A DNA stretch of 62,900 bases, filler included, from Hausera hauseri (Eukaryota): the NCBI GenBank assembly GCA_046269625.1. It is 12 parts of 12 records of this genome, joined end to end, with 100 filler letters (N's around TTAATTAATTAA, not from the genome) between each part and the next. Parts side by side here need not be neighbours in the genome. Positions count along the whole stretch, not along the records: positions 52,807 to 57,329 come from JBJURY010541897.1; 11 more parts are not named here. One strand, 5' to 3'. Each line of letters opens with the position of its first letter. The stretch's first letter is position 1. The notes beneath the pieces were generated by a model, which saw nothing but the letters and a program-made list of their open reading frames with translations, had not been told where the DNA came from and did no database searches. Position numbers and translations under genes: made by a program. Positions 1 through 62,900 of this stretch are shown here, piece after piece.

Positions 1-609
1 TTTCCGGTACGTCTACTATTTGGTGCCCACTTCACATTCCCACAAGATCTGGTGAGCAACGAGGAAATAACTTCAATTCCTGCTCTCAACCAAGCCCGAA
101 AGCATTTCCTGTCAATAGACACGAATCCTGCATTCCACAACAATTACAAGAGACCAATAATGCCCAAGAACCTACGAGATGCGTCCTTTGTCTGGCTTAA
201 AAGCCAACAAAGACATGGTTTTGAACCGTACTATACTGGCCCCTACAAGCTCATTGAAATCAATGAGCGCAGCGCCAAAATAATACGCGACAACGACGAA
301 CATATAGTCCACTTGTCGAAAGTAAAACCAGCATTCGGCTATGATGATTGCGATACTGAAAATTTTATAGAACAAAACATACCAAACATGTCAGAGGCAG
401 ACAAGCTGCGACAGAACTATAAGAAAATTGATCCATTCAATATGGGCACACTAGTAGCCTATAACACAACCACAGTCCAAACTGAAACACACATTACCCC
501 AACGCCCATACTTCCGGAAACGGAACGTGCGATTATGCGCAACCAAACCCCTGCCGCACCGATATCGAGTCGCACCAAGAGTGCATCAAAGATACCTCGA
601 GTACAGTAA
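1..609 (+). CDS. Ty3/Gypsy pol C-terminus (integrase GPY/F region), 5'-partial
   Basis: PVRLLFG...FVWLK...FEPYYTGPYKLI...VHLSKVKPA is the Gypsy integrase GPY/F module; homologous to the pol ends in C6 (25692-25946) and C9 (40907-41530). Confidence 0.9.
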   Translation, partial: FPVRLLFGAHFTFPQDLVSNEEITSIPALNQARKHFLSIDTNPAFHNNYKRPIMPKNLRDASFVWLKSQQRHGFEPYYTGPYKLIEINERSAKIIRDNDEHIVHLSKVKPAFGYDDCDTENFIEQNIPNMSEADKLRQNYKKIDPFNMGTLVAYNTTTVQTETHITPTPILPETERAIMRNQTPAAPISSRTKSASKIPRVQ

Positions 610-666
610 AACCCTACAGGTTCGAAAGAAAGACTGCACGATTGCATGCAGCGTGAATGTCGAATT

Positions 667-722
667 AAAGCAGGTGGGGATCAAACCCACAGTGCCTCAT
701 CGACACTCGCTCATTCCGCTTT
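667..722 (-). ncRNA. tRNA-like (D-armless, mascRNA-like) structure, copy 1
   Basis: Minus strand: AAAGCGG-AATGAGCG-AGTGTC/GATGA/GGCACT-GTGGG/TTTGATC/CCCAC-CTGCTTT = 7-bp acceptor-like stem, hairpin, 5-bp T-stem with 7-nt T-loop. G-U pairs favour the minus strand. Confidence 0.5.
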
Positions 723-961
723 TAATAAGCGACGAGCACGCCACACACAACCAGGCAAAGCATTGAAACTTAACAAGTATTGCGTCAAAACACTAGGAGG
801 GTCATTCCACAACCGTTGTCCCACCACAAAGTTGCATTATGCACAACTCCTTTGAGGTTAAATTTCGTCGTTAAACTGTCGACACACAAAGCCCATCGAC
901 ACGGCCTACCTCGATACCATTCACTCAAATGTCTGGTTGCACATAGTGCAAACGCCGCACC

Positions 962-1018
962 AAAACGGGTGGGGATCAAACCCACAGCACCAAAATCGGC
1001 ACTCGCTCATGCCGTTTT
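962..1018 (-). ncRNA. tRNA-like (D-armless, mascRNA-like) structure, copy 2
   Basis: Minus strand: AAAACGG-CATGAGCG-AGTGCC/GATTTT/GGTGCT-GTGGG/TTTGATC/CCCAC-CCGTTTT; same fold as copy 1 with pairing-preserving substitutions. Confidence 0.5.
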
Positions 1019-1091
1019 TCTAAGTGGCGACGAGTACGCTACATGCAACAGAGGAGAGAACAAACAAATGCGAAAACTGTGGGGGTTAAAA

Positions 1092-1459
1092 TGAATATAC
1101 CATTTATTGAAGTATACGGACCGACAGGGTCGGATTTGACTTTTATTTAACCCAACGCAAATCAATTTAATTTGGCCCCGTTTTCTGTCAAGTTAAAAAA
1201 ACAAATTAAACCCATCACCGATTACTTTAATCGTAGAAAATTTCGTTTCGAATGGCAGCAGATCTGACTAAAATTATAAATAACAATAAAGGCCATATTT
1301 GCCTTTGAAGTCATGTAAACTGCCAAAGCATACTGGGATTAATTTCTGATTTTAGACATAATTTTTGTTTGATTTTTCATACTTAAAAATCCCAAAACTG
1401 ACAAACAAATTACAAAACGTTTTAAAAGTTGCAAAATAAACGACACCAATGTACATTCA
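1092..1459 (+). repeat. Putative 3' LTR of the C1 Gypsy element
   Basis: Follows PPT-like GGGGGTTAAAA (similar to GGGGGTTGA before the C9 LTR); termini TGAATATAC...GTACATTCA are an 8/9 inverted repeat with TG...CA. Confidence 0.5.
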
Positions 1460-3581
1460 CAAAATGACATACACATACAATAAAATTATAAAAATGGACC
1501 ATAGTAAACCGGTATATATCGAAATCTAAAACTACACTGAATTTTCAATAAATTGTTTTAGGACATATTATGTAACGCATGATAAAATGAAATATACCGC
1601 ATTGAAGTTTTTTCTTAAAATCAATTAGTGATTTTTTGGATTTCCAAAAAAGCAGCATAGAAAATCAGAAAAATAAAGTCGGGAAAAAAAATTTTTTTCA
1701 ATACACCAATTTATTTAATTGACCACAAAATTCCACATAAATAGCTATTTAGTTTTATTAAAATTTTTGATGACTTTCATGATGGAAAACGTTAAATCCC
1801 TTTTCTAGGAATATATAATTAAAAACATTACTTAAAAAATACAAATCAAACCTAGATATAGATGACAATAAGGATTTCCAGAATGTTGCAACAAAACTGC
1901 CTAACATCCGCAATACGGAATTCAATAATTCAATTTTTCACTGAACGACTTAACATCATCAATATACCCAAAACCACTGAAAGGAAAATTTTCCAATTTT
2001 CCAGCATCATCATTGGCAACTGAACTGACTTTCTCCGATTTCACGGGCGTTTCCTTTGATGGTTTCACCGACTTGCACTAAACTACATTAACAAAAATTC
2101 AAACAGAAAGAAAACACCATTTCACAATCGAAAAATAAAATAGTGATTATTAAAACAAACTTTAAAAAAAATAATTTTGCTTATGTTTGGTTCAATCCGT
2201 GATTTTAAATCTTTTAGATATTTTCAAACGACCTTTATTTGTTAGTGAACTAATTATGAGTTGTAAAGACTAGAAAATTTGTTAATTGATATAATTATGG
2301 TTAAACAGTTTTCACAGACAATTTTAAAAATGAAAAGTAATTAATTTTAATCATTAAATTATACTTAAAACTGTTATTTAGTAAATTCAATTTAACCCAC
2401 AATATTATTAATAATAACCACTCTTATAAATTTATCAAATCTTTATGCTGATCTGAATCAAAATTTCGTCTTATCTGAATGTTTGGTAAACCACATCTTG
2501 TTCGTTAAGCATCCTTAGTAGCAAATTAATTTTGTAAGTTATAGAACTTCTCTTTGCTAAGAAACTTATGATAATACTGTTTTAATACATGTCTTCGTTT
2601 GATTAATTAAATTTTCTACATTAATAAATAAAATTAGCTTTTTAATGCTGTTAAAAATATTTTACTATAACTTAAAATTTCCTTAATTTCAATGACGTTT
2701 TTGAGTTTTCGTATGCAGCTGTTTTTTCCCATGATTTCAATGCATGGATATAGTGAAAAAATTATTACATAAAATTTGGTTGGCGATAGTGTTTAGTTTA
2801 TTAATCAGGTTTTGTTTATAACGAAAATTTAAAAATAAAGTGCATTGTAAATATTGCATAACAAGACGTTCCACAGATGTAACTTGCGTTAATTAAATGT
2901 GAAATCAAATTCATGTAGGTTTATGAAAATCCTAAATTTCACTTTGTTGAAATAATTACCATTTTAGAAATGTTTTAAATGCATTGAATAAAATTAAATA
3001 ATGTGAATCAATTTCGACGGTCGCATAATTTTAAAGTTTAATAGGATATTTAAATTTTCTCGATGTCACGTTCTCTATAATAAAATTAAAATATCTGTAT
3101 AAATCCAATAAGTGATCAGAAAAGACATTAAATTGTTCAGAATAATATCGAGTAAGAATACGGATATTTTTTTCGCTCATTGTGCAAATATTAAAAAATT
3201 AAAATCTATTTTAATTTTTTATTTTTCAGGCGGGGGAGCCTTGTAAGGTTCCACCTTACAAAATATTAAATAAATATTTTTCTAAAAAATTTGTAAAAAT
3301 TAATTTCTAATTTACGTAACACATTATAAAATTTAAATCATAATCAAAAAATCCAAAATCACAAATTTAAAAATCTTTTTTCAAAATCTCTCAAAATAAC
3401 TTAAATTCACGGATTCATAAAACCCAAAAAATACAAATAATAAAATCATGAGTACAAGTGCTGAGGCGACCAGCACTTGTAACAAATAAAATAATCAAGA
3501 ACTGTGGATTAAAAACATTTGTTTAAATCCACAGTTTAAGGATTGACAGTTCTATTCAAAAAAAAAGAAACAAGAAACAAG

Positions 3582-4468
3582 ATGTCGAAAAATCAAAACA
3601 ACAAAAACGACAGAACCAACCAGATGCCACAAGATATACCACAAAAACAGATGCCAGAAACCTCCAAAAATTCAACTACGGAAGGGAAAAGGATCGTAGC
3701 GAAGCCCGGCGAGCCTCTGCCTCGCGCAGCCGTCAGGGAGACGACTCTGCCGGTGGGGTATCGTATCCCGAAGATACCCCGATCATCAAACACCGGTCAC
3801 ACTAACCGAACAGACGAACCTACCGTCTCCACCAAACCAACCCGGAGCGAAGACCGAAGCCGGATCGCACAGCGAGACGCCACCTCCCGCGGAAAACGTC
3901 GTTCCGACGCCCGCAGACGAACCCCGTGTCGGTCCTATTCGGACTTTCTGACGACACGGGAGTTGCTCGAACAAAGTCGATTTGTTCGGCACTTGACGCA
4001 ACTGGATCGGAACGATCCGTTCGCCTTAAACGCGGAAACGTTACACCGATTCTACAAAGATGGAGAAAATCGGCGTCTCTTTGATTCGTCGATTTTTCTC
4101 CCGGTGTTCTTCCGGCTGATGACGGCCACGGACCGTCTATACGAATCCCTGGTTCCGACGGAGAGTCGGCTGATACCCACCAAACGGGCCTCTTACCGAT
4201 CACGGGAAAGAGCAGCGAGCTCCCGTCCACGCGATGGTCCCACGTCACCCCATCGTCGCCGGTTGGAACCGGAAAGATCGGAACCGGCATCAACGGACTC
4301 AGGATCGGATGACATTCCGATATGTCCACGCCGGAAAACGAGGGTTAACGTGACCCTTTCCTCAACCGAGGATTCATACGCCTCGGCGGACGACTCAAAA
4401 GAACATAATAAATGTTATCTCAACTACTTTGTTGTTGTTCTTACGTTTTTTTCAGTCGTTTTATTCGA
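3582..4468 (+). CDS. Unknown Arg/Ser/Pro-rich protein, 3'-partial (possibly TE accessory ORF)
   Basis: About 295 open codons, GC-rich against an AT-rich background; mostly low complexity around a short helical core (SDFLTTRELLEQSRFVRHL...FFRLMTATDRLYESL). No family recognised. Confidence 0.45.
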
Positions 4469-4568
4469 NNNNNNNNNNNNNNNNNNNNNNNNNNNNNNNN
4501 NNNNNNNNNNNNTTAATTAATTAANNNNNNNNNNNNNNNNNNNNNNNNNNNNNNNNNNNNNNNNNNNN
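4469..4568. other. Artificial contig-joining spacer (first of 11)
   Basis: N44-TTAATTAATTAA-N44 gives stops in all six frames. Also at 9679-9778, 14176-14275, 18997-19096, 24893-24992, 30037-30136, 35051-35150, 39162-39261, 45370-45469, 52707-52806, 57330-57429. Adjacency across spacers has no biological meaning. Confidence 0.99.
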
Positions 4569-5318
4569 AAGAAAAACTGCTGTGATAAAGTTCAAACTAG
4601 AAGTTTTCTGTATAAACATCCACACAGACATTGCTTGTTGTTCACAAATTATTAAAACGTTTGATTAGTTTGCTGGCCTCTACAAAACATGAGATAAATA
4701 GAAAAAAATGTAGTAAAAAAAAGCTCAAGATTTACTAATTTAGTGTAATTAAAAAATAACTTCATAAACGAAGTGTTTAGGTTGTTTTTTCATCAGCTGG
4801 GTTCAGATCAGTCTCCATGTTAACGTTGATTCTGCTCTTTTTGCTGACGCAGCAGTAAAATCAGCTGTCTGTCTCCACAGTTCCAGACAGACATGTTCTC
4901 TGAAAATCCACAGGGAAGCAGAAGAGGAACTAGTGGTTGTGTTTTGGAGAAACAGATCACAGGTCACACAGCAGCATGGGTTATGAGGATTTGGGCTCTG
5001 TCCCAATCTCAGGATCCCAAATATCAAACTTCCCAAAAACCTATTACAAAGAGTAAATGAATAAAATTCGAATGATTTCAAATATCATATAATAATTCGG
5101 GTAATGCCTGGGCCCTCTGCAGGCCTCTGGAGTTTGCATGACATTGCAAAAATGTAAAATGATGTAGATTTTGATTTGAGATAAATAGCACTGCTTGTTA
5201 GAAAGGAACATTTGTAGACGTGAGAAATGACATGTAACCGTAAAATGACTGATCGATTTAGAGCAACCGATTTTCACTCTTGAACATGTTCTTTGGCAGA
5301 ATACATTGCAATGAGCAC

Positions 5319-5558
5319 TGGAAATCTCACTCGATCGTACTATCTCACTGAAAGTCCAAATAGTCATTTGATTCAACCCGTAATCACATAAACAAAAACG
5401 CTGAAGAAACAAAAACTGGAAAAGACTATAATACAAATATAAAGAATTTCTAGAGTTACATCTACACGTAAAATTTTTAAAAGTATAGTCACATGGTGGG
5501 GAAAGTCCTCCCACCGGTCCGCTAACCCCTCCAGTGTGACCACGCTCTAAGCACTATA
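5319..5558 (-). repeat. LTR copy (same family as C9 LTR 40509-40734)
   Basis: Colinear match to 40509-40734 (AAAGTCCAAATAGTCATT, AACAAAAACG, TAGAGTTA, CCGGTCC, ACCCCTCCAG, TAAGCACTA); starts TATAGTGC versus TGTAGTGC. Confidence 0.8.
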
Positions 5559-7137
5559 GTTGCAATACTCAGTTTTGTACGATCCTCATCAGCTATAATC
5601 AATTTCCCAGGTAATTTCTCATCTGTAACAGTGTTCCACAATAATTCTTTAATAAGAATAGGTAGATCTACGGTATCACTGCGCCTATCAAAAGTAAATT
5701 GTGATTGACAACTGATCTCGTCACCCAACATATAGAAATTATCTGAAGGGGAAAATGTAGTACGTTCACTAGCCATAATGGTGAGTTTTACATAAGCTGA
5801 TTCATCCCGTACTTCATCAGATGTTGCTATACATTTGTAAATTAGGGTGGCTTCAGTACGTTGATGTCGACTGATTTTAAATCTGACTCTCTTATCATCC
5901 AGTTTTGACCAATGTGGTTTCTCTCCTCGTTTACAATTTACAAAACTTACGATAAGTCTCCTCGATTTTGGTGCATAACATTCCATTATGAATCCATGTA
6001 AATGGCATTTACCTTCCCATGGAGAGTTCTTGTACAAAATATCGGCTTCTGATGACTCATCTTTCAATCGAACTTTTACGACTCGACTTCAACGAAATTC
6101 TGTATGAAATGGTTTACGGCACGAAATGTATGCTTTAATTTTAATTGGATGTGGTTCTGATTTTTTAAAATTATAATTAAAATTATGTAAATAATAATTG
6201 ACAAAATTCCCTGATGTAAACGCGATTAAAATTGTTGTACACAAGGAGCACAGACTCCATTTTACGTGTCCATAAGTACCTTCGACTTCTGACCCAACAT
6301 TAAATGAATAACAACTGGTATCCTTATAGGTCTCCATATCTCTATACAACGCTTGAAAAAATGCTTGATATTCACCTCGCACAAAACGACAAGAAACAGT
6401 ATTGCAACGACACGCAAGAAAACGCGAGAACAAATAATCACAAAAGTTGTTCAAAATTGTATTGAAAAAATAAATGCCGACCAATCTAAGTACAAACACC
6501 ATTATTATCCCATTTTGCTCGGTTTGTTCCGATCTGAAAACAGCGTAGAAGATTTCTGAATGGTCATACCTGGCCGTGGTACTTTCTTATACCATTGTTT
6601 AAGTTTGGGGTATGGCCAATTTTTCTTCCAAACGACAAACTTTAAATTTATTTGAATTAAAACGTACACTGTTGGGTGTACTACTTGTATTATTCCCTTC
6701 CTTGGAAACCTTTAATCGACAATGAGTGAGAACGGCCGGTTGTCAGGATTCGGTAGTGTAAAGAAAATCATCGACCTTGTTTAATATTTCCTTGCGGCGA
6801 CCAAGGTAGGCGAAAAACACACCATCCGTTATCACATAAGATAAATCTGCTTCTTTCAAAATTGTTATTAAAACTTTGGCAGCCTCAAAAAATCGATCAA
6901 TGAGTTGATGAAGCGAGGGGACATCAATTTGATTAAAAAAACAATCTATGATTTGGATTTCAGTGTTAAAATCGGAAAACTTACATCCACCTGTAAGCTT
7001 TCGATACCTGTTAAGAATTGCACAATATCCATCGATCCAGAGTAAATGATATTACAAACAAGAATTACAAAATGAGACAAAATCAAAATTAACTGAATAA
7101 CAAATTCCAAAATGGAGACAATAATTTCAAAATTCAA
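5559..7137 (-). pseudogene. Disrupted secreted/surface protein gene with Ig-like domain(s), truncated by LTR
   Basis: Hydrophobic N-terminus (6946-7137); ORF 5522-6067 shows Ig-like spacing (C...W...LIYKCIA...YVKLTI, then ISC...W); the region is broken into several frames. Confidence 0.35.
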
Positions 7138-9328
7138 AGCGTATTTATTTATCTTCTATTTTTGTTTACAAAATTTAAACAAATCCTGGCACACATGTCA
7201 ACAAGTATTGAAGATTTCGGCGACCGTGCATCATCCCCACATTGCAGCGTAAATTTCTATATTGGACAAAGAATAGATCGAATTACCGGTTTTGACAGAA
7301 TTCGTCGATAAACGCAGGATGGAATAGTTGAATTATTCGCAATTATGTACTGATGGATGTACAACAATTTTGCAACAGCGGGTATGATCAATGCTAGAAT
7401 GGCCAGCGACTTCATGGAATTGCGAATGATGTATCGATAGATAAAACGTAAATTGAACAATAATCGTAAAGGACATAAACATTACAGTACAAATAAAAAG
7501 TGAAATAACTGAACAATATGAACTTTCGAATTATTTAAAATTTTATGGTTACTATTTGAATTTAAAGCAGTGACAGTATCCTTAGAATCATCAGTATTAT
7601 AGTTCATTGGATCTTGACTATTTGTTGAAAACACTGATGAAATTAATCTCCGACGAAAAAATGTCAACGTTTCCCGAATTATTACCATTCACTAATACTG
7701 ATGTAATGACATCCTCAATTATCTAACGAAGCGATTTTGTCTTTTTTTGAGAAACGTTTAATACAAAAACTTTGATCATATTCGAAATGTCGTGATTATG
7801 GCACTCTTCCATTAGATCCATTCTAATGTTATTTTCAACTTTGACTATATTGTCGTATGCTTTAACCAATATTTCATGTTTATAGTTTATTTGTTATTAA
7901 CTATTTGTTTTAATCGTCGTCCCAGTTTGATTGCTCGAGAAAATAGATTCTTTATTTTCCATTAACTTGATTCGTGTAAAAGGAAGCTCTCCGTGGGAAT
8001 GTGTGATGTTCCATCATTTAACAATGGCTGAACATTATCTTCAAAATTCTTGATAGATATATCTGTCTGAATTGGACAGTTAACTAAATTTTCTTCGGTT
8101 GATTCTATAGAATCTACTGCATCACCAAAATGACTACTTTCCAGAACACTTGGAAGAGTGGAGAATTTCTTAATACTCTGAGACACTTTCGTCTTATCTC
8201 CAGCATTATGCGTACATGGTATGTGCTTTGAACAAATAAATAAATACTCTTCATGAAGCTCTTTGATTTAATGTAGAATCCAAATTTTTATATTTCCCTA
8301 CGATAGAATTTGTAAAATGTAAATATTTCCGCCAGTCTTTGTGTGACATGAATCTGATCGGCAACTTTTTTACATATGAATCAACGCAATTCATTTTTGC
8401 ATAATCTAAAAACATAGAAATCGCTTTTTCACGAATTTTTTTTATCTTCTGTTATAGTAACTTTGTCGATATTTACTGCATTTAGTGAAAGTGGAATTTC
8501 AACGGATTTGACGATTTTGTCTTTTAATTTTTTGCATTTTCTGTTGAATGTTCTTCAGCTTCTCAATATTCAATTCCAGGTGAACAGCTCTTTCTCAACA
8601 CCGCCAACAAATCATCTTTGTTTTTCGATACCATCAATAAACCACAATATATACATTCGAAAAGCATTTTCTTTTCATTGCACCGATAATCAAGAACATG
8701 GCTAGTAAATTTAAACGCATCAGTAGGCTAAAGAATGTTTGCCGGTGGCTCGGATATTCGACTGTTGGGCTTGATTTGACAATGGGGAATCCGTGAATAC
8801 TTGGCAATACGTACGAATATCGGATACAAAGAGTCGGAAGATCGGGCCCGACTATGGATACGACGCGGCGGCAACGGACGTCCGGTCGTGCTCAACCAAA
8901 TGTGCCAAAGGGCACCGGCCACTGTGGGCACCACAACTTGACTCAACTTAGCCAGGATTTGGTGAACCTCGGAAGTTAAATAGGAATCATAAAGAATGAA
9001 TTTGACAAAATCGCAGTAAAAATCCAATTCCGCTAAAGACATAAAAAGCCCAAATACCAAAATCTATTAGTATCTACACAAATTAGCAATATAATCATTA
9101 GCAAAAATTGTATAAAGTTCAATGTATCACTGTTAAAAAACAATATGGCTGTAGTTCTTAGTTTTTAACTATCATCGAGGTTTTTGTGTATCCTAGTACT
9201 ATATATATTTTTAAACACAACGGGGTAAACATGATGAATGTACAAAGATCGTCGGCAATTGTGCTACATTGAACACCCAATAGCGAATTTTTACAAGAAC
9301 TATTTACTGTATTTGTGAGGATACAATA

Positions 9329-9678
9329 ATGCGGCGGGGATTTTCCAATCCTCCCCAAGCTGGGCGACGATATGGACAATGTGGATGCGCACGCAGCCAA
9401 CATGGCGACTTACGCCACAGTGGACATCTTCGCGAATCAATTGTGCCCAACAAATTCAGGAAAGGAGACGACGTGGAGAGGTTCATTAAAGGATGTGAAA
9501 AATTCTTTAAATATATGAACATCCCGGCGGCGAAGCGAGAAATCATGGTTGAATGCCTCTTGGAGGAAGAAGCACTAGAAAGGTACGAGGCAGTAGATGC
9601 AAAAATAACTGGGTATCAAAAGAATTTACTGAAGGCATTCGCCCGATCCTCAACGCTATGCCAAGATCTTAAAGAAAT
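9329..9678 (+). CDS. LTR-retrotransposon Gag N-terminus, partial
   Basis: PBS-like TGGGCGACG at 9361 just after ...CCCCA; PNKFRKGDDVERFIKGCEKFF...LLEEEALERY...LLKAF resembles a Gypsy capsid N-terminus. Confidence 0.65.
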
Positions 9679-9958
9679 NNNNNNNNNNNNNNNNNNNNNN
9701 NNNNNNNNNNNNNNNNNNNNNNTTAATTAATTAANNNNNNNNNNNNNNNNNNNNNNNNNNNNNNNNNNNNNNNNNNNNTTTTTCAAACAATTTAGGCCAA
9801 TTTATTTCTCAAGGCAGCTTCCGACCGGCCTTTCTGGTTAAGCTAGTGACTTTATTAAGTTAGTTTTCTCGCATTAGGTTTGTTTTAATAGCCAAGTATA
9901 GTAATACTTTTCCTAACTATTCTATGGTATTTTCTACTATTATTATCTCAATCACCGT

Positions 9959-11300
9959 TTAGTCGATCAGAGTACTTTTAGACAATTTAAAACGAGATTT
10001 TTTCATTGTTCTAGCCGCATTATACATAATTTTCTTACTCTCATCTAGTACATCGCCACAGAAAGTAGAGTAATTTATTATATGAACTAATTTCGTCATA
10101 AATTTCGTCAGTTCTTCGTTATTCAAATCAAACGTAGGTATCGACATTTCTCTTAATTGTCATTACAATCAGTATATTCTGGTATTTTCCTTTGTCTTCC
10201 AACATGGCGTTTTTACTTTGCTGTAAGCTGCGTAACTTCGGTTGGTGGTACTAAGTTTTTATCATACTGTTCTTTATCTTCATCCGTTTGCAAGTATTCC
10301 AAATACTTTGCAGCATCTTGAACTTCCATGACTTGTCTTACGAACTGTTTTGTTCTGGCTTTATCTATATCTTCTTTTGCTTCTGCATTATCAATCGTAA
10401 CTATTATACGATTTGTTTCGTCTGGGATGATTCCAACATCTATTAAGCATTCGAGTTCATCTAATATTCTGCCTCTGAAATAGAGTCGATAATATAAGTC
10501 GCTGTTAGAATCATTATGTATTAGCCATTGTTTTACGCCTCTAACATATGGGCCGTTGTGTACTCGGATTCTTTTTCATCCATCCATTCAGATGACACTT
10601 TTACTTTTAACGTCACATCAGGTTTAGCCCTTAAGATTTTAGCATGTTTTATTAAGAGTTTTGGTACAGCACTCTAAGTTGTGCTTTCGTTAGATAACTT
10701 ATTTAAAGTAGAAATAAGTTGCTTTAATCTGTTTTCAGTGATACGTAAGTTAATTAGTTCAATTAAATCTCTCTCAGTTATCACTGGATCCAGAAGCATT
10801 TCCATACTGAATCTCCGATTCTGTGGGTAAATTCCAATTTCATAAAGGTATACAGGAGTTTTTGGATTTTCTTCGAATATTGCATCGAAATATGCATCCA
10901 ATTCTGGATCGTTCTCATATTCTAGAGGTCGTGCTGTTTGAAACCCGGTTTCATCATAGTAGATATGTTTTAGGTGGATTCAACAACTGGCATAGTTCAT
11001 CTGTTTGAATAAGTCCTTTGTCTTTATAAGTAGCTAATACTCTAGTTAATCCGCGTTGCCATTTTAGGGCAAAATCTGATTTATTGGCTATTTCTAATTC
11101 CGTAAAAGTGTACTCGTTTCAGTAGGTTTTTGGAGTATGAAGTATCTGGCCTTGTAATTTCCTTATTTTCTCATCATTGATTTAGGCTATTTCAGCCTTT
11201 TCTCAAAATTAGATTCCTCCAAAGTAATCTGGTAATCGTACATTATTTCTATCAGTTCATTTTGCCATTTTTGATCCAATCCTGGCATGCAATTTGATGG
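9959..11300 (-). pseudogene. Degenerate intronless coding region, unidentified
   Basis: Consecutive protein-like minus-strand segments (10674-10901; GPYVRGVKQWLIHNDSNSDLYYRLYFRGRILDELECLIDVG near 10430-10555; 9959-10147) joined by stops and frameshifts. Confidence 0.4.
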
Positions 11301-13972
11301 ATTATAAAGGATATCTAGTACTTTTGTTACATGTTAGGGTGGCCCTTAACAATCTCCCTCTATATAACAGTAATTTACTCTTGAAATTGATTCCTTACGC
11401 AGATTCGGTTTAACGTTCTCGTTAAACGAATGTGCCAATATGTATCAATTTTTAAAAATGTGTGTACTGATTGTCGTGTCCCGTGCAACGGTTTAATAAT
11501 ATTCTTGTGACTATATAAGTTAACTCGAATTTTACTACCTAGGGTCGTCAAATCAGCCTTAAGGGCCGATGGAAACTATATGGAAATTTAGAACAAAATT
11601 ATAAATAAAATATAATGATTACCACACTCGTACAATTCTGATCAATGACAAGAATAATACAATTTCCTCGAATTCAGTTCTAGTCAATAGCAGATCTCGA
11701 TCAACTGCCAATTGGTTCGTTTGTAAGAAGTATCGACACTAAGGCCAACTAATTCTCAGTTTATACAATAACTTTCTAAGTTACGACGCTACAGTCGTCA
11801 AAACAATGTTCATTCTGCTCTTGTAGTTACTCTTTATATACTATTCTCACTTCAATCTTTTCTCAGTAGCAGATGTTTTCGATTCATTTATTTGCTTTTC
11901 TCTTTCAATTCCGCAGTTGTTTTTAGTGACAGTTCAATTTATTTCAATATAAGACATATTTACACGCGATTTAAACTGCTAATAATCCTACAACTAATAT
12001 TTACAGGAAACAATTTCGCAGATGTTGCTTTAAATTGATTTTCAATTTACCAGTCAATATGCCAGCTGGTATTTTCATGACAAGAGCATTAAAAAATAAG
12101 ATTCTGTATAATTTTTATGTACCTGAAAATGCTCAAAGTACGATTACTATGGGTAAGTGTATTTGGAATAATGCCAAGTTTGTTATGAAACATTCAAATT
12201 TTTTTGATTTTAGTAACTTTATTTAATTTAAACTTTCGGCATTCAAATTTTTTATTTTTATCGGTTCCACGTTTCGTGCATTTTCTTAGCTATTGACAAT
12301 AAACATACAATCGTAATACAACGTGTCACTGAAAGTAAAAAAGTTCCACTCGTACGACTTCAAAAAACCGATTTATTGTTTTCAGTGAAATATACACTGT
12401 GATCAACAACAAATCTTATATCATTTAGAGTAAATAACCAACACTAATATGAAGTTTTTTGCCAATCACCTTGTATGATGGGGGATTTGGTAGAAATTCC
12501 GAAAATATTTCTAAATGATGTTTAAAAAATACCAACTATCAAGAGATGTCAATTTTAGTGGTTTATTTTATTATATCTCTATTGAGAATTTTCAGAACTA
12601 TTGACAAGAGTTGAAATACCAAAAGTCCAAAAAATGTTGTTATATGTAACATTGTATTTATTTATCATATGTAACAAATACACCATAGAACTTTTAATAC
12701 GTTTTCAAACTAATTTGTTCCTGATTTAACGACGGACTAAAATAAGATAAAAACCGATTATTAAAATTTGAAACAGATAAACTTGATTGGAATTTAACTT
12801 ATTAATAATAAGACAAGATATAACGCTCCATTTGCTCGGTTGTACCAGTTGCATTATGTATTTTTATACAGTTCGAACTATTAGATTTTTAGATAATTTA
12901 TGTGCGTGATTTTATCAAGAGTTAATACATCAATCAGAATATTTCATAATGGAGTACAGAAAATTGTTAGCCAAAATTTATTCTTAAAAAGTATCCAATT
13001 GAATACTGATAAGAACTATTTACGAAACAATTCTGTTGTCGAACTTCATAATTTCACTGTAACTAAAGATCTGTGACGTCAGTCTAACATTTTTCTTGAT
13101 GATGGTTTTTGACACGCATTATTCGTACAATTTCGAATTCGTAAAATTTCAAGGATTTAATAAATTGATGACGAGATCAATTAATGGTTTGAAACTGTGA
13201 TGTCTTTCTCTTACAGTTTAGTTATCATAAGGTAATTTTTGGATAAAATCAATGAAGTAGTTCCAAGTGATATAAATAAATTTGATGACATAGCATGCAT
13301 GTATAAACCACTATGAAGCTATTATATATGGTAAAATCATCATATACACTTCTGACCAAAATTATGTGAACGCCGTAATAAATGCTGTTTACTTGACACG
13401 GTCTCTAAAAATTGAGTTGTTTAAATTATCTATTGGATCTCCACGGTTTTATTCCTTTCTTTAAGCGACTTGGCATTGTTAAGGCACGTTCTTCGAAAAG
13501 CTGCTAAGTATTTGTTGTACCGACACTTCATGATGGTTCTGTAATTGTTGAGCATTAGGAAATCTGGTGACTCATGTATGTACACTTGGGAACACGGAGG
13601 TTTTGGTAAAATTACAAATTCTAACTCACTCTCGTTTAGAATTCTGTTGTTTTATTAAAGAATTATTCTATTGGCGAGGTTCAGTATTGAGTTTCTTTTT
13701 TGGTCCAACAACAGTTAAGTACATTATACGTTCGTTCTAACGTCTCCTCGCGGTCTTGCATTTACTACACGGTGTAAATATCAGTTTGAATTTCTTTAGA
13801 AATACTTTTTAGCTGCACCGCGCACTTGATAACTCTAAAAAAGTTTAAGCGAATATTTATATAGAAGGAAATATTAGTGATGTAACTGATAATTATACAA
13901 ATACATTGTACATTGAATGACAAACTAGAAATCCGACCTTTATAAAATATTAGTTGAAAAAAGCAGCGAAAA

Positions 13973-14161
13973 TTTTATGAAATTTCAAAATTTCTCTGCA
14001 TCTTTTGGGGAGAATTGAAGAAGTGCGAAACGACGTAAAATTTAGAAACCCATGTTGCATAAACTTAGCTTTGTCTGTAAAAGTCTTTTTCAAATCATTA
14101 ATCATATAAAATTTTGTACTTGTCAAACCTGAAGAACTCGCACAACTATGACTAGCAGTAA
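13973..14161 (+). repeat. Dispersed repeat shared with 57476-57616
   Basis: Blocks TTTTATGAAATTTCAAAATT, GGGGA.AATTGAAGAAGTGCGAA and TGACTAGCAGTAA occur in the same order in C3 and C12. Confidence 0.7.
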
Positions 14162-14275
14162 GGTGCTACTTCTTGNNNNNNNNNNNNNNNNNNNNNNNNN
14201 NNNNNNNNNNNNNNNNNNNTTAATTAATTAANNNNNNNNNNNNNNNNNNNNNNNNNNNNNNNNNNNNNNNNNNNN

Positions 14276-15177
14276 TATGTGCAAACAAAATCATTGGACT
14301 CAAAGTCCTGTTTGTACGTCTCAACGAAATCCGCATTCCGACCCAAACTGATATAATTCACATTGCTATGGGTAAACGTTTCCGAATCGGTCGTATAACT
14401 GCTCGTTTCTTGAATAGTCATTTGAAATGTAACGAGCACAAATTTCGGCAATCGTATGTCTCTAAACAATGCGTCCTTGCAAAACGTAGTTGAACCTTTG
14501 GGTATGGTGTAAAAGACGAGTTCTGTGCGTTGTATCGGGTAACATGCATTTTGCATTTCCAAGCCCAATCGATGTCCCATGAGCACAGATGGTTCTACCT
14601 TTACTCGACTTACGTATAATCGTGCCTCGGTAATTTTTAGTATGAGTTTGTGATTTGCAACGGCGATTTTCAAACAAAAGACATTGTCGCTGCGTTTTAG
14701 CTGAATCATGGCTTTAACACTGGGCAGTAGGTATTTCGGCTGATCGAAAAAGTCGAAGTACAGCGGTCCTCTCATGGTAAGTGCTTTTGATTCTGCCGTC
14801 CATGCCTGACGGTTTGCCGCTGCGGCATCGTATACGGTGGTTTTCGTCAAATGAGTTGTTTTCGTGTCTGCTCTGTAATTCAGAGCCGTTTCAATGAGTG
14901 CTTTGATAGTGTATAGACTGGTGTTGCCTTCGATTTTGACACTGCTCGATTTTGACACGTTGATATATCCTTTTTTAACAATGACTTTTACATATAGTAG
15001 CGTATGGTTCAAATCCAGGTATTCTTTGTCCGATGCCATAACGTTGAATTGAATGTCAACATTATCGTCCGTTGAAACCGAATCAACGGGGTAGATTTTT
15101 TCAAATGCCGCTCTGCTAATAACAATTTGTGGCACCGCTATGTCAAATATGCACCATTCGGATTTTGAAAATGCCAT
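14276..15177 (-). CDS. Polinton major capsid protein (PY/hexon), 3'-partial
   Basis: KSEWCIF...IYPV...IQFNV...EYLDLNHTLLYVKV; Y..KALIETALNY; DFFDQPKYLLPSV...QLKRS; LKITEARLYVSRVKV; LPKFVLV. Confidence 0.9.
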
Positions 15178-15200
15178 TTGTGTGTCTGCCTGTCTGTCTG

Positions 15201-15552
15201 TCAATCGAAAATCGTACGACGACGACGTTTGTTTATAGTTGATGAGCTCAGTGATGCTCTACGGCGTTTTCTCAAGCCACTGCCAACAAATTGTTTTTTG
15301 ACTGATTCAACGACTCTCGGTGCACCTCTTTTTATTTCTGACAAGGTGTGTTCCTTCAATGATAGTAAAATCGATTTGTTTTCATATAGTACGTCCTGTG
15401 CTGCATTTGCTGCCACGGCTCCAATACGCTTCACCACCGGAAATGTTAAACGTGCCAATGTACGCAACCATCAAGAGCCATACTGTTTACCAACGTAATA
15501 CGGCAGTTCACGGCCTTGCTGGGGTTTACTATAAATGGAAACGATTTGGGAA
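15201..15552 (-). pseudogene. Polinton small basic core/membrane-active protein
   Basis: PYYVGKQYGS*WLRTLARLTFPVVK (QxGxG-type motif plus amphipathic helix), GSG and Arg-rich tail ending TIFD, directly upstream of MCP; one internal stop. Confidence 0.7.
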
Positions 15553-16625
15553 TCAATTATTTTGAATTCGACGGATATAAAGAGTTAGACTGGTTGTTGT
15601 ACCGTACGGAAGTTCAATAAGGTAGCCCGTGTCACATCGGTTGTTCACTTCAACATTGTTTGTAGATGTAGATGCCACAGGTAGGTACATTGGATTATCG
15701 AGCTTGACAGTGACATTGTCACCGGCAGTATACTTGCTGCTTTGCAAATAAATTGCACGGAGTTGCGGTACTCGTACTCCACTGACCAAAATCTGTTCGG
15801 TGACGTTCACTTAAATGGACATTTGACTTAGTCCAGTTTCCAGTTTGGGTTTAAGCGTTTCAATATGTACCGCCGCCGTCTTTGTATTCGATGTCTTAAA
15901 CCGTTGTTTTTCAAAACCCAATACCATGGCCATAGATTTGTCAATGAAATGTCGACAATATCCTTATTCAGTTCAAATTTCACGTACCCACTTGCATCTG
16001 ATTCGAAAAATTTAAATATTGTCTTGTACTTTTGATTTTGAGAAGTGTTGACAGAGACGTGCTACAGATTTGCAATAGACATTGTCTACAATTGATACGT
16101 ATGACGTTGACACCCTTTCAGATGTATAGGTAAATTTCACCGTTGTCTGGTAATGTACGGGACTTAATCTTGCACAAACTACATATTCACTTTTAATATG
16201 TTTACCTATGTACTCTGTATTTTTGAATCCAAATTTCTTCTCAATCTCAGAGGACTCAAAGGTAACAGTAAATTCAAAATCCGCCATAAAATGTACGTTT
16301 TGATCTAAAATAAAAACACCGATTTTGCCGTGTAAACCGTAATTTGCTTCGGTCGTGAAAATGGATGATTCTCCAACTGTTATTTTATTGTTAGTATCAG
16401 AGGACAAGAATGTGTTTTGGTTTTAGTAACAGTCTTGTACGTTATTTTCGTATTACCTTTCAATGTCACCGCTGCGTAGGGGAAGTTAAATTCCGTCAGT
16501 GCAATCTCCCATTGTCCAGCAGGTAAATCCAAAGGATTGTTCCCATCTACAACGTATTCACTAGCGGAATTGTTCGGACGAGTCGTCGGACAACTGTTAC
16601 TCGGCAACACCATGTAAATACTCAT
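15553..16625 (-). pseudogene. Polinton minor capsid protein (penton/PX), canonical copy, frameshifted
   Basis: N-term MSIYMVLPSNS...PNNSASEY...LDL...WEIALTEFNFP; C-term QILVSGVRVPQLR...NPMYLPV...LTLYIRR. Confidence 0.85.
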
Positions 16626-16658
16626 GATCTCGATGATGATGATGACGCAGTTTGTTTA

Positions 16659-17655
16659 TTATCGACCTTGACGACGTCGAAAGTTTAGCGTCAAATGTTT
16701 CGTTGACCCGAACAAAAATTTAATGGGTTACCAAAATTTATCAAACATATACTCGGAAATACTGCACAATATTGTGCAACAATGACAAGTATATGGGTCT
16801 TAACATAATAATGCGAACAGTTTCACCTAATGATGCTGATTTGTACGTGTCAGAATCCAATTCGATAAAAGCCAGCAGTTGTTTACATTCTCCACCAACG
16901 AGTACGGTTTCGATTAAGTCCGTTACAATGTTGATTCGGTGAAATGCTTCATAGAGTTTTGGTTGGTATTTGGCAACAATATATCGTCCAACAATGTTTT
17001 GATAGAACTCACGTTGTGAAAAACTCAGATTCCGAGCCAATAATTCATCAAAAGAAAAATATGTAACATTGTCATGGAGTGTAATCGAAATACGACCATC
17101 TGCGTTTATTTCACATGTCTTTACGACTAATACGGCCGATTTCTTGATGTATTCACACAATTCCAGTTCCGTTTCCATTAGTAAATCGTGAGGTATAATA
17201 TAATAGAGGAAGACTGCTTCTGACTTAATCCACTTTACAATAATATCGGATTCCGCATTGGACGAAAGGTCCAATTTTTCACCAATTATAACATGTCAAC
17301 ATAGCCGTAGACGTTTTAAGTGTACATTGACTGATTGAAAACCCCATGCATGAGTATCAGCTATAGATTTAAACTGCATTTCCGTGGGATTTCGATGTAT
17401 TAGTTTCATACAGTAGTTTGAAAAATAAGCATAAACCGAAAAACTTTGGCGCAAATAATTGCGAAGAGCATATCGGTTATTGTGTCGGATTGTCCGCAAA
17501 CGATATGTTGTCATTCTGACGTATTGTCATTGGTGAAAATGTAAACGTGAATTCCGTCAAAGCCACTTGCCAGGCTCCCTGGCCTAAATCGACCGGTTGG
17601 TTCAAGTGCACGGTAAACTGTTTAGCGGTATTGTCGTCATTGTCGTCGTTGTCAT
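16659..17655 (-). pseudogene. Second, divergent penton-like gene
   Basis: C-term INIVTDLIETVLVGG...LLAFI...PIYLSL...LTLNFRR is penton-like; N-terminus lacks the LPSN motif; homologous to 52807-53201. Confidence 0.7.
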
Positions 17656-17700
17656 GTTATGATATTGACCTGTTACTATCAAGTACCAAATAAATGCTCA

Positions 17701-18734
17701 TCACTCAATATGCAATGCAAATGTCCAACTCGATGTAGTGTATCCGTGCCACTTGACGAGATATTGTTTATTCGAACCTTTGCCGCGTGAACGTAGAATT
17801 TCCTGAGTACAATTTATATCGGGTTTCTCGGGTAGTACCTGCAGTTCCTGTTCGTAGAATTTACCGCGTATTTCTTCACCGTTTTCATCCTCTAAAACGT
17901 ACATGACTGGTGTTTGTTTTATGTTGATTGCTGAAATTCGGAAAACCTTATCTCTCCAGTTCTGATTGAAATTCTTAATGAATGGCGTGGTACTCAGCTT
18001 TGAAATACGCACATAATCACCGATTTTATATTTTGGACGATGTTTAATTGCCTGTCGACCTCGTCGGTTGTTTTGATAAAGCCACATGTCGAAATCATCG
18101 ATTACGTCAACAGCTCGTAATCCATTGATACCACGGTTTGTCGAATGATTGTATGCATGAATAATATCCGACAGTACATCTACCCAGCGTTTGTTGCCTT
18201 GTTTCGTAAAGAATTTGTTTAGGTGACCGCGCAATGTTGGATTAAATAGTTCAACGAGTGCAGCCTTGTATTGGGAAAACACCGAGTAGTGGTTTACGCC
18301 GAACCGTTTCTATATCGCCGCAATGCGGGCATTGTAGAATTCCTTACCCAAATCCGTTTGTAAATGCTTCGGTTGTTGTTGTTGTTGTATCAGTGTCTGG
18401 ACAGCGTCGGCAATCTCTTTACCGGATTTAGATTTCACAGCAATTGCGCGTGAAAACGACTAAACACATCAGCACATGTCAGTACGTACCGATACCCATC
18501 ATTGATGCTGGAGTACGGAATCATTTCCATCAAATCCATTTGCCATACATTATTTACACCGCAACACGGTATGCACGAGTTGGAAACCGCTTTTTTTCGG
18601 TTTGTTTAGGCTGTATGAAACTGTTTCCCATGCCAACGTTGAGTCTGTTGCCGAGTCTGTTTGACAGTCTTTGCTAGTTTGTCGACGCCAGTATACCCGA
18701 CGGGATGACTCGAATCGAACCACACATCGCCCAT
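17701..18734 (-). pseudogene. Polinton retroviral-like integrase with C-terminal chromodomain, frameshifted
   Basis: HPVGYTG..KL; LQTDLGKEFYN; KAALVELFNPTL; YNHS; YKIGDYVRISK; GKFYEQELQ; YLVKWHGY. Confidence 0.93.
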
Positions 18735-20987
18735 CGTTGCCGTCGATGGTGTCGGTTTTGCTTGCATTACGGCAGTTAGAACGAAACGTAAATGAAAGAT
18801 TCGGTCAACTGGGACAGAAAGATGAAAACCATGCATCCATATCACAGAATTATCATATACTTACTGTCATTGTTTATACTATGACAATCGGTAGAATTGC
18901 ACCAATGTATCCGCCGTCTTGTTGGTACATAACCTCTCGTTTCAGTCGTTTACTGCGAGCGTTGGCAAGGCCAATGAGTCGTTTTAGGTACTTTAGNNNN
19001 NNNNNNNNNNNNNNNNNNNNNNNNNNNNNNNNNNNNNNNNTTAATTAATTAANNNNNNNNNNNNNNNNNNNNNNNNNNNNNNNNNNNNNNNNNNNNTCTT
19101 TTTAGGCAACGTGAGCGGTTCATCCGATCCAGCCAGTCCAACTGAGAGGACACCACTAAGCTGCACATTGGTTCGTTTTCAATCTGTGTGTGTGCGCGCA
19201 TTTGTGCGCATGTGTTTTAGCGTGAGAAATGCAATGTGTGGCGTGTGCACGTCCTGAAATGCGTGCGTCTCACGGCCAATGCGTGAAACTTGACAGCCCT
19301 GGTAAATATTAAATTATCTGGTGAGGCTAATCTGCTTTTGCTCTCATTAAAGCAAACTTTCTTATTTCATCAGCCATACACCTGTGGAGGAGGCTCTTCA
19401 CGTGCGTCAGCAGCAATTTTGAAGAGGGTCTGACAGCAAAGTGCACAAGAGTCCAACCTGAAGCGCTTTTTTCGTGTTTTTGATACCCAAATCACATTTG
19501 GTGTGAACGCAGAATAATTCCCACTAAACATTGGACGTCGCATGGATGTCCAGATCATGTCTAAATTGAGTCCGTCGGTCGTAGACCAATTCTGCATGTC
19601 TGCATGACGTCCGAACAAGGTCCTATTTCGACGTCAAACTAGGACCTCCCATGCACGTCGTTATGGAGTACAAAGTTTGAACGTCATAAAAGTTTTTTTT
19701 TTGAAGGTCATATAGACATCCATGGGAAGTGCATAGTTAATACTTTATTTATGATTTATTTTTAATTAAAAATATTAAACTATTATTAATTTACTATAAT
19801 ACATTATAATATGTTTATTATTTTTTAATTACCTTTTAATGTTTTCTTTTAATTTTATTTAATTAAATTTATTTAATTAAATTATATTTAAATTTTATAT
19901 TTATATTAATTTATTTAGAAAATATCAAGGTTTACTGAGGATATGAGATTACACAGTCATATTCAGTAGGTGGCAGTACGTGTGAAGTTGTTTGCTTTCT
20001 GTCATTAAAAAGAAAAGAGAAGAAGAATTGTATTAGCCGGCTTTGGAACCTGAGCATTATGATTGGATTGCCCGTTGTAGCACGTGATCTTGCCCAACCA
20101 ATCAACGCTCTCTTACGGCACAGTGCTTATTTTGAAGCCGACTGTTGCTGTTCTTTATTCTTTTCTGAGCGCAACTGGCTGGATTCTCCTTCCAAATTAC
20201 TCATCAGTTGAAGGTAAGTTTTGGTTCTGTTTTGTTAATTTTATGTGTTACATATTTTAACTTTGTTTAAGTTACTAGAACCCGTGTCCTTCTTGGCTTA
20301 TAGTACTTCAGCTAGCTACTGCAGTAGTCGAAAGGCATAAAGTTGAACACTTTGATGAAAAATAAGAGTCTAATCTCGCTAAATTTGCCTTTTTGATATT
20401 CTTTTCTGTATTTCCTTTATGACTTCTGAGACCTACTCCACACAAAACTGTTATCGTCGTGGCTTTGCCTCGTGGTCTCCCAACACGCATGCCATGTGCT
20501 AACCAGGGAACAGAAAGAATTAGGGATGGGTACTGAGCTCGATACTTTAAGTACCGACCGAATTCGGTCGCTGAGAACCAGTTCACGCTTCACGTAACAT
20601 CCATCGGTAACATGTTTCTCTCCCTAAATCCACCATTGCTACCGATTTGGCGTTCTAGTGAGAGATTTTCCATGCTTTTCCTGAATTCTGTATTGCGCAA
20701 GAGCGTAATGACGTCAGCAGCCACTAAGTTCGGTCTTTACTTACCTTTTAAAAGGATCAATGATTAGTTGTAACATTAGACTTTATTTGATAAACAGTTA
20801 TCTGTAAAATACAGACTGTTAAAATACTGTAAGGTGTTTAGTTTTTATAATTTTTAAACTGAAAGTTAAAAACAATTTATTACACGGATGTGGCCAGGGT
20901 TTTATTTTTTATTTTTTGGTTTTTGTTTACCATTACATCTTTATAGTTTTTTTATTGCTGAAATAATAATTACAAAATTTTTTTTAG

Positions 20988-22932
20988 GCCCTCAAAATGC
21001 AAGAATTGTGCCTCGGCGCGAGAGCCTGTCAACACCACGTGAGTTTACATGTCATCACATTTTAAACTACTGTTTTTTTTTTGGTTGTGTGAAATGAAGC
21101 ACAACTTTTTGAATGAAGCACAACTTTTTTTTCCCTTTCTTTTTAGGATCTCAACACGAAGACCCCACTTGTGGCAATAATGGCAATCATGGGTATCGCA
21201 ACAGGTAAATAAAGCACAAAGGCACCACATCATTAGTCATTAGTTTGTTGATATTGTTTCATGGCCCTATTCTGCCATTAACTGTTAACTTCTTATTAAA
21301 CTTCAGGTCCGGATCCAGGCCTAGAGATGATACCTCTTGGTTCAGGCTCCGGGACAACGCCTCTAGGTCTGGGTCCAGCCGCCGGGACCGCACCCCTAGG
21401 TCAAGGTCCAGGCTCCGGGACAATGCCTCTAGGTCTGGGTCCAGCCACCGGGACCGCACCCCTGTATCTGGGTCCAGCCGCCAGGACCGTGCCCCTGTGT
21501 CTGGGTCAAGGCTCAGTGGCAACAGCTCCACCTCCAGACAAGATGATGGAAGCTGGGTTCTACCAATGCCTCCTGGTGGTAAGTAACTATTAATCGTTGG
21601 CAATATTATCACTTCTTAAAGAGTAATTGTCAAACCAGAAGCTAGCCTAGCTATTGGAGAGAAGCACTGTTATTGACCAATGTTTTTCTTTTTTTCTTTC
21701 AGTATTTCAGCAAAGGGTTTTAAGTCTCCTAATTGATCTAAAAAATGGACTAAAGCAATTTCAGCCTTCTTCTTCAGTGATACACATAGAGAGGATGGAG
21801 ACGATTGAAGATTTTCAAAAGGAGGAGGAGCGGCTCGCCAACAGAGAATCTTTTAATACCCTGGTAGGTTTTACAAGTCTGGAAGAAAGCCTAGCATAAC
21901 ACCCCAGTGCAGTGGAATCAAACACTATTAAGTTCTATTGGGAGTGTCACTGAACTGTTTGTATTTATTTCAACAGGTTCAGCAGATATCAAGAATAGGA
22001 GGGAAAAGCACCAGGGACTTTGTCCACAAGGTCTTTGACAGGTATGTATCAATGCACAGTTCACCCACTAACCATCAGTATGTCCCTACACTCTATATGG
22101 ATGGACATGTATATTAATGCCTGTTTATTCATAATTCCTCAGGCTCTTCACTAACCCGCTGATGGCGAAATTTAATATGAAGGGGAAGGGAAAACAGGGC
22201 AAACGACCCCTGGAGAAAACCAAGGTTTATGCCGCAATAAAAGGTAAGCCCATATTCCCTGTAGCTCATGCACATTTTAAATAGAGATAATAAAAGTCCA
22301 AAACACTTTCTATCATTTAGAGGTTTTGCCAAACTCATTCACACACATCTTCACAATAATACAAAATATGCTATTACGATAGCATGAGCAGTGTAACTCC
22401 TGTGAGACAAGTGCATAGAGTTAACTACGTTTTACTAGGAGTAGGCGCTTTTGTCCACTCTGATATGGAAGAGCAAAAATGGCAACCAAACAGGCCATCT
22501 GCTTAAAGTTGAAATTAACAGCAAGCCAAATTTGATCTGTCCCAAATTTTCTGTAATGTTTTTACATAAAATACTGTTAATTACCATAATAAATAGACCT
22601 GAAGCTATTCTGTAACTTAAGACTTTATTACTTGCTGGAAAAGTATGAATTCAAGTAGTTACAATATATTTTAAGTTGTGGTCAGATCACATCTACATGA
22701 GGTAAATCTGCAAAAGACATGCTTTCTGGCATTATTTAAAAAAAAAAAAAAGATTATATAACTAAATTATTTACATATTTCTTTAATCTTGCAAATGATT
22801 TTTTTATTTTTTGTACTTGCAGAAGGAGTTATGAATGGTGATGTGGCGGCAACAGAGGAGTTCATACGGACCCATGCTGCAGAACATTTGAAACATGCAC
22901 CACAGAGAAGTGGACATGGACAGGCTGCTTAA
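20988..22932 (+). CDS. Spliced DUF4806-like protein (transposon-associated), 5' end unresolved
   Basis: GT-AG exons join to ...VQQISRIGGKSTRDFVHKVFDR-LFTNPLMAKFNMKGKG...-EHLKHAPQR...stop at 22930-22932; the LKHAPxR ending is typical of DUF4806-type proteins. Confidence 0.75.
21307..21520 (+). repeat. Coding minisatellite (~30-bp units, RSGSSRRDR-like)
   Basis: Repeated TCTGGGTCCAGCC...GGACCG / AGGCTCCGGGACAA units within an exon. Confidence 0.7.
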
Positions 22933-24145
22933 AAAAACTTTTTTTTTTTATCTTGCACACAAATAAGTAGTCATTGAGACTGTAAAAAAATATATATATT
23001 TTTATTGAATTGTACTGGAATTCTGTTTTTTTTTTTTTTGTTTTTCTTGTGCAGAACATTTGCACCCCGGGGAAGTGAACATGACACTGCAACACAATTT
23101 TTTTTGTGTATTTTTTGACTTTTGTATTGCTTTTATTAACTTTTTGTATAGTTGATGTTTTTATTTTTGTTGCATATTGGATGTTTTGGTTCCGGTTCCA
23201 CTTAACTGTAAAGTATGCTGTTTTTTTTATTTTTATTTTTTTATCTATTTCTGATCCAATAAAAATGATTAAACTAACAATACGTTTGGTGCTTTAACTT
23301 TTACACTAAGTCAATCTGGTTATAGCGAGTGGAGGACCAGTTTCCTGCTGAACAATGTTAAACGTACCATTTCTCTAGCCTAGCATTGTTAGCCTCGGTT
23401 TACATTTCAAATTAAAAGAATATGAACAGCAGCTAAAGCGACTAAAATAAGTTCAAATTTGACGTAGATGGGACGTCGAAATTGACCACATTTGCACTAC
23501 AATTAGCAGTCCAGTGGAGGTCGAAACTTGACATTGGTTCGACGTCGAAAAAAGACGTCATCTGGCGTTTCATTCTGCACTTGCGAGCGACCCAATTTAG
23601 ACGTGCAGAATTTACGTAAAAAAGACGTGATTTAGACGTCTCTTTGCGCGGTAGGTTATCTTTGGGAGTGGTCCCCATATGATTTATTAGAGACCTTGCA
23701 AGGAATGGCATGACCAGCCGGACAGAGCCATGGTGACTTGCCCGAACTAGCCAGAAACTAGCAGTGGGCCGGAAGCCCATTTATACACAAGCAGTGAGAG
23801 TGACAGCCAATGAGGAACTGACAAATCTTACAGGACACAGAGATGAGAACAGCGTCATTTAGATACAGGGTCTTATCATAGTGATACAGTGAAATGCCAA
23901 GGCTATGTGAACCCAGTAATTATTATCCATAACACAGGCTAATGTCTTTTGTAAGCTCCTGTCACTGCCCTAACTTTAAATAGCTGATTTCTCTTTTCTG
24001 TTGCATTGAATTTTCTTCTTTCTAAATAGGAAAAAATGGCCAAGTGCCACAGAAATCCTGTTTGGCAATATTAAACTCAAGCCATCATTATACAAGTAAT
24101 AATTATGTCTTTGTGCTGTAACTCCTCTGTTCTGTTCTTTCACAG

Positions 24146-24892
24146 GAGCTCTCGAGGTGTCCAGGGCCAGCCCCTTGGCCTGCTGGTTCAGCTCCATGCT
24201 CTACTGTTTTGGTGGGGGGGTGCTGTCGGGGATCATGCTGGCCGAGCCAGCGGTAGCACCTTTGTCCAATGGCACTAGTGTTCTGCTTGCTTCAATCATT
24301 TGGTAAATAATGAAAGCTGGGGGGGGAAAAAACATAAATGGAAAAACAGCACGTAAAAAGTGTCTGAATTAATGGTAGTGGTGGTAAAAGTTGAAGGAAG
24401 AGAGAAATGTGGAAGTTCCTTTCTTTGATTTTAAACCTTTGATGCCCTCTACAGGCTGCATATAAAACTACATCCTTTTCATAAAAAAAAAAACTACACA
24501 CTGCCCTCTGCTGGCAGCAGAAATTATTTGAAACCATTCCACATGCTGTTATTTTAACTAATGTTTCCTTGTGCAGGTACCTCGTCTTTTATTGCCCCAT
24601 GGACGTGGTGTACACCTGTGCTGCCCTGCTGCCCCTCAGGCTGGGGCTGTCAGGAATGAAGGAGGTCACCAGGACGTGGAAGGTCCTGGGAGGCGTCACG
24701 CAGGCTCAAAACAAATACAAAGACAGCCTGCTGGTTATGATCGCCATCGGGTGGGCGAGAGGTCAGTAACTGATTCACGACTGCGAAGCTCTCATGGGAG
24801 TACTTTCATGTCATTCTGAAGTATTTGATGTTTAGTTTGCAATGGCACTAAGTATTTAACGGCATGTTTCGTCTGGTCTTTCCAGGTGCTGG
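24146..24892 (+). CDS. tmem38b: Trimeric intracellular cation channel type B, internal exons (24146-24302, 24577-24761, 24886-24892)
   Basis: SPLACWFSSMLYCFGGGVLS...LLASIIW|YLVFYCP...GMKEVTRTWKVLGGV...MIAIGWAR|GAG with GT-AG junctions; vertebrate TRIC-B motifs. Confidence 0.92.
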
Positions 24893-24992
24893 NNNNNNNN
24901 NNNNNNNNNNNNNNNNNNNNNNNNNNNNNNNNNNNNTTAATTAATTAANNNNNNNNNNNNNNNNNNNNNNNNNNNNNNNNNNNNNNNNNNNN

Positions 24993-25246
24993 CGAAATGA
25001 TTTGAGTTTCCTTGATTGCGGACTGAATTGAAAGTTGTTCAACAGATGATAGTAATCGAGCATTACTGTGTGCTTGAATTTATGTCTTTGAATAGAAAAA
25101 GAAATTATACATTTCCCAAATTTATTTGATTTTTCTTCCTGTTCCGAATTCTTCAAAACACCCAAATTCCCGATAAGAGAAAACAAACCCCAACACACGG
25201 CACAACAGAACAAAAGCCAGGCCGCCGCAATGCCCGGGGCACCACA
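24993..25246 (-). repeat. 3' LTR (partial) of the C6 Gypsy
   Basis: Begins TGTGGTG after GCCACGAGGGGAGTGTGA, paralleling GCCACGGGGGTTGA-TGTAGTG in C9; the start could instead be the TGT at 25251. Confidence 0.65.
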
Positions 25247-28200
25247 TCACACTCCCCTCGTGGCTTAACTATAAATGCAAAGCATACAGGAAATGAAAGG
25301 CGCCAAAAAAGAAGTGTTTGTTGTAGTCAGTCTTAGTGCAGACAAGACGTTGAATACTTTCTAATGATTTTTCCCTACTGTACGTGCTTAATGTTACTCT
25401 GCGTGTTTTGTTTGTGTGCGTTGTGTTATTTTGCAGAGAGGTATGTAGCGGCAGAAGATTTATTACATTGTTGGGTTTAGTTATTGATGTTGCGTGCCGA
25501 AGAGAATAAATATTGTAAAGGAAAATAAGTCGAAGACGAAGTGGAGAAAGGTTAAGTAGGTTTGAAAGATTGAAGGTCTGAAGAAGATTGAGGAAAAGCA
25601 TGAAGTGAACTGTCATTGTAAATTTAAGAAGAATCAGAACATTGTGCGTTTGACGAAGGTTGAGAAGAAGTATCAGGACAGGATTGAAGACTTAGTAAAG
25701 GCTGAGAAGAAAAGTCAGAGAGAGATTTGTTGTGAAGCAGAATTGAATGCTTCGTAAAACACCAAGAAAGGAATTGATGTGAAGAGGAACCGAATAATCA
25801 GGGTTGTCATCGGTAAAGAATGCTGGTTTGATGTTAGTGATGTTCACTGAGCATTTTTTTCCGTTTTTGAGGAATATAGCAGTATGTGAGTTCAGACGAA
25901 TTAACTTGAAAGGCCCAACGTACTGAGGTTGGAACCCATGCGGCACTGGATTCTTCCGCCAGACAAATTTGGCTGTATATAGTGTCGGGATTGTATAACT
26001 TGTTATTTAGAATTCTGCAGAAAGAAACGCTATTCACCGCAACAAAGTGCTCCTGTGCAGCCCGAATTGTTTTGGCAGTGGGCGTTTCATCGCACTCCGC
26101 CAAGTCGAACAATGCACGCACTGGTGTACCAAAGAGTGCCTCGGACGGAGAGCAGCCAGTGGTTGTGGATGGGGTGTTCTGCCATCCCAGTAGAACGTAA
26201 AGAAGAAGGTTTACTCAGTGTTGATTGGAGTCGGCTAGAATTTTAAGGGAGGTTTTCATAGTACGATGAAAACGCTCCAGTAGCCCATTCGACTGAAGAT
26301 GATAAAGTGTTGTGTGAATATGCTTGATCCCCAGTCGATTTAGTAATGATTTGAAAAAAGTCGACTCAAATTTAGAGCCTTGATCAGTTATTTGAGTTGG
26401 TTGAGCGAAGTGGAACATCTTCTGGCCATCTAGAAGCTCCATCTATTAATGTAAGAAGGAACCGATGGCCGTTGTCAGGTGGAAGAGGTCCAACTATGTC
26501 GATGTGGACGGTGTTGAAACGTGATGTGCAAGGAAAATGATAGAGTGGCGGCTCGACGTGTTTGGCTACTTTAAACTTCTGGCATGCCACACACTCCCTA
26601 ACCCAGTCCTGCACATCTGTTTTCATTGATGGCCATATCACTTGAAGTTTAAGGCGATAAGTAGCTTTGGATCCTGGATAATGCAAAGAATGGATATTGG
26701 TAAAAGCGGTTTTTTGCAAAAAAGGTGATAGAATAATTTCAGTAAACCAAGGATTAGAAGTGTCCAAAGCTACGCCATCAATGATTTTGTAAGATTTGAA
26801 GGAGGAGAGAATAGACTCGTCTAGCAGGTTCCGTCTGAGTAACTCTATCAAAAATAGACGCAAATGTGATCGAGTCGACGGAACCAGACAAAAAATGAGA
26901 ACTAAATTGTCAACCCCTGAAATATGTTTTATATTTAGAACGCGAACGTTGAGAGATACGGAATCTGTCTCTCTTGACGTGGAGATGGAAATTTCATGAT
27001 GATAATATGAAGTGGGGGCTTGTGGTCCGTTTGAATGGCGAATGTGCGTGAAGTTAGATGTTTAAAATGCTTTAATTCTTGGACCATTGCAAAAAGTTCC
27101 CTGTCAAAAGTCGAGTAGCGCTGTTCGACTTTCGAGAATTTTCGTGAGAAAAATTCAAGAGGTTGATGAGAACCGTCCTTCAATTGATGCAGTACTGCGC
27201 CTGCTGCTGTTGTGGAGGCATCAGTTGTTATGAAAAATTTCGAATGTGGATCAGGGTATGCAAGTATTTCCACAGTTCTTAAGCTATCCTTGAGGTGTTA
27301 GAAGGAATTGACTAAGTCAGCAGTCCAGTGAATAAGCTATTTTTTCTTACCGGAGCTGAATGAGGCAAATGGTGCTGTGAGTGTTAAACCGTGAGGCACA
27401 TATTTGTGCACGAAGTGAAGCGTTTAGAGGAAAGAGCATACTTCTGTTGATGTGCGTGGTAGTTGCACATTTTTGAATTGCGTGATGCGATCTTGCTGAT
27501 GAGAATGGCCAAATTGGTCGATAACGTGTCCAAGAAAGTTGATTCTATGTTGGAAAAAACATCATTTAGCAAAGTTTACTTCAAGGTTGTTCTGGCGCAA
27601 GCATTGGAAAATTATGCGCAAATGTTCCGCATCGTGTTTGGGGATGACGATGCGATAAGAATGTCGTCTATATATGGGAAAGCAAAGTCTAGTCCAGAAA
27701 AAACTGTATTAATGTGTCTTTGGAATGTCTGTGAGGTACACATGATGCCCAAAAGGCATATAGACATACTCGAAAAGACCAGATGGTGTTATTACAGCCG
27801 TTTTCGGTATGTCAGCTGGAGCGACAGGAATTTGGTGATATGTCTTATGGAGATCGATAGACGAAAAAATTATTTTACCATGCAGTCTGTGAGGATGTCG
27901 TTGATCTGAGACAGTGGATATGCGTCCATGATTGTAATGGTGTTTAGTTGGCGATAGTCATCACAAAGTCTGAAGGTGCCATCCTTCTTGGGCACGACGT
28001 GTAATGGTGATGCCCATGGTTTTTTGGAACGTTTGATGATGCCAGCGTTCTCTAAAGTCTGAAATTCTTCTTTTCAACGGCTTTTCTGCGACGTAGTGAA
28101 AGAGGCCGCAATTTTTGCCGAATTGAACGTTGATGAGAAGTAACAGTGTAGTGAAATGCGTTGGGGGGAGGCTTAAAGAATGGGTCTTTTTTTAGAAGTC

Positions 28201-30036
28201 TTAGGCATTTAGTAGTGACAAATGCTTGACGATCGGATGAGAGTTGGGTGAAGGATGATAATGACGTGGACATTTGATCATTTGGTAAGGTGGTTTTTCG
28301 AGATGATGTTTCCTGAAAAGGAAGATTCATTACTCACAACACTCGAAATATAGACATTCGAGGTATCATAATGTACAGGATTATTTACAAAATTTTTATA
28401 TTTTTAAAATTGATTTGATATTCGGTTTTATATTTGACTCGCACGTTGGTGAATTTGAATGTAAAACCGATGAAACTGAGAAAATTTTTGAGGATGAACT
28501 TCCCATCAAACGACGCTGTCTACAATCGACTAGTAAATTGTAATGTGAAAGAAAGTCTGATACAAGGATTGGACTTTGACATTGGCTATTATGAATTTCC
28601 AAGAAAAATGTTTAGAAAAATCTGATAAAGGAAAAGAAAGATGTGCTGTGCCAATGGGGTGCAACGGTTCACCACTGGCTGTAAATAAGGATTTACTGAT
28701 TGAATATTTTTGCAATTCATAAGAAAGAGGAAGAAGTGAGACTGCAGCTCCAGTATCAATGAGGAAAGAGATGGAAGAATTTTGAGACATAATGGTAGCT
28801 TGCAATGTGAAGACAGCAAAGAATGCATTACGGCTGTTTAATGAAGCGTTTGAGCTTTGACCAGAAGTTGCTGTGACTTCTGGTGGTGTGGTTAGTTTTT
28901 TGAAGGCGTTGTTGAGTTTGCCTGTGCCGAAGAATTGTAAAATTTACAGCCATGTATGTACTTGCGAGCATTGTCGCGAAATTTATTGTGATAAATGCAG
29001 ACAGCGTCATTTGATATCAAGCTTTGATTGTAAAATCTGCCTCCTATACTACAATTATTTGCGTTCTGCTTAAATTTGGAGTGAAAAAAACAGGTCGGAC
29101 CGCTCACAGGAGAACAGTTGCACGAAGGACGATTCGATCTTGAGGGGAGCTGTTGATTCCCAGAAAAAGATCTGCGTGGCACTGTAATTTGATTGAGCTT
29201 ATCTGTGATGGCTGTGATTGCTTCTCGTAGTGCTACACTCTCTGTGTGCAATGATTGAAGCTGATTATCAATGTTTGATATTGTGTTTTGATTGTATATT
29301 GTTCGTGTTGTCAGTGCTGCTGCAATTGTGGGTTGAGTTTGACTATGTAGTATATGCAAGCTTTTGTCAGCCAACTGCGCCAATTTTTCCAGTGATGTAC
29401 TGCCTTCAACGACAGTTAGAGAACTCGAATTTCCTTGGGCAAGGATTGCAGAAAGTAGCGTCTTAAGAGATTGGAATTGGTTGATTGTGTTACGCCTAGC
29501 GTACTCATTTCCGATAGAGATGTTCGAAGAAAGTCGGAAGGTTTGGTATTGGCCAAGGTGTTGTAATTGAAGTATTTTTGGACTTGGTAAAATGGACGAT
29601 TGGAATTGTATGTGTCTTTTTGGTTTCGGAAGTGTAGGAATTGATATCAGATCCACCAAGAAGTCTGGTTGTGATGCGAATAATGGAGGAAACATATGGG
29701 AAAGGCATGGAAAAATGTGAATCGTCTGTTGGATAAAGAAGAAAACTGTTGAGATGGAGGTAGAAGTTTTTAAAACATAGATTTTTTGTGACGAATGAAT
29801 GGAAGTGTTGTGGTGTTGTGTATGTGTGGTGTCCACATTCACCCAATAAGCGATTTGCTTTCGAAACACTTTAAAACTTTTTGTTTGAATTTTTAAAAAT
29901 ACATTTGATGGAATTTTGAAAATGTTAGTTTTATTTTTCGGATTATATTTATTGCCGGGGAAACATGGCGAAAAATAGTGCTTTTTACAAATTACCAGTT
30001 CAGATTTTATTACAAGATCAAAGTATAACATATTCC
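24993..30036 (-). mobile_element. Ty3/Gypsy LTR retrotransposon (CsRn1-like), decayed
   Basis: gag with CxxHxxFxxxAxxC motifs (28892-29600), protease FLIDTGAAVS (28530-28805), RT (about 27300-28100, YIDDILI), RNase H TTDAS...DREL...TDHKP (26935-27273), integrase (25692-26863), PPT GAGGGGAG 25252-25259. Confidence 0.95.
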
Positions 30037-31038
30037 NNNNNNNNNNNNNNNNNNNNNNNNNNNNNNNNNNNNNNNNNNNNTTAATTAATTAANNNNNNNN
30101 NNNNNNNNNNNNNNNNNNNNNNNNNNNNNNNNNNNNAGGTTCACCCATCCTGAAATGGGTACCAGGATAAAAACCTGGGAAATAAATGCAGCGAGAAAGG
30201 TGGTGGTGTCCTTACTCACAAAGCCGAAGCCTAGAAAAATGAAGGCACTAGCACTTCATTTCCCTACGGCATTGTTAATGCTACAGGACTAAGTTTTTGT
30301 TTTTACTTTATGCCACACCTTAACGCTCAAAGACATTGAATTTGCCCCCCACCCCACGAGCATAACAGCCAAAGTTCTGAAAACGTGTACTATAAATAGC
30401 CACTCCAAATGACACTGGACAAAGTCCGATATGACCCAGGCTTCGTTAGAGAAATTGCACGGTTATGAACACGAAAAAAGGGATCAGAATTGTTATATTA
30501 AAGAAGAACGGCAGTGTCACGTGAGTAGTGATATACGCGGTTACGACGCGAATTCTGGGGGAGGGAGAAGGGGGAGGTAGGGGAGATATATACCCTGAAG
30601 AAGAAAATACTCCCTCCCCCTTCAAGGGGGAGGACGTTGAGGTAAGGGAGAGATTACTCTTTTGGTCATGTTTTAAGGGGCAGACAACTCTTCCATATTT
30701 GTTTTGGAGGCGCTCTGGACACCGCCTATTTTTTAAGATTAGTTGACTCAGCGTTGTTTTTTTTATGGTATAATTAGGGTGAATACCTGGTCGTTGTTTA
30801 GAGAGTTGAGGCAGCGCCGGCTGGGCCCGCCCGTTTGCCGGATCCTTTGCCCAGTCATCCTCTGGGCGCCGCGTCGGCCACCGGGTCGCTTCCCGGTCCT
30901 CATTCTCTCAGGTGCCAGGTCACTTCCATGGTCATCATCCTCCCGAGCGCCGAGTCACTCGTGACTTGTGTCAGACGACTAATGGGTTTCCCTTTAAATA
31001 TTAGGTGGGAATATTGTGACCTTACAACATTAATGAGA

Positions 31039-31602
31039 ATGGATCCGAGGTGGAAGTGGCAAAACCATTTTCGTGCGCGAGTTTTTTCGCATCTTCCAAT
31101 CATGGTCGTCCCCGTCCCCGAGGAGATTATATGGTGTTACGGTGAGTGGCAAACAATGTACCAAACCATGACGACCGTGCAATTTATCGAAGGGCTTCCA
31201 GACGTGGAATAGTGGCGCGGGGACAAGAGGTGATTGGTGATTATCGATGATCTAATGTCGGAGATGGACGACCAAATAACCAAACTTTCTACAAAGGCGA
31301 GTCACCACCGGAATCTCATCGTCATGTACATTGTCCAAAACCTGTTTTGAAAAAATAAGGAACACCGCACCATAAGCTTAAATTCCCATTACCTCGTCCT
31401 TTTCAAAAACTCCAGGGACGCATCGCAGATTATCATCTTGGGCAAACAGATATACCTGGGTCACGGTTCATATCTGCAAGAAAGTTTTAAGGACGCTCAT
31501 AGTTATTTGTTGCTCGATCTTCGTCAAGAAACACTGGAACACTTGCGATTGTGCAGTTGTATTTTTCCCCATGAGAACTAAGTCGTGTACGTCCCGAAAT
31601 GA
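31039..31602 (+). pseudogene. Polinton A32-like packaging ATPase
   Basis: MDPRWK then residual GSGKT (deletion/frameshift), IIWCYGEWQ, IIDDLM, KASHHRNL, QNLF, RTISLNSHYLVLFKN.RD; several stops. Confidence 0.92.
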
Positions 31603-31891
31603 ACGCTACATTTACCCGACATGGTGAAATGTTGTAAAGGCCGTAATGAAGTCAGCGACCAAGAAGCTCATGCAAGCTCTTTGCGAGTGTTGCTACAACG
31701 TGTTAAAAGGTAACGCTCCGCTCAATCGAGAACAGAAGAGTCGTTTGCGTCGTTACAAAACGGGTCTGTGCGCTCTGACCAAAAAGAAGCTTTCGGTCAA
31801 AAGACGGAAAGAGATTCTCCAACAAGGAGGTTTATTAGGCGCTTTATTGGATCCTATACTGAACGTGCTGAAAGGCGTGTTGGGCGTTTAA
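31599..31891 (+). CDS. Conserved small Polinton protein (LCECxxNxLxG...QxGG motif), 5' part frameshifted
   Basis: ALCECCYNVLKGN.PL...LRRYK...KRRKEILQQGGLLGALL.P; homologous end in C4 (18875-18996, QQDGGYIGAILP). Confidence 0.75.
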
Positions 31892-31893
31892 TT

Positions 31894-32451
31894 ATGGCCA
31901 GGAAAATGATTTTGATGGACCTGCGTTTGTTGGAGACTATGAACCAAAGGCAATACGTTCCGCCCGACGCTGTGAGCGACAATTTTCGAGACTTGGATTA
32001 TGAAATACAACGAATACTGGAAAGGGACGATTTATCACCGCGCGACAAAGCCCGATTGTATCAACAAACATTGCAGTATTATCTGAATAGACTAGAACAA
32101 CCTGACAGAAATCTCTAGGGTTGATTGACATAAAAGAACCGACGCCGCCTCTTCTCCCGACTATCGAGGACATATCGCCGACCGTACTTAAAGACAAAGT
32201 CTCGGATATAATACCGCAAACCCCGTCGACGACGACGACAGACGGCCGTTACCAAAACCCCTCAAGTGTCAGCCCCTCAAGTGTCAACGCCCGGTACCAA
32301 AAGACCTCTATCGCCGATGCTAGTTGCCAAAATTTCGCAAACACCGCCCTCGTCTACTAAAAAGAGATGGAGAATACTCGTGTTTCGTAACCTGAGAAAA
32401 CGCCATAAAGAAACAAACATGCCCGACTGGGAAACATGGCCCGCCGAATGA
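31894..32451 (+). pseudogene. Conserved Polinton protein preceding integrase
   Basis: ARKMILM...LDYEIQRIL...LSPRDKARLYQQTLQYYL, Pro/Thr-rich linker, C-terminal WETW; internal stop and frameshift. Confidence 0.65.
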
Positions 32452-33500
32452 ACGAACTTTTACTTAAGTATTACTTCGACCCGAAGTGAGCGGGTGCATA
32501 CGGAGGGGCAGCCGTCTTACATCACGCTACCAAAATCGAGGCTGAGAAAATTAAGGAATGGTTAAGTCACCAAGATGCTTATATGCTTCATAAACCCGTT
32601 CGTCGCAAATTTAATAGGCGACCCATCGTAACGGGCAGCATCGGTCACCAGTTTCAGGCCAATCTGATAGACATGCACACGTTAATAACATTCAACAACA
32701 GGATGTTGTACCTAGTGACGTGTATAAACGTGTTTAGCAAATATGCTTGGGCAATTCCGATAAAGAAGAAAACCAGCAAGGAGCAAGTGGAGGCTGTTAG
32801 CAAAATTTTTGCAGAACGTAAACCTATGGTGCTACAGACTAACAAAGGCAGCGAGTTTCTCAACAAAACATTCCTCAAGTTTCTCAAAGAACGAGGCGTG
32901 CGCTTCTTCACTACGGAAAATGAAGACGTTGAGGCTGCCACCACGGAGCACTTAAACCAAACTTTAAAAGAAAAAATGTGACAATATTTTACCAAAACAA
33001 ACGGTCTTCATTACGTAGACACGATCGAAGATTTCCTTCTAAATTACAACCTGTCTTATCACAGAAATATTCGCATGGCCCCAGCGCAGGTTAGTATTGA
33101 CAATCAAGAACAAGTGTGGAACAATTTGTATTCATCGCTCGACGCACTCGGCAGAAAAGCATTTATGGAATAGACCACGTCAGAGTCGGACAAATCAGAC
33201 AACATTTTTAGAAAGGCTACACTCCAGCATGGATGGAATAATCGTTTACCGTGTCTAGTATAAACGCGACAATTCCGATAACTTATGTGCTCAAAGACGA
33301 CACCAGCAAGGAACTGCTAGGCTCGTTTCACAAAGAAGAGCTCCAAAAAGGTTGGAGACAAACAAGCTTACAGAATAGAAAGCATTATACGAGAAAGGCA
33401 AACAGCGGGTGGTAAAGAATATTTAGTGAAATGGTTCGATTATAATTCGTCATTCAACAGTTGGATTTCGAGCAAACATATTTCGAGTTATAAAGACTAT
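32448..33500 (+). pseudogene. Polinton integrase with chromodomain
   Basis: YYFDP...GAYGG; LHKPVRRKFNRR; FQANLIDM; INVFSKYAWAIP; LQTNKGSEF; EYLVKWFDYNSSFNSWI. Confidence 0.93.
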
Positions 33501-33501
33501 T

Positions 33502-33759
33502 ATGTCGGAAGAAAAAACCACCGTGGAAACGACAGTTTTTAATGAAGAACCATGAGAGAGATCCGTATCGCTATGGTTTGGTAAGCTGCTTCCTCGAGTC
33601 GAGGTCATCTTCATCTCTCAGATGTTGGTTATATACGTCGTCATTGGCGTGTCGCTGTTCAATCTAACCAGAGGAAGCGGTGACGCACACGAGGGAAAAT
33701 TGTGGATCGTCCTGCTGTCGAGTTGTCTGGGGTACATGTTGCCTAACCCAAAACAATGA
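33502..33759 (+). pseudogene. Small two-TM Polinton protein
   Basis: EVIFISQMLVIYVVIGVSLFNLT...LWIVLLSSCLGYMLPNP; one internal stop; ATGA overlap with the penton. Confidence 0.65.
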
Positions 33760-34519
33760 GTTTTGACGTGATGCTGCCGAGCAACTCCTCCATGAAAACG
33801 CTTCTGGATAACGAAGCCGGCCACTTTTACGTGAAACCGCCGCAAACCATAGACTTAACTACCAATTACAAAGTGGTTTTGGTGGAAATTGAATTCCCGA
33901 GTAGTTATTTTAACATCTTAAAAGACGACGTGTGGATACGTTTCCTTCCACACAAGAACAACATCATGCCGGTGTTTAAAATCATGCTTACCCTGGGTCT
34001 CTATGATACCCACGAGAGTATCTGACGAGTTAAACAGACTTTTCTCGCTACCCGTGAGAGACAAAGATCCGGCGCCATTAAAGATTCATTATCGTAAAGA
34101 CTAGAAAACTATTTTACTCGAACGGCTCGAGTCGTGTGCAGACATCATTATTAGCGAAAAATTGAAAAATATACTCGGACTTTCACAAACCCATATAAGA
34201 CCCGCTTCAACTAGGAAAGGTGCACGAAAATTTGGACACCTATATACGCAATGTGTACGTGTACTGCGATATAGTGGTGGCCAGACGCGTAAGAGATGTT
34301 ATTGTACCTTTGTTACGAACTGTCCCTATTTTGGACACAAAATCGACAGTCGTATTTTGGATTTCTGACAAACCTCACTACTTACCTTTGAATAGGTTTT
34401 CCTTCGATACGGTAGAAATACTTTTAACAGACGAGCAAGGAAACTGTATTTCATTTATGAGCAGCACATCAGTGGTGATATTACATTTTCGACCCAAGAG
34501 ACATTTCGATTTCCAATAA
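33756..34519 (+). pseudogene. Polinton penton, copy 1 (frameshifted)
   Basis: MSFDVMLPSNSS...YKVVLVEIEFP; VYVYCDIV...VPLLRTVP...PHYLPL...VEILLTDEQG...LHFRP. Confidence 0.88.
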
Positions 34520-34548
34520 AAATGGTGAGATGATCAAGTTTATGAACA

Positions 34549-35050
34549 ATGAGTTTCTTCGTCACGCTACCTAGCAACGCCTCACTGAAAACGTTTCCCG
34601 ACAATACCCCAGGTCAGTTTTACATAAAACTGCCACGAACCATAGACCTAAATTCCAATGACGAAGTGGGGTTGGTGGAAATTGAATTTCCAACCAGTTA
34701 TTTCAACGTTCTAGAAAACGAAGTTTCTGGCTTCATTACGAAAGCCCCTTAGATGTAACAAAACGACCCATGCAAATCAAGTTACCTCCGGGGCTGTACA
34801 ATTCACCAGGTGATTTTGTAGACGAATTGAATCGTTTGATCGCCGTAGCAGTGAAGGATGTTGAACCCCCGTCAATTCGAGTCCACTATCACCGAGTCAA
34901 GAAAACTATCCTGTTGGAATGGCACGAGAAGGAGGCTGCAGTTTTTATTAGCGACAAATTAAGAAGCATAGCTGGGTTCAGAACCCAACACATTGCAGAC
35001 TACAAGTGAATCACCACTGAATCTCGACAGGGACATACGAAACGTGTACG
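34549..35050 (+). pseudogene. Polinton penton, copy 2, 3'-partial
   Basis: MSFFVTLPSNAS..FPDNT...LP..IDL...EVGLVEIEFP...LPPGLYNS; close paralog of copy 1. Confidence 0.88.
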
Positions 35051-35150
35051 NNNNNNNNNNNNNNNNNNNNNNNNNNNNNNNNNNNNNNNNNNNNTTAATT
35101 AATTAANNNNNNNNNNNNNNNNNNNNNNNNNNNNNNNNNNNNNNNNNNNN

Positions 35151-35860
35151 ATACTGCTAATTGCTGCTTGTAGTGCTGTATTTTCGGCACATAACTGATT
35201 TAGTTGTTGCTCTATTGATGTGTTATTATTTTGGATACCGTTAGTGGCAACTGCCGCCAAAACGACTGGTGGGAAATTTAAGTGTAGAACATTGTTTGTT
35301 TTATCGGCTAATTCGGCCAATTTTTCAAGAGCCGTGGAGTCCTCCACCACGGTAAGTAGAGCCTAAATTTGGATGGGTAAGGCGTTGAGAAAGGAGTGAA
35401 GCAGTAGTTCGGCATTGTGTTCTTTAGTGACGGCGAGAGTATGCAAATGTGCCAAAGACGTACGTAAAAATTCTGTTAGTCATTGTTTCCCTATAGCATT
35501 GTCGTGGAAGAAGCGTTGTATGATCGTGTCGATTGAGGGTTCTGTGATCTTGAGTACAGCGTCGGAAAGTTGTGAATATAGATCAGGAAGGTCAAATATT
35601 TCAAGGATGTTGTGAATTCGCGTATTTATATTGTTAGGGAGTAAGAAGTGGAGATTGTTGGCCTGGGTTAAGGAATAGGTGATATTGTTTGTCTGTAGCC
35701 ACAGTTGATGGAATTGCAACTAAGTTTTGCTGGAGCCTTGGTTGTCGATGAAGAATTCGGTGCAACTAGGGAAAGGAGCGGAAGAGGTAGTAGGTGAATG
35801 GTTACTAGAGAGAGTAGGGGTGGGTTTTTGAAGAAGTATTATAGATTTTGGTTTCATAGT
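35151..35860 (-). pseudogene. Gypsy gag N-terminal part (same family as C6/C9)
   Basis: VEDSTALEKLAELADK and ITEPSIDTIIQRFF match C6 (TSLEKLAQLADK) and C9 (ITDPSIDSTIQKYF). Confidence 0.85.
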
Positions 35861-36259
35861 AGTTTTATCCGTGGTGTCTATGGTGGGCGATTAATTCATG
35901 CCACCACGGATGCGAAAGTGTATGTAAATGTGGATATAAGTTGAAGAAGGTTGCAGAGTCCCAACGAGAGGCACCGTGGAGCCGTGGTGTGTGAGGTAAA
36001 AGTCAGGTGAGCGAAGAAAAGTGGAGATGACGTTGTAGATAGCCGCAGTGTTTAAGTGTGGTAATGCAAGTGTATAAATATGTTTACTGTTTAAAAAAAG
36101 AAGAGGGGATATGGAGGTCGTGTAGCCGAGGGCGTGTCGTGAGGCGTCAACAAACGGTGCCGCCTGACACAATGGTATAGGGTGGGCGGCCAAGTCTTCA
36201 GCCTCGCCGCAGCGGATCGCAAACTTCGGGGTAGCCGAGTTTCCCGCATGAAATGTTTC

Positions 36260-37136
<877 letters not shown>

Positions 37137-37232
37137 ATTAGAACCGTTTCTCAAATTAGACTGGGGCTTCCTTGGTTGTTGTTTGCATGGAGCAAATAAA
37201 TCCTTGCCTCTGAGCAGCGTTTGTTTGTTAGC

Positions 37233-37735
37233 TTATTTGAAGTCGATATCGATCATATCGTTAGTATTCCTACTGGGAGCCGCATGACTAGTGAGCGACG
37301 TTTCGTTATATGCTATTTCTGATTTGTATAATCGGATGTCAACTATGTAGCTATTCGTTAATCCATCAGGCATGTGTACCTTCCTGCTGTGTACCTCAAC
37401 ATATCTCGGCACCTTACTGGGATCAGCAGAATTGATACCGAAGCGTACATCAACAACCACCGAGCCCGGTCGTCGGCCGCTAATGGTCATTGCTACGGGG
37501 TTTTTGCAAACAATTGTGGTGCTCTGTTCCTGATTGGCCATACGACTATTAAGTATATACTGTGAGTACAAGTCCAACAGCCGATCTCTACTGAATGAAA
37601 CGTCGTTTGTCCGTTTAAAGTGCTATAAAAAATTAATGGGAATATGACCACGTAATGGATCATTAAGAAAAACGCTATCCTGAGTCTTGTGTTGTTTTTG
37701 TTGACTCTCCATGGTTGTTGTTGGATCATCGGTAA
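37233..37735 (-). pseudogene. Unknown protein ORF-X (homolog at about 39640-39965)
   Basis: QKQH...SVFL..PL.GHIP..F...FSR.RLL.LYS...LNSR..NQEQS.TI.CKNPV.M.IS shared between C8 and C9. Confidence 0.6.
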
Positions 37736-37739
37736 TATG

Positions 37740-39112
37740 TTGAAACACAGGTGCGCGATCAGGACACAGAACAGATTCAAAGTCGGCATATACAACAAAA
37801 GGAGGACTTGTGGATTTTGTCCAATCCTTAAATTTACAAAACTTATTTTGGGGCATTTTATACAAAGTCATGCATTTAGAGTTAGACATACACATTGGCA
37901 AATGCTTAGCGTAAGCAGTGTCAAGCCTAAAGCCGTGTAAACATTTTTCACACCAATGCTTACATTGAATACGGATAGTCTTACTATCCATATTCAATAG
38001 TCGATTAAGATTGGGAACAGCAACATAATGAAACTTATCATCATTTTCCAACATCAACAAGTTCACTACAGAACCATTCGTATTTTTGCTTTAATGCAAA
38101 ATATCAACGAATGGATTTTTTAATATATCGTCATCGAAGTCAACGTCATCCTCCTCGTGAAACAAAAAGACGTTTATTGACAACTGCGGATTTTGCCTTT
38201 CAAATTTACCTACGTTACAGATTTTCATAGGCTTATCATGAAAAGAATATTTTAGTTTACCTAAGTAAGGAGTTTAATTGCTAATTCTATATTTATGACT
38301 CTTTTCAAAGATAGAATACTTGGTCACAGCCAGAATCGAGTACAAGAAACACAAATTGTCCTCATTCTGTATATTAACAACGGCAGTTGCATTTCGTAAA
38401 GCTCCAGGTGTTGGCAGATATGATCATTCGGACAAATAAGGTAGTGGGCTTGTTTTCACAATATGAAAGCAGTACTTTAAAATCTTAACTATCTTCCACC
38501 CACTACCCATTTCAGCAAAATTCTCAATTTGTTCTCTTAAACTATCAGCTACATATTGGGAATAAAATTTCTTATAAGGCACGGCTCGATGAGAAATATA
38601 AACTTCCTTAAAGTTACCTTCAGCATTAGAAAAAAGAATTTCCAGACCGTACTGAGTCTTACAAGATGAAAAGCGAGAAGCATATAATTCTAAAATATTC
38701 AAAATTTCTTCAGGTGGTCGAGTAGAAATGAGTTGGTCGGGCGCCACACCAAACAAAGATTAATATAAATATTGTCTATAACAGATTGTACATCGAGTCT
38801 TATTTTTTGAACAGGCGCTTTAATTACAGAATGTTTATCAAGTTTTTGTTTCTTATTTGCAATATCATATGGATTGTTTTGCATTTTCCGTTTAACTGGT
38901 TGCCGTTGATCATTGGTGGAAGTTGTTGGAATATTTTTGCCACTAACAAATTGTTTAGCCATATTAATCATTTCTCTATATTGTTTGAGTAATGCTTTTT
39001 TGAGTTTGGTGAACATAGTTAGGTGATGTCCATGGCGATTTCGAAATTCAGGAAAATTTTGTCCTAATAATATTTCACATGAGAGACAAATGAATAACGG
39101 TTGTCTCCTCAC
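37740..39112 (-). pseudogene. Protein-primed PolB N-terminal region (Polinton-type), truncated at Exo I
   Basis: GSGW; AVVNIQNEDNLCFLYSILA; KFERQNPQLSINVF; NLL...HYVAVPNLNRLL; C2H2-like CEKCL..F...H...C; PFVVYADFES. Confidence 0.85.
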
Positions 39113-39400
39113 ATTGTTCAGGTATATGTATTTTATTAGTATAATAAATAAAGTCGCAATTNNNNNNNNNNNNNNNNNNNNNNNNNNNNNNNNNNNNNNN
39201 NNNNNTTAATTAATTAANNNNNNNNNNNNNNNNNNNNNNNNNNNNNNNNNNNNNNNNNNNNACTGTAGGGTTCCAGCGATGGGTATTGTAGAGCCATGGT
39301 GCGGAAGGTAAAAGTCAGGTGAGCGAAGATAAGTAAAAATGATGCTGCAGATGGCAGCAGTGTTTAAATGTGTTAAAGCATTTGTGCGAATGTTTGTTAT

Positions 39401-40042
39401 TTAGAAAAAAGAAAAGGAGATACAGAGCGGTCGTGCAGCCGGGGGCGTGTTGTGGGGCGGCAGCGAACGGTGGGTGTGACCCAATGGTATATGGTGGGCG
39501 GCCGGAGCTTTAGCCCCACCGCGGCGGGTCACAAACTGCGGAGTAGCCGAGTTCCCTGTATGTAATGTTTCTTCATTGGTCACTTTGGCCCATTGACCTG
39601 TGCCGTATTTTATGATGGCTGATTTAAGAACTACATCCCCAGTATATCTGGGCTCAGTGTAATTGATACCGGTGCGTATACTAGCGATTACTGAGTCTGG
39701 CCACAGGTTGCTAATGACCATATTTACTGGGTTTTTGCAATCAATTGTGATACTCTGTTCCTGATTGGTCGTGCGACTATTAAGTACATCCCTTGAGTAC
39801 AATTCCAAGAGCCGATTTCTACTAAACGGAACGTTGTTCGTCTGCTCACAGTGCTCGAAAAAAGCGAGAGGAATATGACCATATAATGGATAATCAAGAA
39901 AAACGCTATGCGGAGTATTGTGTTGCTTTTGTGTACCCTCAATGCTTGTCGTTGAACCATATGTAATTTGATTAGACACAGTTGCACAATTCAAACAATG
40001 ATATAAATATAAATTTCTGAATGGGTCGCGTAGCCAGTACAC
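39401..40042 (-). pseudogene. Chimeric ORF: ORF-X + CDC5L remnants + Gypsy-leader sequence
   Basis: ORF-X to PRY, then VVLKSAIIKYGTGQW (Myb repeat 1), then KVTNEE and sequence colinear with about 35960-36270. Confidence 0.7.
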
Positions 40043-40508
40043 ACGATCAGATGCAGCAGTGGGTCGAATGTCGTTCCAACGATAATTTCGACAATGGTAG
40101 AGAATATAAAAGAGTAAGGATTAGACGACTTTACTTGAAACTCAAAACTTTCCAATATTCAATATTTTCTACAAATCAATCGTATTTACAAATTCCATTT
40201 TTTAACAAAGAAACGATATATCGTCGACATTTCTCATTCAAAAAATATACCAACAAATTGACGAGAGTAAAATTATAAGCACACAAGTATAAAGAAATCC
40301 AAATAGATATCTTATAGTGAAAAATTGTCAGGAAAATCTTCACACTGATTTCTAAAAAAATAACAGCGTCAACCAAAATTTCGATTCAATACATTGTGAC
40401 AACGATTTAGTCTTTTGGTTTAAATTTAGGAATCAATTGCAGATGACATCATTCAAAACTGCACTTATTTCTAATTCTTATGTACATCGCATAAATAACA
40501 ATATTTAT

Positions 40509-40734
40509 TGGAAATATCATTCGATCATGTTGTCTCATTTAAAGTCCAAATAGTCATTCCATCTAACTTATACTCACTTTAACAAAAACGTTGATGAAAC
40601 AAAAGCTGGAAAAAACTATAATACAAGTATACAGAATTACTAGAGTTAGTTTTTTAAAGTGTAGTCACACGGTAGGAAAAGTCTTCTTACCGGTCCACCA
40701 ACCCCTCCAGTTCGACAACGCCTTAAGCACTACA
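40509..40734 (-). repeat. 3' LTR of the C9 Gypsy (far end uncertain)
   Basis: TGTAGTG start after PPT-like GGGGGTTGA; independent copy at 5319-5558. Confidence 0.8.
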
Positions 40735-43700
40735 TCAACCCCCGTGGCAAGATGAAAACTATTAAGAGAAAAAATAAATGGAAATTATTGTAGGAAAAGA
40801 AGAGCTTATATCTATTCGGTTTTGGTACGTGTTAGACGTTGGACTTTATCTATAAACTTTTCCCTGCTGTAAGTACTAAACGTCACGTAACGTGATCTCT
40901 TAGATGTTACTGGTGCTTGTGGAGTTGTTTGAGGGAGAGATACTGTGGATTTTGTAGTGTTCTGGGAGGATGCTTTATAAAGAGGAGAGAGTGAAAAAGA
41001 AGCCGAAAAGGAGGAGGATCGCGCAAAAAAGTCGAAACTGCATATGGCAGCGAATCGTACGATGAAGGTAAAATGAGTAGTGGATGTGCAGGCGACGACG
41101 GAGAAGCAAATGGTGAAAGAGCAGTGGATGATGACGGAAGTGAAGAGAACTGATTGTGACGCGAGACTGAATGCTGCGAAAGATTAAAATCATCAAGGAA
41201 ATTAGATAATGGCTTGAGAGTAGAGAAGTTAGAGTTAGGATTTGAGACAATGCTGTTATTCTGGTCACCGTCAACGAAGAATGCTGGCTTAAGATTAGAG
41301 ATGTGTACATTGTGATGTCTGTCCTCGCGTAAAATAATGGCGGTGTGCGAAGAAAGGTTCAGTAATTTGTAAGGGTTAACGTATTGGGGCCGAAAACCAG
41401 AAGGTGACGGATCCTTCAGCCATACAAACGTGGCTGAGTATAAGTCCTCTGGGATATAAGATTTGTCTTTATTTATAAGAAGGCAGAAGGCATTTGAGTT
41501 GACATCAGTAAAGTGGACTGTGCCGGGCAATTAACTTTATCTGACGGATTTTCATCGAGATTGGAGACTCAAATAGTGCACAAACTGGTGTCCCAAAGGG
41601 AGCTTCAGCTGGAGCACAGCCTGTGGTGGTGGATGGCGTGTTGCGCCAACCGAGTAGAACAACAGGAAGAATTGATATCCAATTATGATTGTTGTTATCC
41701 AGGATTTTTAAGGAAATCTTCATGGTGCAATGAAATCTCTTGAGATGACCATTTGCTTGGGGATGGTACGGTGTCGTATGGAGATGGGCCATTCCCAAGT
41801 GTTTTACAAGAGATTTGGAAAGATCAGCTTCAAATTGCGCACTCTGGTCCAATATGATGTGACGTGGTGAATCAAAACGGCTGACCCATATCTTGATAAA
41901 TGCATCAGCCACAGGATCAGTGTTGGTTGTTCGAAGCGGAACGGCTTCCGGCCAGAGAGATGCGCGATTTATCATGGATAGCATATATTGATAACCATTG
42001 TCGGCAGGTAGAGGACCCACAAGATCCAAATACACGGTTTCAAAACGAGAAGTGCAAGGGAAGTGGTAGAGTGGTGGTTTGAGTTGTTTATGAACCTTGT
42101 ATTGTTGACATGCTACACATCCCTTGACCCAGATCTGTACCTCGGTACGCATAGTTGGCCATACAACGTGGCGTTGCAGTAGACGAAATATGGCTTTTGA
42201 ACCCGCATGATGAAGAGAATGAAAGTGATTAAAAGCTGTCTTTTGTAGCAATGGAGCAAGACAGATTTTCTTGTCTGTAGAGTTGGAAATGTCATAAGCG
42301 ATACCATTTATGATTTCAATAGATTTGAAAGCTTGGAGAATATCAGATGCTGACCGATTGCTTCTCAGGACCTCAGAGGAGAAAACTGACTGAACGGTAA
42401 TTGAGTTAGCCGACCGCGAAAGAAATTCCGCTACTAAATTTTCAGTGCCTGAAATAAATTTCATGGAAAATTTTAAAAAGTTGACAGGTATGATATCTGT
42501 CGTTCTTGTCTGGGTGAGGGCTGTTTCAAAGTCATTATGTGAAGTAGAGGCTTATGGTCGGTTTGGTTGGTAAATTGACGTGAAAAAAGCAAGTGCTTGA
42601 AATGCTTTACCTCTATAACTACAGCCAAGAGTTCACTATCGAATGTTGAGTATTGGCTTTCCAGTTGCGTGAGCTTTCGGGAATACAATTCTAATGGTTC
42701 ATCGACGCCATTGTATATTTAGTGTAATACTGCACCAATTGCTGTGGTTGAGGCATCGGTAGTTAATATTAGTTCAACGTTTGGCTTTGGAATGGCCAAG
42801 ATTTTCACAGTTTTCAGGCCTTCACGAAGGCGATCAAACTGGTTTACTAGATCGGGAGTCCAATGGATTGATTGCCTTTTCTTCTCAGATGAGAGGGATG
42901 CGAAAGGTGCCGTTAGTTCGGAGCTGTGTGGCACGTATTTGTGTACAAAATGCAATTTTTCTAGAAAACTCCTCATATCGGTAATAGTGGTTGGCAACGT
43001 CATATTTTTTAATTTTTGTAAGCAATCAGGCTGTGGCGAATGCCCTTCGGGAGTAATTATGTGGCTTAAGAAGTTGAAACGTTTCTGGAAGAAATTGTAT
43101 TTTGTGAAATTAACTTGCAGGTTGCTTTGATGAAATTTGTAGAAAATAATTCTAAGGTGCTCATGATGTTGTTTGATAGAGCTGGAAGCGACTAATATGT
43201 CACCTATGTATGGGTGAGCAAAATCAAGACCAGAAAGAACGGTGTCAATGTTGCGCTGAAAGGTCTGAGATGCGTAAAGAAGGCCGAAAGACATAAAGAT
43301 GTACTCGTAAAGACCAAATGGTGTGATGACAGCAGTTTTTGGAATGTCATCAGGAGCAACAGGAATTTTGTGGTAGGCTTTGTCAGATCACTGGTAGAAT
43401 AAGTATTTGTGTTATTGAGCCTATGAAGAATGTCTTTAATGAGTGGTAGTGGATAAACATCAGTAATAGTTAGATTGTTTAATTGTCGATAGTCGCCACA
43501 TGGCCTATAGGTACCATGTTTCTTTACTACTACATGAAGAGGAAAAGCCCACGGTGAATTCGATCTCCGAATGATGCCAGACATTTCCAGTTCATTAAAT
43601 TCCTGTTCCACAGCTTTACGTTTGCGTGGCGACAAAGGTTTGACTTTTTGTTTGATCGGCCTCTGATACTCTGTTACTATGTGATGATAAGTTTTGGATG

Positions 43701-45369
43701 AAGGCTTGAAGTTGACATCCCTTTTAACTATGCCAAATCTCTAGACGTTGTGATGTATGATTTAAAATTGGAGTCTAGAGACAAGAATGAATGAGGCATG
43801 TCATTAGAGGGAACAGTTGCAGTGATTGATAAAAAGCAGATGGCATCACTACTGTCGACGCCTAATTTGGATTTTTGTTTTAGAATAGATTTATGATTGT
43901 GGTTCATAATGGTAATATTGGCGACTTTATCGGAAGTTTTTTATAGATGCCGAAGCGTTCAATAGGTTCATAGATGAGTGCAGTAAATTGCTCGCTAAGT
44001 TGTCTACAAGACAAACGTTTGGAATTGCAATTGAGTTCCTGCTTAAAAGGCAGCTGTATTTTCAATCGGCCAATAGATCATGTGCGGCAAAAAAATCTAG
44101 GCCTATTATGGGAGATTTAATGTTGGCCACGTGGAACTTCCAGACGAACTTATCTGGCAAGTTGGCGAATGTACAAGTCAATTCCGTGGTTCCAGCAACG
44201 TGCAACGGTTGACCACTGGAAGTGAAAAGCGGTGGACAGGAAATGATAGTCGATGTAGGAACGAAGGACAAGGGAAGGAGCGAAAAGTCAGCTCCTTACT
44301 CTATAAGGAAGTGGATATGTGAAGCATCTCTGCATAACAGTACAGCTTTCAACAGAAGACTGCAAAAGCGGTGTCGAAACGGCCAGAAGAATGAGCGATA
44401 TTGTCTGCGCCAGAATGTGCCGTAAAATCTGGTGGCATTATTAGTTTTTGAAGGTTTCGGAGAAAAGGAAGAGGAGTAGGAAAAGCGAGATTTATCGTTG
44501 TAATTTTTACAACCAGGCACACATGATCTAGCCCGGGACTGAAACGTATTGTGATAGACGCAAATGGGGTTGTCCACAGCCTACGGTTCGCTGTAGAACG
44601 GACAACCCAAAAAACATTTCCTAGCATCCCTTCGAAATCGCGTGTAACAAAAGCAAGAGATGCGTTTGCCAGGTGAAATGGATCGAGCAGAGTATCTAGA
44701 AATACTTCTCTCCCTTGAAGGTCTGGTTTCACTTCGTCGAAGCCCATTAAGATTATTTAGTTGGGTAGTAATGGCCAAAATCGACTGCTGTAACTCGCCA
44801 AAATGTTGCTGCATCATTTGCAATTGTTGCGAAAATGAGGTGTTACCTGTGTATGAAGGTGTGTGAGCGGTTGCTGCAGTTATTGGTTGTAAACTATAAG
44901 ATTACAAAATGTCAAAACTTTTGTCTGCCAATAATGCGTGCTTTTCAAGGGCCGTTGAGTCATCTACTACAGTGAGCAGCGCTCTGATGGAGGTTGGCAA
45001 GGATGAAAGGAAATACCGACGAAGAAAATCGGCACTGTTTACAGGAGTGACGCCTAAGGAACTCAGTTGAGATAATGCAGTTTTAAGGAAATCCGATGGT
45101 TTTTGACTTTCGATGGCATGTTCATTAAAATATTTCTGAATTGTGCTGTCAATTGATGGGTCGGTAATGTGCAGAACCGATTCATAAAGCATATAATATG
45201 GATTTGAAGAGGTTAGTATGTCGGCCAGATTGTTAATTTGCTGCTTGATATTACTTGAAGTAGTAGTAGCAAACTGTTTGCCTGCAAGAAGGAATCTGTG
45301 ATGTGATTGGCCTTAAGCAATTGAAAATGGAATTGTAACCAGGTACGACTCGAATTCGTCTTGTCAAGA
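40735..45369 (-). mobile_element. Ty3/Gypsy retrotransposon (CsRn1-like), decayed, gag to integrase
   Basis: gag with two Cys/His motifs (44500-45369), degenerate protease, RT (SPWAFPLHVV, YRPCGDYR, YIGDILV), RNase H TTDAS, integrase (HHCC, DLVGPL, HPQANG), GPY/F. Confidence 0.95.
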
Positions 45370-45469
45370 NNNNNNNNNNNNNNNNNNNNNNNNNNNNNNN
45401 NNNNNNNNNNNNNTTAATTAATTAANNNNNNNNNNNNNNNNNNNNNNNNNNNNNNNNNNNNNNNNNNNN

Positions 45470-48400
45470 GATTTTCTCTATTGGGACTGTGTCGTCCTCA
45501 TCCTCATCACTTTCATTGCCTGGTTGCGGCCAAGTAATGCTCTGGATTACAGCCTATATATGATGAAATAAAATAAAAAATGCCAGTATTAAAAATTCAT
45601 CAATGTTGCTCAACAACAAAAAACGTTTTCAAGTTTTTATAATGCCATAATTTTTGCATAAGTAACAAAAATTAGAAATTACTAAGACATTACCTATTTA
45701 GACATCACTACAACAACTAACAAAGTAAAACTGTACACAAAAAACATCATAATGATTAAAATAATAAATTACTAAGCAACTTACCAGGGGGTTAAGCTTG
45801 TCACTTGACTCCCTTGGAAAAATGTAGGGGTGCACATCTTGCCTAGACGAAATAAGTGGCCAGATTTGAGTGTCTTTCAATCCCTTTCGTATCTGCTTCA
45901 CCTGCTGCTTGACACGGTGAAGAACCTGATGAAAAACAGCATAAGATAAGATAATTTTGAAAAACATATTAGAAAATTATTTTGTATATTTCATATACCA
46001 AACAGAAACTTACGGCATGTGTAAGTAGTTCTTGGAAGAGCCATGTTCGGTTGGTAGATGTAGGACATGGAAGATCCCATGACAAGCAGAGATCAGTAAG
46101 CTTTGTGGTTTCGTCCACTGTAAGTTCATCATTCTTCAGCTGATGGAGTGTCAAATTCACCAAAAAAGAAATAGTTACATAAGTTTTCAACAGGCAGGCC
46201 ATAACAACTCAAGAGTCTTTAGTCAGGACTCCTTTTTAAAACTGCTTCTTATTGTGTTTGGGTTTTAGGATTGTTAAAAAAAGGTCTATAAGTACGCATA
46301 GAATTATTTGTAATTCTCACATTAGACAAAGTCCCAGTATTGAGATTAGCCATAAACGTAGTTAATAATCAGAAATTGTAATTTGTGAACCGGGTACTCA
46401 CTAAGCCAATTGTTTCTCGGTGGTCTATATCCGGACAGTCTTCTAGTGTCAGAGATGATGCAGCACTGTCGATGCTACCACCAGTCAATAGGGTAACAAC
46501 GGGCAAACTGAGTCCTGAGAAGCTGTACCCGCCATGAAGGAAAGAATGGCCAATCATATGACCTGCCATCTCAAAGAGGTTGCTGTCCCGCAAGACAACA
46601 GCGGCAGAAGGAACTCTGTGCTCTTTCTCCCCGTCAAAAAGCATAGTACGTGCAGCAGACCCTTAAAAACATAAATAAACAAGACTGGTTTTTTGTTTGG
46701 TTTCTATATCAATTACACCAAAACCTGTCTTTTTTAAATTTAGATTGATCTAGGACAGGGGTGTCAAACTTATGTTGGGTTAGGGGCCGCATACAGCTTA
46801 ATCTGATCTGCCGGTGGTCGCAGAAGTCAACTCATAGCAAGATGGAATAGAACCAATAAAGAGGACTTGTTCATTTTTAGAGTAAATGAATTGCACTATT
46901 ACAAAATACATTATGAATAGCCTCAGAGTTTTTCATAAAAGTATCTGCTATTTCAACAATACCTTAGTTAAACATTTATTTAACTGAGTAAAATGCATAA
47001 GAACTGATCACAGTGATTGTGAATGTTACGAAACTTTTATTCACTGTTTTTGGAACTTAAGAACACTGTCCTGCATCACGACATACATCAAACAGATAAA
47101 AAATTCTAAGTGATTTAAAATAAATTTTCCACATCTGGTAAGCAATTAGAACAAATTATATAGCTACATTAAAGCTCAGTGCTGTCATCTGATGCAGTGT
47201 TGCATTATGTTGTCTGCTCTGAATAAAACACTGCGCCCCTCGTGGACAGTATAGGAACTCCAGATTTTCACTTAAACAAAATATGTTTTTTTCATGAATG
47301 AGAATGCATTTAGCCCCTGGGCCGGACTAAATCGTTCAGCGGGCCAGTTTCGTCCCACGGGCCTTACGTTTGACACCCCTGATCTAGGACATATATTTCT
47401 TTAGTAAATTTAGCATGTCAGTTCTATACCTTATATTTAGAACATTTGTGTGCAAGAAATAACCTAACGATGTAAATGCAAATTAATAGTTTTTATAATA
47501 TGTAATTATATGAATCGCACAACCATTTATATAGACAAACCTAAATTGAGGATGAAGCCAGTCTTTAATTTCTTCATGGCCATTGATAGGACATGTCTGT
47601 TAACACCATCACCCACTGCTGCATCTCCTTGTGAAAGAAACAGTTGAATCAACAGCAATTAAAGTCATGTTATAACAACATAGTGGAAAAAAGTGTTTCG
47701 ACTAATATTAAAATACCTCTCAGCCTGCACTTGAATGGAGCTGCCCAATTTATGTTTTTCTGTTTATAAAAAGACAATATTGCACTGTCACGTTCTTCTT
47801 CTTCCTCAAACATGTCAATTGACAAATAAAGGCGTTCATTCTCTGACGAGCGGTTTAACAGCTCCTCTCTGAACAGTTGGCATGCTCTTTGAGGATCTCT
47901 CTCAGTGGTCCATGTTGAAGCTGTAATTTAAGTTTAAAATAGCTATCAATAAAAAAGGCATTATAAATAGCATAATGATTATTAATTTATTGATAATATG
48001 TTTCACCCGTAACAGTCTTAATCCTGAAGATTACTGAAATATGTCAGTTCTAAGTACTTGAAATTGTGATCTGTCTTTTTCTAGATAACTTTTTTTACCA
48101 CCTTTTCTATTTATTTTTAAAATTTTGCCATGAAACAATAATAGCACATAAATTACCTGCTGACAGTTGTGCGTCCGAGGGGCCAGGCAATTCATATTCC
48201 CTTTGGGGACTGGCTGTTGAGCTCTGGCTGGCTGTGGCTGTTGAGCTCTGTTCCGCAAAAGTCATTCTATGGAAAAAAACAGTAAAATGTAATTACACCA
48301 ATGCTTGGAAGAATGGCAACTGCAGGGTGTATAGACAATGGGTGGATGGATGTCTTATATTTTTAACAAATATAACATAATCTGTTAAAAGATATTTCTC

Positions 48401-51400
48401 CTGGATGTCTTTACTGAACTAGGTTTAAGAAATGTTCTGATCCCGACCAAAAACAATCAGAGCCAGGAGTAAGGCTAAGTTGTGAACAAGTTCTAGCATT
48501 GCAGAGAGTAGATTGATCTTCCTACCTGTCACCACATGTACTTGCATGATAAGAAACTACATCAGGTGGGTAAAATCCAAGACAGATTGGGCATCTCTGC
48601 AAAGAAAAAGAAACAATTTTTGGCATACATGCATTTAGTGGTGGAATTCTGCTATGTAGTATGTGCATGTGATAGATAAGTTTTATTCAAATGTGATAAT
48701 ATAGTTTAAAAAAATCAAATATCTATAAATCAATATGTATTACTGCATGTGTTGAGGAATTGATGCGTATTTAGTAATTGCAAAGCAAAATAAGTACAAA
48801 TATTACCATCAAAGATTCTTCAATGGCCACTGTAGACAGGCCTGACTGCTCATGAATGGATGACTCCTGCTCAGCACATGTCCCGAAATTATTATCCTAA
48901 AGAAGACATTTTACAAGTCTTTATTTTCAAGTAAAGATTTGTAAATAAATACCAAATCTTTATTTTAATTAAAGTAATTATTTATATTAAAATAATTTTC
49001 ATATAAAATTTTTAGGTGAAATAAAATTTTTATATTAAAATCACATTTCTAAGTACTTCAGGTAGTTATTTTGTTTAACTGAAATAATTGTTTTAGTTCA
49101 ACCAATTAGGGCTAGGAAGGTAGAGATGAGAGACATAATGTAATAGCTTACACTTGTGGGACCACTGCATTGCTCCACATGCAATGGCAGAAGTTGCAAA
49201 GGTATTTGATTTCCACATGTTATGCATTTTGACTGTGGCATCTTAGAAAATTCTGCAGAATCAAATGGAAGTGGTTCTGTCGAAAGATTCTCCTGTAGTG
49301 GTACGACAAAAATAATGTTTTTTCCATTGTTGGATGCAGCTTTCAGAAGCTTCGCGGAGTAACCATATGCATCAGTAGGAATTATTGAGATCTTTCGACG
49401 TCCACTACCACCTATTCGAAAATGAAAAGAGACAAGTTCTTTAATGAGAAAATCACTTAAATTAGTTAGAAATATTAACTACAGTGCCTTCATTCGGTGT
49501 ACACAACATTTTCAGATAATTACTTCTCCCCTACAACCATAACATCTGCACCATTCCCGATGGTTGCTTTTGTCATCAGTAGTAGTAACCATATCAAACA
49601 CCTAATCACGTTTTGTGATGTAATCAGCATAAATCACACCACAAAAAACTAATGTGGATTCCAGCAATGAATAGAGAAATTAATTTGCATTTTTGGAAAA
49701 TCTAGATGGAGTAAAGAAGAAAAAGGAGCATGCCCTAACGCAGTGTTTCTCAACCCTGGTACTCAGTGCCCCCCAGTCCTGCATGTTTTAGGCCCTTCTG
49801 CCACACACTTGAATTGGATCTCTGAGTGATTAACAGGTTTTCCCATTACTTGATGGTCCTGCAAGTATTTGAATCAGATGTTATGGAATAGAGGCACATC
49901 TAAAACATGCAGAGGAGGGGGCAGTGAGGACCAGTGTTGAAAAACACAGATTTAATTAAAGACTGAATCCATATTTCTTGATTCTAATAGCTCATAAAAC
50001 GGTGATGATTTCGTTTAATGGGAGGAGTGCTCCAGCCAAGCACTTTCCTTTTTTATGTAATTGTTTTTTTAGGAACAGAGACTGAAAGTAACGTAGGTCA
50101 TGTTTTTCAGTATTCTTTGTGGTTATGCAGACATACAATAACATTGACAAAGAGACTTCTAGGTTTAAATATTACTTTGACAAGAAAACAAAGGATAGTA
50201 GTGTTATTTTCTAAGTAAATGGTGCAATAAACAAAAATTAGAACGTGGACATCACAAGACACATATTCTATTTAACAGTATTGTTAATAACAAAATATTT
50301 TTACTTTTTCATCATTTTACCTGATGCCTTGAAGAACATCCAACCTCCCTGTAAGGTTTTTAGTTTGGGGAATTCATCCTCAAGAAGTGACACAATCTAA
50401 AGAAATTTCACATAAATAATTTAGCATTTTGCAAATGTTATATATTTTAATTACATATTCTGTAATATTGTAAACCACATAATTACCTCATCATGTTTCA
50501 AGTTTTCTTGCATGGCTATGAGCCTTTTCCCAAGGCCAGCATGGGCTAGTGTTAGCTCATCTGAGCCTTTGGGTGTAAACTGGGTCGGTTCAGCAAGGTT
50601 CAGCAAGTACATATATATGGAAGTCTAGACTTTTAACAATGGAAGGGGGAGGAGTTTGGAACCTTCTTTTGCCTCTTGGCTGATCACTGTTAAACATCCC
50701 AGGGAACTGCCTGATATTGAGAAACATAAAAGAGTTGCAGTAAACGTGCAAGGCAAAGGCGCTTTTGTTTAAGTATTTTTTTCATAATTGTGAGAGGACA
50801 AAAAAACATGACCTCACAGACAAGACATGACAACGTAGAAAATACGTTTTTGAGCATCATATTCCCTTTTTTCATTTAAATGTTTGAATTTGTAATTGGA
50901 CGATCCTTTATATAAACATTCATGCAAGATCAGGTAGCTGAAAGGATATACGGTAAACAATTCTGCTCAAGCTTGACTATACATGGACTCATAGGTAGAA
51001 GGAGAGGAGCACAATTGTTTCCTACAGTTTCTCATCCCATACAGTGACTACCCTTTTACACTGGCTAGACTTGGCCCAGTTCGGCTTGGCTCGCTTTCGG
51101 ATCTTTTATAACGGATATTTTTCGGGACTGTCTTCCTGCAAGGCGGAGATCAGCTCCTCCTCACCACATCGCAGCATTCTTCCAACTGTCGCATTTTCTT
51201 AAAGTCTCAGAAAAATCAAAATCAGGCTATAAATACAAAGCTCGAGTCTCTCTTCTTTTGTAGCAGAAAAATAACTCGCGTTAGATCACATAGTAACGAC
51301 GCACAGGACATGGCGCTTGGAGGCGGGGCGCTATACCCCGCTACCAGGAGACATCACCCTACTACAGAGCCAATAAGAATAGAGCATGGCCGACATCAGC

Positions 51401-52313
51401 CGTATGATGTAATATAATGTGGAATATTTTACTTCTGTATTTTTAATAATCCCTATTGGATATTGTTGTTTAATCTTCTCGTGTATGACGAGCTGACAGG
51501 TCCTCTCAATATCAAGGACTTCTTGCAGAATGCGCATGCGTGATTACTTTACGTATGCTATTCTGTCATGTATGGCTACCTGACAGAACATCTGTTTGTG
51601 GAAGTAGAGCCGGTGTAAAAAGTGTTAGATATGAGAGAGACTACAAATATGTAAAAGTAATTTCGGTAACCGTAAAATAATCTAGCTTTAAAAATGTTAA
51701 CCATTTACGTTGCAATAATAAAATGATTGTCTTGTTTAGAAAACTATTTTTTTTTATTTGTTGCCATTTTTCTCCAATGCAGTTTGGATTGTGGAGTTCA
51801 ACTTTGTAAAACCTAGGCAGAGGGGTAATACAAAATGTTAATTGATGTCTTTATACTTTACTTGAAAATTTACAAATGTGTGTGTTACCTTCTCATGGCC
51901 TGTCTGACTCTACAGTCGCCAACCGGCGGGACAGGGACTCTCTCTTCGGCCCTGACTGTTGGTGTGGATGTACTTGAGCTACCGGATAGCTCACGGGATA
52001 ATAATTGCACAAAGGCCCGAGCTGCTGCCTCAGCTTGGGGCGACAGACCCTGTTAAACAGTAACTTTATTCGCAAGAAAGTCAACTTTATGGAATAGCTT
52101 CAACCAGACATAAATGCGGCTTGAACGTTTTGGCATGCAGACTCTAACTTAGCATTGCTCACCGTGCATAATTCACATGCTTGTATTGATAGTTGCACAA
52201 ATAAACGGAGAAAGGTTTAGAGCTAATCAACTTCTCATAACAAGTGGATAATAAGCCAAACATATAACAATGCATGTATTACTTACCGCTCCATTGTTGG
52301 AACTAGACGCCAT
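45470..52313 (-). CDS. Multi-exon fish G2E3-like HECT-domain protein, 3'-partial, probably transposon-borne
   Basis: ATG 52313 with GTAAGT donor; exons include YKASG, GYSAKLLK...FVVPLQE, a CxxC...HxxxC finger, LRGDAAVGDGVNRH, LFDGEKEHRVP...FEMAGHMIGHSFLHGG, QQVKQIRKGLK. Full exon chain not verified. Confidence 0.75.
46756..47381. mobile_element. Non-autonomous hAT (Charlie-like) MITE
   Basis: TIRs CAGGGGTGTCAAAC / GTTTGACACCCCTG; perfect 8-bp TSD ATCTAGGA (46748-46755, 47382-47389). Confidence 0.92.
49741..49949. mobile_element. Short hAT-like MITE, older
   Basis: Imperfect TIRs CAGTGTTTCTCAAC / GTTGAAAAACACAG with extended subterminal complementarity; no clear TSD. Confidence 0.6.
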
Positions 52314-52581
52314 GGTAGATGCTTGAAATTCAGAAATAGCGCGATTTCAATATTTTTTTTCATGTCTTCAGTTTCTAACTGCAGTCAGTCGCTCCTTTTG
52401 AAAAGTTAAACGTTATTGGCTTAAACGTAAGTTGTGTCCCACGTGGGGAGGATCCTAAACATTGGCTAAAACAGGGAGACTATCTGATTGGTCTATCTGA
52501 TCGTCCAATCAGATAGACTAATTCTTAAAAAAACACGCTGAATTTTGAGACCGCTAGTTGAGCTAGATGAGTCTCAAAAAG

Positions 52582-52706
52582 AATCCACAAATGCAGCGCA
52601 GCTCACAGGCCACACGGAGCTCAAAAGTACGAATCTCGAGCTGTGCATTTGTGGATCGTTTGCATTTGTGGATATTTTTTGCATTTGTGGATATTTTTTA
52701 CATTTG
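52582..52706. repeat. GCATTTGTGGAT tandem/inverted subterminal-type repeats
   Basis: Three full copies and one partial copy plus one inverted copy (ATCCACAAATGC) at the contig end, upstream of the HECT gene. Confidence 0.65.
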
Positions 52707-52806
52707 NNNNNNNNNNNNNNNNNNNNNNNNNNNNNNNNNNNNNNNNNNNNTTAATTAATTAANNNNNNNNNNNNNNNNNNNNNNNNNNNNNNNNNNNNNN
52801 NNNNNN

Positions 52807-53201
52807 AAGACTGATTCTGACTTAGTCCACTTTACTATAATATCGGATTCCGCATTGGATGAAAGGTCCAATTTTTCACCAATGATAACATGTCCACCTA
52901 GCTGTAGACGTTTTAATTGTACAATGATTGATTGAAAATTCCATGCCTGAGCATCAGCTATAGAATTAAACTGCATTTTTATGGGATTTCGATGCATTAG
53001 TTTCATATGGTAGTTTGAAAAATAAGCATAAACCAAGAAATGTTTTCGCGAATAATTGCGAAGAATATATCGGTTATTGTGTCGGATTGTCCGCAAACGA
53101 CTTGAAATTTCGTCAAAGCCGGTTTCCAGGCTCCCTGGCGTAAATCGACCGGTTGGTCCAACTGCATGGTAAACTGTTATCGGTATTGTTGCTGTTGTCA
53201 T
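52807..53201 (-). CDS. Divergent penton-like gene, N-terminal part (ortholog of 16659-17655)
   Basis: RLRTIRHNNRY.LRNY...LDLSSNAESDIIVKW shared with C4. Confidence 0.7.
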
Positions 53202-53243
53202 GTTCAGATAATTTGTTACTATCAAGTACCAAATAAATGCTCA

Positions 53244-54274
53244 TCACTCAATCTGCGAGACAAATATCCAACTTGGTGGAATGTATCCGTGTCACTTGAC
53301 GAGATATTGTTTATTCGAACCTTTACCACGTGAACGTAGAATTTCCTGAACACGATATACATCATGTTTCTCGGGCAGTACCTGCAGTTCCTGTTCGTAG
53401 AATTTACCGCGTATTTCCTTACCGTTTTCATCTTTTAAAACGTACATGACAGGTGTTTGTTTTGTGTTGATTGCCGAAATGCGGTAAACCTTGTCGCACC
53501 AGTTCTGATTGAAAGTCTTAATGAATGGCGTCGTACTTATTTTCGACATACGTATGTAAGCACCGATTTTATATTTTGGGCGTTTAATTACCTGTCGTTG
53601 TGTTCGGTTTTATAAAGCCACATGTCTAAATCATCGATTACGCCAACAGGCTGTAATCCATTGATGCCACGATGTATCGAATAATTGTATGCATGAATAA
53701 TATCCGGCTGTACATCTACCCAGCGTTTGTTGCCTTGCTTCGTAAAGAATTTATTTAGGCGACCGCGCAATGTTCGATTAAATCGTTCAAAGAGTGCAGC
53801 CTTATATTGGGAAAACACCGAGTAATGGTTTATACCAAACCGTTCCAAGACCGATGCAACGTAGGCGTTGTAGAATTTCTTATCCAAATCCGTTTGTAAA
53901 TGCTTCGGTTGTTGTTGTTGTTGTATCAGTGTTTGAACAGCGTCGGCAATCTCTTTACCGGATTTAGATTTCACAGTAACTGCACGTGCAAAACTACTAA
54001 ACACATCAATATATGTCAGCACGTACCGATACCCATCGTTGATGCTGGCGTACGGAATCATTTTTATCATATCCATTGGCTATACGTTATTTACACCGGC
54101 AGCACGGTATGCACGAGTTAAAAACCGCATTCTTATCGGTTTGTTTAGGTTGTATGCTAACTGTTTTCCAAGCTAACGTTGGGCCTGTTTCCGAGTCTGT
54201 CTGACAGTCTTTGCCAGTTTGTCGACGCCAGTATACCTGATGGGATGACGCGGATCGAACCACACATCGCCCAT
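53244..54274 (-). pseudogene. Polinton integrase with chromodomain, frameshifted
   Basis: YRYVLTYIDVFS, LQTDLDKKFYN, KAALFERFNRTL, GKFYEQELQ, QYLVK. Confidence 0.93.
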
Positions 54275-54560
54275 CGTTGTCGGCGATGGTGTCGGTTTTT
54301 CTTTCATTACAATAATTTGAACGAAACATAAATGAAAGATTCGGTAAACTGGGACAAAATGATGAAAAATATGCACCGCTTTCCACTATCCACAACGATA
54401 TTGTATAAAATTTCCATAAAATCGTCTACTACAAATTGCGGGAATGATCGCAGCATGTTTCATTTATGTCTCGTACGTGCCTTGAGCAAAACAATAAAGT
54501 ACGGCTGACTACGTTTGAATCGCATTTTTTCACGTATTGATATTGATGAGACGTAGTTGT

Positions 54561-54755
54561 TTATAAGCGTTTCCACTGTGACGGTAATGTGCGTCTAGTT
54601 GCTGCTGCTGCTACTGTTGTTCGAAGCACAGAATTGATGAATCGTTTGACTGTAGCGGTTCGTTTTGATACACGTTTCTTGCCACCGGACACCCGCTTGG
54701 TAGGTTTACGTTTAACAATTGTTCTTGGGAAATTCTTCATTTTTATCATAATCAT
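54561..54755 (-). CDS. Small Lys/Arg-rich Polinton protein
   Basis: Basic 64-aa ORF ending SQWKRL, with ATGA overlap on the ATPase stop. Confidence 0.5.
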   Translation of the reverse strand: MIMIKMKNFPRTIVKRKPTKRVSGGKKRVSKRTATVKRFINSVLRTTVAAAATRRTLPSQWKRL

Positions 54756-55407
54756 GTCGTCAATTTTTGAATTTGTGTATAGACATATACACTTTTCTGA
54801 TTGAAAATGTCTGTTCGTACACGAATGTCATCGAAACACTGTTGCGTAAAGTCAGTGAACAAGTATCCATGTGGCTCGGTCGTAGCATCATGATATGCAT
54901 CTATGAAGTAGTCTGGGTTGTGACGAAATGCTTGTCGTGCAACATAATCAATGATAGTCTGATCACGGGGATTTTTGAACAACACCAAATAGTGCACGTT
55001 TAGATTTATTGTTCTATGCTATCTGCCCTCATGGAACATGTTTTGCGTAATGAAAATAACCGTCACACGACGGTGAAGTGCAATCTTTATGAAGAGGTTG
55101 TTGAAGTCCGATTGTTTTGTTGCCTCTCGAAATAAATCGTCGATGATAATAATGTCACCGATGCGTAATCTCTATGACTAGTTCTCATCAAACCCATCAA
55201 TTACCGTTATCGATTTCAGTTTACAAAATTCCCGTTGTGTCAAACCGGGCTCACCATCATCACCAACATCCTGATGCAAGTATATATGATTTCACCGCGG
55301 TGAATGGAACATGTCACGGTAGTTCTGCAATAGTTTACACACAAAGTGTGTTTTACCACTTCCCCTGGGCCTAAAATCTGGAAAATTGCATCATTCTGCA
55401 GCTTCAT
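54752..55407 (-). pseudogene. Polinton A32-like packaging ATPase
   Basis: ILGP-(frameshift)-GSGKTHFV, IIIIDDLF, HRRVTVIFITQNMF, RTINLNVHYLVLFKNPRD, PHGYLFTDFTQ, RTDIF. Confidence 0.92.
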
Positions 55408-55472
55408 CTAAATAGTAATAAGAATAATACAACCTTTCCTCACATGATTTGTTTATAATCGTGTTACACGAA

Positions 55473-55480
55473 TATAAATA
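55473..55480 (+). promoter_or_regulatory. TATA box upstream of the TBP-like gene
   Basis: TATAAATA ends 27 nt before ATG 55507, within the 100-bp divergent gap between ATPase and TBP-like gene; the gap is AT-rich, so chance is possible. Confidence 0.4.
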
Positions 55481-55506
55481 GCTATAGTATAAACACTTTT
55501 TCCATA

Positions 55507-56070
55507 ATGTTAACTAATTTCAACTATCGCGGACATGTTACCGAGTGTGACATTAACACACAACCTTTTATTCAATGTAAGCCGAGGCAGTATGTCCTCA
55601 AGTGTCCACTGGATTTTACGTGCATTATACTTCAATCGGGAAAGTGTCGTATTATGTGTTGTCGCAAACCAATCACATCTGACAGTAACAGTAAACTACT
55701 ACCATTCGGAATTGTCATGGACAAAATCCAATCAATAACGGTAACGACTCAGTTAGACTACCAAACAATCAATCTGTACAAGGTAGCAATGGCCACGGAA
55801 AGTACGTATGAACCCGAACTGTTTCCTGCACTGAGACTTACATCGTTTCGCCCACTTTGTGTCAACGTGTTTAGCAGTAGAAAAATTGTTGTACTCGGTA
55901 TTCGTACAGTGGACTATGAACCGATTATTAATCAAATTAAAAACCACATAGATGTTTTAGTGAATCAAAATAATGTATATTACACAAACTATAAATACCA
56001 TTCCCATGCTCATTCAGACATTACTACCATGAAAGACGATGATAAAACGATTCTACTTAATGACGCTTAG
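55507..56070 (+). CDS. TATA-box-binding-protein-like protein (two-repeat core only, divergent)
   Basis: Repeat 1 TCIILQSGKCRIM; repeat 2 KIQSITVT...INLYKVA...YEPELFPAL...VNVFSSRKIVVLG matches TBP signatures (YEPELFPGL, IFxSGKxVxxG); intronless. Confidence 0.85.
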   Translation: MLTNFNYRGHVTECDINTQPFIQCKPRQYVLKCPLDFTCIILQSGKCRIMCCRKPITSDSNSKLLPFGIVMDKIQSITVTTQLDYQTINLYKVAMATESTYEPELFPALRLTSFRPLCVNVFSSRKIVVLGIRTVDYEPIINQIKNHIDVLVNQNNVYYTNYKYHSHAHSDITTMKDDDKTILLNDA

Positions 56071-56829
56071 GCGAATGATGAAAGTTCAGATTGGTCGTGG
56101 TTGTTTGCCTACAAAAAGCACAATTCTAATGTTAATTTTCTGGAAACCAAAACAGAACCTGTCCAACAATTATAAAAACCGTGTGATAATTCTAATGGCG
56201 ATTGTCTGCATGGCGATTATGATGTCGATTGTCTTGAAATGAAAAAGGAACTTGCTCAGAAATCAGCAGCAGCAAAATCGACGTTAAAAAGGCAAAATGC
56301 AATGATTAAAATACGTAAACGGAAATCAAAACCGTAGTGCCAAACACAGACATTTTTACCGAAACGAATTTTTCGCAAGCATAAAATGAATTTTCTGTAA
56401 ACGCCCGTACTGATTTCATTGAATGATCCCGTGTCGCTATGCGCAGCCAAGTACAGTTATCGTGTAAAACGGCTTTTGGGTGAAAATTTTGATAACATTT
56501 CTTATGATCACATCAATTAAACATGGATTTAAAGTTGAAAGAAAGGACCGTGCAACAGCAATTTTTCGTTTTACCGGCTCAAAAAACGAAATTTTTTATT
56601 TTATCGGTCACGAAATATCTAGTGTACCCGATGATGATGGTTCAAAGTGTTGACTGAATATTGAATTGCAAGAATACAAGGAAAAAGCCGGTATCAAAAG
56701 CCCGATTTGGCGTGTAGCTGACGCACATTTTAATTATCAATAAATTTTGTTGTTTTGTTCTTTCATTAACCCAATTAACGAGTACAAATATACGTGTATT
56801 TTTAAAATTAGGCATAAAAGTAATTATAA

Positions 56830-57280
56830 TAAATGATGTAAAAATTATCTTAACAGACGAAAATACCTTTGTACTGAGACGTGTTATAGCAAACAGTGCA
56901 GGCTACGATGTTTTCAAATAACAATACGACAATTTCAGACAGCACAATCAAATGCATAACGACTGGGATTCGATTGGTGATTCAACCCAGTTACTACGGT
57001 CAACTTTTATCGAAAAGCGGACTGGCAAAGCTCGGACAGACGGTTGTTGGCGGCGGTGTCATTGATTCAGACTTTCGTGGTGAAATTAAGGTGTTGCTGA
57101 AAAACCAATTCGGGGAACCGTATGCTTTTTTGAAAAGCAGTGCAATCGCATAAATCGTTTTTCTTCGATGTGAAGAGACGGAATTCAGTGTAATGTCTCC
57201 GGACCGATGGGGATTGTTTTGTGTCAATGAAGCAAAGAATTTGGCTTTGGTGATATGGACAAAACCACTTATGTTTAATG
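56830..57280 (+). pseudogene. Trimeric dUTPase, disrupted
   Basis: Motifs SAGYD, KSG, GVIDSDFRGE, IA(Q to stop) and a GFG remnant; frameshifts. Confidence 0.9.
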
Positions 57281-57475
57281 ATTGTGATAATAATAATAAT
57301 AGTTAGTTGTTTTGCTTGTGTTATAAACCNNNNNNNNNNNNNNNNNNNNNNNNNNNNNNNNNNNNNNNNNNNNTTAATTAATTAANNNNNNNNNNNNNNN
57401 NNNNNNNNNNNNNNNNNNNNNNNNNNNNNAAAATCTGGATTTAGAAGTAAACTAGTATCGCTTGTTAGTAGAATA

Positions 57476-57616
57476 TTTTATGAAATTTCAAAATTATTCA
57501 ACCTATTAGGGGAAAATTGAAGAAGTGCGAATTTTCATGAGATTTGAAAATTCTCATTTGTGTGAAATTTTACACTTAAATAACTAATATTCATAAAAAA
57601 CCCTGACTAGCAGTAA
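57476..57616 (+). repeat. Dispersed repeat shared with 13973-14161
   Basis: Same conserved blocks as the C3 end. Confidence 0.7.
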
Positions 57617-57692
57617 AGTTCCTTCCATTGTGAAATGTCAAAGGCAGGATGGACACTAAAGAAAATTACAGTGATATGGACATGAGTGATTT

Positions 57693-60600
57693 TTATTTTT
57701 TCATAAATTTCATCTGTTTCACGTATTCCCAAACGACAATGGCACCAGTCACGTGAACATTCAACGAGCGTATTTGACCCAATTGTGGAATTTCAACACA
57801 CCGATCAATGATCGAAATTATGTTAACCGGAATACCTTCTTTCTCATTTCTACAATATCGTAATTGAGTCAGCGAAAGAAACGAAAAGCAGACCCCAAAA
57901 TTAAAACCGTTTTTGGAGTGAATACCATCGCTTGCAACGGAACACTGTGAGCAGTTTGTTCAACTCCGACAATTTCGAATCCCTGTTGCTTCTTCAAAAA
58001 AATGAAATCAATTAATGATCTCAACGGCACTTCGGTGATATTAATCCATTTATCGGCTGTGACAGCGAGCTGTTTGAAGCTGTTGTCATTGACGACAGCC
58101 ATATTATTGACGACAAATTCTCCGATGCCAAAAATTTCACTTGTTCTTGCCAAACCCCCAAGATTCGTCGTTTTATCCAATAAGGAGCAGATCAAAACTA
58201 GATCAGTTGATGGAGTTGAGAGACCAAACATTTCTTGGAGCTCGTCTTCATCCGGTCGTGATACAATCCACGGTTGTATTTTCTTTTGATAATCCATTCC
58301 ATTATTGTTTTCCAACTGATCATCAATCACCGATGATTCCACTTTAATACGCCACGACGATCCGTGACAATAGTCGACCCAACCAGCCCGGAAATTGTAA
58401 AATTGAAAGCAATAATCATCAGGACAGTCACCAACAATTATAAATTGATCGATGGATATCAGTTCCTCTTCAACAAGCCCGAACAAACGAGGCAGAATAT
58501 CAAACATAGTCTCAAGACAAATATCCTGTACCGGGTTGAAAAATCCCCACCAGAAATTCTCCGTCAAATTGCTGACGTTTTTGAACGTCGAACTGCGACT
58601 GAGAAATGTCCGGTAGTTTGCGATAATGTTCGACAGGGATTCGTTGGATTTCGACAAGGATTTTGCAACTTGACAAACGAGCGCCATCGCGTGCAGGCGA
58701 ATGTTGAAATTTTGTGCGGAACCCAATGGCAGAACAGTGCACACCAATTTTTCAACGTCAACTGCATCCGTTAGTTCAATCAAATGTTTGAAAATGTTTA
58801 TCAGAGAACAAACATTCGCCGGTTTTTTGTCGGATGAATTTGCCAGAAGTGAAAAGAGCTGTTGTTGAAGAGGCAAACTGTTACGCATCAGAATGATTAA
58901 TGTCCACTCGGCCATGTGTCGGATGGAACTGAGAGTTTCATTTTGAATACAGGCAATCATCCAGCGCACAACCGATGTTTCTACTTGTGCCGATACGGAA
59001 CCAATTGTATTATTGATACAGATAAACAGGATTGAAAACAAACGATGGCGCAATCGATGGGTTTGGTTGTTAATGTAGTTTTTATAGCAGCCTCGATTGG
59101 CTTCTACAATTGACTTGTCTATTTCGTGCAGCCGATGAATAACTGCCTCAATGAAGCACGTCGTTATCATATTATTGTTGCGCAGACACAAGATAAGAAT
59201 ACCGGAAATTCGACTGTTACTTTCATTAATCCGATTTATCCCTTTACAATCCCATCGATCACCGTACCGATGACAAAAATACTTATCGATAATATTGTCG
59301 TATTTGGAATTCCGTCGATGAAACGGACCGAACAATGCCAATTTACACGTCACATCCAAACAGAACCGTTCCAAATCACCGCTACACTTATTACCATTGA
59401 TATTTTTCACGAATTCGTGCATTTTCTGACCGAACAAATTAACGACACGAACTTTCTTTTCACCCAATTCAAATATCGCATCGACAACGGCACTCAGACG
59501 AATCCAACAGAATCGGCCGTTCGTCGAATTGACGAAATCCACAAACGGAAACAGCACAGTCGACAGAAAGATTCGATAGATTTCCCAAAACCGATGAGCA
59601 TTGGCCAGTTCGTCGTTGATTTTCATCCATGAAAATTCGACGAATCGACCGAATTTCTCAATGAAATCGAAGTCGGTCGTTGGCAGTTTGCTGATCAAAC
59701 ATTGAGCAAATTTCAACACGGAAATAACGGAAAATACTGTCGTACTGATGTCCAACAAATCACTGCAAAAATCCAACAGATCCATTTTGCTTATGCTCAA
59801 CGGTTTGTCGTCCGATAATTGTCGAATGAGTCGAGACAAACAGCGCAATTTCTGGTATCCCAATGACGTGATGTTCGTCAGTTTACCAATTTCCAATAAA
59901 TGATCCCGATCGGTGTTGGGTAATATGTGTTGAAACTGTGGGTTTGGGAGAAACGACCCTGCAATGACTAACACCGCATCGTCAACGGACCGGCGACAAA
60001 TCGTACTGACTTCATCGGGAAATTGTTTCGTAAAGAATTTCAACAAATTCAAATAGTCCAATTGCGTCTGGGAATTGGCAACAGTGTCGAAATGGTAAAT
60101 TCTGTTCAAGAGAAAGGTCACAATGTCCGGCAGAACATTTCTAATTGTCGAACTAACGATGGACTGTTTGTTCGCGTGTTGCCGACAATGCGTCAATTCC
60201 GTGAAACACAATTGGACATTTTTCAGAAACAATACGATCTTCTGAGATTCGTCAACCAGTGAACTGTCATCCGTTCGAAATTCTTTGGAAATGTTCGTCA
60301 GAAAAAGCGCGAACGACTCGTCATCGGTATGCAAATTCATCAGAGAAAATAACAAAGAAACGGTAAATAAATTCATATTGGAATTCCGAATAATTCCTTT
60401 GAATATTTCAATTGGTGAACCGGTGGCGAACTTCGTCGTAAACAAATCCAACAAAACATTATCCGAAAAAATCACTTTGTTATTATCGAGTAAATAATTC
60501 ATACTAATCAAATAATCGGAAATCAACGACAAGTCTACATCGTGATTGTTCAGGAATCCAATCAACAGAAACGACGTGACACAACAACGATATTTCACGT

Positions 60601-61944
60601 CCAACGTTTCCAAATTCCGTCGACAGAGCGTTGCGAGTTTCGACAGAACGTTCAGCGAGAATCTCGCGCTGACTAAATGGATCTTGGAAAAAGCCTCGGT
60701 GAAAAATAAGAGTGCCTGAGAATTCCAGGAAATCGCAGAGATCGTATTGAAAAATCCATAGAGATCGGTTTCATAGTTCGATGACGAGAAAAATCGAGCG
60801 AACAAATCGTCGAGAAACCGAACAAGAGATTCATTGGCAAAAAATCCGTTGATCGGTGTGATGGATTCGTGAGAAAAGTAGAAAACGGAATCGTTGAGAA
60901 ATTTGGAGAAGAAGTCCGTTAAGAGATTCTTGTATGAGTTCGATTGTAACGTAATTGGTAACTGAAGAAATTGCTGAAATCCCCATTTCAAAACCACCGT
61001 ATTGTCATGCATCAGCGCTTTTTTAATGATAATAATCGGCCACTGGATTGGAAGATTTCCAAACGAGTAGTTGCCTTTCAGACGGTCAAATTTGGATAAA
61101 ACTGGTAGAATAACGTGCGTTTGTTTCTCTTCTAATGACTGAATTAAATCCAAAATATCCGTGATATCATTTTCAGACAAAGACAATTGGATGATTTCGT
61201 TTGAAGCCACCTCAAGACGTTGGTCTCCATTTAACTTACACGTATGAAGAAATCTGTTCAACCAATATATAGCGCGTTTTCGATTCATGGACACCGATAC
61301 TATAGGATTGTTCATTATTCCTATCCAAAGGTCGCTAGACAGAAGTGCAGCCCGATCAATGACAGCATTAATGGAAGCGGCTGATAACAGAAGAATAAAA
61401 TACTCATAACAGTTGAGACTATTTAATTTTTCAACGTAATCTGTATTGCGTCAATATCACTAAGTCATTTTGTGTAATTTTTCTCATTGATTGAATAAGA
61501 AACAGTAAACATTTTTCTTTAACCGCTATATTATCTGCTGATCCACATATTTCCCCTAAAAGATGACGATCAGTCATATTTTCCAGCAAATCGGGATAAT
61601 TGATCGAAATAAACACTAGAACATCCTATACTTAAACTTCCTGATTCACTAACAATCAACACTAGTTTCTGAGTAATGTCTTTTCACTTGATGGTATGAT
61701 TACTATATTGATTTATTAAAAATCTAATAAAAATATGAGTAAATAAATTACACTCCATATTCAATAAAATATGGCACAATTCTGATGCAACATCGGGAGG
61801 AATAGATTCAAAGTCCTTTAAATTTATCTCATTGAAATTCTTTTCTGAATATTTAAAAACTTTGTCAAATATCATCTCATTCCTGTATTTACTGTCTGTT
61901 TCTTTAATACAAGAGGCATATAACAATAATTCTAAATTATCCAT
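57693..61944 (-). CDS. TARBP1: TARBP1/Trm3 tRNA (Gm18) 2'-O-methyltransferase; 5' structure unresolved
   Basis: Long helical N-terminus, DYQKKI, SpoU domain [20 protein letters not shown]...GVEQT...ILG|NEKEGIP...[15 protein letters not shown]...WEY after a 44-nt GT-AG intron (57850-57893). Upstream pieces 61316-61944 lie in different frames. Confidence 0.93.
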
Positions 61945-62040
61945 TCGAAAAAAATTGCTGTCTATTTATGGATATCTAAAACAAAATGAAATTTAACAAA
62001 TTTACAAAAACAAATTTTTTCATAACACGCTAATTTTTCC

Positions 62041-62294
62041 TGTAATTAATTTACATGTATTGCACTAATATCACGATGCCACTAACCTAATATATTTATA
62101 TATAGTTTCAAATTGACAAGAAGCCTATAGTGTATTTATAAAGTTATGATAAAAAATACTCATTTTTTATTTATTTCAAATTATAAATTAAAATATGCAG
62201 TACTTACAAAATTCATATAGTAAGAGATCTAGAAGACTCCATATCAATTTATATTTCTAATATAACACTGTCGTTATTTAAACAAATTATCACA
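62041..62294 (-). repeat. Putative 3' LTR
   Basis: TGTGAT start after the PPT; candidate end ATTACA at 62041. Confidence 0.45.
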
Positions 62295-62900
62295 TTTTCT
62301 AACTTCCCTCTCTCCGTTTTATAGTTTGACGTCACACTTTTCAACCACTCGATTCGCCTGGGTTTCAGTCTATTCGGAAATTGTAGTACCTCCTGACGTG
62401 GAGTAAGGAATTTAACTATTCGGTATGGTCCTTCGTATCTATCCCCATCTTTTGTGTGGGTCTTTTTTACTAATACCTCTTTCCCCACTTAAAACATTCG
62501 GTATCCACGTTTTTGATCTTCCAATTGTTGTAATCTTTCGGCGGCCTTTTTACTATTTTGTTCCGCTGTCGGGTTGTTTTGGACTCCTGCATCCTGATGC
62601 AACCCATGCAAAGAGTTTCTTCCCGAACACTACTTCAAAGGGGCTCATTCCGATTGTTGCCTGCCAAGTTGCATTTCTGGCGAACTCTATTCTCGTGATT
62701 ATGGTGTCCCAGCTTGATTTCTCCTCGTCTCTTTTCAAAGTTGTAGCAATCATGTCTCTTATTGTCCGTATCGTTCTTTCTGCCAGGCCATTTGCCTGAT
62801 GTTGATAAGGCGCCGTAAATTCCTGTTTAATTCCCAGCTGTTCGCACATTTGTCGCATTTTTGCACTTTCGAAAACTTTCCCGCGATCTGTCAAAATTGT
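62249..62900 (-). pseudogene. Gypsy integrase C-terminal half
   Basis: TDRGKVF...TAPYQHQANGLAERTIRTI...SPFEVVFG; YEGPYRIV; followed by PPT GGAGAGAGGGAAG. Confidence 0.9.

Follow-up and report, generated by a model that had tools for sequence, protein, structure and literature searches.

TBP-fold proteins that act at viral late promoters have been described in herpesviruses, in which KSHV ORF24, EBV BcRF1 and HCMV UL87 are TBP mimics at TATT late promoters (PMC12529657). TBPs are also mentioned in mirusvirus-like elements (PMC10675990). For Polinton-type elements, a link with TBP was made by Starrett et al. (2021, PMC8502044), whose paper and preprint, in the passages on this link, give no function and no promoter box; the text of their Supplementary Fig. 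S2, which holds the animal adintovirus maps, carries no TBP label. That link was the only one met in our literature searches, which found no paper describing a TBP family in animal Polintons, with most subscription journals, Repbase and GenBank annotations lying outside the search, and no paper on the timing of Polinton virion-gene expression. To our knowledge, Polintons have no RNA polymerase of their own. Here we describe a Polinton family that encodes a ~150-aa TBP-fold protein (mini-TBP), which probably acts as its own late-gene initiation factor, and of which a decaying copy lies in DNA of Hausera hauseri.

Overall organization of the contig

The window, that is, the whole stretch of 62,900 nucleotides analysed (filler included), consists of short contigs in series with N/TTAATTAATTAA spacers between them. 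The contig at 52807-57329 is an internal fragment of a multi-copy Polinton/Maverick of the adintovirus type. It is bounded by spacers and shows no termini; the termini, terminal inverted repeats and target-site duplication lie outside the view of this 4.5-kb contig. In run X1, 37,878 contigs lie over it, most of them with 90-99% identity, and together they cover all 30 bins; the run depths are not taken as copy numbers. The features are as follows.

52807..57329, no strand: whole contig, Polinton/Maverick internal fragment (spacers; repeat coverage)
52807..53240, minus: probable start of a cluster c6 gene, which in relatives comes after the integrase; a weak match (tblastn E 0.039 over 44 aa; gene order of relatives)
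53247..54316, minus: rve integrase, broken (Pfam rve E 4.1e-9; 50-57% identity to L045)
54330..54525, minus: small basic protein (cluster c3), broken by 1 stop (tblastn E 7e-14)
54559..54565, minus: TATAAAC box, predicted late promoter, ~40 nt before the c3 ATG (family enrichment 10/15)
54752..55407, minus: A32-type packaging ATPase, broken (62% identity to L012)
55451..55457, minus: TATAAAC box, predicted late promoter, 50 nt before the ATPase ATG (21/23 relatives, 32-53 nt before the ATG)
55473..55480, plus: TATAAATA canonical TATA box, predicted early host-read promoter, 34 nt before the TBP-like ATG (30/57 relatives vs. 10.6 in shuffles)
55488..55494, plus: second TATAAAC, 19 nt before the TBP-like ATG, not conserved (2/57 relatives, chance 1.4)
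55507..56070, plus: mini-TBP ORF (P0001), open but degenerate, core ~55507-55955, remainder read-through (Pfam, fold, tree, alignment)
55990..56340, plus: TATAAATA and putative remnant of a small acidic/basic ORF, ATG 56029 (position and composition)
56368..56728, plus: T7 gp2.5/Enc34-type single-stranded-DNA-binding protein (SSB) remnant (cluster c2), broken (tblastn E 1e-8)
56820..57280, plus: dUTPase remnant, broken (Pfam E 1.9e-12 on 56908-57150)

Two Polinton hallmarks, the rve integrase and the A32/FtsK packaging ATPase, are both present and both broken. The integrase carries 3 stops and 1 frameshift, and the ATPase 4 in-frame stops and 1 frameshift near Walker A; another member of the ATPase cluster (L031) matches Pfam Pox_A32 with an E of 4.8e-6. 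PolB and the protease were confirmed by Pfam in TBP-bearing relatives, and here they and the capsid proteins lie beyond the contig. The small basic protein of cluster c3 is presumably a pX-like core protein. On the other strand, the small acidic/basic ORF remnant found no support in alignments, and the dUTPase that had been reported further on proved to be a remnant with a stop and a frameshift; the repeat family of the contig covers 56820..57280 as well. An intact relative of the c2 protein (L003) has a predicted fold (pLDDT 91.9) that resembles the Enc34 SSB (Z 8.4, rmsd 2.8, 103 residues aligned) and T7 gp2.5 (Z 8.0).

Predicted structure of mini-TBP

The intronless 187-codon ORF of the initial annotation was confirmed at 55507-56070 (+). 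The profile search and structure prediction that had been proposed for it both point to the TBP family: the ORF matches Pfam TBP with an E of 2.5e-8, and 35 of 36 PDB sequence matches at E<=1 are TBP or TBP fusions. Structural comparison of the AF2 model (pLDDT 88.5) with human TBP gave a Z of 12.5 and an rmsd of 3.2 over 149 residues, and the top non-TBP chain reached a Z of 6.2. The ORF is thus predicted to have the TBP saddle fold (PF00352). Its final ~35 codons cross the second TATAAATA (55990) and enter the remnant of the next gene as read-through; the aligned relatives (n=75) have 144-165 aa.

The ORF had been credited with both TBP repeats. The model and the alignment retain the beta-sheets of both. 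Missing from the first repeat are helix H1, almost the whole of H2 and the stirrup Phe; this repeat is aligned with less certainty than the second. A single 4-residue helix is left there in the model, and the two-helix repeat of canonical TBP was not found. Across the family, the first-repeat helices are shortened in some lineages and lost in that of the window.

Comparison of 48 family rows with 30 cellular rows showed that F99 is deleted in 47/48, whereas F116, E188, F190 and F207 are retained in 48/48 and E186 in 45/48. The family keeps three of the four intercalating phenylalanines and the window copy two. The acidic C-terminal stirrup, which contacts TFIIB in canonical TBP, is kept, with E186 and E188 both present in the window copy, and the same contact is predicted for mini-TBP. 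The DNA face is altered: V71, V122, T124, N159, V161, I194, V203 and L205 are replaced by mostly invariant new residues, including V122->R, T124->M and L205->N in 48/48 rows. The changes at two conserved glycines that had raised the suspicion of decay are real in the family alignment. The window protein is also the most degenerate of 76 members and its neighbours are broken, so the suspicion is well founded: this copy of the Polinton, including its mini-TBP gene, is probably decaying and inactive.

Family, phylogeny and genomic context

Homologs of mini-TBP numbered 144 at E<=0.001 among 157 candidates. Removal of three full-length TBPs outside the family (L078-L080) from 80 loci left 77 family loci, 35 of which carry Polinton genes (ATPase, integrase, PolB, protease or putative capsid, the last being cluster c10, so labelled from size and gene order). 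One of the 35 (L070) is doubtful, its 'ATPase' having a branch of 4.85. Among relative loci of at least 4 kb the share is 19/21, in agreement with the Polinton neighbours expected for other copies. The careful tree (45 rows, no mixture model) placed the 23 family rows in one clade with support 100/100, and the quick tree (87 rows) grouped 49 family rows with an SH-aLRT of 98. The sampled viral-contig TBPs (n=4) fall outside the family clade, apart from one row on a long branch, which joins the clade in the quick tree alone. Scans of the viral contigs with alignments of TBP, the ATPase and the putative capsid gave no matches.

A grouping with host TBP, one of the outcomes named beforehand as speaking against a Polinton gene, was rejected: the p-AU for the window protein with six animal-type TBPs is 1.4e-58, five of these rows being named by source and P0392 assumed, in a tree whose rows include no TLF/TRF2. 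The window protein is 73-76% identical to family members vs. ~20% to cellular TBP. These results identify the window gene as a TBP-like gene borne by a Polinton and distinct from host TBP. The proposed dN/dS check gave a median of 0.19 over 69 non-independent pairs of relatives, the window copy not among them, and this codon measure indicates that the family is under purifying selection. Of the integrase pairs, none came through the filters of this check.

The TBP and ATPase genes are divergent with 99 bp between their ATGs (55507 (+) and 55407 (-)), as first described. No Polinton terminus lies in the gap, which is bridged in the same way by a contig from a second organism. The head-to-head layout of the initial annotation has not been conserved, and neither it nor the TATAAATA box is a key feature. 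Among 26 relative loci, the TBP gene is upstream on the same strand in 22, divergent in 2, downstream on the same strand in 1 and doubtful in 1 (L070). The 49 + 77 proteins scanned with Pfam, taken from 710 ORFs, include no TFIIB-like neighbour; a partner of this kind may lie among the others.

Two kinds of upstream sequence

The initial annotation had noted TATAAATA in the gap. It is there, but it faces the TBP gene, and the ATPase has TATAAAC on the minus strand instead. A single TATAAATA in so AT-rich a gap is unremarkable, and its weight comes from the family. The TBP gene of the window also has a TATAAAC of its own, 19 nt upstream.

Upstream regions were compared across relatives with start codons chosen by heuristic; those lacking a Met or 70 nt were dropped along with duplicates, which kept 57/77 for TBP, 23/26 for the ATPase and 17/18 for control ATPases. 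The TBP gene is preceded by TATA in 30/57 and by a TCAnT initiator in 37/57, and 14 of 26 spacings are 28-31 nt. [TCG]ATAAAC precedes the ATPase in 21/23 relatives (shuffle mean 1.1, max 4; reverse strand 0), and is found before PLA2 (7/8), c4 (10/13), c3 (10/15), the putative capsid (6/9) and c6 (8/14), vs. 2/57 before the TBP gene and 0/8 before c8. The box is scarce before the protease (1/6), c18 (1/6) and the zinc-finger gene (1/8); it precedes the integrase in 4/14 and also the presumed early SSB in 3/11. Its distance is ~32-53 nt before the ATPase, c3, PLA2, the putative capsid and others, with a sharp lower limit of 32 nt from box to start for the ATPase, PLA2, c4, c6 and the putative capsid. 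Some c3 copies of the box lie merely 7-12 nt from the ATG, too near for TATA geometry. There are thus two kinds of upstream sequence, TATA with TCAnT before the TBP gene and YATAAAC before virion-type genes. YATAAAC is so close to TATA that host TBP could read it.

Control loci were obtained via integrase, L082 capsid and PolB queries, and the genome contigs yielded one locus, L085. Among Polintons with no TBP match (19 loci, on partial control contigs), YATAAAC precedes 0/17 ATPases, and insect-type elements have canonical TATAAATA/TATAAAAG there. On the ATPase tree, the difference between elements with and without TBP comes down to one change. A Fisher test on the co-occurrence of box and TBP gene was set aside because there is only this one lineage contrast.

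Alternative explanations

The box differs from canonical TATA by one base, and YATAAAC might be read by host TBP or another element factor, with mini-TBP in another role, for example binding to termini or origins in replication beside the SSB. The SSB and TBP genes are frequent neighbours (23/77 loci), single-stranded DNA is bound by a divergent Giardia TBP (PMC12209930), and the box and the TBP gene co-occur in a single contrast of lineages. However, mini-TBP retains the TFIIB-contact glutamates, the 32-nt minimum is sharp before five kinds of gene, and the insect-type elements have a canonical box in place of YATAAAC, so that we regard this explanation as unlikely. A decoy for host TFIIB or TATA boxes that dampens or redirects host transcription would also agree with the retained TFIIB stirrup and the loss of one Phe and of the helices in the first repeat. 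A decoy is improbable: it leaves the element-specific box before virion genes unexplained, the invariant new residues sit on the DNA face, and the surfaces generally assigned to TFIID entry are gone. The box itself could be a poly(A) signal, as TATAAA and CATAAA each differ from AATAAA by one base and the genes are mostly in tandem. However, A is avoided at its first position (2/71 instances), and before c3 and the putative capsid the box often lies inside the preceding reading frame. The window ATPase offers one clean case, in which the box at 55451..55457 (-) cannot be a poly(A) signal because no same-strand gene lies upstream; such a signal is a very unlikely explanation of the box.

Two further explanations concern the window gene. 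Its core is open among neighbours with 13 lesions in ~705 codons (the chance of 150 open codons is ~0.06), as would be expected if the host had kept it as a working gene. Against this, its 5 departures at columns conserved at 85% or more exceed those of each of the 75 others, its private substitutions number 24 vs. 8 and 7 for the two nearest relatives, its tail is read-through, and it is one among very many copies; retention by the host is therefore highly improbable. A host TBP/TLF paralogue or retrocopy lying beside a Polinton by chance is favoured only by the composition of the trees, which hold no TLF/TRF2 sequences. The window protein nests among Polinton-linked proteins, its identity to them far exceeds that to cellular TBP, and its relatives share the Polinton context. 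This candidate is largely refuted for the window copy by tree, identity and context, and we give it hardly any weight.

A putative early-to-late switch

The preferred explanation is an element-encoded late-gene factor. Host TBP and Pol II would first transcribe the early block, here TBP, SSB and dUTPase on the plus strand. Mini-TBP would then bind YATAAAC through its rebuilt polar DNA face, the rebuilt half being the one expected to read the 3' end of the box, the part in which YATAAAC and TATAWAW differ. The intact acidic C-terminal stirrup would recruit host TFIIB, and hence Pol II, to the virion-gene block (minus strand here). The idea that the protein switches on late genes thus fits the late-gene-specific box, as a prediction. 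The first-repeat helices of TBP are the docking sites of TAF1, TFIIA, Brf1 and Mot1. Without them, mini-TBP would stay out of TFIID and TFIIIB and away from Mot1/BTAF1. The alternative role first suggested, redirecting host TFIID, is unlikely because the window subfamily lacks these helices. Whether one ~150-aa TBP-type factor drives a minimal two-step transcription cascade in a large branch of animal Polintons, with YATAAAC specificity, TFIIB/Pol II recruitment and no cell-regulatory surfaces, seems to us evenly poised.

With a named factor and a 7-bp target, virion-gene timing in Polintons becomes testable by ordinary binding and reporter assays. A natural ~150-aa TBP without first-repeat helices would show what a minimal TBP needs and how its specificity shifts. 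The mechanism, if true, would be further evidence for a regulated viral cycle in Polintons. The gene also marks one Polinton branch, and can mislead annotation as a host TBP paralogue.

Comparison with known systems

The contig shares the rve integrase and A32/FtsK ATPase, and its relatives pPolB, adenain and PLA2, with the Polintons/Mavericks/adintoviruses of Starrett et al. (2021, PMC8502044). Mini-TBP has in common with cellular and archaeal TBP (PF00352) the two-half beta-sheet saddle, the YEPELFP stirrup with E186/E188, and the F116, F190, F207 and N69 positions. It differs in its ~150-aa length, the deletion of F99 and the replaced DNA-face residues. Viral proteins with a TBP fold also occur in nucleocytoviruses and mirusviruses; BFVD gave 21 matches at E<=0.001, and those with a name belong to giant viruses. 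These viruses mostly encode their own RNA polymerase.

Herpesvirus TBP mimics likewise combine a TBP-fold protein with a polar DNA face, a variant TATA box, late genes and no RNA polymerase of their own (PMC12529657), and ORF24 has polar residues at V122, T124 and L205 too (Table 1 therein). By analogy, the Polinton system likely works like the late TBP mimics of beta/gamma-herpesviruses. However, ORF24 is a protein of 752 aa with domains for Pol II binding and for further DNA binding, and acts in a six-protein complex, whereas mini-TBP is a bare domain. ORF24 keeps all four Phe and is described without the TFIIB glutamates (PMC12529657); mini-TBP keeps these glutamates. Mini-TBP is thus an analogue and not a member of the herpesvirus TBP mimics, the homology seen being confined to the fold. 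If the proposed role is true, it would be the smallest TBP-type initiation factor and would have converged, as a single protein, on the part that a six-protein late complex plays in herpesviruses.

A TBP-like gene in a Polinton fragment

The ORF at 55507-56070 on the + strand (mini-TBP) matches the Pfam TBP family (E 2.5e-8), and its 36 PDB sequence matches include 35 TBPs. The model of the window protein built with 75 relatives (pLDDT 88.5) superimposes on human TBP with a Z score of 12.5 (rmsd 3.2, 149 residues aligned), compared with 6.2 for the best non-TBP chain. The TBP-like gene noted in the initial annotation is thus real. Every neighbour on the fragment is broken:

Minus strand: packaging ATPase, broken
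Minus strand: small basic protein c3, broken
Minus strand: rve integrase, broken
+ strand, 3' of TBP: SSB remnant, broken
+ strand, 3' of TBP: dUTPase remnant, broken

The SSB was identified through an intact relative, whose model (pLDDT 91.9) gave Z scores of 8.4 to Enc34 SSB and 8.0 to T7 gp2.5, close to the method's caution line of 8.

The contig spans 4,523 bp (52807-57329) and is covered over its whole length by contigs from four public runs. The 37,878 matching records of run X1 (4,301 at ≥99% identity, 10,806 at 95-99%, 16,507 at 90-95% and 6,264 below 90%) show a divergent multi-copy family, the dUTPase end included. One contig of run X2 bridges the ATPase/TBP junction (55370-55648), indicating that the junction is also present in copies of another organism.

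Family, selection and gene order

The protein search returned 144 homologs out of 157 candidates, and the metagenome scan yielded 80 TBP loci, 77 of which belong to the mini-TBP family. A Polinton core gene is present in 35 of the 77; the loci lacking one are mostly short. Among family loci of at least 4 kb, 19 of 21 carry a core gene and the other two carry shared accessory genes, so the Polinton neighbourhood proposed initially recurs across copies. The family is monophyletic (100/100 in the 45-row tree; SH-aLRT 98 in the 87-row tree). A topology that places the window protein with six animal-type TBPs was rejected (p-AU 1.4e-58, in a tree without TRF2/TLF rows), in agreement with the earlier non-host reading. 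Pairwise dN/dS has a median of 0.19 among relatives (69 overlapping pairs), indicating purifying selection, and is 0.09 for the ATPase (8 pairs). Gene order is variable. Where an ATPase was called (26 loci), TBP lies upstream of it on the same strand in 22 and is divergent in two; the head-to-head layout is not conserved.

A 176-aa full two-repeat TBP (P0229) adjoins the family in the 45-row tree, its exact position being weakly supported. A second, PLA2-bearing lineage (L058-L063, L066, L069, L072, L085) retains shortened first-repeat helices in a protein of about 160-170 aa; its TBP is an intermediate from the full TBP to the mini form. The Polinton contig L085 (JAZKHM010000092.1), with ATAAAC upstream of ATPase, c3 and integrase, is assigned to a Bacteroidota MAG, probably through binning contamination. 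Cargo near TBP-bearing elements includes a dual-specificity phosphatase, a ubiquitin-conjugating enzyme, RING fingers, LRR and KilA-N (L006:3975-4316, L034:225-722, L045:1665-2168, L058:13315-13914, L024:1897-3327, L060:8-1216). No TFIIB-like protein turned up among those neighbours, a subset, that were scanned with Pfam.

Two promoter classes

Within 70 nt upstream of predicted starts, the YATAAAC box, scored as [TCG]ATAAAC, precedes the ATPase in 21 of 23 cases (shuffle mean 1.1, maximum 4; reverse strand 0), starting 32-53 nt from the ATG. It is also found upstream of PLA2 (7/8), c4 (10/13), c3 (10/15), the putative capsid (6/9) and c6 (8/14). It is less frequent before the integrase (4/14), SSB (cluster c2, 3/11), protease (1/6), c18 (1/6) and a zinc-finger gene (1/8), and absent from these 70-nt regions of PolB (0/3) and c8 (0/8). 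The names pX-like (c3), MAEL-like (c4) and capsid (c10) are provisional, suggested by motif, size and order. Several loci of the PLA2-bearing lineage have an additional YATAAAC 7-12 nt upstream of the c3 ATG.

TBP genes form the other class: the box precedes 2 of 57, whereas canonical TATA precedes 30 (shuffle 10.6) and TCAnT, which we take to be a host-type initiator, 37 (shuffle 16.5), with a TATA-TCAnT spacing of 28-31 nt in 14 of 26. In partial contigs of 19 Polinton loci without a TBP match, YATAAAC precedes the ATPase in 0 of 17, and the insect-type elements among TBP-less loci have canonical TATA there. The ATPase tree shows a single change between TBP-bearing and TBP-less elements, so this comparison counts as one contrast.

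In the window, YATAAAC lies 50 nt upstream of the ATPase and ~40 nt upstream of c3. The former cannot serve as a poly(A) signal of an upstream gene, since ATPase and TBP are transcribed in opposite directions from the gap between them. Unlike its relatives, the window copy has TATAAAC 19 nt upstream of the TBP ATG.

Protein anatomy and proposed mechanism

Residues were counted in 48 family rows and numbered by the yeast TBP scheme, anchored on P0381, whose spacing agrees with the Table 1 residues of PMC12529657. E188, F190, F207 and F116 are retained in all rows, and E186 and N69 in 45 each; F99 is deleted in 47. All rows carry V122R, T124M, L205N and S or T at N159 and V161; I194 is mostly R. 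In the window's subfamily, the first repeat lacks helix H1 and most of H2, in both model and alignment. The convex side of this repeat is the docking site of TFIIA, TAF1, Brf1 and Mot1. PMC12529657 ascribes to P191 a preference for T at position 1 of TATA; hence the second repeat reads the 5' end, and the 3' end would fall to the first repeat, the rebuilt one.

We consider it fairly likely that mini-TBP directs host TFIIB/Pol II to the YATAAAC promoters of the virion block. The early block (TBP, SSB, dUTPase) would be transcribed by the host from ordinary TATA promoters; mini-TBP would then bind YATAAAC and bring TFIIB/Pol II to the virion block, beyond TFIID control. Of this scheme, the fold, the family, its selection and the two promoter classes are established, and the steps of DNA binding, recruitment and timing are inferred.

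State of the window copy

The window copy deviates at five family columns that are at least 85% conserved, more than any other of the 76 members. Both Gly positions reported as changed in the initial annotation are among the five, as is a Phe position belonging to the three that the family retains. Its private substitutions number 24, whereas the two nearest relatives have 8 and 7. At 187 aa it exceeds the 144-165 aa of its aligned relatives, and its tail runs through a second TATAAATA and past the point where the following remnant begins. With its broken neighbours, these features bear out the suspected decay, and the copy is probably a dead fragment. Domestication by the host would fit a core that stays open while the neighbours carry 13 lesions over about 705 codons (chance of about 0.06); set against the deviant columns and overlong tail, it is very improbable.

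Other elements in the window

14276-18996, - strand: second Polinton fragment (c3, integrase with chromodomain, c6, c18, putative capsid)
30137-35050, + strand: different, decayed Polinton (ATPase, c3, integrase, c6)
37626-38759, - strand: broken Polinton PolB fragment, 34-45% identity to L003/L034
41505-43584 and 62553-62900, both - strand: LTR-retrotransposon RT, RNase H and integrase pieces
57869-61315, - strand: 1148-aa intronless ORF, C-terminal SpoU methylase domain (E 1.8e-9), presumably resembling Trm3/TARBP1

The fragment at 14276-18996, possibly of the same family as the contig with mini-TBP, has TATAAAC at 18878 and at 15237; the latter lies within the c18 end, 60 nt upstream of the ATG of the putative capsid. 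The Polinton at 30137-35050 shows no TBP match and no YATAAAC before its ATPase, c3 or integrase regions. The window joins 12 unrelated short contigs (4-7 kb each) through 11 spacers (4469-4568 through 57330-57429; 44 N, TTAATTAATTAA, 44 N), so gene order across spacers carries no meaning. The ORFs at 52755-53201 and 14224-15177 extend into a spacer.

Comparison with known systems

PMC12529657 describes TBP mimics that herpesviruses use on TATT promoters, and mini-TBP likely works in a similar way. However, ORF24 is a protein of 752 aa with four Phe and without the TFIIB glutamates, which rules out mini-TBP as a member of that group. In the available part of Starrett et al. 2021 (PMC8502044; preprint 10.1101/697771), a TBP label for MELD viruses appears uncommented in a non-animal section. 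A literature search of limited reach brought up no account of either the family or the box from animal Polintons. A viral TBP-like late factor is a kind already known; the novelty of mini-TBP lies at the level of the family.
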